From Pseudomonadales bacterium (lineage in GTDB: Bacteria > Patescibacteriota > Microgenomatia > UBA1400 > PJMF01): a DNA stretch of 64,000 nt. The stretch spans positions 18,905-82,904 of the forward strand of contig JACKFX010000002.1 of the NCBI GenBank assembly GCA_020632255.1, given 5' to 3'. This document shows, piece by piece, positions 1 to 64,000 of this stretch (positions are counted from its first letter, which is position 1; each line of letters opens with the position of its first letter). A program made the position numbers and the translations under genes. The notes beneath the pieces are model-generated. The model saw only the letters and a program-made list of their open reading frames with translations. It searched no databases and had not been told where the DNA came from.

Positions 1-466
1 ATCCTGTCCTTGCAAATTGAATTGCCCAGGGACTTACTCCTACAGACAAACAAGTTACCCAAACTGCGTGAACTGCTGGTATTGCTCTTTTCCGATATCG
101 TTTACTAAGATTCTGCAGAATACTGTACACGATGAGCACTGTTGCAATACCTGCAACTGCACTTGGAAATCGTACCGCAAAATTTGAAGGACCAAAAATG
201 AGTGAACTTACATACACTGTCCACAGATATACAGGCATTTTATAATCACCATATGATGGAAAGATTGCTTGAAACCAACCATTTCCATTCATATCTCTAC
301 CTGTTTCAACCAATGCTTTCGCATCTGCTAACATGGCAACCTCATCAATGTAGAGAGTTTTAGGAAGAGTTCCAAGTTTCCAAAAGCGCAGTCCAAGCAC
401 TAAAACTACGAGGAGAGCTGCACCAACAGTTAAAAGAAGGGAGACATTTCTAACTCTATTTTTCAT
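1..466 (-). CDS. GT-C family membrane glycosyltransferase (GT39/PMT/ArnT-like), 3'-truncated by window edge
   Basis: Minus-strand ORF not in the track because it runs off the edge. Hand translation from the ATG at 466..464 gives MKNRVRNVSLLLTVGAALLVVLVLGLRFWKLGTLPKTLYIDEVAMLADA...PSYGDYKMPVYLW. It has an N-terminal TM helix followed by the DE motif in the first loop, like its neighbours. It overlaps the stop of the upstream gene by about 11 nt. Confidence 0.55.
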   Translation of the reverse strand, partial: MKNRVRNVSLLLTVGAALLVVLVLGLRFWKLGTLPKTLYIDEVAMLADAKALVETGRDMNGNGWFQAIFPSYGDYKMPVYLWTVYVSSLIFGPSNFAVRFPSAVAGIATVLIVYSILQNLSKRYRKRAIPAVHAVWVTCLSVGVSPWAIQFARTG

Positions 467-2153
467 ACACCTCCCACAATGTTTCTCCAGTTGGACTTGA
501 AATTGAATCAACTAAATTAAACTCATTTGAAAAAGTTGTGATCCGCTCGGAAGGGGCAGCAAAAATAATGTCTGCGTCTGTTGCATCTGCCACAGAATCA
601 TAAAAAAAGATATTTTTGAAACTGGTAAACTCTGACTGATCAAATCTGGCCTGAGATCGAAAAGCCTGTACTTCTTTAGGATCTACTGCGTTCATAAAGA
701 AATAGTACATTGCAGGACGACCATATCCTCTAGTAAATGCCACCAGCTTTCCTGATTCTACATAGTGTTCTGCTTTGACAACTGCTTCCTGATACCCGTA
801 CTGCCACTCTAACGAGCTCTCGGCCGGATATATTTTTGTGTAGTACCGCCAGAAAAAGAACACTTGAACTGCATATAAACATAAAAAGACACATATAACA
901 CCGATGCCAACTCTTCTTTGTAGTTTTTTTTGATTCTTGACTAACAAAATCCAGCCCTCAGAAAAGCCGAGCGATGCAATAAAAAGCAACACAGGAGCAA
1001 TTGGTAGAATTCTTAAGGCATGCGGCGTTGCTAAAGAAATGCTGGCCGGAACTACTCCAGCTAAAATCCAGAATAGAAGAACTAACCCGAGCTTTCTATA
1101 CCTTTTAACCAAAGCATAAAATCCAACTAGTAGTAGTGGTAGATCTAGATAGTACAAATGTCCCATGTACCCAGTTGAGTGTCGTTTATTCAGGTCGCCA
1201 TGCACAAAAAGGAAATCCAAGGAAAAGTGTGAAAATAGATTTGAGACGATTTCACGACTAAATAGTACGTAGCGGTGAAAAAATAGTTTTGCACCTGGTG
1301 TTCCTGACAACTCACGCGCTTGATTGCTTTCCAAAATGATATCCAAGCGAGAAAATATGCTTGTCTCAGCAAAACGTTGTGATACTTCCGGACTTCGTAA
1401 ACTTGAAAGCAATGGCATCATTAACAGTAAAAATACTATGCCGATGCTAAACTCAAGTAATGGCACTGATGAAAATTTCTTTTTTTTCAGTTTCAGAAAG
1501 CGAGCTGCCTTTGGTACAAAACTGTACACAAGCAATGCCAAAAGAAGAGCTGGTGCAATAATTCTGGTTGCATGGTACGTATAGGCACTCAAGACGAAAA
1601 GAAGGACCGATAAAACAGACCATAGCCAAGATTTACCACGTACATAGAGTAAAAACAAAACTACTGCCCATACTACTAACGCTGTTGCTAGATTTACTTC
1701 CCAGGCAGCCCGAGAAAACATCAGCAACCAACTCGAAACTGCTGCCAACATTACGCTAGAGACCTGAACAATCTGTCGCTGTGAAACAGACATACGGGGA
1801 GCAAACTCGGTCAGCAACAAACGGGATAAGAAGTACATGCCTACAACAAGCGCCATACCTGCAATAAAACTTGGAAGTCGTACTGCCAAAATAGTTGGAC
1901 CAAACACCTTAATGCTTGCTGCAGCTGCATAAAAGTATCCAGATGGCTTCCAATCACCAAATGATTCAAAGGCAACAAGTGGCCAGAAATTTCCATGGTG
2001 ATCTGCCCCAGTACGGGCTATAGAATAGGCATCATAGCCAAGCGCCATCTCTTCCCAGTAGGGAGTAACAAGACGTCCTAAATTGAACCCTCTCAGAAAG
2101 AGTGCTAAGATAACAGCTACAGAAAGGGCACTAAGTACTATGTTCTTCTTCAT
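456..2153 (-). CDS. GT-C membrane glycosyltransferase, family 39 / PMT_2 (ArnT-like)
   Basis: Multi-TM protein with the motif ...YDAYSIARTG..HHGNFWPLVAFESFGDWKPSGYFY... typical of Dol-P-Man protein mannosyltransferase/ArnT relatives. Start moved to the in-frame ATG at 2153 (MKKNIVLSAL...). The track start at 2291 would overlap the divergent gene. Confidence 0.7.
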   Translation of the reverse strand: MKKNIVLSALSVAVILALFLRGFNLGRLVTPYWEEMALGYDAYSIARTGADHHGNFWPLVAFESFGDWKPSGYFYAAAASIKVFGPTILAVRLPSFIAGMALVVGMYFLSRLLLTEFAPRMSVSQRQIVQVSSVMLAAVSSWLLMFSRAAWEVNLATALVVWAVVLFLLYVRGKSWLWSVLSVLLFVLSAYTYHATRIIAPALLLALLVYSFVPKAARFLKLKKKKFSSVPLLEFSIGIVFLLLMMPLLSSLRSPEVSQRFAETSIFSRLDIILESNQARELSGTPGAKLFFHRYVLFSREIVSNLFSHFSLDFLFVHGDLNKRHSTGYMGHLYYLDLPLLLVGFYALVKRYRKLGLVLLFWILAGVVPASISLATPHALRILPIAPVLLFIASLGFSEGWILLVKNQKKLQRRVGIGVICVFLCLYAVQVFFFWRYYTKIYPAESSLEWQYGYQEAVVKAEHYVESGKLVAFTRGYGRPAMYYFFMNAVDPKEVQAFRSQARFDQSEFTSFKNIFFYDSVADATDADIIFAAPSERITTFSNEFNLVDSISSPTGETLWEVYEK

Positions 2154-2181
2154 ACCTTGTAAGAACAGTATATAGCCTGGA

Positions 2182-3303
2182 ATGAAAAAATTGAACAAGA
2201 CATTTCTACTTCCACTTATTGTGCTTATTGTTGCTCTGACCGTGTTACCTGTCCTGTCGTATCCCGCATTTTTCTTACAACCCACCAACATTTCTTCTTA
2301 TGGTCAGCTGTACGCCAACTCACAATATGTTGTAGGCGAAGCTACAAAGCAGCGGATAGACGATGCAACCATCTATATTTACGCAGGCTATGCCTACATA
2401 AAAGGGGAGGATCCCACTTCAATAAACTTCGAACATCCTCCACTTGGCAAATACGTACTTGGCCTCTCCTATGTTTTGTTTGAAAACTCACTAATCCTTA
2501 ATGTAGTTATCTACGCAGCGTTTTTAGGTGTTTTTGCATCATTGGCAAGGATTTTTACAAAAAACAACTGGCTTATTTTAGGATCAGTCCTTTTCTTAGG
2601 TACTACTCGACTGATCTATGTCAACGTGGGGCAGGGGATGCTAGACATTTTTTCGGCACTTCTCTTGTTAAGTACGTTTAGAGTTCTCTTCTCTTCTCTT
2701 CCTTCGTTGAAAAAATACATTTTTGCAGGGTTTCTTGTGGGAGCACTGGCTGCAACAAAATATCCTTTTCCATCAATTGCACTTCCAATCTTCTTACTAC
2801 TAGCATGGGCCTTCACACAAAAGGAGCTCATAAAAGGTCTCATCTCTTTACCAGTTATTGCTCTCACTTACCTGGGTAGTTATAGTGTTTATTTTTTACA
2901 TCATTCACTAACAGACTTCATTGCATTTGAATGGTTTAGACTCAAATGGTGGATTGTTGATCGAAATATTCCCCCGTTCCTCATTTTTCAAACACTTTTT
3001 TTTGGTGCCTTCAGGGACTGGAGAGACCTTCACATAGTGCGTTCTGCGGTGTGGTCTTTCAGCCTCCCTGTGCTATTTGTGTCGCAGTATGTTTCATTTC
3101 TGTTTACCAAGTTTGATATGAAATTGGTGGCTGTTCTTGGATACTCTACAACTCAAATAGTGCTGTATGGGCTAGGAGCTGCATCATACGATCGATATCT
3201 AATTTCGCTTATTCCACTCTGGCTACTTGTTTTTGTAGCTGGAATAGATCAATACAACAGCAAAAAAAACTATTTTTCTTTGCTTAAAAAAAGATTTACA
3301 TAA
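2182..3303 (+). CDS. GT-C membrane glycosyltransferase (PMT_2-like; HPPLGK motif)
   Basis: Signal/TM N-terminus and the ...EHPPLGKYVLGLSYVLF... motif diagnostic of the PMT/ArnT GT-C superfamily, in a multi-TM protein. Confidence 0.65.
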   Translation: MKKLNKTFLLPLIVLIVALTVLPVLSYPAFFLQPTNISSYGQLYANSQYVVGEATKQRIDDATIYIYAGYAYIKGEDPTSINFEHPPLGKYVLGLSYVLFENSLILNVVIYAAFLGVFASLARIFTKNNWLILGSVLFLGTTRLIYVNVGQGMLDIFSALLLLSTFRVLFSSLPSLKKYIFAGFLVGALAATKYPFPSIALPIFLLLAWAFTQKELIKGLISLPVIALTYLGSYSVYFLHHSLTDFIAFEWFRLKWWIVDRNIPPFLIFQTLFFGAFRDWRDLHIVRSAVWSFSLPVLFVSQYVSFLFTKFDMKLVAVLGYSTTQIVLYGLGAASYDRYLISLIPLWLLVFVAGIDQYNSKKNYFSLLKKRFT

Positions 3304-3306
3304 ACG

Positions 3307-4959
3307 TTACCACTTTACCGTTGTTGTATCAAAAATATAAAAGCGAGGTTTTCCATCACTACCGGAAACTACATATTCTGCCTTTTCGAATGGCATCACA
3401 TCATCAGGAGAGGTAACAATTATTGTATTATCTCTGTGCAAATCGCCCTCAACAAAACTATCTTGGAATAAGTACTTAATGAGCGACCCACCGTGAAAAT
3501 AAATGGGATTTGTTTTACGAGCAAACAATGCATAGATATAGGGCTGACCATACTTGGAAGTAAAAATAATGTTTTGTACTTCATGAGTGCCATTTGAACC
3601 GGTCTCGTATGGAATCACGTACTCAAAAGCAGCTAAATACCCGTCCTTAAATGCATCAGCACTATCCTGTGCAAAACCTTTAAAATAGTGAGAAACATAC
3701 TTGACAGCAAATAAAGTATGGAGGAGTACATAGGTGCCAATAATGAGCTGAAAATATATTGATTTCCTGTCCCTTGAATCGCGAAGCGACCGTACTTCTT
3801 GGTGTTGTTCTGCCCATCTGAGTAACTCCAAGATACCTACAACAGAAAGCATCCAAAATCCTACACTCGCAGTGAGTGCTCGATTACTATGAGGAACTTC
3901 AGTTGCAATCGCTGCTGGTAATATACCGAGCAAAATCAACACACCGGCAATGAGGCTCATGGTAACAATTTCTTTTGGTAGGCGATGCTTTTTATACAGA
4001 TTCCATGTTATCCATGTAATACATCCAAAAACTAATATAAAGGTAGTAGGATACAGCACACCATGAATACCATCTCCATGTCGCAAAGTCGTGGTTTCAC
4101 CAAACAAGAGAAAACTCGGATGCAAATGTGCTAAAAACTGTAAGGTAGCAAGCCTTGAAGCCTCAAGAAAACTGTAACCCTGCGCAAAAATAGTTACCCC
4201 TGCTCGTTCGAGTCCATTTCTGAAGAAGAGGTCAATGACTAACGGGATTATGCCAAGCACTCCTACAAAGGTGGGTATGACTGTAATTTTAATGTCTGAA
4301 AAAATCTGTTTTCTGTATAGCCACACCAGAAACAACCCCAAAAGTGGAGCTGAAACTTTAGTGCTGTGATAGGTGTATAACGAAAGAACCAACAACGACA
4401 CACTCCCTGATATCATGAAGATTTTCCATTTGCTGCTTTCCCATGCTGATATAAATAAGTACAAAGCCCAAATGATCATCGTTAATGCCAAACCAGATTC
4501 AAATCCGGTTCGGGTAAAATGTATATGCCAAGGCGATACAGCAACTATGAACCCGAGTAACAAACTTCCAAGCTCGGCATGTGGGTGCTTTCCAAGTATT
4601 TTCTTTGCAAGTAGGATACTTCCCACCACTGCCAGAACTCCTGACAGAGCAAAGGGCAATCTGACTACCCACAGTTCTAAGCCGAATAGCAGAGTAAAGA
4701 TTCCCGTCAAATAAATCGCAAAAGGAGCTTTGTAATCTCCAAATGATCTAAAGGAAAGTGGTAAAAAAGTGAGCCACTCATCTCTTCGAGTAGTTGCTAC
4801 AGCAAATCCGTTGTATCCAATCGCTGCTTCATCCCAAGTCATACCGTGAGGAACTTCGGCGAATTTGTGAAATCTAAGTACAGCAGCTACTGTGATAATT
4901 ATAAGAAAAGTAAGTACATACCAGTTTTTTGATACAAATTTCTGAAGATCAGTAATCAT
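3307..4959 (-). CDS. GT-C membrane glycosyltransferase, family 39/ArnT-like
   Basis: N-terminal TM then ...HGMTWDEAAIGYNGFAVATTRRDEWLTFLPLSFRSFGDYKAPFAIYLTG... (DE loop motif) followed by about 10 TM helices. Confidence 0.7.
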   Translation of the reverse strand: MITDLQKFVSKNWYVLTFLIIITVAAVLRFHKFAEVPHGMTWDEAAIGYNGFAVATTRRDEWLTFLPLSFRSFGDYKAPFAIYLTGIFTLLFGLELWVVRLPFALSGVLAVVGSILLAKKILGKHPHAELGSLLLGFIVAVSPWHIHFTRTGFESGLALTMIIWALYLFISAWESSKWKIFMISGSVSLLVLSLYTYHSTKVSAPLLGLFLVWLYRKQIFSDIKITVIPTFVGVLGIIPLVIDLFFRNGLERAGVTIFAQGYSFLEASRLATLQFLAHLHPSFLLFGETTTLRHGDGIHGVLYPTTFILVFGCITWITWNLYKKHRLPKEIVTMSLIAGVLILLGILPAAIATEVPHSNRALTASVGFWMLSVVGILELLRWAEQHQEVRSLRDSRDRKSIYFQLIIGTYVLLHTLFAVKYVSHYFKGFAQDSADAFKDGYLAAFEYVIPYETGSNGTHEVQNIIFTSKYGQPYIYALFARKTNPIYFHGGSLIKYLFQDSFVEGDLHRDNTIIVTSPDDVMPFEKAEYVVSGSDGKPRFYIFDTTTVKW

Positions 4960-5004
4960 ATAATTGCATAGTCATTACTACCAGGTTACTATACAGTATA
5001 TAGT

Positions 5005-6810
5005 ATGCAAAAGATTTTGACCTCCCTCATTCATCACACACACCGACGCTGGTTTTTTTTCTACCTGACAGGTTTTATACTCATACTAACTCTGCGCTTG
5101 TTTAACATTCATAGTATACCGGCAGTTATTAGCCATGATGAAATTTATTACCCGGCTGAAGCCCGTGCTATTGCTGTATCTGGTCACGATCCAGCAGGAA
5201 CTTGGGTCCCCTGGTCACTAACCTCTGCTCATCCACTCTATGCAGAATTGCCTGGATTAGTAATGACTCCAGCAGCAATACTTTTTTCTGATCCCTTACT
5301 CGCTGCTCGTATTACACATGTTTTAGTTGGATCACTCTTTTGTTTGGTGCTTTCTGCCTTTATGTACTCTTTAACCGAAAACAAGTACCTTGCTGCGATT
5401 ACTTTTGGTATTTCTGCTGTTAATCCCTGGCTGTTTCAATTTAGCCGGATGGGATTTGACGCACTACTGAGTCTCTTCTTTTTCTTTTCTGGGCTTACTC
5501 TCTATCTACGTTTACCTACTTACAAAAAGCTCTGGTCGCTACCATTTCTCTTTCTTGGCTTTTTCCAATATCAAGGTTTAAAGGTCATTTTTGTTCCCCT
5601 TATACTTGGTACAGTTTTTTTCGAATACTGGGTCAAAACAAGTTTGCCTTGGCAAAAATATCTCTCGCTCTTTAAAAAACGTAACACGTTACCTAAACAC
5701 ATTCCCGCCCTGATTGTTGCAGTTTTTTCTGTGGTACTCTTTGGTTCTTACATGGTACGACTCTCAAATCAAGCAGCTGGTGAGAGAAGCACTGATCTCA
5801 TTTTTTCAGATACAGCTTATACAACCACTCACACCAATACTGATAGACAACAATCACTGAACTCACCGCTTACAAAGGTATTCATCAATAAGGGCACAGT
5901 ACTGTTTGATCGGTTTATTTCCCAGTATTTCGAATCATTTTCATGGCACCATTTATTCATTACGGGCGAACCCCTACGCAACCCCTTTTCCGTCTGGAAA
6001 CATGGCATCTTTTATCTGCCTGATGTAATTTTAATTTTTTTGGGAGCAGTCTACTTACTCAAACACTCAGATAAAAAATATCACAAAATTGGTTGGTACC
6101 TTCTCTTTTTAGTACTCATCGCTCCTCTGGCTGGAGCAGTGAATGCAAAGGGTTCGTGGATCATGTTCCGCTCCAGTTTATTAATACCAACGGGAATCCT
6201 ACTTATAAGCTTTGGCGCCTGGTTTCTGTATACGCAACTACCGCGCCTTGTGTTTGCTTTGCTAGTAGTTCTCTATTCCCTCTTTGTAGCTCGTTTCTTC
6301 TTTCTCTATTTTTATTCCTACCCAATCATTGGAACCCAAGGAGAATATTTTAGTGAAAGAATTGTAGCCAACTATATTGAGAGAAATCCTGACAAGAAAA
6401 TTATCGTGTATGCCAGTGAACCAAGATTTATGTTTGAAACAGTGTTAGTTTTTAATAACCTCATTACAAAAGAGACTATTGCATCTATTACTACTGCCTA
6501 TCAAGAAAAAAAATACTCATTAGATAATTTCTTAATTACCAATACTTGTTATCAACCCCAAGCTGACAGCTCAGTTGTTTCAATAGTGAACAGAGCAACT
6601 CCAACCTGCGATGGTTCCAAAACAGAAAAGGCATCCACCGATACAGCTATTCCATCTCTTATTGATAGTGGTGCAATATACCGTCTGTATAATGATTCAC
6701 TTTGTAGTGGATACCCCCTTGGAACCTTCAGTCATATATCAACTAACAATTTTTATGTTGAAAAATTAACAAACACTGATTTTTGCTCATCTTTTTTCAC
6801 TCGGGAGTAA
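5005..6810 (+). CDS. GT-C membrane glycosyltransferase, family 39/ArnT-like
   Basis: ...ISHDEIYYPAEARAIAVSGHDPAGTWVPW... DE loop after the first TM, many TM helices, and a soluble C-terminal domain. Confidence 0.65.
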   Translation: MQKILTSLIHHTHRRWFFFYLTGFILILTLRLFNIHSIPAVISHDEIYYPAEARAIAVSGHDPAGTWVPWSLTSAHPLYAELPGLVMTPAAILFSDPLLAARITHVLVGSLFCLVLSAFMYSLTENKYLAAITFGISAVNPWLFQFSRMGFDALLSLFFFFSGLTLYLRLPTYKKLWSLPFLFLGFFQYQGLKVIFVPLILGTVFFEYWVKTSLPWQKYLSLFKKRNTLPKHIPALIVAVFSVVLFGSYMVRLSNQAAGERSTDLIFSDTAYTTTHTNTDRQQSLNSPLTKVFINKGTVLFDRFISQYFESFSWHHLFITGEPLRNPFSVWKHGIFYLPDVILIFLGAVYLLKHSDKKYHKIGWYLLFLVLIAPLAGAVNAKGSWIMFRSSLLIPTGILLISFGAWFLYTQLPRLVFALLVVLYSLFVARFFFLYFYSYPIIGTQGEYFSERIVANYIERNPDKKIIVYASEPRFMFETVLVFNNLITKETIASITTAYQEKKYSLDNFLITNTCYQPQADSSVVSIVNRATPTCDGSKTEKASTDTAIPSLIDSGAIYRLYNDSLCSGYPLGTFSHISTNNFYVEKLTNTDFCSSFFTRE

Positions 6811-6812
6811 GT

Positions 6813-8369
6813 ATGCTACACACAATCCTTAATTTGGCTAAAAAACACTTTCCCTTCCTTGTTTTATTGTGCGTCGCCGGGTTTCTCTATTTGTATAACC
6901 ATACAGGCTCATTACAACCCTGGGACGAAGCCTGGTATGGTGCCATAACTCAAAATATGATCAAATCAAATAATCCATTTGTTTTAGAGTATAATCAGCA
7001 CCCATTTTACGATCATCCTCCGTTTGGATTTCAACTTAAGGCACTGAGTATGCTTGTACTTGGAAGATCTACGCTCGCCATCCGCCTTCCTGAAATTGTT
7101 GCTGGTTTACTTGCGCTCGTTGCCTTATATAGAACCGGAACCACAGTAAGCTCGAAATGGGCAGGGGTATGGGCTGGAATAATACTTTTAACTTCTCGTT
7201 GGTTTCTCTTCAGAGCTCGATTAGGAAATCTAGATATACTTTTGGTAACAACTCAACTTTGGACGGTTACTGCTCTATTCGAGATGCTCAGTAAAAAGAG
7301 GCGCTCAATGAGATCACAAACAACCATCTCACTCCTCAGAAACCATGCATGGTTTGTTTTGATGTTTTTTTTCCTGAGTTTAAGTATTCTTAGCAAAGCC
7401 TTAATCTCACTACAATTAGTGCCGCTCGTAACCCTTGCAGGTCTTTACTATATATACACACATAAGCTGGACTTAAAAAGCGTAACCGTACTCATACTTT
7501 CTGCAGTTGTGGCACTAATAGGACCTCTGCTTCCGTGGATAGTAGCAAATAGTTTAGTAGATTCTACTGAATTCATCGAAACGCTTAAAACAATTGGCTT
7601 GCGTTCTAACACTACAAAAGCAATCCGTATTGAGTACATACAAACTGTAGTTACCTACACTCGAGCAGCTATGCATACATGGTTTAAAATTGGAGCCATT
7701 ACTATATTGATTTCTCTACCACTGCTTTTAATTAAAAAGCATAGAGCAACGTTCTTTTTCTTACTGGTATATGTCTTTTTAGCTTTTGCGCCCTATCTTA
7801 TTTCTGAAAAAACTGAAATTTGGCACTTGCTTCCTGGGATAGCAGCTCTTTCACTACTGATTGGAGTTGCACTTGATGTAAGCATTGCAGTGATATCAAA
7901 AAAATGCCAAAAGATTCTATCAGTTTTTCTTCCTCAAATTTCAAAACATATCACAGTTCTCTTAAAAGTTGGTCTATCGCTTAGTATCCTGACAATAGCC
8001 ACGCTTAATATTAAGAATTATTGGTCAGAATTCTTACATGTCTATCAATATCCAAGTGATTATGAAAAGATTACTTGGCATATTCCCTATAAAAACAAAC
8101 CACTCTATACCACAACAGACGCATACTTTCCTGGGCTGGTTTTCTACGCGAACTTGGATAACCAGCCTGTGCTGTACTTTAGTGATTCGGAGGATCTCCA
8201 AGTATGTCAAGAGATGATAGCCGCAAATACTCCATTACAAATTGTTTCTCGCTACGGTGACTGGGTCATGGATAGATTGGGTGACACATATCTTATTTCT
8301 CGTGAAGGAGATCTCGTACTTACAGTCCTATCACCTGAGGTTTGTAAAGAGTATGTTGTAACTAAATAA
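6813..8369 (+). CDS. GT-C membrane glycosyltransferase, family 39/ArnT-like
   Basis: ...QPWDEAWYGAITQNMIKSNNPFVLEYNQHPFYDHPPFGFQLKA... (both the DE and HPP motifs). Start moved to the ATG at 6813, which has a GGGAG RBS and lies 2 nt after the upstream stop. Confidence 0.7.
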   Translation: MLHTILNLAKKHFPFLVLLCVAGFLYLYNHTGSLQPWDEAWYGAITQNMIKSNNPFVLEYNQHPFYDHPPFGFQLKALSMLVLGRSTLAIRLPEIVAGLLALVALYRTGTTVSSKWAGVWAGIILLTSRWFLFRARLGNLDILLVTTQLWTVTALFEMLSKKRRSMRSQTTISLLRNHAWFVLMFFFLSLSILSKALISLQLVPLVTLAGLYYIYTHKLDLKSVTVLILSAVVALIGPLLPWIVANSLVDSTEFIETLKTIGLRSNTTKAIRIEYIQTVVTYTRAAMHTWFKIGAITILISLPLLLIKKHRATFFFLLVYVFLAFAPYLISEKTEIWHLLPGIAALSLLIGVALDVSIAVISKKCQKILSVFLPQISKHITVLLKVGLSLSILTIATLNIKNYWSEFLHVYQYPSDYEKITWHIPYKNKPLYTTTDAYFPGLVFYANLDNQPVLYFSDSEDLQVCQEMIAANTPLQIVSRYGDWVMDRLGDTYLISREGDLVLTVLSPEVCKEYVVTK

Positions 8370-8433
8370 CAGTTAGTTTGGTACCACTATTACCCACAAT
8401 CCCGATGCATTGAATCTCATTGTATGCTTCCGA

Positions 8434-8700
8434 TTAAAATGGTGATTGAAAAATAAGCTCTCGTTTTTCTTTTCTAGGCAATTTTTTGATTTCAGCCTCC
8501 CGTTGCAAAGCTGTTGATCTATCTTCAGCAGCCTCAGAATATGCTAATTCAACTGGTAAATGACTGCGTGTATACTTTGCACCTTTGCCAGCATTATGAA
8601 CACGAACACGAGACGTAACATCAGTTGTTACTCCTGTGTAGAGCGAACCATCTCCGCAACGCAAAACATACACGTACCATTTTTTTGTTTGAGTAGGCAT
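8434..8700 (-). CDS. GIY-YIG nuclease family protein (UPF0213-like)
   Basis: WYVYVLRCGDGSLYTGVTTDVTSRVRVHNAGKGAKYT is a classic GIY-YIG motif. Last gene of the minus-strand glycosyltransferase operon. Confidence 0.8.
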   Translation of the reverse strand: MPTQTKKWYVYVLRCGDGSLYTGVTTDVTSRVRVHNAGKGAKYTRSHLPVELAYSEAAEDRSTALQREAEIKKLPRKEKRELIFQSPF

Positions 8701-8703
8701 AAC

Positions 8704-9567
8704 TTAGAGATACATCATCTTAAAGAGTCTAACGAACCAATACGGCTTCCATAATAGATACTGGAGATACTGTTTTCCAGTAGCATGCTTTACTATAAAA
8801 GCTGTCCCATTTTTAAGTGACATTCTGTCAATTCTTTTTTGTCCGAAAACACCTACATGAGTCGATTCATGTTTATGGAAGACAACTGCTTTTTCTTCAA
8901 ACAAGACTTTCCAACCTTTATTCTGTGCTCTAAATGAGAGATCAATATCTTCCCAATACGCTGGATAGAAACGTGTATCAAAGCCACCGAGCAACACCCA
9001 TTTCTCACGATCAAACAAACCACTTCCACCACTTACCCATGCCGTTTTACCAGATGTCATACTGCGCGCTTTTGAGTGCATAAACCGACCACGTTCAAAC
9101 CAAAGTAAGTTCCGTCCGCTAACCTCACCTGACCCATCTTGCTCATACTCTTTGCAACCAACAGCAAAGCAATCTGGCTCATCAAAATACGGAATCAAAT
9201 ACTGCAATACATCTTTTTCTGGAGAAACGTCATTATTCAGAAGAAAGATCAGTTCATTTCCTGCAACTTGGGCACCAACATTACATGCTCCGGCAAAACG
9301 CAGATTTCTTTGTGTTTGAACTAGAGTAACTTTTATGTGCTTCCCTTTTACTTTCCCTTCCCACATTTTTTCTGCTGAGCTCGGAATAAGGGCGAACTTC
9401 TTCGTTAAATAGTCACGAGTGGTATCGGTACCACAGTCATCAACAATAACAATTTCATCAGCCTCCCTAAGGCAATCAATGACAGCTGGTAAGTGCTGTT
9501 CTAGTAAATGTCTCCCATTATACGTAGGAATCAACACAGATACTCGTTTTGCAGCTCTATTTTTCAT
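8704..9567 (-). CDS. glycosyltransferase family 2
   Basis: VSVLIPTYNGRHLLEQHLPAVIDCL..IVIVDDCGTD and LLNNDV (DxD-like). Confidence 0.8.
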   Translation of the reverse strand: MKNRAAKRVSVLIPTYNGRHLLEQHLPAVIDCLREADEIVIVDDCGTDTTRDYLTKKFALIPSSAEKMWEGKVKGKHIKVTLVQTQRNLRFAGACNVGAQVAGNELIFLLNNDVSPEKDVLQYLIPYFDEPDCFAVGCKEYEQDGSGEVSGRNLLWFERGRFMHSKARSMTSGKTAWVSGGSGLFDREKWVLLGGFDTRFYPAYWEDIDLSFRAQNKGWKVLFEEKAVVFHKHESTHVGVFGQKRIDRMSLKNGTAFIVKHATGKQYLQYLLWKPYWFVRLFKMMYL

Positions 9568-10643
9568 GAAAAAAGCTCCTCAACTTTTGCTGCAAAGAGT
9601 GTTGAGTCAAAAAGAAAAGCCCTCTTAAATGCAGCTTGCTGTATTGTTTGATAATACTGCTTATTCTTTAGTAACTCAGCGGTAATAGTTAAGCACTGTT
9701 CACGGGTTGACCAAGAAAGCTCTGTACCTAAATCACCGAGAATTTCTGGTTGTCCTCCTTTAGCAAGTACCACTGGTACAACACTATATGCCATGGCTTC
9801 AACAGTTGTAATACCAAAATGTTCAACTTTTTCAGGATTTTTTTCTTCATCAACATCAAAACCCGTGGCATGCCAATACACAGCAGCTTTTTTGTAGTAT
9901 TCTTCTAGTTGAGAATGAGTGGCGTTCGGTACAAACTCTATGGGAAGTCCTTTAGCTTGTGCCTGTAATTCTTCAAAATACTTTTGATCCTCTACCTGTC
10001 CCACCAATATCAGCTTCCATCCTTTAGTAACTTTAGGGTGCCTTTCAGTAAGGCGTCTAAAAATATCAACAAGAATATCCTGACGTTTTGCATGAAGATG
10101 TTTGAAAAACCGACCAACGTGCAAAATTACTTTGTCTTTTTCTTTTATAAGTTTTTTTGGTACTTGTACCTGTGGATACAAAACAGTATCGACGTGAACA
10201 TGCCAAGATTTTTCAATAACCTTCTTTGTAAATTCGGAATTAGTATTAATATGCGACCAATTTTTCAGCTTCAGACGATCTATAATTGATGACTTATCTA
10301 ATTGAAGTGGAATCTGAATATGGAGATAATTTTTCCGTGCCAAACTAAAAAAGAGACTGCCGTCTGTCACACAGTACAAAGCATCAAAACCGGCAGTCCA
10401 CACCAACTTTTTAAGTATCGTTCCATTTTGCAACGGAGCCTTAACAAATTGGATGTCAGAGAGTGAAGTCCCCATAAACTCTTCATATTTTGAAACGATT
10501 TCAGGTATATCAAGCTCCTCTTTCTCTGGAATTACAATAACGACTTGATGTTTTTTGGCAACTACAAGAGCTACATCAAGTAAGTGTTTCTCGCCTCCAC
10601 CAGCATGTTTTGGAATGTAGGGTGAGTAGAAACAGATCTTCAT
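9564..10643 (-). CDS. glycosyltransferase family 4 (GT-B, RfaG-like)
   Basis: C-terminal EHFGITTVEAMAYSVVPVVLAKGGQPEI is the GT4 E-x7-E motif. ATGA overlap with the downstream gene. Confidence 0.8.
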   Translation of the reverse strand: MKICFYSPYIPKHAGGGEKHLLDVALVVAKKHQVVIVIPEKEELDIPEIVSKYEEFMGTSLSDIQFVKAPLQNGTILKKLVWTAGFDALYCVTDGSLFFSLARKNYLHIQIPLQLDKSSIIDRLKLKNWSHINTNSEFTKKVIEKSWHVHVDTVLYPQVQVPKKLIKEKDKVILHVGRFFKHLHAKRQDILVDIFRRLTERHPKVTKGWKLILVGQVEDQKYFEELQAQAKGLPIEFVPNATHSQLEEYYKKAAVYWHATGFDVDEEKNPEKVEHFGITTVEAMAYSVVPVVLAKGGQPEILGDLGTELSWSTREQCLTITAELLKNKQYYQTIQQAAFKRAFLFDSTLFAAKVEELFS

Positions 10644-11470
10644 GACTCACGCTTCCATTTTTTTTGAATTTCCTCTTCTAAATGAGAATATCGTTCAGGG
10701 ATCGAAGGCTTTTGCTGCAACTCCCAAACCTGCATGTACACCCACATTCGGTTAATCGCTTGAATGAGTGACTCAATCAATCCAACAGTTCCATCTTTGT
10801 ATCCTGCATCACGGAAAGCGCGACGCCAGAACTCCATGAATCCTTTACGAAGAATTGTTTTAAATGTTACTGGAGCATTACCTGCTTCAATGAATGCGCG
10901 TGCTTCTTTTGGTGTCCATTCTGCACTTTTTTTAAGATTATCTACAACCGATCGATGGGTAAAATGCAACAAAAATGACTGAAGAACTACTTCATCTCCA
11001 CTCCAAACTGGGCTCTCATGAATTTCACCTTTCCATCCAGAAAGTGCCGAAGCTTTAAAGGCTCGGGTTACAACATCATGTTGCCATCCACCATACGAAA
11101 AAGGGTGACCTAAAAAGTAATTTTTTCGCTTCATACTTATCGCAACAGCTGCACCTGTCTCAATTTGAACAGCAATCTCTTTTGCAAGTATGGGAGTGAC
11201 ACGTTCATCGGCATCGATATACAAGATCCAATCTGTTTCAGTATGCTTGAGTGCCTCTTCACGAACCCGAGCAAATGAGTGTGAAGAAAAAGATATGACC
11301 CTAGCACCAAGTGCTTCTGCTTTTTTGGCTGTTGCATCGGTAGAACCATTATCAATTACCAAAATTTCATCACACCACCTCAACGTTTCTATACAAACAT
11401 CAATCATCTGTTCTTCATTCTTAGCAATGATCACAGCCGTGATAGTAGGTCGTTTTAATTTTGTTGTCAT
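10640..11470 (-). CDS. glycosyltransferase family 2
   Basis: ITAVIIAKNEE..ILVIDNGSTD..YIDADE. 4-nt overlaps with both neighbours. Confidence 0.8.
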   Translation of the reverse strand: MTTKLKRPTITAVIIAKNEEQMIDVCIETLRWCDEILVIDNGSTDATAKKAEALGARVISFSSHSFARVREEALKHTETDWILYIDADERVTPILAKEIAVQIETGAAVAISMKRKNYFLGHPFSYGGWQHDVVTRAFKASALSGWKGEIHESPVWSGDEVVLQSFLLHFTHRSVVDNLKKSAEWTPKEARAFIEAGNAPVTFKTILRKGFMEFWRRAFRDAGYKDGTVGLIESLIQAINRMWVYMQVWELQQKPSIPERYSHLEEEIQKKWKRES

Positions 11471-12378
11471 ACAATAGTTTGCTTTCCAAATCTCCTCAGC
11501 ACGAAATGGAGAACTGCTGTTCGTTGAGCCTGTGACCCCAAAACATACTGTAACAGAACTCTTACACCAGTGATTTTTGCTTTGATAAACCCATGTTTTT
11601 CTGTAAAGAGCAATCTATTCCTTGCGAGATAATAGTGATGAAGACTTGAGCCCGCTCCACCACTCGAACCCGCATTTTTATGCCAAATGACTGCATCAGG
11701 ACAGAACCCAATCTTATACCCAGCGCGCTCTGTGCGAACACTTAGATCGACGTCTTCAAAGTAAAGAAAAAACCGTTTATCAAAAGTTCCAACTTTTTCG
11801 AGTACTTCGCGTCGAATGAGGACACAACACCCTGTTGCAAAATCAGACTCTGAAAACTCATCAAACTGTCCCCTGTCGACTTCGTCCACTCCGCGATGAA
11901 ATGCGGCCAAGTTTTGCCAATCGATGCTCCCTCCTGCGTACCATAACACAGAACCCAACTCATCACGCGAATAACTTTTTTTGTGGAACTCATTGCCTTT
12001 ATAAAAATAAATTTTGGGGGCTATCATTCCATAGTCGAGATGTTCTTGACTGCACTCCACTAAGTCCTGGAGAAATTGAGATGAGACAGTAGTGTCGTTA
12101 TTTAGTAAGAGCACATAGTCTGAGTTATATTTTTCTACTGCATAGTAAATTCCGAGATTGTTTCCACCAGTAAAACCAAGGTTTGCCTCACTTCGAACCA
12201 CTTCAAATTTTTTGTTGTTTTGAAATGATCTTGGCAAAGTATACTCATTCATGGATCCATTATCGACAATGACCGCATTCCAACTAATAGCTCTGGTTTT
12301 AATGACGGCTAACGACTTAAGACACTCATCAGTGTCTGGTTTGGTGTTATAGTTAACAATAATAATGCTGACGTGCAT
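11467..12378 (-). CDS. glycosyltransferase family 2 (rhamnosyltransferase-like)
   Basis: VSIIIVNYNTKPDTDECLKSL..VIVDNGS..LLLNNDT. Confidence 0.8.
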   Translation of the reverse strand: MHVSIIIVNYNTKPDTDECLKSLAVIKTRAISWNAVIVDNGSMNEYTLPRSFQNNKKFEVVRSEANLGFTGGNNLGIYYAVEKYNSDYVLLLNNDTTVSSQFLQDLVECSQEHLDYGMIAPKIYFYKGNEFHKKSYSRDELGSVLWYAGGSIDWQNLAAFHRGVDEVDRGQFDEFSESDFATGCCVLIRREVLEKVGTFDKRFFLYFEDVDLSVRTERAGYKIGFCPDAVIWHKNAGSSGGAGSSLHHYYLARNRLLFTEKHGFIKAKITGVRVLLQYVLGSQAQRTAVLHFVLRRFGKQTIV

Positions 12379-12387
12379 GCGTGGTTA

Positions 12388-13290
12388 TTATAATCCAAAT
12401 TTTCGCCTCATTCGAGCAAAAAGACGAATAAGACCACTACTTTTTCTAATTTTGTATGTAAGCATCCAATACCGTAGCTCCTTATCAAATTCTCGAAGTG
12501 CAGAAAGTGTAGCTCGCTCAGTGAGTGCTTCTTCTTTGAATCCTTGCTTTTCCCAAATCTTGAGTACTACTAAGATCTGATAAAAACTTTGGAGAAAACT
12601 TAAACTAACTCCGTGCATGCCCTCACTCAAGCCCTCATTTTTAAACAATCGTCGAAAAAATTCATCCTTAAATGCACCAAAGACCTCGGTTGGTGTCGTT
12701 GAAGCCTCTCCAACATTGTTCGCCTCAATACTGGTGTAATTGTTCATCCGTTCAACAAATTGAGAAATATGTTGGTAGTTATGATGCAAAATTGCCACAG
12801 ACTCATCACTTGGTAAGTACTCAACTTTTCCAGTGACTTTTGGAACAGAGTGTATTTGATCATCCCAAGTGACTGTTCCAGCTTTGAATAAACGCAACTG
12901 ATGGTCAGGCCACCAACCAGTTTTTCGAAGCTCTTTGCCAAATACTTCATTCGATCGAGGAATGAAATAAGCATCGGCGCTTGGATCGGCTACTAACTGA
13001 AGGATTCTTTGCTGTAATCTTTCTGGCACTTCTTCATCTGCGTCCAAAATTAAGATCCAATTGCCAGAGGCCTTGCTAATAGCAAAGTTCCGTGCAGGCT
13101 CAACGTAACCCACATCATCAAATGTATAGAAATGGTTAGTGGCAGACTTGGCAATTTTTTGAGTAGTATCAGTACTGTGCATGTCAACTACGACAATTTC
13201 ATCTGCAAACGTAACTGACTTCAATGCTTTATCTAAGAAGGCCTCAGAATTCTTCGTATTAATAACAACAGATAATAACGGTTGTTGCAT
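12388..13290 (-). CDS. glycosyltransferase family 2
   Basis: LSVVINTKNSEAFL..IVVVDMHSTD..ILDADEE. Confidence 0.8.
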   Translation of the reverse strand: MQQPLLSVVINTKNSEAFLDKALKSVTFADEIVVVDMHSTDTTQKIAKSATNHFYTFDDVGYVEPARNFAISKASGNWILILDADEEVPERLQQRILQLVADPSADAYFIPRSNEVFGKELRKTGWWPDHQLRLFKAGTVTWDDQIHSVPKVTGKVEYLPSDESVAILHHNYQHISQFVERMNNYTSIEANNVGEASTTPTEVFGAFKDEFFRRLFKNEGLSEGMHGVSLSFLQSFYQILVVLKIWEKQGFKEEALTERATLSALREFDKELRYWMLTYKIRKSSGLIRLFARMRRKFGL

Positions 13291-13292
13291 AC

Positions 13293-14864
13293 TTACCTTA
13301 AACTTTTGATTTCTCGTACCAGTGTATCACGCCCAATCAGGATAAAGGTAACACAATAGACTATACTAACTAACAGCGCTCCACAACCAAGATGATACAA
13401 ACTTTGACCCCAAATATCTCGACCAAACCACCCCACAAGTGCCATGGCAACTGCAGCAACTGTTTGTCTCCAAATTGATCCGAAAAAATTAATCGGCACG
13501 AACTTCTTGACATAATATGCAGGAAGCAGCGACGTAAATGAAATGATAAATGCTGCAACAGCAACACCCTCATACCCATAGTACTTCATCAACACTGGAG
13601 TAAATACCCAAGTCATAGATGTCCACATAACCATAAGTTTAAGTGTAATGTTAATTTTGCCAATAGCATTCAGTGTGTTTGCTAGCGGGGTTGATACTGC
13701 ACTCCATCCAATTCCCAACGTAAATAATATTAAACTAGCCAGTGCCGGTCTCCATTTATCGTAGACCGGGAAAACATCAATAACTGGCTCGATAAAGACA
13801 GACATACCCACCAAGATTGGGAAAATTGCGGCTGTAATAAAGAAAAGAGACTTCTCAATGGCTTTTTTTAGTGCTTCTGTGTGGCTTTGTAGTCTAGAGA
13901 ATGCAGGAAAGGTTACAGACATCACATTTTGAACAGTCAACGTATAAGGATACATTGACCACTGCTTTGCCCAAGTAATGTAGCCAAACTCTTTATTTGG
14001 TAGTACCAACCCTAAGAAAATGTAAAAGAGTTGGTCTTTAATTCGAGCTAAGAAGTCGTTAACCTGAAACTTAGCCCCATACCCAAACAATCCTTTGAGT
14101 GCATTGGTATGAATGGCAATTCCAAACTCCCAAGGTTGCAGCAACGTCATGCTCACAGCTCCAACGACCGAACGCAAAATAATTGCGTAAGCATATGAAA
14201 TCAGTCCGTACCCGTTTAAAACCAAGTAGATTAAACTCCCCTGGAAAACTATCTGCTCGAATACCTGTGGCAAAACTAACTTGGAAAAGTCTAGTTTTCT
14301 CTCAAGAATAACTGATGGAATGGTTTTGATCGTCGCCAGCGGGAAAGAAAGACCCATGGCAATCAAAATCCATATTCCCTCTGAACCAGCTTTGTCTCGG
14401 AAAAGTGTTGTTTGGGCTACAAAGAGTGTTAAGCCCACAATCACCCAACTAAGAATTTGTTGCACAGTAAATGCAGTTCGATAATCCTCTTTTGTTGGTT
14501 CACCTTTTTTCTGAATCAGCGCTGCTGCCAAACCAATGTCGGCAAAGAATGTCAGCAATCCAACAACTTGAACTACCACACCATACACACCATAATCAGA
14601 CGGAGAAAGATACGCACTCAGTATTGCGTTTGCTCCAAAACCAATTAACTGTAGCATGCCTGTTCGAATAAAATAGGAAATTGCGCCAGTCACTGATCGC
14701 TTTTTGATCGTTTGCAATGCTTCAGCTTCAGCCTGCTCCCCAATTTGTTCTTGTTGCGGAAATCCTGCTTCGGTCTCACTTGAAACTTCTTGTTCAAAAA
14801 CTGCTTCGCCTTGTTCACGAACTAGCTTCCTGTGTGCTCGTTTCTGAAAGAATGAACCAAACAT
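13293..14864 (-). CDS. wzx: polysaccharide/O-unit flippase (Wzx, MOP superfamily)
   Basis: 12-14 TM helices with the Polysacc_synt-like N-terminus (IKKRSVTGAISYFIRTGMLQLIGFGANAILSAYLSPSDYGVYGVV). About 50-aa acidic N-terminal extension. Start overlaps the upstream stop. Confidence 0.7.
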   Translation of the reverse strand: MFGSFFQKRAHRKLVREQGEAVFEQEVSSETEAGFPQQEQIGEQAEAEALQTIKKRSVTGAISYFIRTGMLQLIGFGANAILSAYLSPSDYGVYGVVVQVVGLLTFFADIGLAAALIQKKGEPTKEDYRTAFTVQQILSWVIVGLTLFVAQTTLFRDKAGSEGIWILIAMGLSFPLATIKTIPSVILERKLDFSKLVLPQVFEQIVFQGSLIYLVLNGYGLISYAYAIILRSVVGAVSMTLLQPWEFGIAIHTNALKGLFGYGAKFQVNDFLARIKDQLFYIFLGLVLPNKEFGYITWAKQWSMYPYTLTVQNVMSVTFPAFSRLQSHTEALKKAIEKSLFFITAAIFPILVGMSVFIEPVIDVFPVYDKWRPALASLILFTLGIGWSAVSTPLANTLNAIGKINITLKLMVMWTSMTWVFTPVLMKYYGYEGVAVAAFIISFTSLLPAYYVKKFVPINFFGSIWRQTVAAVAMALVGWFGRDIWGQSLYHLGCGALLVSIVYCVTFILIGRDTLVREIKSLR

Positions 14865-16612
14865 TAGACTGTAGCCCTCCTAAAAAATCTTTTTTTATTC
14901 TGAACTGCAAACAAGCAGAGTACCATTACAAAGCTAAAGAATGAAGTCACATCGCTCCAATCCCTAGTTTGAGTACCCCTAAGTTGCACGCCAACAAATT
15001 CTGTTTGTGCTGGTATGTTCGCTGTAATCAATCCATTTTCATTTTGAAAATGAGGAATTTCATTTGTATCAGCAGTCACCACCCAACCTGGAAAATCACT
15101 AATAGCAAAAGTCAGTGTTGTTTCGCCAGAGAGAGGTGGCACAAACTTGAAAAGTTTTTCATGTCCACGATTGACAAGCAGTTCATGCTCACATACCTCA
15201 CCATCACACAACACTTCATAGGTCGGTGGGTGAATGTCTTCAAGCTGAACACCAGTTGGAATATAGTCTGGCAGAATCTCACTCATGTGTGACTCGACTC
15301 GATCGGGATCATCATAATAGAGACCCGAGATATCTTGGTAGTATTCTTCTGGTCTAAAGTAAAATACAGAGGAAACTACAATCAAAATATACATCACCAC
15401 AATGTAAGTTCTGGCCGCTCTACCTTTAATAAAGAAATACGGTACACCAAACAGCAACGCAGCTGCCAAGGATGCAACAGATAAATAGCGCCATGGGAAC
15501 TGGATAAATGATAAGAAGCTCAATGCTCGCCAAATACCAATTGAGCGCTGTAGTGACATGTACAGCGACCCACCTAGCATGAACACTACTGCTAGGCTGA
15601 TCAAGTATTTTTTCTCCAACACAAGACTTAAGTTCTTCTTATTTTTAAGATCTTTAATAAACTGCCGACCGGTAATAACAGCAACAATCACAAACACTAA
15701 TACTTGAGCTGTACCCAAATAGAATGAGATTGGATCCCCGGGACCCCACTCTGAACCTCCATAACCCCACTCACCACTAAAGAACTGACGAATATATAAA
15801 AAGTGAAGCGAAAAGTCGAAATATCCAGATAAAATAGTGTTCTCTATTTGGGTGTACTGTTTTTCTAAAAGTGCTGGAAACATATAAAATGCAGTCAGTC
15901 CAAGAGAAAGACCCGCGCTTCCAACCAATGATCCGAGGTACTCCAGTGTGCTACGTACATCATGATCACTTTCAGTATATTTTAGCCAGAGCATGACCAA
16001 GGCAAATACCGCAATAAATGGAGCTGCAATTATAGCAGTTAAGTTATGACTGAGTAATAAGATGACTAAGCCAGCCGTAGTCGCCCAAAAACCGTGCCAT
16101 TTATCGGTGCGGGCAACACTGATTCCATACAGAATCCACGGTAGTGCCATCATTCCCCAAGCTTCACTTAAGGCACCGCGGACAAATAGATTAAGAGCTC
16201 TATATGGGGCAAGTGTATACGCAGCTGAAACGAGTACCCCTGCCGACTTATGCGAAAACAATTGCTTACCTAGATAGTAAGCACCAAATGCCGTTCCAAT
16301 AGAACAAAGCCAGAACAGCAACTTCACCGAAGTTACCAACGGCAGACCCAACTGATAAAAAAGGCTTCCTACGTAATACGGAAGTGGCGCATAAAACTCA
16401 AAAAGTGGCATGCCGTAGCCATATCCAAAGTGTTCTGACCAACGCACGGGGAATTGTCCTTCTCCAAGCGCTCGAGTCATTTCAGCAATTCTGACTCCAT
16501 GAATAAAATCATGAATCTTGAACATACCTTGAGGAAAAAGAGACCAACTGGCACCTAAAATGATCAATCCAAGTGTAAGGCAAAGAAGTAGAGTCCGTTT
16601 CATCTCTGTCAT
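14864..16612 (-). CDS. integral membrane protein, putative GT-C-type glycosyltransferase/polymerase
   Basis: About 11 TM helices plus a roughly 150-aa C-terminal soluble domain. First gene of the operon with Wzx and the GT2/GT4 genes. No diagnostic motif recognised. Confidence 0.4.
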   Translation of the reverse strand: MTEMKRTLLLCLTLGLIILGASWSLFPQGMFKIHDFIHGVRIAEMTRALGEGQFPVRWSEHFGYGYGMPLFEFYAPLPYYVGSLFYQLGLPLVTSVKLLFWLCSIGTAFGAYYLGKQLFSHKSAGVLVSAAYTLAPYRALNLFVRGALSEAWGMMALPWILYGISVARTDKWHGFWATTAGLVILLLSHNLTAIIAAPFIAVFALVMLWLKYTESDHDVRSTLEYLGSLVGSAGLSLGLTAFYMFPALLEKQYTQIENTILSGYFDFSLHFLYIRQFFSGEWGYGGSEWGPGDPISFYLGTAQVLVFVIVAVITGRQFIKDLKNKKNLSLVLEKKYLISLAVVFMLGGSLYMSLQRSIGIWRALSFLSFIQFPWRYLSVASLAAALLFGVPYFFIKGRAARTYIVVMYILIVVSSVFYFRPEEYYQDISGLYYDDPDRVESHMSEILPDYIPTGVQLEDIHPPTYEVLCDGEVCEHELLVNRGHEKLFKFVPPLSGETTLTFAISDFPGWVVTADTNEIPHFQNENGLITANIPAQTEFVGVQLRGTQTRDWSDVTSFFSFVMVLCLFAVQNKKRFFRRATV

Positions 16613-16707
16613 TCTATCAGGGAACTATGCCGAGTTACAATCCGCTTTTCTTTTATCATCAGAGCCTTCATGGTATACAATGTAAGAACATACTTAAAGG
16701 TTTGTCT

Positions 16708-17853
16708 ATGCCAACAAAGAAAAAAGCCACTGAAGACACCCCCAAATCACTTTCAGATGAAGTCAACACACTTGAAAAAAACATCCAGTCTGTAGAAGTG
16801 CTTACCGGACCAAAGATTTTTTTAAGAGCCACACTCTTAGCCCTCTTTTTAGCATTTATACTGCTTCTCATCACCGGTATAGGTTTCGGAATTTGGGGGC
16901 TAACTAAGGTTAATCAATTTCTGACTGCAGCTAATCTAAGCTTTAGTGAAGCCAAGACTATCGTCGACAACGGAATTCATACGACGCCTAAAAGTACCCA
17001 TTTTGTCTCAACATTTTTAGTTTTAGGTGTCGATTCACTTGATACTCGTCCTGGTAGTCCAGAACTCACGGATACCATGATGTTGATATACCTAAACTAT
17101 GCCAAAGGAACCATTACCATGGTTCCGCTCCCACGCGACACGTGGAATCAAGAGTACCAAACAAAGATCAATGCCCTGTATCACTACGGAAAAGAACGTT
17201 ACCCAGAATCCCCAGAGAAGTTTCCAACCGAAGTGATTGAGGAAATGACTCGATCACACATTGACTATACCGTGGTTGTAACTATGGACCAAGTCGGGAC
17301 TATTATTGATATGCTTGGCGGCATTTCTATTGATGTTCCAGTTGCCTTCACCGATGAAGAATTTCCTCGTCCGGATGTTGACGTTACCGTTGTCACAGAC
17401 CCAGAGCTTTTATATCAAACGGTCTCCTTCGAGGAAGGTGAACAGACCCTTGATGGTGAACGTGCACTCCAGTACATCCGTAGCCGAAAAAGTGGTGATG
17501 ATCAAGGCAGTGATACGGCCCGAGCAAACAGACAGCAGCTTGTAGTTGAAGCACTCGTGACTAAGCTCCAATCACCCGAAATTATCAAAAGTGCCACAAC
17601 AGCTGGTTCACTGCTGCGCTATTACCTAGATACCTTTGACCAATACATCTCCATTGAAGAAGTTATCGGCATTGGAGTCGCTGTGCTCCAGGAACAAAAA
17701 AGGCTTTCCTTTATATCAAAAAGTCTTAGTACGAGTCTTGATTCAGAGAATCCTTTACTCATCAATCCGCCAGTATGGAAATACAATGTCTGGGTTTGGG
17801 AAGTTGCAGATCAAGACAGCTTTAGAAATTTCTTTACGTCCCTGGTAGAATAA
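16708..17853 (+). CDS. LytR-CpsA-Psr (LCP) family glycopolymer phosphotransferase
   Basis: N-terminal TM then ...LVLGVDSLDTRPGSPELTDTMMLIYLN..TMVPLPRDTW.., the LCP core. Start set at internal Met28 to leave a promoter region for the divergent operon. Confidence 0.8.
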   Translation: MPTKKKATEDTPKSLSDEVNTLEKNIQSVEVLTGPKIFLRATLLALFLAFILLLITGIGFGIWGLTKVNQFLTAANLSFSEAKTIVDNGIHTTPKSTHFVSTFLVLGVDSLDTRPGSPELTDTMMLIYLNYAKGTITMVPLPRDTWNQEYQTKINALYHYGKERYPESPEKFPTEVIEEMTRSHIDYTVVVTMDQVGTIIDMLGGISIDVPVAFTDEEFPRPDVDVTVVTDPELLYQTVSFEEGEQTLDGERALQYIRSRKSGDDQGSDTARANRQQLVVEALVTKLQSPEIIKSATTAGSLLRYYLDTFDQYISIEEVIGIGVAVLQEQKRLSFISKSLSTSLDSENPLLINPPVWKYNVWVWEVADQDSFRNFFTSLVE

Positions 17854-17859
17854 TCTCAT

Positions 17860-18072
17860 ATGATGTCACAATCACTCGAAATCTCAGATAAAACTATTAT
17901 CAGAATCTTACTTGCGCTGGTGATTACTTTGGCAATTTTATCCGGTCTCTTAGCAGAAGAACTTCGACAACAAAAGCAACTGTATAGTAAAGTAGAAGAT
18001 ATGTTCGTTCGCGTACGAGCCGAACTTGGAAGAAACGAAACACAACGGCTTATTGACCAAAGCTACGAATAG
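17860..18072 (+). CDS. hypothetical small single-TM protein
   Basis: 70 aa with one hydrophobic helix. Sits between the LCP gene and rfbB. Confidence 0.3.
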   Translation: MMSQSLEISDKTIIRILLALVITLAILSGLLAEELRQQKQLYSKVEDMFVRVRAELGRNETQRLIDQSYE

Positions 18073-18095
18073 AGATATAGAGAAGAAGGAGACAT

Positions 18096-19115
18096 ATGGC
18101 ACAGACACTACTAGTTACCGGAGGCGCAGGTTTTATTGGCAGTAACTTCATCTTGTACTGGATGGAAAAACATCCAGAAGACAAAATTATTAACTTAGAC
18201 GCACTTACCTATGCAGGAAATACTGCAAATCTTGCTTCGGTTGAAGATCATAAAAACTACATATTTGTCGAAGGGAATATTACCGACCGCGAACTCGTTG
18301 ACCGGCTCATGAAAGATACCGATACTGTTGTCCACTTTGCAGCCGAATCTCATGTTGATCGATCAATTTTACATCCAGATACCTTTATTACCACCAACAT
18401 CATTGGTACCCATGTGCTCCTCGAATCTGCTTTGGCACATACCATTAAGCATTTTCACCACATCTCAACTGACGAAGTCTTTGGCTCACTTAAACTTGGT
18501 GACACCGCTCAGTTTTCAGAAGCGACTCCCTATAATCCATGTAGTCCCTACTCTGCAAGCAAGGCTTCATCAGATCATTTGGTTCGTGCATATGGAGAAA
18601 CGTACGGACTTAACTACACCATCACCAACTGTTCAAATAACTACGGTGAGTATCAATTTCCAGAGAAATTAATTCCCTTAGCAATTACCCACGCACTCGT
18701 TGATAAACCAGTTCCAATTTATGGGGATGGCCTGCAAGTTCGTGATTGGCTCTACGTACAAGACCACTGCACTGCAATTGAGAAAGTATTAGAAAGTGGA
18801 AAAACCCAAGAAACCTTCGTCGTCGGGGGACTTACTGAAGATATCCCCAATATCGAAGTTGTCGCAACCATTCTGCGTATTATGAATAAACCAGATGATA
18901 TGCTCACGCATGTCACTGATCGGGCAGGACACGATGTTCGCTACAGTGTTGACTGGACCAAGATCAACGAGGAGCTAGGTTGGAATCCTTCTGTGACATT
19001 CGAAGAAGGTATGCGCAAAACAGTCAAGTGGTACCTCGATAACCAAGACTGGTGGCAACCACTCCTAACTGCAAACAAAGACTTTTTTAAAACAAATTAT
19101 TCAAACAGAAAGTAG
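18096..19115 (+). CDS. rfbB: dTDP-glucose 4,6-dehydratase
   Basis: TGGAGFIGSNF Rossmann motif, the YSASKA (YxxxK) motif, and RfbB-like length and context. Confidence 0.9.
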   Translation: MAQTLLVTGGAGFIGSNFILYWMEKHPEDKIINLDALTYAGNTANLASVEDHKNYIFVEGNITDRELVDRLMKDTDTVVHFAAESHVDRSILHPDTFITTNIIGTHVLLESALAHTIKHFHHISTDEVFGSLKLGDTAQFSEATPYNPCSPYSASKASSDHLVRAYGETYGLNYTITNCSNNYGEYQFPEKLIPLAITHALVDKPVPIYGDGLQVRDWLYVQDHCTAIEKVLESGKTQETFVVGGLTEDIPNIEVVATILRIMNKPDDMLTHVTDRAGHDVRYSVDWTKINEELGWNPSVTFEEGMRKTVKWYLDNQDWWQPLLTANKDFFKTNYSNRK

Positions 19116-19128
19116 TTAGGACACCATC

Positions 19129-19725
19129 ATGTTTACCCCCTACGAAGATCTTGAGATTTCAAATGGTATCTACTCGACTTCTCTTGATGGATTATATTTT
19201 GTCGCCAGCAAAAAATTTGACGACAATAGAGGTTACTATGCAGAACTTACTCGCATACCAGAATTAGATGAGGTACGGAACAAAAAATTTAATGTTGTTC
19301 AGGTTAACTTAGCACGATCAAACAAAAATGTAGTTCGCGGTATTCATTCTGAGGACTGGAATAAGCTTGTGACAATTACCAATGGTGTAGCATTTTGTGC
19401 CTTTGTTGATATGAGACCGGATTCACCTACGTTTGGAGCTGTAGAAACAGTCACATTGGGGGTTGGTAAAGAAGCTCTTCACGGATCTTTCTTCATTCCT
19501 AAAGGGATTGGTAACTCCCTCTGTGTTACAGAAGGCCCAGTAGACTATCTTTACTACGTTGATGCTCTCTACAAAGATCGTGACCGTTCCTTCGATCGTG
19601 CTGTCTCGCTTTTTGATCCTGACTTGGCAATTAATTGGCCACTTCCGAAAGACAAAATGGTAATTTCTGAGCGTGATTCAAACGCAACAACAGTACGAGC
19701 AATATTCCCGGAGAAATATGCCTAA
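19129..19725 (+). CDS. rfbC: dTDP-4-dehydrorhamnose 3,5-epimerase
   Basis: Cupin-fold RmlC-like sequence (..RGIHSEDWNKLVTITNGVAF..), directly downstream of rfbB. Confidence 0.8.
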   Translation: MFTPYEDLEISNGIYSTSLDGLYFVASKKFDDNRGYYAELTRIPELDEVRNKKFNVVQVNLARSNKNVVRGIHSEDWNKLVTITNGVAFCAFVDMRPDSPTFGAVETVTLGVGKEALHGSFFIPKGIGNSLCVTEGPVDYLYYVDALYKDRDRSFDRAVSLFDPDLAINWPLPKDKMVISERDSNATTVRAIFPEKYA

Positions 19726-20590
19726 AACAATTTTTGCAACTGGAATCAATGGGCTGGTAGGCTCACATTTTCAAAACAGATATAACAGCTCATACACCAT
19801 TGTATCGCTCGATGTAGCTGATCCTAGAAACCCCGTCGATATCACTCAGCCAGAGCAAGTACTGAATGCACTTTCAAGTGCCAAAGGAGAATATGTTCTT
19901 CACTTGGCCGCATTTACTAATGTTACTGAGGCATGGAAACAGAATGGTGATACTCACGGAATTGCCTACAAAGTTAATGTAGAGGGTACCAAGAACATTA
20001 TTGCTGCCTGTCAACAACTTGGACTCCACTTAATTCACGTTTCTACAGCATATGTTTTTGATGGTGAAAACGAAGATCTCTATACCGAAGAAAACTCTGT
20101 ACATCCCATTGAGTGGTATGGACAGACAAAGGCAGAAGCTGAAGCACTGGTCATGGCCAGCACAATTGACTGGACAGTACTTCGTATTGACCAACCATTT
20201 AGAAGCGACTTCTTCCCTCGTTTGGATATTGCCCACAGAATTCTTGATGGACTCAAAAATAACACCCTGTACCAGCAGTTTGATAATCACTTTTTTGGTC
20301 CTACCTACATTGATGACTTTTCTAAGGTTGTTGACTGGGTACTCCGAACTGGTACCACTGGTCTTTTTAATGCTTCAAGTGGAGAAAAGTGGAGTGACTT
20401 TGAGTTTGCCACGGCTATTGCAAATACACACAGCATAACAACTGAAATTCAAAAAGGCGACTTAAATGAGTATCTCAAAACGTTAGACAGACCTTACCAG
20501 CGAAATACAGCTATGGATACAACCAAACTTCAAAATGCACTCGACTTTGAACTCACACCAATTAGCAAAGCTATTGCAGAAATTTCTTAA
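19718..20590 (+). CDS. rfbD: dTDP-4-dehydrorhamnose reductase
   Basis: GINGLVGSH Rossmann motif and RmlD-like length. Start set to the ATG at 19718 (MPKTIFATG), which overlaps the rfbC stop. Confidence 0.8.
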   Translation: MPKTIFATGINGLVGSHFQNRYNSSYTIVSLDVADPRNPVDITQPEQVLNALSSAKGEYVLHLAAFTNVTEAWKQNGDTHGIAYKVNVEGTKNIIAACQQLGLHLIHVSTAYVFDGENEDLYTEENSVHPIEWYGQTKAEAEALVMASTIDWTVLRIDQPFRSDFFPRLDIAHRILDGLKNNTLYQQFDNHFFGPTYIDDFSKVVDWVLRTGTTGLFNASSGEKWSDFEFATAIANTHSITTEIQKGDLNEYLKTLDRPYQRNTAMDTTKLQNALDFELTPISKAIAEIS

Positions 20591-21253
20591 TTAACTCTTG
20601 TTTGACTTTCGATGAGATTCACGCCACTGGATAATTTTTTTATGATCCCCAGAAAGTAGAACTTCAGGCACTACGAGCCCCTGGTATTCTTGTGGTCGTG
20701 TGTATTGGGGATACCCTAAGACACCTGGACTGTCGTGAGACTCCCCTACAATACTCTCATCATTCCCCAAAACTTCAGGTTGCAAACGAATAATACTGTC
20801 CGCCATAACTGCTGCTGCAGGTTCGCCACCGGATAAAACGTAGTTGCCGATGCGAAGCTCATAATCAACAAGAAGCTCAATAACTCGCTCATCAACTCCT
20901 TCATAGTGGCCGCAAATAATGATGATTACATCTTCAGTTGCTAAACTACGTGCTGTTTCTTGGGTGTACAGCTCTCCTTGAGCTGAAGTGAGGAGTACCT
21001 TAACGGTGTCCGTTTCTGATAGCCCAGCTTTCACCGCTTTGAGCGCATCAGCAATTGGCTCTACTTTCATAACCATACCTGGACCACCTCCAAAAGGACG
21101 GTCATCTGTGGTTTTCTGCGCATCTTTAGCAAAATCTCGTATGTTGATTATATCCACCTCAACTTTATTGTTCGCCACTGCTTTCCCAATCAACGATGTA
21201 GAAAAAACTGACTCAAAGTATTCCGGAAATAATGTAAGAATGACTATCTTCAT
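20591..21253 (-). CDS. trmD: tRNA (guanine37-N1)-methyltransferase
   Basis: MKIVILTLFPEYFESVF..DDRPFGGGPGMVMK and SGGEPAAAV are TrmD/SPOUT motifs. Confidence 0.9.
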   Translation of the reverse strand: MKIVILTLFPEYFESVFSTSLIGKAVANNKVEVDIINIRDFAKDAQKTTDDRPFGGGPGMVMKVEPIADALKAVKAGLSETDTVKVLLTSAQGELYTQETARSLATEDVIIIICGHYEGVDERVIELLVDYELRIGNYVLSGGEPAAAVMADSIIRLQPEVLGNDESIVGESHDSPGVLGYPQYTRPQEYQGLVVPEVLLSGDHKKIIQWRESHRKSNKS

Positions 21254-21383
21254 GATGAATCTATTTTATCATTCATACGCAACCTCGTGAGGCTGAACAT
21301 TGTGTGGGACTCCTAGATAATGCTATTATGTGAGTATGCCTCAGATGAACACAACGACTCCCAATTTGACCTTCGTCACTTTC

Positions 21384-22421
21384 ATGGCTCGAAAAGTAGT
21401 CATTTTTGGGTCGATCGGATTGGTTACCCTCCTTGTTGGGAGAATGGTGTTAACTACTGCCGTCGCGTGGTGGAAAGCCATGAACCCACCGCCGCCGCCG
21501 CCGCCAACCGTTGGCTTTGGTATTCTACCTTCACTTCAGTTTCCAGAACAGGATGATGAAGATAAACCACTTACCTACACCCTTGAGACTGCAAACGGAA
21601 CAACGCCTTATTTTTCTGATAGAGCAAAAGTTTTCTTAGTTAAACATAACGCACCAAATCTTTTGGCTGATGGAAATGCCAAACAACTTGCTTCAACCTA
21701 TGGCTATGTTTTTGAACCCAATAAACTTCCAGGCAATATTTATCGTTGGACAAAAAGCTCTCCTTTAGAGTCAACCTTAGAGTACAACATTATTTCTCAA
21801 CACCTGCGACTCACAACCGATTATCTCGCCCATCCTGAATTACTTACAAATCCAGACCTACCCACTGCATTTGATGCTGTTCAACGAGTTAAAGACTTCC
21901 TTCGCAAGGGTGATCTTCTCGGGGCAGATATGGCAACAGCTTCTGGGGAAGTTAGCTATCTTAAAGCACTTGGTGATGAAGTAGGTCCTGCAGTTTCGCC
22001 ATCTGACGCAGACTATATTCAAGTCGACCTCAATAGAACTCCAATCGACTTACAGTACCGAATGTTTACTCCCAATGGATTTGAAGGAATAGTGACTGCC
22101 ATCCTTACTGGCAGCTTGAAGGACCAAAACAGTATCCTTCACTTAGTAACGGGGTATCATCCAATTGATTACACATTCGTGCACACGTACCCACTCCGCT
22201 CCTCAAATGATGCCTGGAAACTACTCAAAGCTGGAGAAGGATACATTGCCAGTCCCGCAGAAAATGAAAACGCTGTTATCAGAGAAGTGTATCTTGGATA
22301 CTATGACACCCCCGACAAGCAAGACTACCTACAACCGATCTATGTTTTTCATAATCCTGAGGATGGTTTCCTGGGATATGTGCCAGCGCTTGATCCTGAA
22401 TATACACAGGCCGAACAATAG
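21384..22421 (+). CDS. hypothetical membrane-anchored extracytoplasmic protein with a poly-proline linker
   Basis: MARK + TM helix + PPPPPPP + a roughly 290-aa domain with no recognisable family. Start could instead be 21330. Confidence 0.45.
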   Translation: MARKVVIFGSIGLVTLLVGRMVLTTAVAWWKAMNPPPPPPPTVGFGILPSLQFPEQDDEDKPLTYTLETANGTTPYFSDRAKVFLVKHNAPNLLADGNAKQLASTYGYVFEPNKLPGNIYRWTKSSPLESTLEYNIISQHLRLTTDYLAHPELLTNPDLPTAFDAVQRVKDFLRKGDLLGADMATASGEVSYLKALGDEVGPAVSPSDADYIQVDLNRTPIDLQYRMFTPNGFEGIVTAILTGSLKDQNSILHLVTGYHPIDYTFVHTYPLRSSNDAWKLLKAGEGYIASPAENENAVIREVYLGYYDTPDKQDYLQPIYVFHNPEDGFLGYVPALDPEYTQAEQ

Positions 22422-22433
22422 AAAGGTGGTATA

Positions 22434-23876
22434 ATGGCAGCCATGAAAAATACTGTTGTTCGAACTCGTATGGCCCCTAGCCCAACTGGTGATATACATG
22501 TTGGTAGTATGGCTACTCTGCTCAAAAATTATGCATTTGCCAAAAAGCATGGTGGTTCTTTTGTACTTCGTATTGAAGATACCGATAAAGAGCGCGAAGT
22601 GGAAGGTGCTATTCAGCGAATTCAGGACATTATTCATGATTACGGCCTTGATTGGGATGAAGGCCCAGACAAAGGTGGGGAATTTGGACCATACATTCAA
22701 TCCGAACGCATGGAGATCTATTCCCAAATGGCAAAAAAACTTGTCGATGAAGATAAGGCATATTACTGCACCTGTTCTCGAGAACGCTTAGAAGAAGTTC
22801 GTGATGCTCAAAGAGCAGCCAAAGTTCCTCCAAAATATGATAAATTCTGTCGAAATCGACAAAGCGAAGTTAAAAAAGAAATAGAATCTGGATCAGAGTA
22901 CGTTATTCGTCTCAAAACACCAGAATCTGAAGATGTTACCTTCACTGACCTTATTCGGGGCAATATTACTTTTAATTCTGACTCTGTTGATGACCAAGTC
23001 CTGCTCAAATCAGATGGCTTTCCCACCTATCATCTCGCTGTCGTAGTCGATGATCATTTTATGCACATTTCTCATATCATGCGTGGCGAAGAATGGATTA
23101 GTTCTACCCCAAAACACGTCTTACTCTATCAGGCGTTTGGATGGGAAATGCCAGTTTTTGCCCACATTCCAGTGTATTTAAATCCTGATGGCAAAGGTAA
23201 GATGAGTAAGCGGAAAGGGACTGTTTCTGCACAGTCCTTCCTCGATAAGGGATATCTTCCTGAGGCACTTCTTAATTTTTTCATGATTCTTGGATGGGCT
23301 CATCCAGAAGAAAAAGAGATACTTACCTTAGATGAATATATCGAACATTTCGACCCAAAAGATGTTAGTTCTAAATCAGTTGTCTTTGATCTTAAAAAAC
23401 TCGACTGGATCAATGGAATGTACATCAGGAAACTCAACGTCACAGAACTTGAAAAAAAACTCAAACCATTCATCCCGGAATCTTTTCCTAGCGAATTAGT
23501 GACTCCAGTTCTCCCGCTCATTCATGAACGCCTAGAAAAGCTTTCTGACTTTGAAGAATTAACCAGCTTTTTTGTAGGTAGCGTTGTCATTCCATCTGAC
23601 CTCTTGCTTAAAAAAAGCTCATCTGAAGAGGTTACAACACAACTCGCAAAAACACACGAAGCACTTTCCACCCTCCCTCATTGGACACCCACAGCGATAG
23701 AGTCCACTATTAGAGAATTACAAGAAAAACATGACTGGAAAAGAAATCAGTATTTTATGATGCTTCGCATTGCTGCAACCGGCAAAAAAGCAACACCACC
23801 ACTCTTTGAAACTATGCATTTGATAGGAAAACCAGCTATACTGGAAAGACTACAAACTGCAAAAACCCTTGTGTAA
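22434..23876 (+). CDS. gltX: glutamyl-tRNA synthetase
   Basis: RMAPSPTGDIHVG (HIGH region) and KMSKRKG (KMSKS). Confidence 0.9.
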   Translation: MAAMKNTVVRTRMAPSPTGDIHVGSMATLLKNYAFAKKHGGSFVLRIEDTDKEREVEGAIQRIQDIIHDYGLDWDEGPDKGGEFGPYIQSERMEIYSQMAKKLVDEDKAYYCTCSRERLEEVRDAQRAAKVPPKYDKFCRNRQSEVKKEIESGSEYVIRLKTPESEDVTFTDLIRGNITFNSDSVDDQVLLKSDGFPTYHLAVVVDDHFMHISHIMRGEEWISSTPKHVLLYQAFGWEMPVFAHIPVYLNPDGKGKMSKRKGTVSAQSFLDKGYLPEALLNFFMILGWAHPEEKEILTLDEYIEHFDPKDVSSKSVVFDLKKLDWINGMYIRKLNVTELEKKLKPFIPESFPSELVTPVLPLIHERLEKLSDFEELTSFFVGSVVIPSDLLLKKSSSEEVTTQLAKTHEALSTLPHWTPTAIESTIRELQEKHDWKRNQYFMMLRIAATGKKATPPLFETMHLIGKPAILERLQTAKTLV

Positions 23877-23895
23877 CTCAAAGAGACAATCATAC

Positions 23896-24783
23896 ATGCC
23901 TGCCACAGCACAAACGACACTACTTCTTCTAGAGAATGAGCTTGAAAAAAAACTCTCACAAGTGCCTTTGGAACTCCACACCGTTCTAGAACTCTTCGGG
24001 GAAGATAACACCTTCTTGGGTACCAGCGTATTTTTTAACAAAGAACAACCGTTTGATGACCTCGCCTCAACACCCACATCAACGGTTACAACTCAATCCG
24101 ATGCCATCCTCTCTGCCACATCAAAAAACATATACTTAACAACACAAATAACCCAAGAAGAGCAAGAGGATATACGCGCAAAGCTGATGAATTTGGTCAT
24201 GCAACCTCCGGGACAACTAGATTCTGAATCTGAACTCTATCTTGAACAACAGCTCGGAGAATTACTTGGCTTCCAGGTTAGTAGCAACCTTGATGGATTT
24301 TCATTGCTCTATAACACCGGAAAAATTAAAAGTTTACCCCATGTAAAAACAAATCCTAACGACACGATTTCTTCTCATGAATATCCCTATGCAGGGTTAA
24401 AATCCTCTCGGGCAAGTTACGGCTGGTTTTTAGAAAATGGATCAGTCAATGAAGCATCCCAAAGAATTGAAAAATATTACTGTTCACTACCGCTCTATTA
24501 CTACCCAGAATGGTCTGAAAAATCACAACAAATGAAGAAATGGTATAAATATCGCAAGATGCTCATCGTGAACCCATTTGAAGGCATGGCAGTCGTTACG
24601 GCCGTGGCAACAATCGGGCCTGCAATTCCAACGAGATACCAATTTGGGGCATCACCTGAAGCAGTCATCGAGGGAAAACTCTGGTCATCTCAAGCACTTG
24701 GCCGGGTCTTAGTTCTCTTTATAGATGATCCGCAAAACTCAGTTCCGCTCGGACCCATTAAACTACTTAACACAACAGTATGA
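23896..24783 (+). CDS. hypothetical protein (C-terminal region weakly RlpA/DPBB-like)
   Basis: No clear family. C-terminal ...MLIVNPFEGMAVVTAVATIGPAIP..FGASPEAV.. is reminiscent of double-psi beta-barrel lytic domains. That is inference. Confidence 0.4.
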   Translation: MPATAQTTLLLLENELEKKLSQVPLELHTVLELFGEDNTFLGTSVFFNKEQPFDDLASTPTSTVTTQSDAILSATSKNIYLTTQITQEEQEDIRAKLMNLVMQPPGQLDSESELYLEQQLGELLGFQVSSNLDGFSLLYNTGKIKSLPHVKTNPNDTISSHEYPYAGLKSSRASYGWFLENGSVNEASQRIEKYYCSLPLYYYPEWSEKSQQMKKWYKYRKMLIVNPFEGMAVVTAVATIGPAIPTRYQFGASPEAVIEGKLWSSQALGRVLVLFIDDPQNSVPLGPIKLLNTTV

Positions 24784-25109
24784 ACACGAAATTACTCACA
24801 ACTACCTTCATAGGAGAGTATCTCGAAGTCCCGATTCTTGATGAACTTCTATCCGAGTACTCAACAAATGAGGCAGAAGAAATATTCGCACATATTGTTT
24901 CAATCATAGGCTTGAGTGTTCTCACTGTTGCGTTTGAATCTATTCAAGACACTCACAAACGCGCTGCATTTATCACCTCACTTCCAAAATTACTCAAACA
25001 AGAAATAAGTATTTCTGAGCTGTCGAGGTTTCAAGATGATTTACCCATGCTTATGTCAGAACATATTAGTAGATCTTTGCTTTCAATTCGTTCAAAACTT
25101 CGCCAATAA
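24780..25109 (+). CDS. hypothetical protein
   Basis: 109-aa ORF. ATGA overlap with the upstream gene. Confidence 0.35.
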   Translation: MNTKLLTTTFIGEYLEVPILDELLSEYSTNEAEEIFAHIVSIIGLSVLTVAFESIQDTHKRAAFITSLPKLLKQEISISELSRFQDDLPMLMSEHISRSLLSIRSKLRQ

Positions 25110-25163
25110 TACCTTTTTCATCTAGAAACTCACATCAAACTATATTAGAATTACAAACGTGTT

Positions 25164-25553
25164 ATGATTCAAATTAATCTCTTTATAGGTTCTAGATATC
25201 CTGTCAATCGTGTTCAATTGCGAAATGCAGCTGAAGAAGTCCTAAAAAATAACGGCGTCGACCATGCACAAGTTGATATTTCGGTGGTTGGTAAACGTAA
25301 AATCAAAGAATTAAACGAATCACGACTTAAACACGAAGGTACCACTGATGTACTTTCATTTCCAATGCACGAAAAACATCAACTGAATGACTTTCCGCTT
25401 CCAGAAGGCATTCCTCCACATCTAGGTGATATCGTAATCAGTTTCCCAGAAGCAGTAAGGACTGCAAAAAAGTTTGGCAAACTTGTAGATGACCAAATTT
25501 GTTTTTACTTACAACACGGTATGATGCATTTACTCGGATATCATCACGATTAG
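25164..25553 (+). CDS. ybeY: endoribonuclease YbeY (rRNA maturation factor)
   Basis: C-terminal HGMMHLLGYHHD zinc-binding motif. Confidence 0.85.
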   Translation: MIQINLFIGSRYPVNRVQLRNAAEEVLKNNGVDHAQVDISVVGKRKIKELNESRLKHEGTTDVLSFPMHEKHQLNDFPLPEGIPPHLGDIVISFPEAVRTAKKFGKLVDDQICFYLQHGMMHLLGYHHD

Positions 25554-25555
25554 TT

Positions 25556-27163
25556 ATGTCTTGGAATCGAACCTATCGACCACAAAAATTGTCAGAACTG
25601 CATCTTCAGTCAGTCAGAGATAACTTGCAAGCACTCTTCAACTCAGGAAAAATTCCGCAAGCATTTCTCTTCGCTGGTCCAAAAGGCACTGGAAAAACAA
25701 GTTCCTCCCGCATTATTGGTGCAATGCTGAATGAAGCAAAAAATGCAAAAAGTGTACAAATAACTTTTGTAAAAAAAGCACCAAAAACTAATTCGTATGT
25801 TGACCCAAATACATCTGATTCGTTTATTCAAAAAATCCTGAACGGCAATTCTTATGTCGTCCAAGAAATGGACGCTGCTTCCAACCGAGGTATAGATAGC
25901 ATCCGCGAGCTCAAAGAGCGGATCGCCCTCCCCCCACAAGAGGGAAACATGACTGTCTATATTCTGGATGAGGCACACATGCTAACTACAGAAGCCTTTA
26001 ACGCACTACTTAAAGTGCTTGAAGAACCACCTGATCATGTTGTTTTTATCTTGGCAACCACTGAACTTCACAAGATTCCTGATACCATCTCATCGCGCTG
26101 TCACTTAGTGCAGTTTACCAAAGCATCAGAAAAAGAAATTATTGCTGCACTAGAAAAGATCGTGTCAGCTGAAAAAATCACTATTGAGTCTGAGGCTTTA
26201 CAAATAATCGCGACCCACGCAGACGGTAGTTTTCGCGATGCGATTAAGTTACTCGAAGTACTTTCCAGTGATAATTCACTTACTGTAAAAAAAGTTCAGG
26301 CATCTTTAGCAACCACACAAACAGAGATATTTGTGGAACTCATCACTGCTATCACCTCAAAGAATGAAGAAGCGGTTGTAACACTTTTTAAGACAATTCG
26401 ACAGCAAGGTGCTCATGAAAAACACTTTCATATGCAGCTGGTTAAACTCCTGCATGAAACACTTGTTGCCCATCATGGAGTTGGTACTGCACCTTTAGAT
26501 ATTTCTGCTGCAGCAACGCTTTTTCTACTTAAAGAATTTGCTGCTAACAACCTCAGTGAACCAAGTATCATTCCCTTTTTACTGCTCGAAGTAACCTCGT
26601 TAGAGATCATTTCTCGAGCTAAACAAAAAAAGTCCAGTACAAAAGTTACCTCAAAAGCAGAACTTGCAACTCACACTCCAACAATTACGCTTCCTGTCAC
26701 ATCGGAAGTGCGCAAACGAAATAACCCTCCTACCGAAGCGCAGATTGAGTTACTCCAAAAAATTGAAAATGAAATTCCATCAAATCAAGCAGTTGAAGTA
26801 TCAGTCACAACTAATGCTCCAACTGGGGACCCTCAAAAGATTATGGACCATTGGCACGATTTCCTTGATGCAGTTTCAAAAGACAATAACACTATTGGAG
26901 CACTCCTTCGTTCAGCAAAACCACTTTCTGCATCAGACTCAACACTATCCATTGGGGTGTACTATAAGTTCCATCAAGAACAACTCTCAGACAACAAGTT
27001 TTTAATTAAAATTCAAGATGTTGTTGAAGATTTTTCGGGTGGTGTCATCAACTTCGTGTTTGAACTCGTTGCCCCTCCCAAAGTCGCAGAGTTGACTGAC
27101 CCAGGAAACCAAAAAAGTGAAGCCCACGATTTAGCTCGGCTAGCCACTGAGAGTTTGATGTAG
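25556..27163 (+). CDS. dnaX: DNA polymerase III subunit gamma/tau
   Basis: RPQKLSEL..FAGPKGTGKTSSSRI (AAA+ P-loop), ILDEAHML, SRC. Start set to the ATG at 25556, just after the ybeY stop. Confidence 0.85.
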   Translation: MSWNRTYRPQKLSELHLQSVRDNLQALFNSGKIPQAFLFAGPKGTGKTSSSRIIGAMLNEAKNAKSVQITFVKKAPKTNSYVDPNTSDSFIQKILNGNSYVVQEMDAASNRGIDSIRELKERIALPPQEGNMTVYILDEAHMLTTEAFNALLKVLEEPPDHVVFILATTELHKIPDTISSRCHLVQFTKASEKEIIAALEKIVSAEKITIESEALQIIATHADGSFRDAIKLLEVLSSDNSLTVKKVQASLATTQTEIFVELITAITSKNEEAVVTLFKTIRQQGAHEKHFHMQLVKLLHETLVAHHGVGTAPLDISAAATLFLLKEFAANNLSEPSIIPFLLLEVTSLEIISRAKQKKSSTKVTSKAELATHTPTITLPVTSEVRKRNNPPTEAQIELLQKIENEIPSNQAVEVSVTTNAPTGDPQKIMDHWHDFLDAVSKDNNTIGALLRSAKPLSASDSTLSIGVYYKFHQEQLSDNKFLIKIQDVVEDFSGGVINFVFELVAPPKVAELTDPGNQKSEAHDLARLATESLM

Positions 27164-27224
27164 TAGAATTAACCCACTCGATTAAAGAGTAAGCAGTAGT
27201 AAATACAAAGTGTAAAAGGAAACT

Positions 27225-27506
27225 ATGGCAAATCCACTTAAAGCTTTAGGTGATATTAACAAGCTCAGAAAACAAGCTAAACAAATGCAAGATGAACTCT
27301 CAGCCGAGACTATTCGGGTTGAAGAGGGTGATATTGTTGTTGAGATTACAGGTGCACAAGAAATTAAGACCTTTTCCGTTCAAGGTATCTCGAGCGATGA
27401 AGCCGTCAGAGTTCTTAACCAGGCAATTAAGAAATCTCAAGAATTAGCAGCTAAGAAACTTCAGTCTATGACTGGTGGACTCGGTGGAATGCTCGGAGGC
27501 AACTAA
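27225..27506 (+). CDS. ybaB: nucleoid-associated protein YbaB/EbfC
   Basis: 93 aa. The ...KQAKQMQDEL...GGLGGMLG tail is typical of YbaB and the gene sits directly after dnaX, as is usual. Confidence 0.85.
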   Translation: MANPLKALGDINKLRKQAKQMQDELSAETIRVEEGDIVVEITGAQEIKTFSVQGISSDEAVRVLNQAIKKSQELAAKKLQSMTGGLGGMLGGN

Positions 27507-27510
27507 CCTC

Positions 27511-28101
27511 GTGAAACTCCTGCTTGCCACTGCCAACAAAGGGAAAATAGCCGAACTTCAAACGCTTTGTGCGTCTGAGGAGATTGAAGTTGTTTCTATT
27601 AATGACCAAAATATTCCTAACTTAGATGTTGAAGAAACAGGTGAAACGTTTGCTGAAAATGCAGAGTTGAAAGCGCGCGCGTTTGCGCGCGCAACAGGGC
27701 TCCCAGTCCTTGCCGATGATTCAGGTTTGGAGGTCGATGCAATCGGTGGCAAACCGGGTGTCAAAAGCGCTCGTTGGGTTTCCGGTACTGATAATGATAG
27801 AAACAAGGCACTCCTTGAAAAATTGGCACATGAAACCAACCGCAGAGCAACCTTCAAAACAGTTGTGTGCTATTTGGAAAATCCTAATGCAGAACCCCTC
27901 TTTTTTGAAGGCACAATTTCTGGTACTATTGCAACCACACTAAGTGGCTCAGAAGGCTTTGGCTACGACCCACTCTTTATTCCGGAGGGGCACAACAAGA
28001 CTTTTGCGGAACTTGGTGTAGAGGTAAAAAATACGCTCTCACATAGGGCGCGAGCATTCAAAAAAGCAGTTGAGTACTTGCATTCTTCAGCGGCAAAATA
28101 G
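27511..28101 (+). CDS. rdgB: non-canonical purine NTP pyrophosphatase (RdgB/HAM1)
   Basis: VKLLLATANKGKIAEL... and ...GFGYDPLF..LSHRARAF. GTG start at 27511 chosen. The track start at 27475 overlaps ybaB. Confidence 0.8.
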   Translation: MKLLLATANKGKIAELQTLCASEEIEVVSINDQNIPNLDVEETGETFAENAELKARAFARATGLPVLADDSGLEVDAIGGKPGVKSARWVSGTDNDRNKALLEKLAHETNRRATFKTVVCYLENPNAEPLFFEGTISGTIATTLSGSEGFGYDPLFIPEGHNKTFAELGVEVKNTLSHRARAFKKAVEYLHSSAAK

Positions 28102-28111
28102 GAAGTAAACT

Positions 28112-29320
28112 ATGAATGGGTCATATACTCCTCCACAAGAGGTACTGGAAAATTACGCTAACGTCCTCGTCAACTTTGCTTTAGGTGGTGGAAATGGTAT
28201 TAAAAAAGGAGATGTTGTTCAACTTGCTGTACCCGACATTGCCACTCCACTTGCGCTTGAACTTCAGACTGCTGTCCTTAAAGCCAGTGGTCATCCATTA
28301 GTCCGCATTATTCCAAGCAACTTCGATAAAGACTTCTTTAATTATGCAAGTGATGAACAGTTGACGTTTTTTCCTGAAAACTACCTCAAAGAGAAAGCTA
28401 AACTCCTCGATCACACAGTAAGTGTCATTGCAGATATTAATCCCACAGAGTTAGCAGATGTTGACCCTAAGCGCATTATGCTCTCCCGTGAAGCCAAGTA
28501 TCCCTACCGCGAATGGCTCTTTGCCAAAGAGCACAGAGGTGAGTTTTCGTGGACACTTGGTCTGTGGGGAACACAAGCAAAAGCAGATATTGTCGGCCTT
28601 TCTCTTGAGGAATACTGGGAACAGATCATTCATGCCTGCTATTTGGACGCGAGAGATCCAATCGCCGAATGGAAACGCCTCAGCAACCTTCAGAAAGATA
28701 TTCAAACTAAACTCAATGCACTTGAAATCGAAACGATTCACATAGAAGGTGAAGACATTGATTTGACCATCAAGCTTGGTGCCAACCGGGCCTGGAAAAC
28801 AGGCAGTGGTTGTAACATTCCTAGTTTTGAACACTTCACATCCCCAGACTGGCGCGGCACAAATGGTTGGGTAGCATTTAACCAACCACTCTACCGTTAT
28901 GGAAATATCATTGAAGGCATTGCCCTCGAGTTTAAAGATGGACTTGTCACCAAAGCCACTGCTACCAAAGGTGAAAAGATTCTCAAAGATATGATTTCAA
29001 CCAAAAACGCTGATAAGCTTGGCGAATTTTCACTCACCGATAAACGTCTTTCTCGAATCACACATCCAATGGCTGAAACACTTTACGACGAAAACATTGG
29101 AGGACCATACGGGAACACCCACGTTGCAGTCGGCATGGCCTACAAAGACTGTTTTAAGGGCAAAGCTTCTGAGATGACTGAATCAGACTGGAAAGAAATG
29201 GGCTACAACAATTCGTCTGTTCATACAGATATTGTGAGCACTACCGATCGTACCGCCACAGCTACACTCACAGATGGATCAAAAGTTGTCATCTACAAAG
29301 ATGGTATGTTTGTGCTTTAA
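28112..29320 (+). CDS. aminopeptidase, M29 family (AmpS/PepS-like)
   Basis: About 400 aa with the thermophilic-metalloprotease (M29) layout and conserved His/Glu/Tyr-containing C-terminal blocks. Confidence 0.75.
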   Translation: MNGSYTPPQEVLENYANVLVNFALGGGNGIKKGDVVQLAVPDIATPLALELQTAVLKASGHPLVRIIPSNFDKDFFNYASDEQLTFFPENYLKEKAKLLDHTVSVIADINPTELADVDPKRIMLSREAKYPYREWLFAKEHRGEFSWTLGLWGTQAKADIVGLSLEEYWEQIIHACYLDARDPIAEWKRLSNLQKDIQTKLNALEIETIHIEGEDIDLTIKLGANRAWKTGSGCNIPSFEHFTSPDWRGTNGWVAFNQPLYRYGNIIEGIALEFKDGLVTKATATKGEKILKDMISTKNADKLGEFSLTDKRLSRITHPMAETLYDENIGGPYGNTHVAVGMAYKDCFKGKASEMTESDWKEMGYNNSSVHTDIVSTTDRTATATLTDGSKVVIYKDGMFVL

Positions 29321-30372
29321 GCAACAGAAATCTCTTCAGTAAGATACACATCCTGCACTGCCTGCAAGATTCTGACACCCTCAGCAAACGGCTTCTTAAA
29401 GACTTTGCGTCCCATGATCAAACCTGATCCTCCACCACGTTTATTAATAACCGCAGTGCGAACGGCTTCGGCTATATCGCTGTCGCCACCTTTAGACTCG
29501 CCGCCTGAGTTGATTAAACCAATCTTACCCATATAGCTATGAGCTAATTGATACCGAACTAAATCAATTGGATTGTCTGAAGTTAACAAGTCATACATTT
29601 CATCAGAGTACTTGCTAAAGTCGAGAGCTTGAAAACCGTGAAGTGGTGTCGGCAATTTTTGCTTAACAATGTCTGCCTCTATTGTCACACCAATGTGGAT
29701 TGCCTGTGAGGTAATATCAACTGCAGTTGTATAGTCTGTTTCGCCTTCTTTATAGTTTGGGTTACGTGGATAACACCAGAGAATAGTAAACATACCCAAC
29801 TCATGAGCACGTTTAAACTTACGACTGACTTCGATAATTTGGCGATGGGATTCGTCTGAGCCAAAATAAATAGTAGCCCCCACACCTGCTGCTCCCATCT
29901 CGGCAGCCTGATCAACAGTGGCAAACATCAACTGGTCCGCCTTAGCTGGATGAGTCAAATGCTCACTATGATTTAACTTCACAATAAATGGAATTTTATC
30001 TGCATAACGTTTGGCATGAAGCCCCAGTATTCCGAGAGTTGATGCAACTCCATTACAACCGCCTTCAAGAGACATTTTGATAATATTTTCAGGATCAAAA
30101 TAAATAGGATTGTTATAAAAAGAGTAGGCTCCTGTGTGTTCCATGCCTTGATCAACCGGAAAGATAGAAAGATATCCCGTACCTGCTAATCGACCATGAT
30201 TGTAAAGCCGCTCCAAATTAGCAATCACAGCATCTGATCGATCTGACTCACTAAAGATCTCTCTAACGTGATTCCCACTCGTTTGATGGATGACTTCTTT
30301 CGGAATACGCTCACATCGATGACCCAACAATGCCTGTGCCTCATCACCTAATAATTGAGAAATATCATTCAT
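29317..30372 (-). CDS. fbaB: class I fructose-bisphosphate aldolase (FbaB/DhnA type)
   Basis: Near-colinear with E. coli FbaB: MNDISQLLGDEAQALLGHRC..GRLAGTGYLSIFPVDQG..IPFIVKLNH..VGATIYFGS..GADIVKQK..DLVRYQL. Start set at the Met matching the FbaB N-terminus. Confidence 0.85.
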   Translation of the reverse strand: MNDISQLLGDEAQALLGHRCERIPKEVIHQTSGNHVREIFSESDRSDAVIANLERLYNHGRLAGTGYLSIFPVDQGMEHTGAYSFYNNPIYFDPENIIKMSLEGGCNGVASTLGILGLHAKRYADKIPFIVKLNHSEHLTHPAKADQLMFATVDQAAEMGAAGVGATIYFGSDESHRQIIEVSRKFKRAHELGMFTILWCYPRNPNYKEGETDYTTAVDITSQAIHIGVTIEADIVKQKLPTPLHGFQALDFSKYSDEMYDLLTSDNPIDLVRYQLAHSYMGKIGLINSGGESKGGDSDIAEAVRTAVINKRGGGSGLIMGRKVFKKPFAEGVRILQAVQDVYLTEEISVA

Positions 30373-30470
30373 TGATAACATATAATTCCGTAAAACTTCT
30401 GTACCGAGCAGGTAATCTATAGTACTATGAATAGTGTAACAAATGTCATGAATATACAAAAGTCTGTCTA

Positions 30471-32126
30471 ATGAATACAACTATATCAAAACAACATCCC
30501 ATTGCCTATTTATGTGCCGAATACGGCGTCGCTACCGAACTTCCCATCTATGCGGGCGGGCTTGGGGTCCTTGCTGGAGACACAGTCAAAGCCGCTGCCG
30601 ATATGGCCATGCCCTTTGTAGCTGTTGGGTTACTGTATCGTGGACATGGAGTAGTACAGCACCTCTCTCCTGAAGGACTCCAAACTGAGGGTGACTACTA
30701 CTTTGATCCGCTCGAAAATGGCCTCGAGCATGTCTATGTTGATGAAGAACCCCTTTTTATTAAAGTTCACTTAACTGAACTAGACGTTTGGCTTCGCGTC
30801 TGGAGAAAAGATTTGGATAATGGGGTATCACTTTACTTGCTGGATAGTGAAACTGACCAGAATGAGTTGGTTGAGCGCGATATTACTCAGGTTTTATACT
30901 CTGGAACCCAAGAAAACTTGATCAAACAGCAACTCATCTTAGGAATCGGTGGCGTAAAACTCTTCTCCAAACTAGGAATAACTCCAAGTGTCTATCACAT
31001 CAATGAGGGTCGACCAGCATTCGCTCACTGGCAACTTATCCGCATGTACATGGATGATCACGGTATGAATTATGAAGAAGCAAAAGAAGCTGCTATCGAA
31101 AAAACAGTCTATACTAACCACACCCTTGTGGCAGCAGGCAACCAATCCTACCCTCCTGAGCTCATCAAAATGTACAGCAAGTACTACGCTAACAAAATGG
31201 GAATTAGCAATGACACCTTAATCGAGTCTGGTCTAGAAGAAAACGGTCAGTTTTCTGTTACTCGATTTGCGCTTAACACTTCAAGAAAAGCCAATGGTGT
31301 CAGCTCACTCCACACTGAACTTTCGAAGAAACTTTGGCCACAATACAACTGGGTCAACATAACCAATGGAGTGCATCGTGGAACATGGCAACACCCTGAC
31401 ATTCAAAAAAACTTTCACGACAACGAAAAACTCTGGAATACTCATATGGCACTTAAAAAAGAAACCATGCAGTTTATTCAAAAACAAACAGGCTTTGGAT
31501 ATGATGAACGAAAACTTGTGCTTGGCTGGGCACGAAGACTGGCCGGTTATAAGCAGTTGCCAATACTCTTTAGCGATCTAGCTCGCATTAAAGCACTCCT
31601 TCAAAATGAGCAACGTCCAGTACAGTTACTTATTTCTGGAAAAGCTCATATGGGGGACACTGCTGGGAAGCAAATGCTTCAAGAGGTTATTGAGCTTTTT
31701 AGCACTGAGTTAGCCGGGTCTGCTCTCTTTGTCCCTAACTACAACATTGAAGTTGCCCAACACCTTACCAGAGGTGTAGACGTCTGGCTCAACACGCCAG
31801 AACTTGGAAAAGAAGCTTGTGGTACCAGTGGTATGAAAGCCACCTTAAATGGTGTACCAAACTGTACCGTAGCCGACGGCTGGGCAGAGGAAGTTCGTTG
31901 GGATGGCACACAAGGCTGGCAGCTTGATCACATTGATACAGCTAACTCACTCTATACTCTCCTCGAACAAACTATCGTACCCAAATACTACTCTAGAAAT
32001 ACTCATGGAATCCCTGTAGAGTGGACTTCTGTTATGAAGAACGCCATTCGTCTTGGCGAAGAGTACACTGGTGAACGCATGCTTAACCAGTACGCTGACA
32101 GACTCTATGTAAAAACTTTTGACTAA
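30471..32126 (+). CDS. glgP: alpha-glucan (glycogen/maltodextrin) phosphorylase, short GT35 form
   Basis: IAYLCAEYG..LPIYAGGLGVLAGD, and a ..TSGMKATLNG.. segment at the position of the TNGK PLP-lysine block. Confidence 0.85.
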   Translation: MNTTISKQHPIAYLCAEYGVATELPIYAGGLGVLAGDTVKAAADMAMPFVAVGLLYRGHGVVQHLSPEGLQTEGDYYFDPLENGLEHVYVDEEPLFIKVHLTELDVWLRVWRKDLDNGVSLYLLDSETDQNELVERDITQVLYSGTQENLIKQQLILGIGGVKLFSKLGITPSVYHINEGRPAFAHWQLIRMYMDDHGMNYEEAKEAAIEKTVYTNHTLVAAGNQSYPPELIKMYSKYYANKMGISNDTLIESGLEENGQFSVTRFALNTSRKANGVSSLHTELSKKLWPQYNWVNITNGVHRGTWQHPDIQKNFHDNEKLWNTHMALKKETMQFIQKQTGFGYDERKLVLGWARRLAGYKQLPILFSDLARIKALLQNEQRPVQLLISGKAHMGDTAGKQMLQEVIELFSTELAGSALFVPNYNIEVAQHLTRGVDVWLNTPELGKEACGTSGMKATLNGVPNCTVADGWAEEVRWDGTQGWQLDHIDTANSLYTLLEQTIVPKYYSRNTHGIPVEWTSVMKNAIRLGEEYTGERMLNQYADRLYVKTFD

Positions 32127-32143
32127 TGTCTTAGAAGTAGGCT

Positions 32144-32449
32144 ATGCCGCAACCAAAATTTAAAAAATACTACGAATTGATGATAACTCAAAATAAAAAA
32201 ATGTTTGATGACTTCAAAAAAGTTCATGATGCTTTTGCACTCGATGCGACAAAACATCAGAAAACCTTTCACCAAGAAGGGCGTGACGTTTTGGACATGA
32301 TTCGCTTTTGGGAGCGTAAGCTCTGTTCTGGTATGGAAAAAGGCACAAATAGCCAATACTCAAGTAAATTAGCTGAAAAATTCTGGGGTGAAGTCCGCAA
32401 AAACTACGAACTAATCGATCAAGTTGGAGTTGAAGTAACCAAAAAATAA
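32144..32449 (+). CDS. hypothetical protein
   Basis: 101-aa basic protein, no family recognised. Confidence 0.4.
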   Translation: MPQPKFKKYYELMITQNKKMFDDFKKVHDAFALDATKHQKTFHQEGRDVLDMIRFWERKLCSGMEKGTNSQYSSKLAEKFWGEVRKNYELIDQVGVEVTKK

Positions 32450-32452
32450 CGT

Positions 32453-34120
32453 ATGGATATCTTTATTGAGCTCAGCTTAATTATTACCATCACTACCCTG
32501 GTTGCATTCATCATGAAGCAACTCAAACAACCATTAGTGGTTGGCTATATTTTGAGTGGTTTGCTGTTAGGTCCAATGTTTTTAAATATCTTGCACTCGA
32601 CAGAAGTCATTGAAATTTTCTCCAAACTTGGCATCTCCATATTGCTCTTTATAGTTGGTCTTCACATGAGTCCTCGGGTTATTAAAGAAGTCGGGTCTGT
32701 TTCATTAGTAACGGGTATTGGCCAAGTGCTGTTTACTTCTTTAGTTGGATTTGGAATTGCTATTTTCTTGGGACTAACCACAACAGCTGCCTTGTACGTT
32801 TCCATTGCGCTTACATTTAGCAGTACTATCATTATCCTCAAACTGCTCTCGGATAAAAATGAAGTTCATAGCTTGTATGGAAAAATTGCCGTCGGACTAC
32901 TATTAGTGCAAGACGTCATTGCCACATTGATTTTAATTGTGGTTTCTTCGATTGCAGGCGCTGAAGGAACTTCAGTTCCCTTTGTACTGTTAACAACCCT
33001 TCTCAAAGGTGGTTTTATTGTGATTGTTATAACCCTGCTTGAAAGGTTACTGCTTCCCAAACTCTTAAAATCTGCCTCAGATAACTCAGAGCTACTATTT
33101 ATTTTTTCGCTCACATGGGGACTGGGCTTTGCCGCACTTTTCTATGCACTTGGTCTATCTGTTGAAATTGGGGCCCTCATTAGCGGTGTTGTCCTTTCAT
33201 CCTCTCCCTATGCCGAAGAAATAAGCTCACGCCTCCGCCCTCTTCGTGATTTTTTCATTGTGATGTTCTTCGTGCTACTTGGTTCAACTATGACTTTCAC
33301 TGCAGGAACTAGCATTTTGGTCCCTGTTATAGTCTTGTCTCTCTTTGTACTGGTGGGAAATCCTATTATTGTGATTCTCATCATGAACTTGCTTGGATAC
33401 CACAAAAAAACTGGCTTCCAAACCGGTCTCACTGTTGCTCAAATTAGTGAGTTTAGTCTGATTTTGGCCACGCTAGGCTTCAATATTGGCCATATCGATA
33501 CTCAAGTCTTGACTATTATTACTTTGGTTGGCTTAATAACTATCGCTGGCTCTACCTATTTAATTCTTTACTCCGAAGCCATTTATACCCATATTGAAAA
33601 ATACCTGAGATTCCTTGAACTACGTAAAAACAATCAAGCCGCTACCGGAAAATACGCTAAAGTAGATAGCTTTATTTTTGGCTTCAACCGAGTTGGAGAT
33701 ACTTTTATGGATATCTTTAAGGAAATGGGCTACTCAGTTGGTGTAGTTGATTTTGACCCAAATACACTGGATCGTTTACCAAAAACTGGAGTTAAATACT
33801 ATTATGGTGATGCACAGGATGTTGAATTTTTAAGCGAATTACCCTTAAGTACAATTAAATTTGTGGTCTCATCAATCAAAGATGTTGAAACCAATGCAAC
33901 CTTAGTAAAACATCTTCGTGATCACACCAATCACCCCATTATCATCGTCTTTGCCGAAACACCCGAGGACGCTCAAACACTCTATGACGTTGGTAGCAGC
34001 TACGTTGTGTTACCTCACTTTATTGGGGCAGAATCGACAGCTTCATTTATTCGCCGTGTAGGATATTCAAAAAAGAGTTTCACCCGTAAACGTGAGCAAA
34101 TCCTCAAGGAGTGGGCTTAA
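32453..34120 (+). CDS. cation:proton antiporter (CPA2/KefB-like) with C-terminal RCK/TrkA-N domain
   Basis: About 12 TM helices of the Na_H_exchanger type, then a soluble domain with the ..IFGFNRVG.. Rossmann-like motif. Confidence 0.8.
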   Translation: MDIFIELSLIITITTLVAFIMKQLKQPLVVGYILSGLLLGPMFLNILHSTEVIEIFSKLGISILLFIVGLHMSPRVIKEVGSVSLVTGIGQVLFTSLVGFGIAIFLGLTTTAALYVSIALTFSSTIIILKLLSDKNEVHSLYGKIAVGLLLVQDVIATLILIVVSSIAGAEGTSVPFVLLTTLLKGGFIVIVITLLERLLLPKLLKSASDNSELLFIFSLTWGLGFAALFYALGLSVEIGALISGVVLSSSPYAEEISSRLRPLRDFFIVMFFVLLGSTMTFTAGTSILVPVIVLSLFVLVGNPIIVILIMNLLGYHKKTGFQTGLTVAQISEFSLILATLGFNIGHIDTQVLTIITLVGLITIAGSTYLILYSEAIYTHIEKYLRFLELRKNNQAATGKYAKVDSFIFGFNRVGDTFMDIFKEMGYSVGVVDFDPNTLDRLPKTGVKYYYGDAQDVEFLSELPLSTIKFVVSSIKDVETNATLVKHLRDHTNHPIIIVFAETPEDAQTLYDVGSSYVVLPHFIGAESTASFIRRVGYSKKSFTRKREQILKEWA

Positions 34121-34182
34121 CAAGTTGCTCTTCTGTGGTACACTATACGCACAATGTGACACTCTCGTCGCACCATTAACAA

Positions 34183-34253
34183 TCCCGAATAGTGAAGTGG
34201 CATCACAGCAGTTTCTGGCACTGCTATCCTAGGTTCGAATCCTAGTTCGGGAT
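34183..34253 (+). tRNA. tRNA-Gln (anticodon CUG)
   Basis: Hand fold: acceptor stem TCCCGAA/TTCGGGA (7 bp, U1-A72), D stem GTGA/TCAC, anticodon stem GCAGT/ACTGC with loop TTCTGGC (U33, anticodon CTG, G37), T stem CTAGG/CCTAG with loop TTCGAAT. No encoded CCA. Confidence 0.8.
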
Positions 34254-34308
34254 CACTTCAAGACTCTAACTAGGACGGTTGAAACCTCAAGTCTGCTATA
34301 ATTTAAAC

Positions 34309-34944
34309 ATGGATATAGAAAAATTTCAGAAACTTGATTCAAAAAGAGCTAGCAATATTTCATTAAGCAATCAACATAGTTTATCAGGAGGTGTAGAGGG
34401 TGCCGTTTCTCATGGCACCGCACGTCTTCATAAAAACGAATCTAGTCGTATCGTTGGCTCCATGATAACTAAAAAAATTACTGTTGTAGCAGAACTTCCT
34501 GAAACAAGCTATACAGAAATTCGTAAAAAGCACTCTTGGCTAAAAAAAAGAGGCTTCCCTGTCGTCCCAACAATTCGTATTAATGAAAAACATACTACAT
34601 TACTAATGACAGATGTAACTCAAGGTGGCAGACTCATTCTTATTGATAAACATACACCGCTTTCAAAACAAAATATAGAAATATTAAATTTAGAGCTGAT
34701 ACATAGTCAGTTGCGAGCAATGGCGCTCAGCTCATTTAATGAAGGTAATGGTGTTGTTCTTGGATCAGATAGCTTTGCACTAGTGTACGATCCTTACAAT
34801 AAAATAGCTGAGATTATTCTTGTGGATATTGGTAGAGGTACATATATTGTCGGAAATTATAAAGCCAAAGGACGAAAGCATGATATCTCCGAAAACCTAG
34901 TTAAAAGACTTGCTGAACACGCTATTAAAACCCACTTCAGTTAA
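34309..34944 (+). CDS. hypothetical small protein-kinase-like fold protein (Bud32/RIO/Kdo-kinase-sized)
   Basis: 212 aa with a Gly-rich loop LSGGVEGAVSHG, a catalytic-loop-like DSFALVYDPYN and a DFG-like LVDIGRG. Assignment from motif spacing only. Confidence 0.45.
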   Translation: MDIEKFQKLDSKRASNISLSNQHSLSGGVEGAVSHGTARLHKNESSRIVGSMITKKITVVAELPETSYTEIRKKHSWLKKRGFPVVPTIRINEKHTTLLMTDVTQGGRLILIDKHTPLSKQNIEILNLELIHSQLRAMALSSFNEGNGVVLGSDSFALVYDPYNKIAEIILVDIGRGTYIVGNYKAKGRKHDISENLVKRLAEHAIKTHFS

Positions 34945-34960
34945 TTTGCTATCATAAATA

Positions 34961-35022
34961 GAGGTTCCAACATAATACACCAGTGTGATCACCTCAAGAC
35001 TCTAACTAGGACGGTCAGAACC
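34961..35022 (+). repeat. composite intergenic repeat (R-a + R-b) between cassette ORFs
   Basis: R-a (GAGGTTCCAACATAATACACCAGTGTGATCA) recurs at about 35271-35301, 35746-35777 and, degenerate, 37263-37290. R-b (CCTCAAGACTCTAACTAGGACGGTCAGAACC) recurs at about 34254-34286 immediately after the tRNA. The unit ends are inverted (AGGTTC...GAACCT). Confidence 0.55.
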
Positions 35023-35043
35023 TATCTGATATACTTCTAATAT

Positions 35044-35271
35044 ATGAAAAAAGTTATTTTATTATCCGTATTAATCTTAATACTATTAGCTAGCTACATA
35101 TCATATAGAATTTCAAAATCTAAGACTGAATGCCCTCTAAATTGTAATTTGCAATTTGACAGTGACATATGTAAAGAAGGTCAAATAGGCTGCGCATATG
35201 ATGCCTGTATAGCACAATGCGATTTAACTTGCATACACATTCCATTAGTTAAAGATGTTGTGTGCTTTTAA
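35044..35271 (+). CDS. small secreted cysteine-rich protein (signal peptide + roughly 48-aa 8-Cys domain)
   Basis: MKKVILLSVLILILLASYISY (signal/TM) followed by ...ECPLNCNLQFDSDICKEGQIGCAYDACIAQCDLTCIHIPLVKDVVCF. Flanked on both sides by R-a repeats. Confidence 0.45.
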   Translation: MKKVILLSVLILILLASYISYRISKSKTECPLNCNLQFDSDICKEGQIGCAYDACIAQCDLTCIHIPLVKDVVCF

Positions 35272-35337
35272 GGTTCCAACATAGTACACCAGTGTGATCA
35301 TTTTTAAATATATCTGTATATATAAATCTAATGTTTA

Positions 35338-35727
35338 TTAACCTTGATAGGGCTCAGCTACGATTAGAGCGATCTCATCTACTATGATATAGTTATCGTA
35401 AGGATTATTGTTATCAAGTAATCCCATGCCACTTAACTCTTGTAAAAGATCTTGTAAAAATTTCTCTGAACTTGGTGATGACGGATTTGATGCTGAAAAT
35501 AATGACATAGCTGTTTGAGTTCCTATCAGGATTGATTTTCTTTTTTCAATTTCGCTATCTTGATACTTATGCCCATAAGCTATATCTAAAGATCTTTTAG
35601 CTCTTTCTAATTCCATAACAAGACGTAAAAATCCCCAGCCCTTTTCTGATCTAATAATTGTTTCTGAGGTCTTTAGAATAAATTCTAAAAGTGTTGGTGT
35701 TTGAGAAACTTTTTCTTTTGTAGACAT
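35338..35727 (-). CDS. hypothetical protein
   Basis: 129-aa ORF on the opposite strand inside the islet. Confidence 0.35.
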   Translation of the reverse strand: MSTKEKVSQTPTLLEFILKTSETIIRSEKGWGFLRLVMELERAKRSLDIAYGHKYQDSEIEKRKSILIGTQTAMSLFSASNPSSPSSEKFLQDLLQELSGMGLLDNNNPYDNYIIVDEIALIVAEPYQG

Positions 35728-35912
35728 TCTCGAATTATGTCATATAGAGGTTCTAACATCGCATAATAGTGTAATCAGTCCAAATATAGCTTTATATATC
35801 AATCTATTTTTCTACATACTTTTATATCACAGTAGTTCGGTTCAATTTCTAGTTTGGAACAGGTTCTGAAATGATATAATTGTAAGATTAAATTTTGATT
35901 GGACAAATTATT

Positions 35913-36530
35913 ATGAAAAATAAAAAAGAAATTTTAAACGTCCCAAGTTTAAGAGTAGAAGTTTGGAGCCCAAATCTTACTCAAAGTCAAATAGATAAAA
36001 TTAAATTACCTTTTAGATTACCATTGGTTTTAACAGATGAAGTGATGAATGATATTAGAAGAATGTCTGAAATGGATACAGATGAATTTGGAAATAGATA
36101 TGGAATGAATTATAATGAAGCAGCGGAATACGTAGTTTATAATTTAAACTCTGTTGTTTGTGTATTAAGAGATGAAATGACTGGTGTAATAGAAGGATTT
36201 ACGATAGCAATACCAGCACGTGATGCATACCAATACAACGACGTTTATTCTGATCGTACTCATGAAAATAACATTGCTTATGTTGTTTCTACAGTAATTG
36301 ACCCAAAGTTAAGAGGACTAAAATTGGTAGGCAAATTAATGCAAAAATTAGAGAAAACGTTGAAATCAAAAGGGTATCGGTTTATAGATAGAGATGCAAG
36401 GGATGTGGACCTCGATGGACTTGGAAGTTATGCGGATAAGATCATAAAAAATGCTGGTAAAAAAGTTGTTATTAATCAGAAATTCGATACGCCACTTGGT
36501 CCTCAAAGATATATACGAACTAGAATTTAG
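35913..36530 (+). CDS. GNAT-family acetyltransferase-like protein
   Basis: ...YVVSTVIDPKLRGLKLVGKLMQKLEKTLKSKGYRFI fits GNAT motif A (R-x-x-G-x-G/A). ATG at 35913 preferred over the TTG at 35895. Its stop overlaps a TAGTTCGGG copy of the tRNA-derived core. Confidence 0.45.
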   Translation: MKNKKEILNVPSLRVEVWSPNLTQSQIDKIKLPFRLPLVLTDEVMNDIRRMSEMDTDEFGNRYGMNYNEAAEYVVYNLNSVVCVLRDEMTGVIEGFTIAIPARDAYQYNDVYSDRTHENNIAYVVSTVIDPKLRGLKLVGKLMQKLEKTLKSKGYRFIDRDARDVDLDGLGSYADKIIKNAGKKVVINQKFDTPLGPQRYIRTRI

Positions 36531-36561
36531 TTCGGGTTTGTAGGTAAACATTTACAATAAT

Positions 36562-36591
36562 AGGTTCGAATAGCGTCTACGTACGGGATCA
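36562..36591 (+). repeat. degenerate tRNA-3'-end-like repeat R5 (second copy at about 37306-37336)
   Basis: AGGTTCGAATAGCGTCTACGTACGGGATCA versus GGGTTCAAATACTGCTCACGTACGGGATTTA share a T-loop-like GGTTCRAAT and ACGTACGGGAT. Confidence 0.5.
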
Positions 36592-36860
36592 TACAAAAAA
36601 TATACCCATTAGGGTATTTTTTGTAAATTCTGGATCGTAGGTGCGAAGAGTCGTGCCAGCAAGAAGTGAGCGCCTGCAAACTTCCTGCTTAGTGCATGCG
36701 AGCTTCCTTACGTAGATGAAAAATTGCAGCGAGTCGTGAATCCTAGTTCGGGATCTTATGAAATATAAATTTATATATCAATCTAATTTATATATTTCCA
36801 AATTTTCATTTTTTATATATAATTGTATACATTTAGTAAAAATGTGAGAGAGATTAATAT

Positions 36861-37253
36861 ATGGACAACGAAGAAAGAACTGAATTTAGTTTTATCGAAA
36901 CTTTGCAAAATATTCTTCCAAAGGATTTCATATGTCAAGTGGCTTTTAAAACAAGCGACCATCATGGATATCAAGGCAATAGAACTGAAGTTGCTCTTAC
37001 AGAACGAGCTATTATTGCATTTAAATTAGATCCTTTAGGAGAGATAGAATCAGACTATCCAGGGTATTCTGCAACACGATTGGAATATTTGGTAATTGCA
37101 CCTCAAGAAAATGATTTGAACTCATTAGCAAGAGTAGTTGAGAAAAGGAATGAATCATCTGCTGCTGGCGGAGGAGTGCATCTTTATGTTGTTGGCAAAA
37201 TTGATCAGAGCGGTAATTTCACTGCTATAAATGATGGTGAGGTTTTATACTAG
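36861..37253 (+). CDS. hypothetical protein
   Basis: 130-aa ORF followed by an R-a-like repeat. Confidence 0.35.
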   Translation: MDNEERTEFSFIETLQNILPKDFICQVAFKTSDHHGYQGNRTEVALTERAIIAFKLDPLGEIESDYPGYSATRLEYLVIAPQENDLNSLARVVEKRNESSAAGGGVHLYVVGKIDQSGNFTAINDGEVLY

Positions 37254-37444
37254 CCTTTTTCAAAGTTCAACATTATAAACCATTATTACAATTCACTCAA
37301 GGAGTGGGTTCAAATACTGCTCACGTACGGGATTTAATAATATTTATAATTGATGTATCAATATAATATTCAAAAGTACTTCATATTACTGTTGAAAAAA
37401 GTCCATTCTGGTAAGACGTTTCGACCTGTTATACTTTTTGTACT

Positions 37445-37654
37445 ATGGACGTATCTAAATTATTAGCATCACATAAAATAGTATTTGAAAAATTAAATCT
37501 CCAAGCCCCCGAGCTATTGGGTAATGGTATGGAGGGTTTTGTATATACTGTGTCGGACAATAAAATTTTAAAAATATGGAGAGATACTCATTGTAAACGA
37601 AATCATCTATCAGAGAGAAAAAAATTATACGAAATTGTCGGAAAACAACTTTGA
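37445..37654 (+). pseudogene. truncated paralog (N-terminal about 69 aa) of the kinase-like gene at 34309..34944
   Basis: MDVSKLL...LGNGMEGFVYTV..ILKIW aligns with MDIEKFQ...LSGGVEGAVSHG of the intact copy. The ORF stops after the beta3-lysine region. Confidence 0.35.
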
Positions 37655-37838
37655 AGTTTTTCTGGAAAATACTCAGCTGGGATCACAGGTTCTGTATCGA
37701 ACATATTCTCATCATACGTAACTACAGTGCATAAAACAACTCTATGCTTTTTGCTTAAGGAAGTTCTATCCATCAGTTCTCGTCTAAACAAACCAAGCTC
37801 CCACTTTTCAGAGTTCCAATTTTTGATACTATACCAGT

Positions 37839-38894
37839 ATGCCTGAGAGATTTAATCCAAGTATTCGCAGCATACTAGATCAGGCTTCTAAAAGTCCAGA
37901 GAGTTTAGAAGATATCATTCGTTTTCTGTTAAAAGTTGAGGCTTATGAGTATGGCTCAACACTTGAAACAAAACGACAAGTCGCCGAAGCTCTAAAATTA
38001 CTTCCCATTCCTGAGTCACTTCTTGATGAGGTTGAACTGTATATCCTCTATCTTAAAAGATACGAGCGAACACAACCACTCTTTGATCCAACCTGTATCA
38101 CTCATGAGAATGGCTACTATATTGGAGGCATTCCACTTTTTGATGCTCACGGCACCTATATTTTCCGACCTAACTACTCAGGAGAAATTATTGGTCGATC
38201 TGGAAAACACTATGAAGTAAGATGTTTTCCAAATTCAGTTGAAATCAAAAACAAAGGTAGAATCACACAGATGTCAGACATACCCGGATACTTTAAATTA
38301 AAAAAAGATGACTGGTACGCTCAAGCTATTGTAGAAAAAGAGTCACCAGATGGTTCAAAAAAGGACCACAATATCTTTTTTGGTCGCCTGCTTCAATACC
38401 TAACAGATACCTATCCTTTTGCAATGGGACCCATTACCCATTTTAGAGCAGAATGGGGTCGAGGCACCAATCATGATACCTATGAAGAATACCGTACACA
38501 GTTAGAAGAAATCGCGAAACCATTTTATACATTTCCATCAAATGTAGATGAATTAGGAAAACAACTGACACCATACATACAAGGAACACCGTTAATGGGT
38601 ATCGATCTTGAATCATATTTCCGGGAATTACGTGCTATTGAACTTCAAAGAAGAAAACAAAAAATTGAAGCTGGCTGGGACTATGATCTTGATCCTCAAG
38701 TCATTCACCATAATGCAGTGCTCGAATTTTGTGCTGAAATTGCTGCTTGGAAAACACCAACAGGCAAAGCATTACAAACAAAACTTGGTTTTTCACACAT
38801 GCACTCTTTTCCTTTACTGATGTTTTCTCGGGATGTAAGTGTCGCATTGGAAAGAGAAAGAAGACTAAAAACACTCGAATCTTTGACACCGTAA
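37839..38894 (+). CDS. hypothetical protein (351 aa)
   Basis: No recognisable family. First gene of a co-directional unit ending in dinB. Confidence 0.4.
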   Translation: MPERFNPSIRSILDQASKSPESLEDIIRFLLKVEAYEYGSTLETKRQVAEALKLLPIPESLLDEVELYILYLKRYERTQPLFDPTCITHENGYYIGGIPLFDAHGTYIFRPNYSGEIIGRSGKHYEVRCFPNSVEIKNKGRITQMSDIPGYFKLKKDDWYAQAIVEKESPDGSKKDHNIFFGRLLQYLTDTYPFAMGPITHFRAEWGRGTNHDTYEEYRTQLEEIAKPFYTFPSNVDELGKQLTPYIQGTPLMGIDLESYFRELRAIELQRRKQKIEAGWDYDLDPQVIHHNAVLEFCAEIAAWKTPTGKALQTKLGFSHMHSFPLLMFSRDVSVALERERRLKTLESLTP

Positions 38895-38940
38895 ATGTTA
38901 ACTATGGAAACATCTTTACTATCAGTATAATACTTTCAAT

Positions 38941-40008
38941 ATGCATGTAAAAAAAAATCTGGAATACCAGCCACGACATAGATCACAGTTTGATATTCTC
39001 AACCACTACCGAAATCGTTTAGATGCGCTTTCCCCAGACAAAAAAGCAAGAATTAAACCAATCTCAATCCTTGAAGGAGATAGCCCTGTTCGAGGTTTTA
39101 GAATTCAGCTCTCAAATCCTGAATCTCCTAAAAAAGGTCTCATCACCGATTGGGACGATACTCTCGAAAATTATTCAAGTCGTAAAGCCCCATACTTTCA
39201 AGCACTCTATAAGCGTTGTGCTACCACAAAATTATCACCTGTCGATTTTACAGCTATGTGTAAGGCTCTTAACCGTGCTGGTCGGGTCCTTAATTGGCAA
39301 GACATTCATCCAGAATCCTACTCACCTTTCTTAGAAATGCTGGCTGAAACACAGCTCATTGATGACCTTACTTCTGGTGTTGATGATGAAACATTTTTAA
39401 ACTTCCTACAAGTCCCTTCAGAAGCACTTGCTCGCACCTATTTACTGGAAAAAGTTATACCTCTTCTTGGGGATATGGTCACTCCAAAACATAAAGGTGA
39501 AAAAACATATTTTGCAGAAACTCATCACCAATCACTTGCTCATACTCTTGAAGAAAAACACCCACTCATTGCAGATGATGTTTGGGATGCTTATCAGCAA
39601 CATATGACCAGACCGAATCTTTCAAAAGCAAATATAGCTCTATTTGACCTTGATCCTTCAGTTTATTGGGCAATTTCAACATTTGGTGCCATCGAGTTCC
39701 AAGCAAAAAAAATTATTAGCTCCCTAGAACTGCTTAAAGCTCAAGGAAAACGTATTCCCGATGAAATCATGATTATTACTCATGGTAGAAAACAACAAGC
39801 ACTCCTCCAAATTATGGATGAGCATCCAGAAACTGAATGGACCTATGTGGATGATAGTGAACGCCAGCTTGCTTCTCTCCATGAGGAACGTCCACAAATA
39901 CATGCTATCTGTGCTAAACTTTCTGGCACAAAACGTGTAGATGAACCTTCCAATTACCCCACCACCGAAATGACCGATCCCCTTTCAATGCTGATTAACT
40001 CTGTTTGA
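38941..40008 (+). CDS. HAD-superfamily hydrolase-like protein
   Basis: GLITDWDDTL matches HAD motif I (hhhhDxDxT[LV]) and a later VDDSER resembles motif IV. Large cap insertion. Confidence 0.4.
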   Translation: MHVKKNLEYQPRHRSQFDILNHYRNRLDALSPDKKARIKPISILEGDSPVRGFRIQLSNPESPKKGLITDWDDTLENYSSRKAPYFQALYKRCATTKLSPVDFTAMCKALNRAGRVLNWQDIHPESYSPFLEMLAETQLIDDLTSGVDDETFLNFLQVPSEALARTYLLEKVIPLLGDMVTPKHKGEKTYFAETHHQSLAHTLEEKHPLIADDVWDAYQQHMTRPNLSKANIALFDLDPSVYWAISTFGAIEFQAKKIISSLELLKAQGKRIPDEIMIITHGRKQQALLQIMDEHPETEWTYVDDSERQLASLHEERPQIHAICAKLSGTKRVDEPSNYPTTEMTDPLSMLINSV

Positions 40009-40059
40009 TATCTTTGGACATATTGACGAGTTCGGGTTTGCTTAGTGTAGTATGGAGAC

Positions 40060-40305
40060 ATGTACCAAACAATTAACGAAACAATTGCCGTTGTGGGCAC
40101 CTATAAAGATGGCATGTTTGTGCCTCGAAAATTTAAGTGGCGAGAGAGAATTATGCCTGTTGATACTATTACCCTCGTTAATGATACCCGAGATGGTGTT
40201 CGCAAGAAACGCTTGTATAGTTTGGTTTCGAAAGGAACCGTATTTCGCCTAGAGTTTGACCGTGATAATGAGCATTGGTTATTATTAGAACTCTGGGTTG
40301 AGTAA
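40060..40305 (+). CDS. hypothetical small protein, translationally coupled to dinB
   Basis: 81 aa. Its stop TAA (40303-40305) is 1 nt before the dinB ATG. Confidence 0.4.
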   Translation: MYQTINETIAVVGTYKDGMFVPRKFKWRERIMPVDTITLVNDTRDGVRKKRLYSLVSKGTVFRLEFDRDNEHWLLLELWVE

Positions 40306-40306
40306 T

Positions 40307-41539
40307 ATGGAACGAACTATCCTGCATGTAGACATTAATTCCTATTTTGCTACTATGTTGCAGCAAGAAAATCCACACTTACGTGGTAAACCCATTGGGG
40401 TCGTTAAAGATGAAGGTCGCACATGCCTTATTGCTCTGAGCAAAGAAGCCAAACAGTTTGGTATCGAAACCGGTGCTCGCAAACAAGAAGCCTTGACTCT
40501 CTGTCCCCAATTGCTCTGCCTTCCCGCCAGTTTTGAGCGATACCTTGATGCCACCAAACGTCTTCAAAAAGTTTTTTTAACTGTTGCGCCCTCTGTCTAC
40601 ATTTACTCTCTTGACGAGGCCTTTATTGACGTTACCGACTGCCGAGAACATCTCTATCCCGATTTAGAAAAGCTTGGTAAAACTATCCAAGACCGCATTA
40701 AAACAGAACTGGGAGAGTGGGTTACCTGTAATATTGGCATTGCCAACAATCGCTTCATGGCAAAAATGGCTAGTGAAGTTGCCCCCAAAGGAGGGGTGAG
40801 TATTGTTACTCCCGATAAAAAAGAACTAATTCTGGCGACCACCCCATTCAAAGATGTCTGTGGCATTGGCTACCGCCTCAGTAAAAAATTAGCTCGTTGT
40901 AATGTCTTTTACCCCTACCAAATTCGTTTTATTCCAGAAGAGGAGCTACATACTCTTTTTGGCCCGTTTTGGAGTGTCCAGCTAGCTAAAATGGCCTACG
41001 GAGAAGAACCTCATCTCTTGCAACAGATTGATCGAGAGATCCCTCATATGAAAAGTGTTGGCCGCTCGATTACCGGATACCATCTGTATCAAAACCCTAC
41101 AGAAATTAAGCGCATTCTGCATAACCTCTCTATCGAAATCATTGAAAAAGTGCGCATTCAAAAATTGGCGGGTCGAAACATTTGGATTGGCCTGTATGGC
41201 CAAGAAGGGTACTGGTCTGCACATCTCACCATAGCAACACCCATTAATCAAGTGTTTGAGCTTATCAATCGGGTAGACCACCTCTACAAACAATGGAATC
41301 ACTCTTTCGAGGTCATTAAGTTTGCTGTCCGGCTCTCGCTGTTAGAACCACATCAGCAAGACCAACTGTTGCCATCCTGGCAGAAGCACGAGTCTATTCA
41401 ACGAGCTTTAGATACCATTAATACTAAGTTTGGCCGCTTTACTGCCCGACCAGCTGCAGTACCTCCTCAAAAAGAACTTATTTATCCTGAAGTGACTGGA
41501 TTTCTGGGAGATAAGCTCTATCAACTTCGCAATGAATAA
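40307..41539 (+). CDS. dinB: DNA polymerase IV (Y-family)
   Basis: ILHVDINSYFATM... and ...SLDEAFIDVT, the Y-family palm motifs. Start at the ATG at 40307 (MERTILHVD) rather than the TTG at 40298. Confidence 0.85.
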   Translation: MERTILHVDINSYFATMLQQENPHLRGKPIGVVKDEGRTCLIALSKEAKQFGIETGARKQEALTLCPQLLCLPASFERYLDATKRLQKVFLTVAPSVYIYSLDEAFIDVTDCREHLYPDLEKLGKTIQDRIKTELGEWVTCNIGIANNRFMAKMASEVAPKGGVSIVTPDKKELILATTPFKDVCGIGYRLSKKLARCNVFYPYQIRFIPEEELHTLFGPFWSVQLAKMAYGEEPHLLQQIDREIPHMKSVGRSITGYHLYQNPTEIKRILHNLSIEIIEKVRIQKLAGRNIWIGLYGQEGYWSAHLTIATPINQVFELINRVDHLYKQWNHSFEVIKFAVRLSLLEPHQQDQLLPSWQKHESIQRALDTINTKFGRFTARPAAVPPQKELIYPEVTGFLGDKLYQLRNE

Positions 41540-41725
41540 TATCCCATAACTTGCTATTTGGGTGCAACTATGCTATACTATACATTCTGTTGAAAAGCCA
41601 AAGAGCTTTACAACTTGGTTTAAGCTAGAAACTTTGTAAGAATATTTCTCAATACCTATTATTCGCTTCTTGTCTTTTACCCCTAGGCTAACTACTAGTG
41701 ATATTTCGTAGTAAACCTAGTATTA

Positions 41726-42979
41726 ATGAAGAAAAAGAAAGAAGTATCTATGAGCAGACAACGCTCTCATCGTCATAGACGATCAAACAACAATTCATTT
41801 AGTAACGCTGGTGGACAACAAGCACAGAGTTCTCATCCTCGTGGCAATCGCAACGGGAATAGAATAAAGTACTTTGATCCAACTTCAGTTATTTTGCAGT
41901 CTCAGACAGAAACGCAACAAATTGTGGAAAATGACGTCTACGAGAACAGAAACAACTTTGTCGATTTTGAGATCTCACCAGAACTCAAGCGAAACATTGC
42001 TGACCGCGGCTATAAAACACCAACTCCAATTCAAGATCAGGTCATTCCTCATATCTTAAAGGGGAAAGACGTGGTGGGTATCGCTAATACGGGGACCGGA
42101 AAAACTGCAGCCTTTTTGATTCCATTGATTGAAAAGATTATCCAGAATCCTGAAGAAAAAGTTTTAATCATTGCCCCAACTCGTGAGTTGGCTGTGCAAA
42201 TTCGAGATGAACTTAAACTCTTCATTACCGGGATAAACATCTACTCTACCCTTACCATTGGAGGGACATCTTTAAACCGTCAAATTGAGCATCTTAAACG
42301 CGGACAAAGCTTCGTGATCGGAACTCCTGGGCGAATTAAAGATCTTAACGAACGTCGAAAGTTACCATTTGATCAGTTTGGCACTATCGTGTTGGATGAA
42401 GTCGACCGTATGCTCGACATGGGCTTCATCCATGATATTAAGCGTATTATTAGCTTGCTGCCAGCTGTAAGAACATCATTATTTTTCTCGGCCACCATGA
42501 CACCCATTGTTCAAGAAGTAATGAATGACTTTTTACATGATCCTATCTTTGTCTCTGTGAAAACACAAGAAACATCAACCAATGTTATTCAAAATGTCAT
42601 TAAAATGAATGGTCGATCTAAGCTTGATGTGCTCCACGAGCTACTTCAAGGAGACTCATTTGAAAAAGTCTTAGTGTTCCACAGAACCAAGCATGCTGCA
42701 AACAAACTTGCACAAAAACTCACTCAACGTGGAATTAAGGCAAACGCTATTCATGGAAACAAATCTCAGAATCAACGCCAGCGCGCATTGGATGAATTCA
42801 AAAAGAACTACGTCAAAGTGTTAATTGCTACCGACGTGGTCGCTCGAGGCGTTGACATTAAAAATGTCACTCATGTGATCAACTATGACTTCCCTGAATC
42901 ATACGAAAGCTATGTCCATCGCATCGGCCGCACTGGTCGTGCAGATAGTAAAGGTGTTGCACTAACGTTTGTAGAGTAA
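41726..42979 (+). CDS. DEAD-box ATP-dependent RNA helicase
   Basis: Q-motif ..TPTPIQ, GTGKTAAF (motif I), DEVDRMLDMGF (DEAD variant DEVD), SAT, HRIGRTGR. Arg/Ser-rich N-terminal extension. Confidence 0.85.
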   Translation: MKKKKEVSMSRQRSHRHRRSNNNSFSNAGGQQAQSSHPRGNRNGNRIKYFDPTSVILQSQTETQQIVENDVYENRNNFVDFEISPELKRNIADRGYKTPTPIQDQVIPHILKGKDVVGIANTGTGKTAAFLIPLIEKIIQNPEEKVLIIAPTRELAVQIRDELKLFITGINIYSTLTIGGTSLNRQIEHLKRGQSFVIGTPGRIKDLNERRKLPFDQFGTIVLDEVDRMLDMGFIHDIKRIISLLPAVRTSLFFSATMTPIVQEVMNDFLHDPIFVSVKTQETSTNVIQNVIKMNGRSKLDVLHELLQGDSFEKVLVFHRTKHAANKLAQKLTQRGIKANAIHGNKSQNQRQRALDEFKKNYVKVLIATDVVARGVDIKNVTHVINYDFPESYESYVHRIGRTGRADSKGVALTFVE

Positions 42980-42981
42980 GA

Positions 42982-44739
42982 CTAATAAATAGTAGTTTCC
43001 TCAATATATGTTGTCGATGCGGCATCACTCGCGGGCAGATAGAAGATAATCATACCTTTACGGAAAAAATTACCCGTTTGATCACCTACAGAAATGTAGT
43101 GCCATTGACCATCATCTCTAACGGCTAAAATGAGGTCTCTATACAGGTGTATGTTTTGATCAGTCACATGCTGAACATGCAAAAGTTGTTCTGTCATGAT
43201 GCCATCATCCACAAATGCATAGAGCTCATCACCAAAAGTAACTCTTTCATAGGTGGTTTCTAGTAATTTTCTGTACAACGGCGTTTCAATGATAAAATCT
43301 GGTTTACTCAAATAATTTTTTTCAGCATCAATCCGTGGATCGAGCCAAAGAGCTGAATTACTAAATACTGTTGTCGCAAGATTTCCTGCATGGTATGGAT
43401 ACAGTATATGCAGCGGTTTACCTTTTGGATTGAGATTGTATGCTTTTTTTTCAAGCAAGTACTCTAACCCTAAAGCATCATAGTACTGCATGTCAAAGAT
43501 TATTTCACTCACTTCACCTTGAGTTACTAGTTCATCAATAGATTGAACAATCGCATCCTGATTTTTAATTTCGAGGTTGAGCGGATGCATATTCGAAAAA
43601 AGCAGAAAAAAGACATACACTGCAGTAAAGAGGATAAAAATAATTTTTTTCTGTAAAGCTGACAACAGTGTCCCTAAAACACTCGCAAGAATATAAAAAA
43701 TTGCAGGCAGTTGCACGAAGTAGTAATACTCTGGTGTCTGTCCACTATATAAAGAAAAACAAACTGCTATACCCAAAATCCAGAAAAATGAAAGCTGAAA
43801 CAACTTTTTTTCTTTTTCTGTAATCTTTTTATAAAGAAGTAAGGTGGTCAAAACTACCACTACCCCAGCAATCAAAATGAGTTCGAGAGAATTTCCTTCC
43901 AATAAAACACCGCCCAGGTTTTCTAGAGAAATTTGCATCGCGTGTAGAAGTGTAGTAAAAAAACCTACTAGACCAAACCCGGTCTTTCCTTCCAACAGAC
44001 TTAACAGTCCCCTTGTATTTAAATAATTATTTTTTATGTCAAAAAGCACTGTGGGCAGAAGTGAGGCAAGAAAGCCTACAAAAAGGGCCCCGTATAACCA
44101 TACGTTTTTATACCTACGCACCACTAAATAGATACAAGCAAGTGGAGCTAAAATGAGTCCAGAAAAATGTGCTTGATACCCTAAAAACGCCCCAACAAAG
44201 AGCAAGAACTCAGTTGGGATGTGTTTTCCAAACAATTGATATCTGTATTTTCTCTCTAATGCTAACAGAGGAAAAAATGTCAGACTACTTGCAAGAACAG
44301 TCAGATTTGGATTCCATAAAATTCTATCCATTGGAATCAGGAGTGGTGAAAATGCCCAAAGAGCAAGTATAAGGTGTTGTTCTCTTTCTACTACTTTTGT
44401 TAACCATGCTAGAGTTATCCCAGTAAGCAACGCTAAAAAAAGCGGTACAAAAATTGCTGTGTAGTGTGAAAATCCGAGAAAAAGAAACGGAGCCGCAACA
44501 TAATAGATGAGTGGCCCAGTAAACATTTCTGCCGGACCAGTTCTTGGCCCTAAAAAAACCAGGTCACCTTCAACAATTTTTTCTGCACTGGTTATAATTT
44601 GGAGATTATCAAACCCCAGTGGATAGTAACCAAATTTATATGCCCTAAGAAAAAGTCCAACCGCGACAATTAGAATGAGAATGATGCTGTTTTGTATTTT
44701 TTCAGGAATGCTTATCATTATCTTGAGTATAGCAAACAA
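42982..44739 (-). CDS. integral membrane GT-C-like glycosyltransferase (ArnT/PMT-related)
   Basis: About 12 TM helices with a conserved first-loop region (..LGFDNLQIITSAEKIVEGDLVFLGPRTGPAEMFTGPLIYY..) similar to the ORF at 51121..52686. Confidence 0.5.
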   Translation of the reverse strand: MFAILKIMISIPEKIQNSIILILIVAVGLFLRAYKFGYYPLGFDNLQIITSAEKIVEGDLVFLGPRTGPAEMFTGPLIYYVAAPFLFLGFSHYTAIFVPLFLALLTGITLAWLTKVVEREQHLILALWAFSPLLIPMDRILWNPNLTVLASSLTFFPLLALERKYRYQLFGKHIPTEFLLFVGAFLGYQAHFSGLILAPLACIYLVVRRYKNVWLYGALFVGFLASLLPTVLFDIKNNYLNTRGLLSLLEGKTGFGLVGFFTTLLHAMQISLENLGGVLLEGNSLELILIAGVVVVLTTLLLYKKITEKEKKLFQLSFFWILGIAVCFSLYSGQTPEYYYFVQLPAIFYILASVLGTLLSALQKKIIFILFTAVYVFFLLFSNMHPLNLEIKNQDAIVQSIDELVTQGEVSEIIFDMQYYDALGLEYLLEKKAYNLNPKGKPLHILYPYHAGNLATTVFSNSALWLDPRIDAEKNYLSKPDFIIETPLYRKLLETTYERVTFGDELYAFVDDGIMTEQLLHVQHVTDQNIHLYRDLILAVRDDGQWHYISVGDQTGNFFRKGMIIFYLPASDAASTTYIEETTIY

Positions 44740-45042
44740 TTACAAAAGACCATAAACTACTTTTTACCCTATAACTTGAAGTTACATTAAAAAATGATAT
44801 GGTCAAAAGTATCTGTGTACGAAGAAGGAATTGATAAATCAAAATAAATTAACCAAAAATCAAAAACAACTCTTACTAGACTTCAAAAAAACTCTCGAGT
44901 GCTACTAGAAAAAAAACAAACTCCAATCAATGTAGTCAAAAAAACGCACTCAAGAAGAAAATGGGAATGATTGGCAAAAGAATACAATAATTAGAGCATC
45001 TCGACCCTTACCTATCTGGTCTGAAACAAGTATACTACATAG

Positions 45043-45960
45043 GTGACTACCATCTATTACAAAAACCTCAAGCACAAGACTGTCAAGCAACTCGACACTC
45101 TCCGGGTTGGTTCTTGGATGCATATAGAGTCAGCAACTCAAGATGATATTGACATGGCTTGTAAGCGATTTAAGCTAGATGAAAACATTCTCGTTGATGC
45201 TCTCGACATGTTTGAAGTGCCGCGTATCGAAAAGGACGAGGGGAAAACATACCTTTTTACGCGGTTCGTATATGGATCTGTATCCGCTGCAAAAACTGCG
45301 CCACTCTTAATAGTTGTTGGTCCCGATTTTTTTCTGACCATTACACCTCAAAAAATGGATGCAGTCGAATCAGTTATCAAATCAAGTGACTTTTACTCAA
45401 CTCAAAAAACAAAATTACTTATTCAGCTTCTCCTCACATTAGATCGCGATTTTGAAAAATACATTAAAACAATTGCCAAAGATATTCACCGAGTTACAGT
45501 CAACATCGAAGAAATAGATAACAAAAGTTTAATTAGCTTTGTAAACTATGAATACGTCTTTAATGACTTTTTGCTTGGCCTAAGACCAGACAATAATACT
45601 CTGGAAAAACTTCTCAGCGGCAAGTATGTCAGACTATTTGAAGAAGACAAAGAGCTGATTGAAGACTTGTACTTAACTAACGAACAACTTATCAATATGA
45701 GCCAAGCCAATATTAAGTACTTAGTAAATATTCGTGACTCCTACTCTACCATCACCTCAAATAATTTGAACAAGACCATGAAGTTTTTAACTTCGATCAC
45801 CCTAATCTTAACTATTCCAACTATGGTCTTTAGTTACTATGGCATGAATGTACACTTACCTCTAGATAGCAATCCGCTTGCTTTTATCTATATTATTGTT
45901 GGCACCATACTAGTATCGACACTATTACTTTGGTACTTCAATAAAAAAGATTTATTATAG
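45043..45960 (+). CDS. corA: CorA-family magnesium/cobalt transporter
   Basis: C-terminal two TM helices with the YGMN signature (VFSYYGMNVHLP). GTG start as given by the track, so the start is uncertain. Confidence 0.75.
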   Translation: MTTIYYKNLKHKTVKQLDTLRVGSWMHIESATQDDIDMACKRFKLDENILVDALDMFEVPRIEKDEGKTYLFTRFVYGSVSAAKTAPLLIVVGPDFFLTITPQKMDAVESVIKSSDFYSTQKTKLLIQLLLTLDRDFEKYIKTIAKDIHRVTVNIEEIDNKSLISFVNYEYVFNDFLLGLRPDNNTLEKLLSGKYVRLFEEDKELIEDLYLTNEQLINMSQANIKYLVNIRDSYSTITSNNLNKTMKFLTSITLILTIPTMVFSYYGMNVHLPLDSNPLAFIYIIVGTILVSTLLLWYFNKKDLL

Positions 45961-46014
45961 TGCTCTTTTCAATACGTAAATCTTATGTATTGACCCCCCC
46001 ATTACACTTAGATT

Positions 46015-46692
46015 ATGAAAACACCTTCAGTTTTGGTTGTAGAAAACGACCCACTGCTCACCCAATCATTAAAAAATCACTGCAAACACAAAGGTATTCC
46101 AGCTCACTTTACGGGAAAACTTACTGCTGCTCTTGATCTCATTGAACAAGAGAAATTTTCAGTTGTCGTCGTCGACCGCATGCTTGATGACGGAGATGGT
46201 ATTGAACTTGTAGAGTACCTGCACGACATATCTCCACAAACTAAAGTAATTGTTTGCTCCAACATGGGAAGTGAGCATGATCGAATTTATGGTTTAGAAA
46301 CAGGTGCTGATGCATATCTATCAAAGCCATTCTCTTTCTCTGAATTCTCACTCATTTTAGAAAAACTCTTGCGAGTTCACAAACAAATTGAGTCACACGT
46401 ATTGCGCGCTGGTGCAGTAGTATTGCACACCAGTTCCGGGGTTGTCACCATAGGTAACTGCACAAAACAACTGAGGAAAAAAGAAACACAGCTACTAGCA
46501 TGTTTAATGATCCACAAAAATACGGTGGTCAGCCGCAATGATTTGATCGAGTATGTGTGGGGCATTACAGATTCACAGCCAAACTACAATACACTTGATG
46601 TCTACATTCGTCGGATTCGCATGAGCTTTGGAAAAGACCATGCACACTTTATTCAGACTAAACGAGGCTTTGGTTATCTGTTGCGTATTTAA
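46015..46692 (+). CDS. response regulator, OmpR/winged-helix family
   Basis: Receiver domain (VLVVEND...VVVDRMLDDGDG) and a C-terminal wHTH (..LDVYIRRIRMSFG...RGFGYLL). Confidence 0.8.
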   Translation: MKTPSVLVVENDPLLTQSLKNHCKHKGIPAHFTGKLTAALDLIEQEKFSVVVVDRMLDDGDGIELVEYLHDISPQTKVIVCSNMGSEHDRIYGLETGADAYLSKPFSFSEFSLILEKLLRVHKQIESHVLRAGAVVLHTSSGVVTIGNCTKQLRKKETQLLACLMIHKNTVVSRNDLIEYVWGITDSQPNYNTLDVYIRRIRMSFGKDHAHFIQTKRGFGYLLRI

Positions 46693-46693
46693 T

Positions 46694-47404
46694 TCATTTT
46701 ATTGGAACAACAATATGCACTTTAGTACCAACTCCTAGAGCACTCTCTAGACGTACAGACCCAGAAAAGTATTCTCGTATTGTTCGTACAGCAAATGGCA
46801 CTCCTAATCCCGTACTGTGTTTATGACAACTCACTCCTTTAATCCTTGCCATGAACTGTTCGACAGGGTTCATTCCTCTACCATAATCAGAAATTGTCAC
46901 ACAAATTGAATTACAATGGAGAGTTATTGCGATCTCAACCTGCTTAACTACTCCCTCAGGATACGACTCAACAGCATTCTTTACTATGCAAACCAAACAT
47001 TCAGTGAAAAGAAGTTTTGAACCTGAAATCAAGGCAGCACGACGCACTTCGGGTGAACAACAAATAGAAAATGCGGCAGAGCTCCCCAACATCTTGTGTA
47101 CTTCTTGAACCGCATCATATATTTGAAATTGTTCTGACAAAACACCAGAAACTGATTGAAATAGTTCCCGTAATCTTAGTACGGAAATTTTCATTCTGTT
47201 CACAGTTTGAGGGTCATGTTGCTCTGAGGTTAATAAACTATCCGTGTCCAACAGAAGTGTTGTAAGCGGAGTGGCACATGCATGCTGAAACACACTCATT
47301 CCTAGAGGACTTTCAGAGCTCTGCTGTGAAATCGTCACAAAAGAGAACGCAGTTCTCCATACGGGCAGACTGAGCAACCATTGGATACAAAGCCTCATAT
47401 ACAA
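46694..47404 (-). CDS. sensor histidine kinase (minimal: HisKA + HATPase_c, no obvious sensor domain)
   Basis: H-box-like FQHACATPLTTL, and HATPase_c blocks (..VKNAVESYPEG..ISDYGRGM..GLGVPF..). Confidence 0.6.
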   Translation of the reverse strand: MYMRLCIQWLLSLPVWRTAFSFVTISQQSSESPLGMSVFQHACATPLTTLLLDTDSLLTSEQHDPQTVNRMKISVLRLRELFQSVSGVLSEQFQIYDAVQEVHKMLGSSAAFSICCSPEVRRAALISGSKLLFTECLVCIVKNAVESYPEGVVKQVEIAITLHCNSICVTISDYGRGMNPVEQFMARIKGVSCHKHSTGLGVPFAVRTIREYFSGSVRLESALGVGTKVHIVVPIK

Positions 47405-47445
47405 GGCGTACTTTACTCGACAAAACTGACATTATCTGTAGGAAA

Positions 47446-48996
47446 TTACCTATCAATATGAACAACAGAACTCACATCCCAAATGACTAAACAAGGAGCA
47501 TCATGAGGCCGACAGTACCGTGCCACTTCAGGAAAACCTGATACATTCATCTTGACCCGGTCTTCATTTGCAACGTACCACACGTGCTCGAATGACTGCG
47601 AACGTTGAACAAAGTTCTCAGGGAATGTTACTGAAGGGAAGCCAACTCCTTCTACATAGATATGCTCAACTGACTGGCGATGTAAGTACATCAAGATACC
47701 ATCTGGCAATGTTCCAAAACTACCCTCTGTTGCCAATGCTACAGAACTTGTTTGGGCAGTGTCTCTTAGTAATGCAGTTGTCTCAAGAATTCCATGCCCA
47801 GATGACCACCCTTCTAAATACTGAAAACTATCCTCCATAACGTATGGAGTAGTATCTGCTTTTGTAGCTGCAGAAACAATAAATCCAAGTGACTGAGTGA
47901 CAGTATTTGCTAACAACAGTGCTATTCCTAAGGCAAACCCAACACGCAGAAGCATTCGTTTTTCAAATTTCTCAAAAAATACTACTATACCCTCAAAACT
48001 AATAGCTAACGCGAGGGTGAAAAAGACAACAGCAGGAAAAAAATATCGGGGATGCACCACTTTTCCCATAATAAAAATGGGTAAACATACCAGCATACCA
48101 GCCCAAAAAAAAGTATGCACCCGTTGTTGTACTGTGCGAGAAAACAAGCCGTAGACAGTAATAATTACAGCTGGGAGCGTCATGTACCACACAAAGTAAT
48201 ACAAGTATCGGGGTATACGTAGCACGTTACTCAACCACCTACCGTGTAAAACTTCAGAAAGTGGATATAAAAAGTCACTTCCGCGAGCAAAAAGTTGAGA
48301 GAAAGCAGGATGTACTGCTAACAAACTCACTACTGCTGCCCCTAGCCCAATAGCTACTGATACTAAAACTACTTTTCTAACTAACTCATTTTTATTTTTT
48401 GTGAGTGTTAAAAGCAAATATAAGGCAGGAAAAGCTAGTACTGCTGGAATTTTTGCCAACAAGCCAATGACTACACCAAAAACCAAAACTCCCAATGCAA
48501 CGCTTTCTTGCCCGCTGACAAGCTGTTGTTTCTTCCCAGAAGCTCTCGTTACTAGAACCACTCCATATATCATTATGGTCACAGCTAGACCTAACAGGGC
48601 CTCTGTAAGTGCCATTCGATGGTAGGTATACCAAAATGGAAGTATCACTGTCATCAATGAACCAAAGATATGAACGCTTTTTCGAGTACTCAGTTTTTGA
48701 AGCAGTGCATACATCATCACCAACTGACCAAATCCAATCAAAACAGACACAAAACGAGCAGCATACAGTTGATTATCGAATAGTAACTGAAACGGCACCA
48801 TTAGCCACATCATCAATGGTGTTTTCCCGTCATTGAGCGGAAAAAAGGCATACTGCTGCCAATCGTCAATCATTAACTGAGTCCAACGGATATAAATTGC
48901 TTCGTCGGCAAACACAGGTAAGGAAACCAGGCCCCATAGATGGAGCCCCCAATACAAACCAGCCAATGAAATAAATGCAAATGAGAGTTTTTTCAT
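47446..48996 (-). CDS. GT-C membrane glycosyltransferase, family 39/83 (ArnT-like)
   Basis: ...LPVFADEAIYIRW... DE loop after TM1, multi-TM. Start moved to Met25 (MKKLSFAF), 1 nt after the upstream stop. Confidence 0.6.
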   Translation of the reverse strand: MKKLSFAFISLAGLYWGLHLWGLVSLPVFADEAIYIRWTQLMIDDWQQYAFFPLNDGKTPLMMWLMVPFQLLFDNQLYAARFVSVLIGFGQLVMMYALLQKLSTRKSVHIFGSLMTVILPFWYTYHRMALTEALLGLAVTIMIYGVVLVTRASGKKQQLVSGQESVALGVLVFGVVIGLLAKIPAVLAFPALYLLLTLTKNKNELVRKVVLVSVAIGLGAAVVSLLAVHPAFSQLFARGSDFLYPLSEVLHGRWLSNVLRIPRYLYYFVWYMTLPAVIITVYGLFSRTVQQRVHTFFWAGMLVCLPIFIMGKVVHPRYFFPAVVFFTLALAISFEGIVVFFEKFEKRMLLRVGFALGIALLLANTVTQSLGFIVSAATKADTTPYVMEDSFQYLEGWSSGHGILETTALLRDTAQTSSVALATEGSFGTLPDGILMYLHRQSVEHIYVEGVGFPSVTFPENFVQRSQSFEHVWYVANEDRVKMNVSGFPEVARYCRPHDAPCLVIWDVSSVVHIDR

Positions 48997-48997
48997 A

Positions 48998-50344
48998 CTA
49001 TCTCCACCAAAGTGGTTTTTTACGATAGGTCCATGCGTAGTACCCAACCAGAATGAGAGCCACACCAAACCATGTAATAACTTTTTGATGAGTCAGTACG
49101 TCCCCATCAAAGTTGCCTGTAGCCAACCATGGTACGTATCTAAACAGAGAAGTAATTGAAAAGCCAACAAGTACCATTCTCCAAATAGGATTCTTTATAA
49201 ATGGCAGCCATACAAAGACCCAAAGCAGATACCAAGGATGAAACTGCTGAGAACGACTGGTTAGTAGAGGAATGAATAACAACGCCGAAGAAATATACGG
49301 AACGAAACCAAATACTTTTTCTAGCACCAAGTTACTGCCTCCATTCAACAACGTTACCACGAATGGATACTGAATCCTCTCTGCAATTTTCTCGAGAGAA
49401 AAAAGCTTTACTGCATGTAAAGCCACCAACAGAAGCCAGGGAATTATCAATACAACCGTCGCAAACTTAATCATTATTGAAAAACACAAAAACGCAGCAC
49501 TCACCGCCAATGCGGAGGGAGGCACGTACTTTTGTCGCATCACCTTGAACAAAACTGCAAATGCTGCCACTGCTGGCGCCATCATCCACAAGTCGTTATG
49601 CATATTAGAAACAACTTCAATCATAAAAAGTGGATTAGCAAACAGTAAAAATAGCTCTGGCACAGAAAGATACTTCCGACGCATTTCGACTGAAAAATAC
49701 TGTAGCGCCACATACAATCCTAAAATGCTAAAAACGCTCAACAATCGAAAGTTCATCCAGGTTACAAAAAACTTGCCAAATCCCAAAACATAGGGCGCTA
49801 TCGAAACACCAGTCCATCCATATCCATAGGGAGCCGGAGTATGAGTATTATGCATAAACCGTGTCCATGGATCTTCAGAAAAATCGAGCGCAACTTGTTG
49901 GTGAGGATTAGCGTCATACTCCATCACCATCTTGGCATTAAAAATATAGTTAAACACATCGTGAGACAGTGCGTTGTAAGAAAAAAGGAGTGGAAAAAGT
50001 ATTAAGACATACACAAGCAGAGCTTTCTTATACTCGCCGGTGAAAATCTTTGTAAGCGAAAAATGAGTCGTTCTATGCAATGCACATTCCTCAACTTTTT
50101 CCGCCAATGTACCAGCAATGCCTCTACGCATCCTAAAATACACAAAAAAGTAGATACAAAAACCAAATGAAACTAACGCAGCAAAAATGAGCGCAGATAG
50201 CTGTGGATCATCATACAAAAGTTTCCACATAAAGGCCTGGAATGATTGATACCATTCTGCCTGAAACAAGACCAGGTTTGGGTCAGTCAAACCAAAGCTA
50301 AAGAGTGTGTACAGTGCAGTCCATACGACAAGTAGTAAACTCAT
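48998..50344 (-). CDS. integral membrane protein of unknown function (about 12 TM helices; possible polymerase or GT-C)
   Basis: Highly hydrophobic. Sits between the DPM1-like GT2 and the GT-C genes. Confidence 0.35.
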   Translation of the reverse strand: MSLLLVVWTALYTLFSFGLTDPNLVLFQAEWYQSFQAFMWKLLYDDPQLSALIFAALVSFGFCIYFFVYFRMRRGIAGTLAEKVEECALHRTTHFSLTKIFTGEYKKALLVYVLILFPLLFSYNALSHDVFNYIFNAKMVMEYDANPHQQVALDFSEDPWTRFMHNTHTPAPYGYGWTGVSIAPYVLGFGKFFVTWMNFRLLSVFSILGLYVALQYFSVEMRRKYLSVPELFLLFANPLFMIEVVSNMHNDLWMMAPAVAAFAVLFKVMRQKYVPPSALAVSAAFLCFSIMIKFATVVLIIPWLLLVALHAVKLFSLEKIAERIQYPFVVTLLNGGSNLVLEKVFGFVPYISSALLFIPLLTSRSQQFHPWYLLWVFVWLPFIKNPIWRMVLVGFSITSLFRYVPWLATGNFDGDVLTHQKVITWFGVALILVGYYAWTYRKKPLWWR

Positions 50345-51099
50345 TACAGATCGTACTTTCCACGAAAACGGGCAAACCGCATTCGTAAAATATCAATAAA
50401 CATTCTCAGTGAATCTTTGACTGGGCTAACGCGCTCAGTTTTATTGTGGTACCACGTAATAGGTACCTCTTGAATCTTAAATCCAAGTTTATTCGCTAAA
50501 TATAATAATTCTACGTCAAATGCACCTGTGTATGCGTCTTTTCTTTCTTTTTGAGAACCATAAATATAGAGATTATTAAATAATAACTCAGTTGCTTCTG
50601 CCGAAAATAATTTAAAACCACACTGTGTATCAAGAATTCCAGGGACCGCAAATATTTGTACTATTAAATTAAACCCTCGACCCATTACACGACGGTACCA
50701 GGGTTCTTCATCACGTCGAGCTCCAACCATCTCGCGGGATCCAATGATCACATTGTAGCCTTTTTTCGTGAATTCGAGTAGCTTTTCAATTTCAGAAAGC
50801 GGAGTTGATTGATCAAAATCAGTAAATAACCGCCACTCGCCTTTTGCAGCTAGCATCCCAGACATGACCGTTGGAGCTTTTCCAGCATGGATATTTTCTA
50901 CAACAGAAATTCGTTTGTCTTTTTGTGCAAACTCTTTGAGTTTTTTCGTGGTTCCATCTGTCGAACCATCATCGGTCAAGATAAGTTCCCACCGATAGTC
51001 TTGTTTTTGTAAGTACTCCAGTACCTGCTCGAGTACGCCTCGCTTTAAATTGCTCATTTCATTGTACGAGGGAATTACAACAGATAAATATGGTTTCAT
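50344..51099 (-). CDS. polyprenyl-phosphate hexosyltransferase (GT2, DPM1/ArnC/GtrB-like)
   Basis: LSVVIPSYNEMSNL...LILTDDGSTDGT... and DFDQSTP, the Dol-P-Man synthase-type GT2 signature. Confidence 0.8.
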   Translation of the reverse strand: MKPYLSVVIPSYNEMSNLKRGVLEQVLEYLQKQDYRWELILTDDGSTDGTTKKLKEFAQKDKRISVVENIHAGKAPTVMSGMLAAKGEWRLFTDFDQSTPLSEIEKLLEFTKKGYNVIIGSREMVGARRDEEPWYRRVMGRGFNLIVQIFAVPGILDTQCGFKLFSAEATELLFNNLYIYGSQKERKDAYTGAFDVELLYLANKLGFKIQEVPITWYHNKTERVSPVKDSLRMFIDILRMRFARFRGKYDL

Positions 51100-51120
51100 G
51101 ACTCTATTTTACCTTCTTTT

Positions 51121-52686
51121 CTATTCATTTGGTACTTCTGGCGTATCATTGCTTTTCCGAAGCATGGTAATTTCTGGTCCTCCAGGAATTTCAAAAACTT
51201 CTTTTGGTTCCTTATCTGGAAAAACAACAATTTCGTACACAGGAGAGTCAGTTACTTTTTCAAGCGCTCTATCTTCATTAATAATAAAGAGCGTTTCAAC
51301 ACTGCCACGCTCTTCAGTCATAACAGGAGAAGTTTCTGTTGTTGAAAGAAAGTACCGATAGTTTTGACCATCAATATCACCTGTTTCAGATAACAAAACA
51401 ATATTATATTTTTCTCCTGGCCTAACTCGTTCCGCAATGGCGTCGCTTGTTCGTTTGATATCGCTCAATTTCCAACCAGTGTCTCCCAGTTGCAAAGTAG
51501 ACAAATTAAAGAAGGTGTAATACCCAACAAAACCAACTGCAGCCACCTTTCCAATGATGCCTTTTTTCCATGCTTCAACAAGCAACATACCAATAATAAA
51601 GAAAGTCACCGGGAAAATATAGGCAACATAATGGTCATATACACTGTGTTCGTATACAGCCGTTCCCAGAACTGCAACTACCATAAACACAGTAATAATA
51701 ACTTCTCCAAAAGCATGCTCTCGTTTTTTCCACTGTGACGCTACGTACCCAACACCTCCAAGCACAACTAATAACATAAACTCATTGAGGTTTCGAATCT
51801 TACCAATCGTGATTTCGAAAAGCATATGCATTGCTCTTCCCTGAGATTCTTTAACGGCTCTAAGGGCTCGATTTCCCTGATGTGTTGCAACCTTAAAGTT
51901 GTCTTCGCCAAAGAGCAAATTTTCAAACGCTTTGACATTGAGCCAATCATGCTTCCAATCAAACAACATCAATGGAATAGTCGATGCCACACCAAGAATT
52001 GCACTCACCATCGTTGCTAACCCAAAAAGCCTCAGTTGTATGTTTCTTTTCTTTGATTTAGACCTGAGCAAAGAAAACAAATGATACATCCAAAATAGCC
52101 CAAAGCTCACACCTGAAAGCAAAGTAATGTAGTGTAACTGAATAAGAGCAGCAAACATGCTAGTGACTACTACCCAATACCATGGATTTTTTTTAATAGC
52201 TCGATATATAGCCCACATCATAATCAGTGAAAGTAGGGGTGCTGGATTTGGATTCCAACTGAAGCGGGTATACACAATCACAGTGGTACAAATAGTGTAG
52301 AGTGCTGTCGCGACAAGTGCAGTTTTTTCTCCAAGCATTTCTCTACCAAGCTTATACATCAAATAGACTGTTAGAACCCCAAGACCTGCAACTGCATACA
52401 CTGGACCCATAGGGCTCGGATAGGATAGCCATAAAAATGGCAACATAAAGTAGTAGTACAACGGACCTAAATACATGTTTCCAACACTGGTAACTGGACC
52501 AATGAAAACTGGATCTGCATCAGTAAATATGCGGGAAACTAGAAACGCATCACGACCCTGATCTCCTAAAAACTGGACCGTATCCTCTAAATTATAAAAG
52601 CGAGTAAAAAAGGCAATTACTATCAAGCTTACCAAAAACCACTGTTTCTTGGTCAGCCCGGCAATTTTTTTGATTACTTGCTTCAT
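51121..52686 (-). CDS. GT-C membrane glycosyltransferase (ArnT/PMT-related)
   Basis: FLGDQGRDAFLVSRIFTDADPVFIGPVTSVGNMYLGPLYYYF first-loop region, then 11-12 TM helices. Start at Met24 (MKQVIKK) to avoid overlapping the upstream gene. Confidence 0.55.
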   Translation of the reverse strand: MKQVIKKIAGLTKKQWFLVSLIVIAFFTRFYNLEDTVQFLGDQGRDAFLVSRIFTDADPVFIGPVTSVGNMYLGPLYYYFMLPFLWLSYPSPMGPVYAVAGLGVLTVYLMYKLGREMLGEKTALVATALYTICTTVIVYTRFSWNPNPAPLLSLIMMWAIYRAIKKNPWYWVVVTSMFAALIQLHYITLLSGVSFGLFWMYHLFSLLRSKSKKRNIQLRLFGLATMVSAILGVASTIPLMLFDWKHDWLNVKAFENLLFGEDNFKVATHQGNRALRAVKESQGRAMHMLFEITIGKIRNLNEFMLLVVLGGVGYVASQWKKREHAFGEVIITVFMVVAVLGTAVYEHSVYDHYVAYIFPVTFFIIGMLLVEAWKKGIIGKVAAVGFVGYYTFFNLSTLQLGDTGWKLSDIKRTSDAIAERVRPGEKYNIVLLSETGDIDGQNYRYFLSTTETSPVMTEERGSVETLFIINEDRALEKVTDSPVYEIVVFPDKEPKEVFEIPGGPEITMLRKSNDTPEVPNE

Positions 52687-52693
52687 AATCAGC

Positions 52694-55813
<3,120 letters not shown>

Positions 55814-55814
<1 letters not shown>

Positions 55815-57103
55815 TATTTTCTTCCCACTCCCAGATACTCATACCCAGCTTTAGAAATTTTTTCGGGGTTGAATTGATTTCGTGCATCGATAAAGTACTG
55901 CTTTTTATCCTCTTTTGTTGATGCATAATCAAATGCCACTATCTCACTCCACTCAATCAATGCAATAACGACATCTGCTCCGGCCACTGCCGCTTCAATG
56001 GTTTCGTGAAGCTCAATCTGAGTATCTTGTAAGAAATATTCAGCAGATTTGAGAGCTTTCGGATCAAAACCATGAACTTCAGCACCTTTTTCGACTACCC
56101 AAGGCACAACTTTGGTACTCGGCGCCTCACGCATATCATCTGTATTTGGTTTGAAAGATAAACCAAGAACAGCAACTTGTTTTCCTTCCCAACCACCGAT
56201 TTTTTTACCATAGGCAGTCAATAGCCGATTAATGCGTTGATTGTTAAGCTCGTTGACTTTATTAAACAAATTTTGATCTTCACCAACTAATCTGGAGTAG
56301 TAAGCTAACTCTTTCACATCTTTCGGAAAACATGATCCACCATATCCAAATCCCGGATACCAGTAGTGGCCACCAACACGTTTATCAAGTCCAATTACTG
56401 AGATAACTTCTTGCACATCAGCTCCATTGTGTTCACACAAATCTGCGATCTGATTTATAAAAGTGATACGAGTTGCTAAATAAGCATTTGCTGCATATTT
56501 ACCCATCTGAGCAGATTCGGGAGTTACTTTAACAATTGGAGCTTTAAGTGGACTGTGTAAATCTTCTAGTACCTCAAAAACTTTCTCATTTGTTGCGCCC
56601 AGCACAACTCTGTCTGGGTTAAGCGTATCACTGACAGCACTACCTTCTCGTAAGAATTCAGGAACAGAAGCGAGATCATACCTTGCCGTAGCATGTGTTT
56701 TAAGTATGTCATCAACCGCATCCAGTGTTCCTGGAGGAACGGTAGATTTTACCACCACAATGACCCCTTCTTTAAGATGCGATGCCAATGATTCAGTTGC
56801 TGCATAGAGGTAGGAAAGATTTGCTTTGCCTTCATCGGTTGAAGGTGTGCCGACTGCAATAATAACAATATCGGAACCACCGACTGCCTCGCCATAGTCT
56901 GTAGTGAAAGAAAGATTTCCATCTTTTTGTTGTTCGAGAAGCAACTCCTCAAGTCCAGGTTCATAAAAAGGCACCTTGCCGTTACGGAGTGCCTGAACTT
57001 TTTTCTCATCAATATCAAGCCCAACAACAGTGTGCCCAAAGGAAGCGTACACAGCAGCTGAAACTACACCCACAAATCCTGTTCCAATTATTGTAATCTT
57101 CAT
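55814..57103 (-). CDS. ugd: UDP-glucose 6-dehydrogenase / nucleotide-sugar dehydrogenase
   Basis: MKITIIGTGFVGVV..., a GGSCFPKD block containing the catalytic Cys, and UDPG_MGDP_dh layout. Start at Met35, which has an AGAGAGG RBS. Confidence 0.85.
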
Positions 57104-57143
57104 CTGTAACCTCTCTAAAATTGCAATTTTAGTATACCACTCT

Positions 57144-58115
57144 CTACTCTTGATTTGAGAAGAGTTTCCACTGGTAGCGACTATACACCCAATCAGCAAG
57201 GGCACTAGTGTCGTAGAAACGATCCTGGCTTCCCATCATAATCACAATAATATCGCCGGCCGTTTCAGTTTGATATTCAGATATCAACACTTGCCCAGCT
57301 TTTTCGGTGGTACCTGTCTTTATACCAACCACCTGAGGATTTTCAAGCAGGAGCTGATTTGTGGTGTGAAGTACATGGGGCACTGTCCCCTGGTAGTTAT
57401 AAATAGTCGTTTCAGCTGTCGCAACTACATCTCGAATAAATGGCACTTTTATTGCTTCTGTTGCCAAAACATATAAATCGTAGGCCGACGTGTACTGTGT
57501 CTCTGCATCAAACCCAGCAGGGTTCTCAAAGTGAGAGCTCTGCATACCAATTTCAGCTGCTTTTTGGTTCATTGCCTCAATAAAAGCTTCGAATCCATCA
57601 GGGTGATTATTTGCTATCACATAGGCTGCATCATTTCCAGAACTTATCAACATCGCCATTAGTAAACTCCTGACTGTCAGTTGCTCACCACGGAAAAACC
57701 CGATCACGTTACCCGCTGTGTTTGTTTCTGATTCGACCGTCAAAACATCATCCAAAGAATACGTATCGAGAGCTACCAGAGCTGTTAATAGTTTAGTAGT
57801 TGATGCTGGAGCTCGTTGAATATGTTCGTTCTTTTTGTAAAGCACTGCCCCAGAATCTAAGTCGGCAATATATGCCGCTTGAGCAGTGATAGATAGATCA
57901 CTTGCTTTAGGTGTAGCAGCAATTGTGGCACTTTCAGGGGATGATGTCTCTAGATCAGATAAAACAGGAATTGAGTCGATTTGACGCAAAAAGACAGGAT
58001 ACCTGGTTGGTTCAGCACCTATTGAAGGCTTCTGCCACCATAGTACTAGACCAACCAAACTTAACACAAAAACTATAATACCAACTACACGCAGTAATTT
58101 ATTCATTACTTCCAT
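57144..58115 (-). CDS. D-alanyl-D-alanine carboxypeptidase (S11, PBP5/DacA-like)
   Basis: N-terminal TM anchor, ASTTKLLTA (SxxK), SGND (SxN), KTGT. Confidence 0.8.
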   Translation of the reverse strand: MEVMNKLLRVVGIIVFVLSLVGLVLWWQKPSIGAEPTRYPVFLRQIDSIPVLSDLETSSPESATIAATPKASDLSITAQAAYIADLDSGAVLYKKNEHIQRAPASTTKLLTALVALDTYSLDDVLTVESETNTAGNVIGFFRGEQLTVRSLLMAMLISSGNDAAYVIANNHPDGFEAFIEAMNQKAAEIGMQSSHFENPAGFDAETQYTSAYDLYVLATEAIKVPFIRDVVATAETTIYNYQGTVPHVLHTTNQLLLENPQVVGIKTGTTEKAGQVLISEYQTETAGDIIVIMMGSQDRFYDTSALADWVYSRYQWKLFSNQE

Positions 58116-58145
58116 TGTAAGAGACCAGAGGCCTCAAGCCAAGCG

Positions 58146-59570
58146 CTACTTACGCATTTTCTTTTTTACAACAGAAATGTGTAAATCTGCAAGTTGTTCC
58201 TCAGAAACAGGACTTGGCGCATCCATGACAGCAGTTCTACCACTTGAGGTCATTGGAAAGGCAATTGCTTCCTTAAGTGAAGTCTCGTTGGCCAAAATCA
58301 TCGCCAAACGGTCAAGACCTAGGGCAATACCCCCATGCGGAGGAGTTCCAACTTCAAAGGCCTCAAGCATGTGACCCACTGAGTCGGTAATTTCTTGATC
58401 ACTGTAGCCCATGATCTTGAAAGTGGTACGAAGCACTTCTGGATTGTGCGCACGGACACTTCCTCCACCGGCTTCATAGCCGTTACAAACCAAGTCATAC
58501 TGTGATGTTAGGATTTCACCGATGTTTTCTTGTGCAAGGTGTTGTTCAAGGTGTTCTGGAAGTGGAGCGCTGAATGGGTTGTGAGTAAAGGTCCATCCGC
58601 TCTTTCCGTCACGAACTTCTGCAATGTCCTCCTTATCAACTTTCTTAAAGAATGGGAACTTAACCACCCAAGCAAAAGATAATACTCCAGCTTCTTTTTC
58701 TTCTTCTGTTCGAAGATCGAATTTATCAGCACCGTGCTGCTTGATTGCCTCTTCGTAGGTGAAAACTGGGAAAGTTTCATCTTTGAGCGTGCCGCCAACT
58801 TTTTTGACTGCATGTTTTACCATGGCTTCAACAGTGTTCATGATGTCTTCTTGTTTGGCAAAGCTCATCTCGAGGTCGAGCTGAGTGAACTCAAATCCAC
58901 GATCTGCACGCAGGTCTTCATCACGAATACAACGAGCAACCTGGAAGTAGCGCTCAACACCGGCAGTCATTAACAGTTGTTTGTACTGCTGAGGAGACTG
59001 TGGTAAAGCATAAAACTTTCCTTCCTGGAAACGTGACGGCACGATAAAGTCACGAGCGCCTTCTTTGGTTGACTTAGTCAACATAGGAGTTTCAACTTCA
59101 ACAAAATCTTCTGCAAATAAATACTCTCGCAAGGCTTGAATAAAGGCTGAGCGAGTGCGAAGAGCGGTGTTCATGCGAGGCCGACGTAAGTCTAAATAGC
59201 GATACTTGAGACGAACTTCTTCGCTAATTTCTTTACCATCACCTTCTACCGGAATTGGCAGTTCTTTCGCTTTGTTCAAAACCGTGTATTCTTTGACTTC
59301 AATCTCAATCGCTCCAGTGGCTTGCTCCTTGTTGATCATGCGCTCAGGACGTGCTTTAACAAGACCTTTGATCTCGATAACAGACTCTGTGGTCAACTCT
59401 CCCATCATCTGGAAACCAACACACTGGACACTGCCAGTTCGGTCGCGCAAATCAATAAAGGTTAGCTTGCCGTGATCTCGTTTGGTGGCAACCCATCCCT
59501 GGAGAACTACTTCTTCTCCTACTTTTTCAAGTGCTTCTAACACCATGGTTCTGTCTGTAATGCCGCGCAT
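58146..59570 (-). CDS. aspS: aspartyl-tRNA synthetase (short form lacking the bacterial insertion domain)
   Basis: Anticodon-binding OB N-terminus, class-II motif 2 ARCIRDEDLRADRGFEFTQLDLEMSF, motif 3 ..GGIALGLDRL... 474 aa. RBS GGGAAAG 5 nt before the ATG. Confidence 0.85.
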   Translation of the reverse strand: MRGITDRTMVLEALEKVGEEVVLQGWVATKRDHGKLTFIDLRDRTGSVQCVGFQMMGELTTESVIEIKGLVKARPERMINKEQATGAIEIEVKEYTVLNKAKELPIPVEGDGKEISEEVRLKYRYLDLRRPRMNTALRTRSAFIQALREYLFAEDFVEVETPMLTKSTKEGARDFIVPSRFQEGKFYALPQSPQQYKQLLMTAGVERYFQVARCIRDEDLRADRGFEFTQLDLEMSFAKQEDIMNTVEAMVKHAVKKVGGTLKDETFPVFTYEEAIKQHGADKFDLRTEEEKEAGVLSFAWVVKFPFFKKVDKEDIAEVRDGKSGWTFTHNPFSAPLPEHLEQHLAQENIGEILTSQYDLVCNGYEAGGGSVRAHNPEVLRTTFKIMGYSDQEITDSVGHMLEAFEVGTPPHGGIALGLDRLAMILANETSLKEAIAFPMTSSGRTAVMDAPSPVSEEQLADLHISVVKKKMRK

Positions 59571-59654
59571 ACATACTTTCCCGCAACCTTTTGGGCCGCA
59601 TTACTATTTTGTACTCGCAGTACTACGCGTTTTATTTTTTGAGTGATTAGATAT

Positions 59655-59692
59655 AAAAAAACCTCGTCACACAAAAAATTGTGCGTACGAGG
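59655..59692 (-). terminator. rho-independent terminator (minus strand)
   Basis: Minus-strand RNA reads CCUCGUACGCACAAUUUUUUGUGUGACGAGG followed by U8. It terminates transcripts arriving from the recJ side and from the non-coding region. Confidence 0.5.
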
Positions 59693-60010
59693 GTCTCCAA
59701 AGTATTTTGAAAACGGTGCCACCTCTGTAGCTGCTTCATTCCTGCTGTTACGGGCTTACCCGGCTGGTTCTACTCTGCATTCATAGTTACACATTTTTAT
59801 GTGAAACAAATACATTTCTTCAAGCTGCGTGATATAGTTTTATTACTATATACTCGTTTGTTGTCTGCAAACTGTTGCGCATTTAGTTTTATCAAGTAGT
59901 GATATTCTACAATACGAGTTTCCAGTTTGCAACTCAGAAACCCGCCTATACTTTTCAGCTACCTCAATCTTCTCCCCACCTACCGTAACCCAGAACCCGT
60001 ACGTTCCGTT
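59693..60010 (-). ncRNA. candidate small RNA in a 320-nt non-coding gap (weak SRP-RNA domain-IV-like motif)
   Basis: No ORF of 60 aa or more on either strand. The region sits directly upstream of the terminator on the minus strand. Minus-strand ...GUAACAGCAGGAAUGAAGCAGCUAC... resembles the bacterial SRP RNA GGAAGGAAGCAGC helix-8 motif (12 of 13 positions), but the flanking pairing is unconvincing by eye. Confidence 0.2.
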
Positions 60011-61654
60011 CTAGTCAGTAGTAGTTGACTCAGAAACACCCATTATGACCATTTGTAGGGAGGCTCTATTTTTCCAAACATTTTTTTCGATTACTCCCAC
60101 TAAGGTGTAGCTTTTTCCGACTTCCAGCTTTGGAACTCTAAATGCCTGTCGCCATCCGATTACTTTTAGAGCTGGGGCATCTTCATGTAATTGGACAGTA
60201 AGCAATAAGTGAGAACCATCCTTACCCATAGTTTTTGCAGTTAATAGTTTCACCTCATGAATAGCAAAGACAGGATAATCGTTTCCACTTCCAAACGGTG
60301 CAAAACTATCCAACACATCGACTAAGTCTAGAGATACAAGTTCTGCAGGAATTTGAAATTCGATTGTCAAGGTTGCCTCAAGCATTTCTTTTGAAATTTC
60401 AGTCAATGCTGCCGTCTGAATATCAGTTATCAATTTCTCGAGCTTAATAAGCTCAACACCAAAACCAGCCGCCATTGGATGCCCCCCTAGAGAAGTCATC
60501 CTATCTTTAAAGTTTCTCAAGTAATTGGTTATGTGCACACCTGGCACGGACCGAACTGATGCCTTAGCTGTATGTTCAGAAACAGCCAAAACAATGGCGG
60601 GTTTAGAAAACTTTTCGACAAGTCGGCCTGCAAGTAAACCAATAATTCCTTCATGGAATTGGTCAGAGCTAATGACGAGCATATGTTGATCTTCTTGTTC
60701 TTTAGCTTGTTGGATAGCCAAATCGTAGAGCTCTCTTGTGAGTTCTTGTCGCTCACTATTCGTTGAGGTCAGGACCTCCGTCAGTTCTGCTACTTGTTGA
60801 GGATTGTTTGAACATAGCAGCCGAAGAGCGTCCATACCATGTGCTAATCTACCCATTGCATTTATACGAGGTGCAAGCACAAATCCCACTGTTGTGCTAT
60901 CTACCTCTGCTTGCAGAGATCCAGCTGCTTTTAATAACGAGATAATACCGCGACGTTGTGTAGTGCGAAGCGCCTCGATACCATACCTAGCAAATGATCG
61001 ATTGGCATGAAATAAGGGAACTTGATCTGCTATGGTAGCTATTCCAGCCAAATCGAGTAAACTATTTGCAAACTCTGTTTTAACCAGATCTCGAATGAGC
61101 ATCCATCCCACAGAAGCTCCACACAGCTGTGTTGAGTGCACAACGGCAGTAGCTGTTGGAAGTAATTCTTCAGGTTGATGATGGTCAGTTAAAATAAGAT
61201 CGATATTTTGAGCAACTAAAAAGTCTGCTGCTTCATGTGCCACAATTCCATTATCGACGGTGACTATCAAAGATGGGTTATGTGTTTCAATAACTTCTTC
61301 AAGAGCACCAACAGACAAACCATATCCATGCTTATCTCGAAGCGGAATAAATGGTTTGGCAACAATGCCATACTCTTTCAGAGCCAACCAGACAATAGCT
61401 GAAGCAGTGATGCCATCAGCATCATAGTCACCAAAAATAACCACGGTCTCGCCAGTTTTTTTGGCCTCTGCCAAACGATCATGGGCAGTCTGTAATTCTG
61501 CAACATTTAGACCACATGCTTCTAATGCCAACTCGCTCGGATGCTTTGGAAAAAAAAAGTTCTCAAGATTAGTGATGTTTCTGTTTTTTGCCAAAAGTGT
61601 TTTGACTTCATCAAAGCTTTGAGGGATTTCATCTGAGAGATACTGCCATTTCAT
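60011..61654 (-). CDS. recJ: single-stranded-DNA-specific exonuclease RecJ
   Basis: DHH family: ..VVIFGDYDADGITA.., LILTDHHQP, and a DHHA1 region with GGH..AAG. Confidence 0.85.
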   Translation of the reverse strand: MKWQYLSDEIPQSFDEVKTLLAKNRNITNLENFFFPKHPSELALEACGLNVAELQTAHDRLAEAKKTGETVVIFGDYDADGITASAIVWLALKEYGIVAKPFIPLRDKHGYGLSVGALEEVIETHNPSLIVTVDNGIVAHEAADFLVAQNIDLILTDHHQPEELLPTATAVVHSTQLCGASVGWMLIRDLVKTEFANSLLDLAGIATIADQVPLFHANRSFARYGIEALRTTQRRGIISLLKAAGSLQAEVDSTTVGFVLAPRINAMGRLAHGMDALRLLCSNNPQQVAELTEVLTSTNSERQELTRELYDLAIQQAKEQEDQHMLVISSDQFHEGIIGLLAGRLVEKFSKPAIVLAVSEHTAKASVRSVPGVHITNYLRNFKDRMTSLGGHPMAAGFGVELIKLEKLITDIQTAALTEISKEMLEATLTIEFQIPAELVSLDLVDVLDSFAPFGSGNDYPVFAIHEVKLLTAKTMGKDGSHLLLTVQLHEDAPALKVIGWRQAFRVPKLEVGKSYTLVGVIEKNVWKNRASLQMVIMGVSESTTTD

Positions 61655-61736
61655 ACCTACACAATGTACGCTAAAAATACCCTAAAAGGAAGTGGCTCCA
61701 CTCGTTTTCTCGGGTTTAATTAGCTATAATGGAAAG

Positions 61737-63302
61737 ATGATAACAATTACCGTCGATACTGAAGTACTATTTATCATTCATACCCTACAAAAAGCTGGTT
61801 TTGAAGCCTACATCGTTGGGGGCGCGGTTCGTGACATCCTCTTGGCAGTTGATGATGACAGTATTTCGGTAACTGACTTTGACTTTACCACCAATGCCAA
61901 ACCAAAAGAGATTTTAGAACTCTTTGCCGATTCATTTTATGAAAACACTTTTGGTACAGTCAGCATTACTCGAGAACATGTTCGAGAGCACATGCCCGTT
62001 GCACTTTCACTTGCATTACATGATGACAACCTGAGTAGTACCAACAATAAACTCATAGATATTGAATCTGCCTCAAAAATTCATGAATCGCTTGCAGACG
62101 CCACACATCAGCATAAAGCCCCTGAGTACCAAACAAAAGCTCTCTATGAGATCACTACCTTCCGAAGTGATGGTGCCTACACCAACAACCGTCATCCCGA
62201 AACTGTCACCTGGGGTGAGTCCTTGAAAGAGGATGTTGATCGTCGTGACTTTACCATCAACGCCCTGGCTCTGGAGATTGATCAAGCTTTTTGTACTTCA
62301 ATCTTAGAAAAAAAAGAAACCTCAGAATACACACAGGTTCCTGCTGAAGCCTACACCCTCATTGATTACCATGAAGGTATCACTGATCTTAAAAACGGTC
62401 TTATTCGTACTGTTGGCAATCCAAACAAACGTTTTATGGAGGATGCTCTTAGAATCTTGCGTGCAATACGTTTTTCAGTCCAACTCAACATGCAGATCGA
62501 AGATGAAACCTACGCCGCAATTGAGACACATGCCAAACTTCTACAAAATATTAGCTGGGAACGCATTCGTGATGAATTTTTAAAAATGCTCGCTAGTAAC
62601 TACCCTCGTGAAGCAATTGAAATTTTAGATGCTTGTGGTTGCTTAGAATACCTTCTTCCAGAGTTGCTTCTCGGTAAGGGTGTCGAACAAGGAGGCCACC
62701 ATACAACTGATGTTTGGGAGCACTCATTGGCAGCCCTCGAAACCTGTCCTTCAAAAGACCCGATCGTGCGTTTAGCTACGTTAATTCACGATATTGGTAA
62801 GCCAGATACGTTTAAGAGAATTAATGGCCAACCAACTTTCTATAATCATGAAGTAGTCGGGGCACATATGGCAAAATCTATTTGTCGCCGCCTAAAACTT
62901 TCAAAAGAAGAAACCGAACGAATTTTTATCTTGGTACGTAATCACATGTTCTACTATCAGCCAGAGAATACCGACGCTTCGATTCGCCGGTTTATGCGCA
63001 AAGTTGGCCTGAATAACATTGATGACATCTTAGATCTGCGTGAAGGCGACCGCTTAGGCAGTGGAGCTAAAAAAACCAGCTGGCGCCTCGAGGAAATGAA
63101 ACAACGCATGGTTGAACAACTTCATCAACCATTCGCTATCAAAGATCTGGCTATTAATGGGCATGATTTGATGAATGAGCTTGGACTGAAGCCAGGACCT
63201 CGGCTTGGTGAAATTCTCCAGCAACTATTTGAAGAAGTCTTGGAAGATCCAGAGTTAAATACTAGGGAAGCGTTGCTTGAAAAAGCTAAAGAGCTGGCTT
63301 AA
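61737..63302 (+). CDS. cca: CCA-adding tRNA nucleotidyltransferase / poly(A) polymerase with HD domain
   Basis: YIVGGAVRDILL...DFDFTT (class-II NTase head), RDFTINA, HD-domain LIHDIGK. Start at the ATG at 61737, which has a GGAAAG RBS. Confidence 0.8.
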   Translation: MITITVDTEVLFIIHTLQKAGFEAYIVGGAVRDILLAVDDDSISVTDFDFTTNAKPKEILELFADSFYENTFGTVSITREHVREHMPVALSLALHDDNLSSTNNKLIDIESASKIHESLADATHQHKAPEYQTKALYEITTFRSDGAYTNNRHPETVTWGESLKEDVDRRDFTINALALEIDQAFCTSILEKKETSEYTQVPAEAYTLIDYHEGITDLKNGLIRTVGNPNKRFMEDALRILRAIRFSVQLNMQIEDETYAAIETHAKLLQNISWERIRDEFLKMLASNYPREAIEILDACGCLEYLLPELLLGKGVEQGGHHTTDVWEHSLAALETCPSKDPIVRLATLIHDIGKPDTFKRINGQPTFYNHEVVGAHMAKSICRRLKLSKEETERIFILVRNHMFYYQPENTDASIRRFMRKVGLNNIDDILDLREGDRLGSGAKKTSWRLEEMKQRMVEQLHQPFAIKDLAINGHDLMNELGLKPGPRLGEILQQLFEEVLEDPELNTREALLEKAKELA

Positions 63303-63943
63303 TTTCTCTTAGTTGTATCTATAATTTCAATTGAATCATCAATTATTTTGACATACTGATGATTTGTTAGAACAAGCACAGGAAACTGTTTTGCGTGGTA
63401 CATGAGCTGTAATCGGCCCTCTAAATATCGTTTTTTAAAGTCGTCAGACCCCCAATGCGGTAGAACTATAAAATTTACAAACCCGTATCCCGCTGCATTT
63501 AGGAACGCATCATCAATGTTTTTTTCACCAAGATCAAGTAAATACTCTGGAAGCTGTGGACCTGCAATAATTGAGCCTGCGCTCGTACCCACATAGATCT
63601 TGTCCATTTCTTCAACTAATGTATGTACAACTTCAAAAAATCCTGAAACATGTGACTGTTGCAGCATGAAAAAGGTGTTTCCACCTGAAACATAGATAAT
63701 GTCGTACGAGCTTAAATCCTGGAGCAACTGCACAGCGTTCTTATTCTCAATACTGTAATCTGTGACATCTAAACCCGCTGCTACAAGAGAATCTCGATCA
63801 TCCATCAACCACTGCCTATCACCCTCTTCTGCATCTGCAGGCGTGGTAATGAAAGCTAACTTGTTTTCTTTTTTAAGATCCAAATGCTGCACCCAGTGAT
63901 CAGAAACTGTGTGGGTGCTGGAGGTTAAAATAAGTCGCTTCAT
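63299..63943 (-). CDS. S51 peptidase (dipeptidase E / cyanophycinase-like)
   Basis: ..IIYVSGGNTFFML.. and ..YVGTSAGSIIAG.. (catalytic Ser in GTSAGS). Confidence 0.75.
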   Translation of the reverse strand: MKRLILTSSTHTVSDHWVQHLDLKKENKLAFITTPADAEEGDRQWLMDDRDSLVAAGLDVTDYSIENKNAVQLLQDLSSYDIIYVSGGNTFFMLQQSHVSGFFEVVHTLVEEMDKIYVGTSAGSIIAGPQLPEYLLDLGEKNIDDAFLNAAGYGFVNFIVLPHWGSDDFKKRYLEGRLQLMYHAKQFPVLVLTNHQYVKIIDDSIEIIDTTKRN

Positions 63944-64000
63944 TTTTTCTTATTTTTGATTGCTAGACGACGCTTCTCAGCCACCTCATCCCAAAGAATT
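63940..64000 (-). CDS. 3' end of an unidentified CDS (5' part beyond window)
   Basis: Minus-strand frame reads ...ILWDEVAEKRRLAIKNKKK* with the stop at about 63940-63942, overlapping the start of the S51 peptidase gene. Confidence 0.25.
   Translation of the reverse strand, partial: ILWDEVAEKRRLAIKNKKK

Follow-up and report, generated by a model that had tools for sequence, protein, structure and literature searches.

Six strand-alternating GT-C glycosyltransferase genes form part of a probable cell-envelope glycan locus in a Microgenomates-group bacterium

Why should six adjoining membrane-protein genes of one glycosyltransferase class alternate between strands, and what might their products build? 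The genes, g1 to g6 (E to J in our lettering of the array), occupy positions 1-8369 of a 64,000-nucleotide stretch of DNA that was analysed at its full length (the window). The host is a CPR bacterium of the Microgenomates group with a tiny genome. At NCBI its metagenome-assembled genomes carry the labels 'Candidatus Woesebacteria' and 'Pseudomonadales', the latter of which is wrong. All six genes encode multi-pass membrane proteins: g1 (E; 1..466, minus strand) covers the first 155 of the 573 aa of a protein whose remainder lies beyond the window edge, and is followed by g2 (F; 456..2153, minus, 565 aa), g3 (G; 2182..3303, plus, 373 aa), g4 (H; 3307..4959, minus, 550 aa), g5 (I; 5005..6810, plus, 601 aa) and g6 (J; 6813..8369, plus, 518 aa). 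The start of g2 at 2153 is that of the gene callers and of NCBI MCB9800816.1, to which the g2 protein is identical; the mechanical open reading frame reaches 2291. The six consecutive genes, their strand order (-,-,+,-,+,+), the 11-nt overlap of g2 and g1 (456-466) and the 2-nt gap between g5 and g6 are all as an earlier, sequence-only reading of this DNA had described them. Both divergent spacers are short. The one between g2 and g3 (2154..2181, 28 nt) contains CAGTATATAG at 2166-2175, and the one between g4 and g5 (4960..5004, 45 nt) contains ACTATACAGTATATAGT, with the palindromic arms ACTATA/TATAGT, as well as CAGTATATAG at 4994-5003. The elements of both spacers are kept in a relative with the same layout (L009), and a sigma-70 scan of these spacers found no promoter.

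All six proteins belong to the broad ArnT/PMT/STT3-like class of GT-C-fold glycosyltransferases; strictly speaking, none can be called a GT39, a GT83 or an oligosaccharyltransferase. Against Pfam PMT_2 (PF13231, gathering threshold 26.1 bits), g4 (35.4 bits) and g6 (42.0 bits) scored above threshold and g1 was borderline (28.5 bits as the fragment, 25.1 bits at full length). No Pfam model matched g2, g3 or g5, nor the array members A and A'' or protein L; PMT_2 matches were also found in C, D, A', M and O, and PTPS_related matches in B, K and K2. The narrower label 'GT39/PMT-type' given by the sequence-only reading could not be upheld, as none of the six reached the 22.7-bit threshold of Pfam PMT (PF02366): the g1 fragment came closest with 21.5 bits, the others gave no match, and neighbour C alone passed (28.6 bits). 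The alternative which that reading had itself named, an O-antigen ligase, was rejected: WaaL (7tpg) ranked only 47th among the matches of g2, with a probability of 0.44, and Pfam lent it no support, no Wzy_C-type match being found among g1-g6.

The proteins that Pfam misses were placed by sequence similarity and by predicted structure. Phmmer ties g1, g4 and g5 to g2 with E-values from 2e-11 to 3e-53 (g1 with g2, 3e-53; g5 with g1, 1.7e-14, and with g2, 2e-11), and since sequence ties them to g1 and g4, g2 and g5 belong in the GT-C group. Such links connect A, D, E, F, H and I, and g5 has a paralogue in the 613-aa A'' (1e-36). Searching PDB sequences with profiles gave at most a marginal match (A1, no match; A2, ArnT as best match at E 0.14). 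Confident AlphaFold models confirmed the GT-C identity of g2 and g3 at the level of predicted structure: for g2 (pLDDT 89.8) the best Foldseek matches were STT3, AglB and ArnT (E ~1e-7), and for g3 (pLDDT 92.4) ArnT 5f15 (E 1e-4) followed by other GT-Cs. The structural matches of the two models were almost exclusively GT-C structures, among them PglB, Pmt4, ALG9/12, AftA, Emb and PimE besides ArnT, STT3 and AglB. The earlier assignment to a lipid-linked-sugar-type GT-C class is thereby borne out, as a prediction, by Pfam PMT_2, the phmmer ties and the AF2/Foldseek matches. Within that class g1, g2 and g4 belong to subfamily I, g2 having a C-terminal extracytoplasmic alpha/beta domain, and g5 is a divergent subfamily-I protein with a four-Cys C-terminal domain. 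A membrane-only GT-C is encoded by g3, whose family is small (32 clusters, some with PF13231 or PF02366), and g6 is a PMT_2/ArnT-like GT-C.

By crude hydropathy, each of the six begins with a short K/R-bearing N-terminus and TM1, followed by an acidic loop of 50-100 aa; hydropathy, the positive-inside rule and the fold matches suggest that this loop 1 is extracytoplasmic. The sequence-only reading had seen DE and HPP motifs in every protein. An acidic pair is indeed present in all six (DE in g1, g4, g5 and g6, EE in g2, DD in g3), but a true HPP is limited to g3 (H85-P-P) and g6 (H68-P-P), g5 having HPL and g1, g2 and g4 having G-D-[YW]-K-x-P in its place. Residue D61 is invariant across the g3 family, and [D/E]-E in every subfamily-I orthologue group. 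In g2 numbering, [D/E]34-E35, D51, R148, E152, Y193 and R381 are kept in all six orthologue groups, and positions 32, 33, 41, 52, 53, 194, 197 and 320-325 carry group-specific fixed residues. This pattern of putative catalytic residues suggests that the orthologue groups are catalytically competent and specialised.

Comparison with relatives suggested an origin for the strand alternation. We compared 80 loci with an F gene, 45 of them full-length, and drew gene-order maps for 14 relatives, with orthologues assigned from best hits together with gene order. The relatives share a co-directional backbone, K-Wzx-4xGT2/GT4-H-F-E-D-GT2-GT4-K. Here it lies wholly on the minus strand, including g4, g2 and g1, in the order K, Wzx, GT2d, GT2c, GT2b, GT4, GT2a, H (g4), F (g2), E (g1) and D, and past D it continues with GT2, GT4, K2, an epimerase and a PpgS-like GT2 with DUF2304. 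Orthologues of g2 occur in 80/80 loci and of g1 in 47/80; H, directly upstream of F in relatives, adjoins it in 63/80, and the order H..F..E..D is found in 35/80. In the full-length loci, cytoplasmic GT2/GT4 genes flank H-F-E-D in 34-41/45 and Wzx in 27/45. Within 10 kb of F, accessory genes are rare: of the 80 loci, 9 have I, 6 have G, 5 have C and a single one (L017) has J, in the same antisense position as here. We conclude that g4, g2 and g1 are members of a widespread and ancient gene cluster, probably for a cell-envelope sugar polymer, and that g3, g5 and g6 are antisense-inserted extras. Among the inserted GT-C genes, C and B lie in sense, and J (g6), I (g5), G (g3), A, A' and A'' in antisense, with a GIY-YIG gene at one insertion junction. 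On this reading, the alternation arises from the antisense insertion of accessory genes, and not, as the sequence-only reading had suggested, by repeated duplication with inversion.

The age of the paralogues points the same way. They are 24-37% identical to one another, or undetectable by BLAST, and each has its own orthologues, which gene by gene share a median identity of 37-42% across dozens of species and are found in the genomes of dozens of Pacebacteria, Woesebacteria and Microgenomates; this suggests that the paralogues diverged long ago. These figures bear on a further reading, in which the array would be a recently amplified contingency locus, generating surface-glycan diversity within a population by duplication with inversion or phase variation, for instance for phage escape or host switching. 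Although the accessory GT-C content varies among species, the junction carries a GIY-YIG gene and the L004 assembly has a g3 frameshift at a T8 homopolymer, the low identities, the layout shared with L009 (F 58% identical, proteins ~58-70%) and the near-constancy of copies from five samples (99.95-100% identical over 7.7-17 kb) largely refute this reading, which we regard as highly improbable; the lone homopolymer difference could stem from misassembly. The variability envisaged earlier thus applies to the accessory set among species and not to the copies sampled here.

The array extends leftward past the window edge to twelve contiguous GT-C genes. From the spacing, these would form five transcription units, in one of which g5 and g6 would be co-transcribed, and g2 and g1 run on into an overlapping five-gene operon, F-E-D-C-B, of which they are the first and second genes. 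An own promoter for each gene, as proposed previously, does not fit this arrangement. The overlapping stop and start codons in F-E-D-C-B suggest translational coupling, and together with the order and co-directionality of H-F-E-D, strictly kept across many species, they could indicate that H, F, E, D and perhaps more form a hetero-oligomeric GT-C machine with some mainly structural subunits. Heteromeric precedents are found among the structural matches (EmbA-EmbB, 7bvc; Pmt1-Pmt2, 6p25). However, the putative catalytic residues occur in all groups, so that none resembles a pure scaffold, and relatives L039, L041 and L047 have an F-D-E order or no H in the locus. We consider such a complex distinctly unlikely.

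To the right of the array the backbone continues on the minus strand (8704..14864) with its cytoplasmic glycosyltransferases GT2a, GT4, GT2b, GT2c (rhamnosyltransferase-like) and GT2d and the Wzx flippase (13293-14864). It is headed by K (14864..16612, minus), a GT-C-like membrane protein of 582 aa with a PTPS_related match (PF10131, 33.1 bits against a cutoff of 26.4) and a weak GT-C_AftD match. A LytR-CpsA-Psr (LCP) ligase and RmlB, RmlC and RmlD for dTDP-rhamnose follow on the plus strand (16627..20590); near the core of the relatives' 21-kb loci, LCP (9/45) and RmlD (4/45) are found in a minority. Further along, L (42982..44718, minus) is a 578-aa GT-C-like protein and a paralogue of the protein encoded at 51121 (phmmer 3.5e-14). 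A second glycosylation cluster (47446..57205, minus) holds the GT-Cs M, N (MptA_B) and O, a GT2 like polyprenyl-P-sugar synthases, a GT2 with GtrA, Gmd, an epimerase/reductase and an NDP-sugar dehydrogenase; the GT-C genes at 47446..48996 and 51121..52686 gave PMT_2 scores of 27.5 and 36.5 bits, and that at 48998..50344 has a precomputed PF26314 (MptA_B) match (all minus). The window thus holds 11 GT-C genes, g1-g6 and five more, in agreement with the earlier count of ten or more, and ~18 GT-C-like genes lie within ~83 kb. The density, once termed extraordinary, is very high but typical of the lineage: in relatives, the median number of GT-C-like genes per 21.6-kb locus is 6, and this genome stands at the high end of that expansion.

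Taken together, the six genes probably belong to a ~35-kb cell-envelope glycan locus, consisting of an ancient backbone, here on the minus strand, and inserted GT-Cs. [quoted passage not shown] Four GT2s find their best matches in PpgS, PgfS, ArnC, AglJ or Dol-P-hexose transferase, with scores so far under the equivalog cutoffs that the assignment holds at family level only; one of them is fused to GtrA and one adjoins DUF2304. At that level, polyprenyl-P-sugar-type GT-A enzymes, GtrA/Wzx flippases and GT-Cs co-occur on the contig, and Wzx, LCP, RmlBCD and Gmd provide the pathway context; among the genes of the window, none was recognised as a priming phosphoglycosyl transferase. [quoted passage not shown] Each GT-C paralogue could then add its own sugar or linkage to a wall-anchored polymer or possibly to surface proteins. 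The acceptor polymer would probably contain rhamnose and be attached by the LCP enzyme, with H, F, E and D performing lineage-wide steps and the accessory GT-Cs adding species-specific decorations.

The same genes could instead encode protein O-glycosyltransferases (PMT-like, or like Pgf of S. mutans) acting on Ser/Thr of surface proteins, each paralogue with its own acceptors, such as pilins, S-layer proteins or sortase substrates. The PMT_2 and weak PMT matches, the PMT-like DE...HPP loop-1 motif of g3, g6 and A', the GT2 matches to the protein-glycosylation enzymes PgfS and AglJ, the occurrence of Pmt4 and Pmt1/2 among structural matches and the best match of Wzx, an 'O-glycosylation flippase' (101 bits, though the cutoff is 720), are consistent with this. 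However, none of g1-g6 passes PF02366, ArnT, STT3 and AglB outrank the PMTs structurally, the window showed neither a gene for a Ser/Thr-rich secreted protein nor any candidate acceptor protein, and the close association, conserved in relatives, with five cytoplasmic GT2/GT4 genes and Wzx, joined here by LCP and Rml, suits polymer assembly better. Protein O-glycosylation is therefore unlikely, and polymer glycosylation remains our preferred reading.

Precedents for it come from Gram-positive bacteria, in which three-component, four-component and 'complex' GT-C systems glycosylate rhamnose-rich wall polysaccharides (GacI/J/K/L of S. pyogenes; CsdAB/CflA and WpsA-J of L. lactis; PMC9574508); the component types of these systems are all present here. 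There, a GT-A/GT2 enzyme makes the polyprenyl-P-sugar, at times assisted by a small activator protein in the membrane, a flippase of the GtrA or Wzx type moves it across, and a poorly conserved GT-C, recognised chiefly by its ArnT/AglB fold, finishes the transfer outside (PMC9574508). Rml and LCP genes lie nearby in both. Those loci have 1-2 GT-Cs, whereas this one has twelve contiguous genes, an H-F-E-D core conserved across a class-level CPR lineage and an uncultured, reduced-genome host, and the ABC-transporter rhamnan pathway was not seen. The mycobacterial and corynebacterial GT-Cs (EmbC-EmbA-EmbB, AftA-D, MptA-D, PimE; PpgS/Rv3632/Rv3779) are likewise many, specialised and partly tandem paralogues, and use polyprenyl-P-sugars to make wall polysaccharide or lipoglycan on the outside of the membrane, similar to the scheme proposed here. 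The pairing of a PpgS-like GT2 with the small membrane protein DUF2304 recurs, and the structural matches of g2/g3 include AftA, Emb, AftB, AftD and PimE, yet sequence similarity is negligible (10-16% in structural alignments), Emb-type C-terminal carbohydrate-binding modules are absent, the lineage differs and the genome is far smaller. In the ArnT (GT83)/PMT_2/RgtA-D-like group, ArnT ranks first or joint first among the structures that match g3 and g2, and its K-P-P segment aligns with the G-D-[WY]-K-P segment; however, NCBIfam ArnT (NF009784) gave 32 bits for g6 and 25 bits for g1 against a cutoff of 567, and no ArnA or ArnB was found in the gene annotation around the array. Lipid A would be unexpected in a CPR cell, which lacks an outer membrane (PMC6744442). 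Finally, STT3/AglB/PglB (GT66), the top Foldseek matches of g2, share its TM core with a C-terminal extracytoplasmic domain, and a Wzx-dependent lipid-linked oligosaccharide pathway adjoins the array, but identity is 10-15% and WWDxG (regex W[WYF]DxG) occurs in 0/19 GT-C-like proteins.

The CPR envelope has been described as Gram-positive-like (PMC6744442). A more speculative proposal, which we put forward tentatively, is that the H-F-E-D quartet, with Wzx, GT2/GT4 and PTPS_related proteins, is the assembly line, maybe hetero-oligomeric, for an undescribed wall glycopolymer specific to Microgenomates-group CPR bacteria, with the accessory GT-Cs tuning the polymer. If so, this polymer would be to the Microgenomates group what arabinogalactan or teichoic acids are elsewhere, and the antisense accessory GT-Cs would adapt it for host attachment or phage escape.

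The six genes occupy the first 8369 nt of the window as consecutive large open reading frames (ORFs) on strands -,-,+,-,+,+, an arrangement first proposed from the sequence alone and confirmed by the ORF list. These are g1 (1-466, -), the N-terminal start of a 573-aa protein that leaves the window, g2 (456-2153, -), g3 (2182-3303, +), g4 (3307-4959, -), g5 (5005-6810, +) and g6 (6813-8369, +), also referred to as E to J in that order. The 11-nt overlap of g2 and g1 and the 2-nt gap between g5 and g6 that had been reported are both present. The mechanical ORF of g2 reaches 2291, which adds 46 codons (2154-2291, -) and overlaps the start of g3 by 110 nt. The ATG at 2153, given by the gene callers and by the NCBI protein MCB9800816.1, fits that protein and the homologues (alignment A3). 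The T8 homopolymer in g3 (2996-3003) is T7 in an independent assembly (L004 3117; SRR26387399), where it breaks the gene into ORFs of 88 and 281 aa; g3 is intact in all other copies, and either slipped-strand variation or an error of assembly could explain the T7.

Crude hydropathy analysis gave each of the six proteins a short basic N-terminus, a first transmembrane (TM) helix and an acidic loop of 50-100 residues. DE and HPP motifs had been ascribed to the first loop of all six. The acidic pair is indeed found in every one (DE in four, EE in g2 and DD in g3), whereas HPP occurs in g3 and g6 only. The loop is better called extracytoplasmic than periplasmic, as it had been placed, since the envelope of CPR bacteria is thought to be Gram-positive-like, without an outer membrane (a CPR protein-family paper, PMC6744442).

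Pfam, phmmer and structure-model matches together place all of g1-g6 among the GT-C-fold enzymes, in the ArnT/PMT/STT3-like class. The Pfam model PMT_2 was matched by g6 (42.0 bits), g4 (35.4 bits) and the g1 fragment (28.5 bits), with full-length g1 scoring 25.1 bits, slightly below the cutoff of 26.1. No Pfam match was obtained for g2, g3 or g5, and an NCBIfam search returned very weak ArnT matches only. Local phmmer comparison joined g1, g2, g4 and g5 in one group, subfamily I (E 2e-11 to 3e-53), with g3 and g6 falling outside it. Profile searches against PDB sequences gave no match (A1) or, at best, ArnT at an E of 0.14 (A2); these being uninformative, fold comparison was required, and structures of the Pfam-negative g2 and g3 were predicted from homologue alignments. 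The g3 model (pLDDT 92.4) best matched ArnT (5f15/5ezm, E about 1e-4), followed at lower rank by AglB, AftA, PIG-M, Pmt4, ALG9, PglB and PimE. The g2 model (pLDDT 89.8) matched STT3, AglB and ArnT at E about 1e-7, with PglB, Pmt4, ALG12/9, AftA and Emb ranked lower.

The family name chosen in the sequence-only reading, GT39/PMT-type, has to be dropped: none of the six is GT39 and PF02366 was not reached. NCBI already names some of these GT-C enzymes 'glycosyltransferase family 39 protein'. Membership of GT83 (ArnT) was also rejected (32 bits versus a cutoff of 567), as was an oligosaccharyltransferase identity, because the WWDxG motif is absent. O-antigen ligases, the alternative raised with the original claim, found no support from Pfam or from the structural match of g2 and were rejected.

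The window DNA belongs to a contig of 146 kb (Logan SRR12358675_416666) and is also found in two NCBI MAGs, 'Candidatus Woesebacteria bacterium' GCA_020429005.1 and one titled 'Pseudomonadales bacterium'. The latter title (NCBI MCB9800816.1) is wrong for a MAG carrying this locus, and the closest relatives at species level are MAGs of Candidatus Pacebacteria and Patescibacteria. Many public MAGs titled 'uncultured Pseudomonadales bacterium' (L012, L015, L018, L020 and others) are clearly Patescibacteria/Microgenomates by gene content and neighbours, which gives the impression of a systematic mislabelling of their taxonomy.

The array runs on to the left of window position 1, first through D (524 aa; subfamily I), C (478 aa; PMT_2, 48 bits) and B (573 aa; PTPS_related, 56 bits) and next through three genes encoded on the opposite strand: A, a subfamily-I protein of 564 aa, A' with 468 aa and a PMT_2 score of 32 bits, and A'', a 613-aa paralogue of g5 (E 1e-36). 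The contiguous GT-C genes thus number twelve, A'' A' A / B C D E F / G / H / I J. The C-terminus of g5 (6400-6810) and that of A'' (L093, the left-of-window stretch, 9460-10001) have in common an extracytoplasmic domain with four similarly spaced cysteines; it is absent from the other members of subfamily I and may be a disulfide-bonded acceptor-binding module. Beyond A'' follow GT2-256, GT4-347, K2 (a third PTPS_related protein), a 390-aa multi-TM protein, a GalE-like epimerase, a PpgS-like GT2, DUF2304 and an AglJ-like GT2. No Pfam or NCBIfam match was obtained for the 390-aa protein, whose gene separates K2 from the epimerase at L093 3440-4612 (-), about 14.4-15.6 kb to the left of the window's first position; it resembles C weakly (phmmer E 4.5e-4) and is possibly one more divergent GT-C.

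The genes right of g6 are a GIY-YIG gene, four GT2s, one GT4, Wzx and K (PTPS_related), followed by RmlB/C/D and an LCP ligase. At 47.4-57.2 kb a second cluster contains three GT-Cs, two polyprenyl-P-sugar-synthase-like GT2s (one GtrA-fused), Gmd, an epimerase/reductase and an NDP-sugar dehydrogenase, and an additional GT-C-like gene is located at 42982. The initial estimate of 10 or more GT-C genes in the window therefore stands, with 11 GT-C-like genes counted; about 18 occur in about 83 kb, with 12 in an unbroken run. A low-GC island at about 34000-38000 (34% versus about 41%, with a positive GC-skew blip) is a run of small to medium ORFs without Pfam match between Na+/H+ exchanger and DinB-type polymerase genes, and may be acquired DNA.

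The GT-C and flanking cytoplasmic genes were then mapped onto 80 related loci from species-representative genomes. A fully co-directional layout recurs: K-Wzx-GT2d-GT2c-GT2b-GT4-GT2a-H-F-E-D-GT2(256)-GT4(347)-K/B-epimerase-GT2(230)-DUF2304. The order H..F..E..D is found in 35 of the 80 loci, many of which are partial, and H and F are adjacent in 63. Of the 45 full-length loci, 34-41 have the five cytoplasmic transferases, 27 have Wzx and 30 have the GT2-GT4 pair that follows D. A C-like GT-C had been guessed in the 1.8-kb gap after D in relatives and was rejected, since the gap contains a GT2 and a GT4. The window genome has the full backbone in unchanged order, all on the - strand. The + strand genes g6 and g5, g3, A, A' and A'' are extra GT-Cs placed antisense between backbone genes, and C and B are extra genes in sense orientation. 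An 88-aa GIY-YIG nuclease-domain ORF (66 bits; 8434-8700, -) sits exactly at the junction of GT2a and the antisense g6-g5 insertion, and may be a mobile-element remnant involved in it.

Few loci of other species have the accessory genes at a distance of up to 10 kb from F (I in 9 loci, G in 6, C in 5 and J in 1), and where these genes occur they are often antisense as well (I in L012 and L042; G in L019, L036 and L056; J in L017). The closest relative, L009, has the layout I-H-G-F-E-D-C-B-A-A' in common, so the insertions are older than the split from L009. The strand order -,-,+,-,+,+ reads as backbone g1 and g2, accessory g3, backbone g4, and accessory g5 and g6. Repeated duplication with inversion, the origin first suggested, gives way to an ancient backbone with antisense insertions; pairwise identity inside the array is 24-37% over partial lengths, or else undetectable by BLAST.

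Orthologue labels were assigned by best hit, since family HMMs, once iterated, hit across GT-C groups and were unusable for this purpose. Best-hit counterparts of subfamily-I genes were present among the 80 loci for F (80), H (61), E (47) and D (43), at a median identity of 37-42% and of 58-66% in the closest relative. A putative catalytic set, [D/E]34-E35, D51, R148, E152, Y193 and R381 (g2 numbering), is kept by all six subfamily-I groups (A, D, E, F, H and I), and about a dozen other positions are fixed, but differently in each group. Such a pattern is expected of old, functionally specialised enzymes and is at odds with recent copies or dead scaffolds. Subfamily I, for which Pfam has no dedicated model, is a large family: among 1.84 billion representatives its profile matched 5,237 metagenomic clusters (50% identity) with E <= 1e-30, a number that rises to 11,346 with E <= 1e-10.

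By spacing, the twelve genes form five transcription units, F-E-D-C-B (overlaps of 8-37 nt), A''-A'-A, the single genes G and H, and I-J, rather than each needing a promoter of its own as previously supposed. The divergent spacers measure 28 nt (g2/g3) and 45 nt (g4/g5), and both are conserved in L009 (upstream of 7142/7188 and 9971/10001). Each spacer of the window contains one exact copy of the 10-mer CAGTATATAG (2166-2175 and 4994-5003), shortly upstream of the g3 and g5 starts, and the window has no other exact copy; when one mismatch is allowed, the matches number 10 versus 3 expected, a count reached in 0 of 100 shuffles. In the g4/g5 spacer the 10-mer is inside a palindrome, ACTATA-CAGTA-TATAGT. 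First genes of units have no Shine-Dalgarno sequence and carry TATA-rich -10-like hexamers 7-9 nt before the ATG (TATAAT in A''); GGAGG is present at the internal gene g1. A simple sigma-70/terminator scan found fewer promoter-like sites than in shuffles, and none in the divergent spacers. We infer that the spacers are putative back-to-back promoters for leaderless or very short-leader mRNAs; CAGTATATAG could represent back-to-back -10 elements or, alternatively, a shared operator.

PpgS, PgfS, ArnC, AglJ and Dol-P-hexose transferases are the best matches of four of the GT2s. One of these four carries a GtrA fusion, and another adjoins DUF2304, a pair that resembles mycobacterial PpgS/Rv3632. 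Five further GT2/GT4 genes, Wzx, the LCP ligase and sugar-supply genes (dTDP-rhamnose and GDP-mannose-derived) complete a component list that matches multi-component transmembrane glycosylation systems (PMC9574508). In the rhamnose-rich wall polysaccharide systems of Gram-positive bacteria, a polyprenyl-P-sugar is made by a GT-A enzyme, in some cases together with a small membrane activator, a GtrA- or Wzx-type flippase carries it over the membrane, and a poorly conserved GT-C attaches the sugar to the outside polymer (PMC9574508). In the 'complex' version, cytoplasmic transferases build a lipid-linked oligosaccharide that Wzx flips and GT-Cs polymerise or transfer (PMC9574508).

On the best reading, each GT-C would add one particular sugar or linkage to a wall-anchored glycopolymer, with H, F, E and D as lineage-wide steps and the accessory enzymes as species-specific decorations. 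Protein O-glycosylation by the GT-Cs is a live alternative; Ser/Thr-rich acceptor proteins were sought in the low-GC stretch at 34-40 kb and none was found. A hetero-oligomeric complex of H, F, E and D is another live alternative. Copies from five samples are 99.95-100% identical, which makes a rapidly varying contingency locus unlikely.

No description of a GT-C expansion in CPR/Patescibacteria, nor any mention of subfamily I, was found in the literature searched. The main text of PMC6744442 mentions neither subfamily I nor glycosyl- or mannosyl- terms, and says of Microgenomates-enriched families only that many are hypothetical membrane proteins. Also undescribed in the literature found are the roughly 17-gene conserved backbone with its four-paralogue GT-C core across Microgenomates-group CPR bacteria, the growth of this backbone to 12 contiguous GT-Cs in the present genome, and the antisense-insertion pattern. 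The enzymes add new members to the GT-C superfamily. Their gene identity is nothing unusual, unlike the scale, the conservation in a lineage with reduced genomes and the envelope polymer that is implied. For annotation, the alternating strands are shown to mark an ancient backbone with antisense insertions rather than a young duplicated array.

CPR bacteria have tiny genomes from which many biosynthetic pathways are absent, yet this one still spends about 18 large membrane-enzyme genes, located within about 83 kb, on sugar chemistry at the membrane's outer face. A core of the machinery is conserved across Pacebacteria, Woesebacteria and Microgenomates, and a defined gene set is now available for testing. 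The locus points to a major, uncharacterised envelope glycan, which is likely to be central to the wall integrity of these episymbionts and to their contact with the host.

Follow-up and report, generated by a model that had tools for sequence, protein, structure and literature searches.

A tRNA-Gln(CUG)-anchored array of single-gene units in a CPR bacterium, probably built by repeated insertion at the tRNA 3' end

Integrase-less, att-flanked DNA in tandem is known from the CIMEs and accretion arrays beside Streptococcus ICEs, for which the recombinase is presumed to act in trans. Tandem islands bounded by repeats of the ssrA 3' end, with a conserved motif upstream of each repeat, were described in 2011 (PMC3146451). 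Crossover in these islands is placed in mid-T-loop, and the members without an integrase are viewed as cis-mobilizable or accreted. In Prochlorococcus, successive tRNA integrations of tycheposons displace older elements and leave partial tRNAs (Hackl et al., bioRxiv 10.1101/2020.12.28.424599). In mycobacteriophage Ms6, of the T-loop class, an edited attP core redirects integration to the T-loops of other tRNAs (PMC1762012).

The locus described here is a tRNA hotspot of a kind already known, distinguished by single-gene units, no recombinase nearby and a structured element in mid-array. It was analysed within a window of 64 kb, meaning the whole stretch of DNA under study (64,000 nucleotides). 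Directly 3' of an intact tRNA-Gln(CUG), in which CCA is not encoded, lies an AT-rich island of 3.6 kb with five small ORFs. The G+C content is 0.33 over 34255-37838, compared with 0.41 upstream and 0.39-0.41 downstream. ARAGORN, Rfam and G+C content agree with the initial annotation on the tRNA and the AT-rich segment, and its argument for a horizontal origin is supported by the foreign-looking composition and by variability of the segment between relatives. The cassette arrangement recurs in five independent assemblies at 99.98-100% identity, a sixth assembly of a near strain has it at 98.6% identity, and it is therefore not an assembly artefact. The features are as follows.

34183-34253/34254, +, tRNA-Gln(CUG), anchor of the island (ARAGORN; Rfam tRNA 59 bits)
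to 34255, +, recombination point, last tRNA bases ...CGGGATCA (comparison with L005, L008, L109 and the L117/L118 pair)
34251-34287, +, R-b copy 1, right arm directly 3' of the tRNA (repeat alignment)
34309-34944, +, cassette 1 ORF (ORF1), 211 aa, conserved family without assigned domain
34962-34991, +, R-a1, 30-nt T-arm-like left arm, ends GTGATCA (repeat alignment)
34987-35023, +, R-b copy 2 (89% identity between R-b copies)
35044-35271, +, cassette 2 ORF, 75 aa, hydrophobic N-terminus, Cys-rich (ORF listing)
35271-35300, +, R-a2, left arm, 97% identical to R-a1
35301-35338, +, D1a, AT-rich right arm (D1 family)
35338-35727, -, cassette 3 ORF (ORF3), 129 aa, reversed (ORF listing)
35748-35777, +, R-a3, left arm, 73% identical to R-a1
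35777-35814, +, D1b, right arm (D1 family)
35833-35840, +, partial tRNA 3'-end copy TAGTTCGG (8-mer count)
35913-36530, +, cassette 4 ORF (ORF4), 205 aa, GNAT-like acetyltransferase (Pfam PF00583, E = 1.9e-4)
36528-36536, +, partial tRNA 3'-end copy TAGTTCGGG, overlaps the GNAT stop codon
36562-36591, +, R5-1, left arm in the 30-nt R-a frame
36592-36625, unstranded, bidirectional terminator hairpin, first part of the X module (z = -3.9)
36626-36737, +, element X, ~26-nt variable lead and 86-nt conserved core (36652-36737)
36738-36755, +, 18-nt copy GAATCCTAGTTCGGGATC of the tRNA 3' end (positions 57-74), tail of the X module
36756-36793, +, D1c (D1 family)
36861-37253, +, ORF5, 130 aa, ORFan (single homologue, 95% identity, near strain)
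37262-37293, +, R-a4, degenerate (~70% identity, one gap, aligned by eye)
37306-37335, +, R5-2, left arm
37445-37654, +, aminoglycoside-phosphotransferase-like (APH) 5' remnant (weak APH match)
37603-37791, -, gene fragment (..EPVIPAEYFPEKL..), similar to the N-terminal end of an L005 island ORF (compared by eye)

The locus resembles the ssrA-linked islands of PMC3146451 in its small-genome host, its tandem units 3' of one tRNA-like gene, and its ~20-bp direct repeats of the gene 3' end with conserved sequence just upstream of each. However, the 16 islands of that study have a CcrB-like serine recombinase module and measure 10-30 kb, whereas the units here have none and are single genes of 0.3-0.8 kb. 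Most internal sites here belong to a distinct 30-nt T-arm-like family rather than being tRNA-end copies, and the repeat is preceded by an 86-nt structured element instead of a 15-bp motif. Tycheposon islands are likewise tRNA-anchored and hypervariable in a streamlined genome, with scattered partial tRNAs and degenerate remnants, but their definition rests on tyrosine or large serine recombinases of their own and on replication modules. None of these is present here, the cargo units are far smaller and the host is a CPR bacterium. With CIMEs the locus shares integrase-less units in tandem at a specific site; in contrast, no helper element was identified here, the sites are heterogeneous (tRNA end, R-a, R5) and mobilisation is presumed. 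Integrons and CALINs are also serial arrays in which single-gene cassettes line up from a fixed anchor, presumably with the newest closest to it, and integrase-less arrays are possible among them. Here there are no attC hairpins, no R'/R'' pair and no IntI; the anchor is a tRNA gene and the cassettes have their own promoter-like sequences. As in attP/attB cores of the Ms6 class, the repeats of the X module extend from the T-loop (position 57/58) as far as the tRNA end. Unlike that class, the module spans only ~165 bp (tRNA end, hairpin, X), lacks int and has a covarying hairpin structure for its conserved arm.

Comparison with relatives defined the breakpoint. The strains L117 and L118 share 2340 nt at 99.57% identity; similarity stops at ...GGGATCA, and from the very next base the two are unrelated. 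In comparison with L005, the window has 2337 additional bases, placed exactly between GGGATCA and the hairpin, and Logan contig L004 ends exactly at 34254. The tRNA and corA are 0.22 kb apart in L109 (exchanger identity 91%), ~0.3 kb apart in L110 and 1 kb apart in L007; the gap is 5.8 kb for L008, 6.3 kb for L117 and 10.8 kb for the window. The interval between the tRNA and dinB, suspected in the initial annotation of being variable, is different in every species examined, as is the gene content of the island. The tRNA adjoins corA in L109 and L110. In L008 it directly abuts the homologue of the 37.8-kb gene, an arrangement that had been envisaged for some strains. Both the exact breakpoint and the varying occupancy agree with the proposal of iterated insertion at the tRNA 3' end. 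Signs of decay in the array are the truncated APH gene, one gene fragment and the partial copies of the tRNA end. For individual cassettes, circular or empty-site junctions were not observed, and a strain differing by exactly one cassette was not found.

The repeat families first noticed from the letters alone were all located: R-a 3' of four cassette ORFs, as three copies and the degenerate fourth at 37262-37293; R-b after the tRNA and again fused to R-a (34251-34287, 34987-35023); the T-loop-like R5 twice (36562-36591, 37306-37335); and the short cores at 35833 and 36528. The window has 6 occurrences of the TAGTTCGG 8-mer where 1.0 is expected, 4 of them on the + strand within 34243-36751. 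Judged from their sequences, R-a and R5 are a single 30-nt T-arm-like family, of which five copies have a GTTC-to-ATC/ATT spacing of exactly 27 nt. The first 10 nt of R5-1 equal the tRNA T-loop region and its last 8 nt the tRNA 3' end; this copy is also where the 2.34-kb insertion, as defined against L005, has its right junction. Since the central 12 nt of R-a are unlike tRNA and R-a is 5 nt longer, it is not a simple partial tRNA of classical integration. The D1 family is AT-rich, 38 nt long and found directly 3' of R-a2, R-a3 and the 18-nt tRNA copy; the minus strand of D1c reads as a promoter-like TTGATA-17-TAAGAT. Left arms (tRNA end, R-a, R5) combine with right arms (R-b, D1, hairpin-X) in seven observed combinations, and every switch falls within ~5 nt after ATCA. 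R-a, D1 and R-b-like sequence are also kept in the tRNA-Gln islands of L008 and L103; in L103, R-b-like sequence lies 3' of tRNA-Gln(TTG) and the junction seen at R-a3/D1b recurs at 2794-2854. Within the 64-kb window the repeat families of the initial annotation are confined to the locus.

These data suggest that the island is, on balance, probably an additive genomic islet at the tRNA-Gln(CUG) 3' end of a Dojkabacteria-like CPR bacterium, formed through repeated site-specific insertion directly after ...CGGGATCA. A unit would measure 0.3-0.8 kb and carry one gene, preceded by an AT-rich promoter-like right arm (R-b or D1) and followed by a 30-nt left arm (R-a or R5) that would imitate the tRNA T-loop region (RGGTTCNAAY) and the tRNA end (..GATCA). 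The incoming unit would recombine with the tRNA end, so that its right arm then adjoins the tRNA. Its left arm would land before the earlier content, and older units would therefore be pushed outward. From the anchor, the proposed order is tRNA/R-b-ORF1-R-a1; R-b-ORF2-R-a2; D1-ORF3-R-a3; D1-ORF4-R5-1; hairpin-X-(tRNA 3' copy); D1-ORF5-...-R5-2. This unit map is self-consistent under accretion, and subsequent deletions would have eroded the array. Points against this reading are the missing recombinase, the departures of R-a from the tRNA sequence, the unfixed pairing of arms with genes, the lack of observed single-cassette junctions and differences, the promoter-like look of D1 and R-b, and the compensatory changes in X. 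The initial reading of the locus as a site of cassette capture or serial integration is thus kept as regards repeated insertion at the tRNA end, and given up as regards the attC analogy and the 18-nt copy as outer att site.

The units carry no recombinase. The enzyme may have been lost; otherwise it would have to be supplied in trans, encoded at another genomic site or by a visiting element. A motif scan and Pfam searches on unannotated ORFs revealed no recombinase in the whole 64-kb window, extending the earlier observation of none within 5 kb. No integrase domain was present in the larger island ORFs screened in L005, L007, L008, L100, L114 and L117. Because neither the window nor the ORFs screened in these six relatives yielded such an enzyme, action in trans is purely inferred, as are the recombination chemistry and the order of events, whereas the repeats with their arrangement, the exact breakpoint, the differences between species and strains and the absence of a recombinase from the 64 kb are direct observations.

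The same absence would fit a homologous-recombination hotspot, in which the interval from the tRNA to dinB/corA is a replacement-type flexible island exchanged by transformation via its conserved flanks, and the small genes have R-a, R-b and D1 in common as promoter, UTR or operator modules rather than as recombination sites. The D1 and R-b flanks do look promoter-like, a TGATATACTT-N6-7-ATG motif is kept before several genes, and minus-strand genes have D1 with R-a upstream of them in the window (ORF3) as well as in L103 (APH); the repeats could be partly regulatory. This explanation is nevertheless unlikely. The breakpoints fall exactly at the last tRNA base and not within the flanking genes. 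R-a/R5 orientation follows the tRNA and not the adjacent gene at 9/9 sites (six in the window, one in L008, two in L103); the tRNA 3' copies are also all co-oriented with the tRNA, irrespective of the direction of the neighbouring gene. In addition, the R-a2/D1a junction precedes no co-oriented gene, and the tRNA 3' copies in four loci are left unexplained.

The exact 18-nt copy of the tRNA end reported in the initial annotation is confirmed at 36738-36755, and no shuffle out of 100 gave two matches to GAATCCTAGTTCGGGATC. It had been taken for the boundary att repeat of the array; instead, it is the tail of a conserved ~165-nt module of hairpin, X and tRNA 3' copy. The hairpin is terminator-like on both strands, and its homologue lies directly 3' of the tRNA in the sister species L005. 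There the module stands directly against tRNA-Gln, with X and the repeat 147 nt from the tRNA and nothing between, whereas in the window cassettes 1-4 sit between tRNA and module. The module is also found behind tRNA-Gln(TTG), tRNA-Cys and tRNA-Asp in that sister species. Its tail is a perfect cognate 3'-end copy behind Gln(TTG) and a partial, diverged one behind Cys and Asp; the copy tracks the tRNA of its own genome. By analogy, retargeting of the Ms6 type offers a way in which one X family could come to stand behind four different tRNAs. Under serial accretion, the module would be an older mini-element of a second type; recombination in the T-loop (from position 57/58) would have left the 18-nt repeat.

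A single larger element (prophage, ICE or IME) that entered once at tRNA-Gln, lost its integrase and then decayed through internal duplications and deletions would account for the intact tRNA with an 18-nt 3' repeat 2.5 kb away, the low G+C content and the pseudogene fragments. It is improbable, since the position of X and the repeat in L005 identifies the 2.3 kb as a later insertion into an existing tRNA-hairpin-X structure, rather than the body of an element with the 18-mer as its boundary. It is also contradicted by another six att-like sites, all with one orientation, and by the absence of phage or plasmid genes and of viral relatives of ORF1, ORF3 and ORF4.

X is a previously undescribed tRNA-linked structured element, known in six copies from three species and matched by no Rfam family. 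Its core, 90% identical to that of L005, consists of helices P0 and P1 with the apical loop ACCU and the internal loop UUAGUGCA. In the alignment 86% of cells are paired and five pairs show compensatory double changes (0/500 shuffles as good), and an invariant G-U pair points to the + strand. The compensatory changes between species fit a functional RNA better than an inert att flank. X with its tail might even be an RNA guide that creates a landing pad by steering to tRNA genes a nuclease, transposase or recombinase to which it is not linked: a covarying + strand scaffold is followed, at a fixed distance in five copies, by a variable tail of 18-22 nt identical to the neighbouring tRNA 3' end and starting after the universal T-loop GTTCR. 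The tail matches the tRNA of its locus fully at three tRNA-Gln loci and partly at tRNA-Cys and tRNA-Asp, and in every copy 60-72 nt separate the tRNA end from the start of the scaffold. Even so, a guide is very improbable. ORF listings read by eye contain no linked effector gene in the window or at the four X loci of the sister species, and the L110 homologue of X is without a tRNA-matching tail. Two tails diverge beyond 7-11 nt, and the copies carry genomic CA rather than CCA with identity extending past the tRNA end, as for an att duplication.

The analogy of R-a+R-b to attC sites fared poorly on folding. An integron-like platform or CALIN, with the tRNA end as attI, R-a+R-b as attC hairpins and ssDNA recombination of the IntI type, would suit the single-gene units in series, the YYYAAC (TCCAAC) in R-a that resembles an integron R'' box, and the inverted termini AGGTTC...GAACCT of R-a+R-b. 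Folded as ssDNA, however, 0/7 junctions on the top strand and 0/3 on the bottom strand were better than shuffled controls (z -1.3 to +0.8), and no attC-like hairpin and no GTTRRRY partner box appeared. R-b is fused to only one R-a copy, the genes have their own promoter-like sequences, one gene is reversed and IntI is absent. The integron explanation, now scarcely credible, is largely refuted by the junction folding. A second, degraded tRNA gene ending in the 18-nt match is refuted for practical purposes, even though positions 57-74 are copied exactly, since the 110 nt upstream are X, not tRNA-like and kept as such behind four different tRNAs, neither ARAGORN nor Rfam (even at E <= 10) detects a tRNA at the copy, and its 5' part and tail form no consistent closing stem.

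ORF1 has only four homologues in 5.8 billion proteins (54-62% identity) and no match in Pfam, NCBIfam, PADLOC, PHROG or PDB sequences. Its homologues adjoin tRNA-Gln wherever the flank sufficed, in L100, L103 and L106; the contig start of L106 shows only the tRNA 3' copy, and the 91 nt of upstream flank in L105 show no tRNA. The upstream arm of this family is R-b in the window and D1 in L103, so the linkage of arm to gene is not fixed. Protein-family searches gave no match for the cassette 2 and cassette 3 ORFs. The APH remnant was truncated by a deletion at ~37650: in strain L104 similarity to the window ends at 37650 and the APH-like gene runs >400 nt further, and the L103 island carries an intact APH gene. 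The GNAT-like ORF of cassette 4 has 112 homologue clusters, the best at 53% identity.

The island lies 3' of tRNA-Gln(CUG), which is the sole tRNA gene of the window. Its composition differs from that of the core genes, with a G+C content of 0.33 over 34255-37838 as against 0.41 upstream. Five small ORFs are found in it, and all the repeats listed in the initial annotation were recovered in the window. These include R-a and R5, which are 30-nt sequences resembling a tRNA T arm, the repeat R-b, and copies of the tRNA 3' end.

Features of the array (window positions)
34183-34253/4, + strand: tRNA-Gln(CUG)
34309-34944, + strand: ORF1, cassette ORF 3' of the tRNA
35044-35271, + strand: ORF2, cassette ORF 3' of the tRNA
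35338-35727, minus strand: ORF3, reversed cassette ORF
35913-36530, + strand: ORF4, cassette ORF, GNAT-like
36861-37253, + strand: ORF5, small ORF beyond the 18-nt copy
34962, 35271, 35748 and 37262: R-a, the fourth copy degenerate
34251 and 34987: R-b
36562 and 37306: R5
36738-36755: exact 18-nt copy of the tRNA 3' end
35833 and 36528: short TAGTTCGG cores of the tRNA 3' end

None of these repeat families (R-a, R-b, R5 and the 18-nt copy) has a copy elsewhere in the 64 kb. The 8-mer of the short cores occurs six times in the window against 1.0 expected, and four of the six are on the + strand within 2.5 kb. Five independent public assemblies contain the sequence of the array at 99.98-100% identity, and a sixth, which comes from a near strain, at 98.6%.

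R-a and R5 proved to be a single family of the form RGGTTCNAAY + 12 nt + YGKGATYA, with exactly 27 nt from GTTC to ATC/ATT in five copies. Relative to the tRNA, the T-loop region and the last 8 nt are retained, and the middle differs and is 5 nt longer. A further AT-rich repeat of 38 nt, D1, is located directly 3' of R-a2, R-a3 and the 18-nt copy. Because R-a and R5 are one family, and given the placement of D1, every array junction can be read as pairing a left arm (tRNA end, R-a or R5) with a right arm (R-b, D1 or a hairpin), one giving way to the other within about 5 nt after ...ATCA. All nine R-a/R5 sites in the window and in two loci of relatives (L008 and L103), as well as all tRNA 3' copies, are co-oriented with the tRNA, even beside reversed genes. 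As in islands that target tRNA genes, an intact tRNA is matched by a direct repeat of its 3' part at the opposite end; as in cis-mobilizable elements and accretion arrays, the map of arms consists of tandem att-flanked units without a recombinase. A separate repeat, family D12, was also seen: the last 18 nt of the Na+/H+ exchanger gene upstream of the tRNA (CTCAAGGAGTGGGCTTAA, 34103-34120) recur with 16 of 18 matches at 37296-37313, overlapping the start of R5-2, which is near chance by estimate (about 0.2 expected in an all-against-all comparison).

The exchanger gene assigns the window to the CPR/Patescibacteria, and one contig of 100% identity is labelled Candidatus Dojkabacteria. In the closest species representative, the exchanger is 83% identical. 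The order exchanger to tRNA-Gln(CUG) is kept in relatives, and the content downstream differs.

Content downstream of tRNA-Gln(CUG) in loci of relatives (exchanger identity in brackets)
L109 (91%): tRNA, 0.22 kb, then corA
L110-113 (79%): tRNA, 0.3 kb in which a hairpin and an X-like element are the sole features, then corA
L007 (63%): tRNA, a single unknown gene, then corA
L008 (73%): tRNA, then directly a homologue of the 351-aa gene of the window (37839-38894)
L005/L115 (83%): tRNA, 8 kb of unrelated genes, then DUF6504-dinB
L117 (77%): tRNA, 2 kb of other small genes, then DUF6504-dinB-DEAD-corA

The site is thus polymorphic for presence and absence with a breakpoint at the att site, being empty or differently filled in L109, L110 and L008. 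An empty site, as sought in the initial annotation, is present in L008, where the tRNA directly adjoins the homologue of the gene on the 37.8-kb side; an R-a-like sequence follows that homologue. The strain pair L117 and L118 encodes identical exchanger proteins and shares 99.57% identity over 2340 nt, and the similarity ends at the base after ...GCGCGGGATCA, 1 nt past the tRNA. In addition, a Logan contig of the window's own species terminates exactly at 34254, which is compatible with a branch of the assembly graph there.

Two further observations concern this region. The closest relatives, L109 and L110, lack the whole 10.8 kb from the tRNA to corA (34255-45042), in which the window has the 351-aa and 355-aa genes, DUF6504-dinB, a DEAD-box helicase and a 585-aa membrane protein; since DUF6504-dinB-DEAD occurs in L117 and L005, loss or relocation of this part in L109 and L110 is probable. 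The tRNA-Gln gene ends in ...U73-CA, not CCA, in the window (34253-34256), L005, L109 and L117, and is followed by CCA in L110 and L114 and by CC only in L008. Its acceptor stem varies markedly among close species (TTCGGGA, TCCGGGA, GCACGGGA and GCGCGGGA).

The 18-nt copy, which the initial annotation took for a boundary of the array, is instead part of a conserved module that is tRNA-adjacent in L005, the locus of the sister species. There, a terminator hairpin follows the tRNA at once, succeeded by a GC-rich stretch and then by that genome's own tRNA 3' copy, 147 nt away. This module is the homologue of window positions 36592-36755, with 74% identity in the hairpin, 84% in the lead and 90% in the core; the next 60 nt are about 63% identical, which is the level expected for unrelated AT-rich sequence by an estimate made without a control alignment. 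Compared with L005, the window therefore has 2337 bp inserted (34255-36591), bounded by GGGATCA on the left and by the hairpin on the right, and R5-1 forms the right junction. The two tRNAs differ at a T-loop base and an acceptor pair, and in each genome the 3' copy agrees with the resident tRNA.

The element between hairpin and copy, termed X, is not confined to tRNA-Gln(CUG). A metagenome scan with its core revealed three further copies in the closed 1.19-Mb genome of the sister species, behind tRNA-Gln(UUG), tRNA-Cys and tRNA-Asp. At each of these loci the X core begins 60-72 nt past the tRNA, behind a different hairpin, and X is followed by a copy of the 3' end of that tRNA from position 57/58. 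The Gln(UUG) copy has no mismatch; those of Cys and Asp diverge beyond 7-11 nt. In all its copies X sits behind a bidirectional terminator, 60-72 nt past a tRNA gene, and it is multi-copy in one closed genome. Besides the sister species, the scan returned only two unrelated contigs.

Copies of element X
36626-36737: window
11820-11928: L005
2045-2129: L096, sister species
5591-5675: L097, sister species
8671-8755, minus strand: L098, sister species
11845-11990: L110

In another species (L100, 9791-9901), tRNA-Gln is followed by a GC-rich spacer of about 95 nt and its own tRNA 3' copy from A58; the spacer is unrelated to X, and a homologue of ORF1 comes after the copy.

A first RNAalifold run on five near-identical copies of X gave no covariation, and the structure could be tested only once the divergent L110 copy was available. 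This copy keeps the apical loop ACCU, a 1x1 A/C loop and the internal-loop sequence UAGURCAUG, and both helices are changed in a compensatory manner. In the resulting fold of 17 pairs, 86% of cells are paired and five pairs have changes on both sides; none of 500 shuffles was as good, and slid controls reached 21-46% paired. One G-U pair is invariant in all six sequences, which favours an RNA read from the + strand. The compensatory pairs and the strand-specific G-U are suggestive of a structured element, not conclusive, because almost all covariation comes from the one divergent sequence. No Rfam 15 match at E <= 10 exceeded chance level, for the region or for X alone. A covariance model of X detected it in just three species, with no match across about 1 Mb of other CPR/DPANN loci. 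X is a candidate for a new structured RNA or hairpin element tied to tRNA genes, and it is possibly functional. In L111, a strain of the L110 species, an assembly gap (N run, 11836-11935) falls exactly in the X-like element and may reflect the difficulty of assembling this region.

A second tRNA gene at the 18-nt copy was rejected. X is also no tRNA-like fold with its tail, since the variable lead forms no consistent stem with the tRNA-like tail. X has a scaffold and a tail that matches the tRNA, a layout that a possible guide RNA (omega RNA or crRNA type) of an RNA-guided nuclease or transposon would share. Reading the ORF listings by eye brought up no gene resembling an effector such as TnpB, IscB or Cas12 in the neighbourhood of the copies, and Pfam covered part of the window ORFs.

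The initial annotation had reported no recombinase near the array, and this extends to the whole 64-kb window. No tyrosine-recombinase motif was found by regular expression, a weak test, in six-frame ORFs of at least 80 aa, and Pfam detected no recombinase domain in the unannotated ORFs. Likewise, screening of the larger island ORFs of six relatives detected no integrase domain. The element-encoded integrase typical of tRNA-targeting islands was not found, nor were genes for a Tycheposon-type recombinase and replication module.

The cargo of the island is largely without recognizable function. ORF1 belongs to a small conserved family with four homologues of 54-62% identity, each beside a tRNA-Gln gene wherever the flank is available; the AlphaFold model of the family (pLDDT 33) is unusable. 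One such homologue, in L103, is adjacent to tRNA-Gln(UUG) and lies between an R-a|D1 junction and a second R-a; the APH gene beside it is intact. By a weak match, ORF4 is GNAT-like. Searches of Pfam, NCBIfam, PADLOC and PHROGs gave only this weak GNAT and a weak APH match, sequence searches of the PDB with the cargo were empty, and the other island ORFs have no detectable relatives or domains. Viral contigs yielded no relatives of the ORF1 family, ORF3 or ORF4 and no matches to the X core or R-b; the R-a 16-mer had 19 matches there, which is chance level by estimate. Erosion of the island is visible: the APH gene of the window is cut at about 37650 relative to strain L104, 37603-37791 is a fragment of another island gene, and the first ORF of L117 is a peptidase fragment.

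In the assembly of the array proposed as most likely, each unit would consist of a right arm, a gene and a left arm, and would be inserted through recombination at the tRNA end, ...GATCA. The unit added last would adjoin the tRNA, with every left arm abutting the right arm of the preceding unit. The order seen in the window agrees with this throughout: tRNA|R-b ORF1 R-a1; R-b ORF2 R-a2; D1a ORF3 R-a3; D1b ORF4 R5-1; hairpin X copy; D1c ORF5 .. R5-2. A different, T-loop-type event, one that leaves a repeat of 18-22 nt, would account for the X module. We infer a site-specific mechanism, with a recombinase presumably acting in trans. A serious rival is a hotspot of homologous replacement, in which the repeats would be regulatory. 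An integron origin fares much worse. attC sites form imperfect single-stranded hairpins of 55-140 nt, each bounded by two inverse core sites, R'' (RYYYAAC) and R' (GTTRRRY); an adjacent IntI-type tyrosine recombinase is not required for CALIN. R-a has TCCAAC/TCTAAC, matching YYYAAC. Single-stranded DNA folding of seven junctions (three on both strands) gave z values of -1.3 to +0.8 versus shuffles and nothing attC-like, the GTTRRRY partner box is absent from R-b and D1 by eye, and the window has no IntI; both integron and CALIN were rejected on these grounds. Dispersed REP/MITE elements were rejected within the 64 kb, as the copies all lie at 34.2-37.4 kb in one orientation and without a hairpin.

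What the initial annotation observed holds. In its interpretation, the variable site at the tRNA end (L117/L118 and L008) and the missing recombinase were borne out; the attC likeness of R-a+R-b was rejected on the folding and the missing GTTRRRY, and the 18-nt copy lost its role as boundary. Site-specific capture at the tRNA end could, in its most far-reaching form, amount to an undescribed cassette-capture system in this CPR clade. The 3' end of tRNA-Gln (CUG, UUG) would be the fixed acceptor for single-gene cassettes carrying a T-arm-mimicking 30-nt site (R-a/R5), moved by an unlinked recombinase, and X with its cognate tail would be a working component, e.g. an RNA/DNA hairpin marking or targeting tRNA genes, and not a scar. 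This full version is considered improbable.

The locus is a variation on the known theme of tandem islands anchored at tRNA or tmRNA genes. In Dehalococcoides, tandem ssrA-anchored islands have 20-bp 3'-end repeats with a conserved motif upstream of each repeat; crossover occurs in the mid-T-loop, and accretion was invoked to account for integrase-less members (PMC3146451). In Prochlorococcus, tRNA islands built by tycheposons arise by successive integrations and hold scattered partial tRNAs (10.1101/2020.12.28.424599). In Ms6, a T-loop integrase is redirected to other tRNAs when its attP core is edited (PMC1762012), and by analogy such retargeting is a plausible route by which one X family could have reached four tRNAs. 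Unlike these three systems, the units of the window are single genes, the R-a/R5 sites are heterogeneous with a non-tRNA central part, a structured element adjoins the repeat, and a recombinase is absent from the window and from the island ORFs screened in six relatives.

A literature search on integrases at tRNAs and genomic islands in Patescibacteria returned nothing relevant. To our knowledge, gene gain and loss in the ultra-small genomes of CPR/Patescibacteria are poorly understood, few mobile elements are known in them, and such islands have hardly been described. Here, strain-level gene turnover takes place at breakpoints defined to the single nucleotide on a tRNA gene, and the units are as small as integron cassettes, yet without integron sites or a visible recombinase. 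Should these sites prove active, they would make a tractable system whose att-like sequences are known; independently, X is a candidate new structured RNA family linked to tRNA genes.

Promoter-like sequences were also observed. On the minus strand of D1c (36753-36781), TTGATA-17-TAAGAT points into X and the tRNA 3' copy in antisense, and may yield a transcript whose 5' end is complementary to the tRNA 3' end. D1 with R-a lies upstream of minus-strand genes, ORF3 in the window and APH in L103. An extended -10-like motif, TGNTATACT or TGCTATAAT, was seen by eye 6-8 nt before the ATG of many genes, a placement that suggests leaderless mRNAs.

Sites of the extended -10-like motif
35027-35046, 34294-34311, 37424-37447 and 37818-37841: window
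9985-10003: L100
3014-3032: L103
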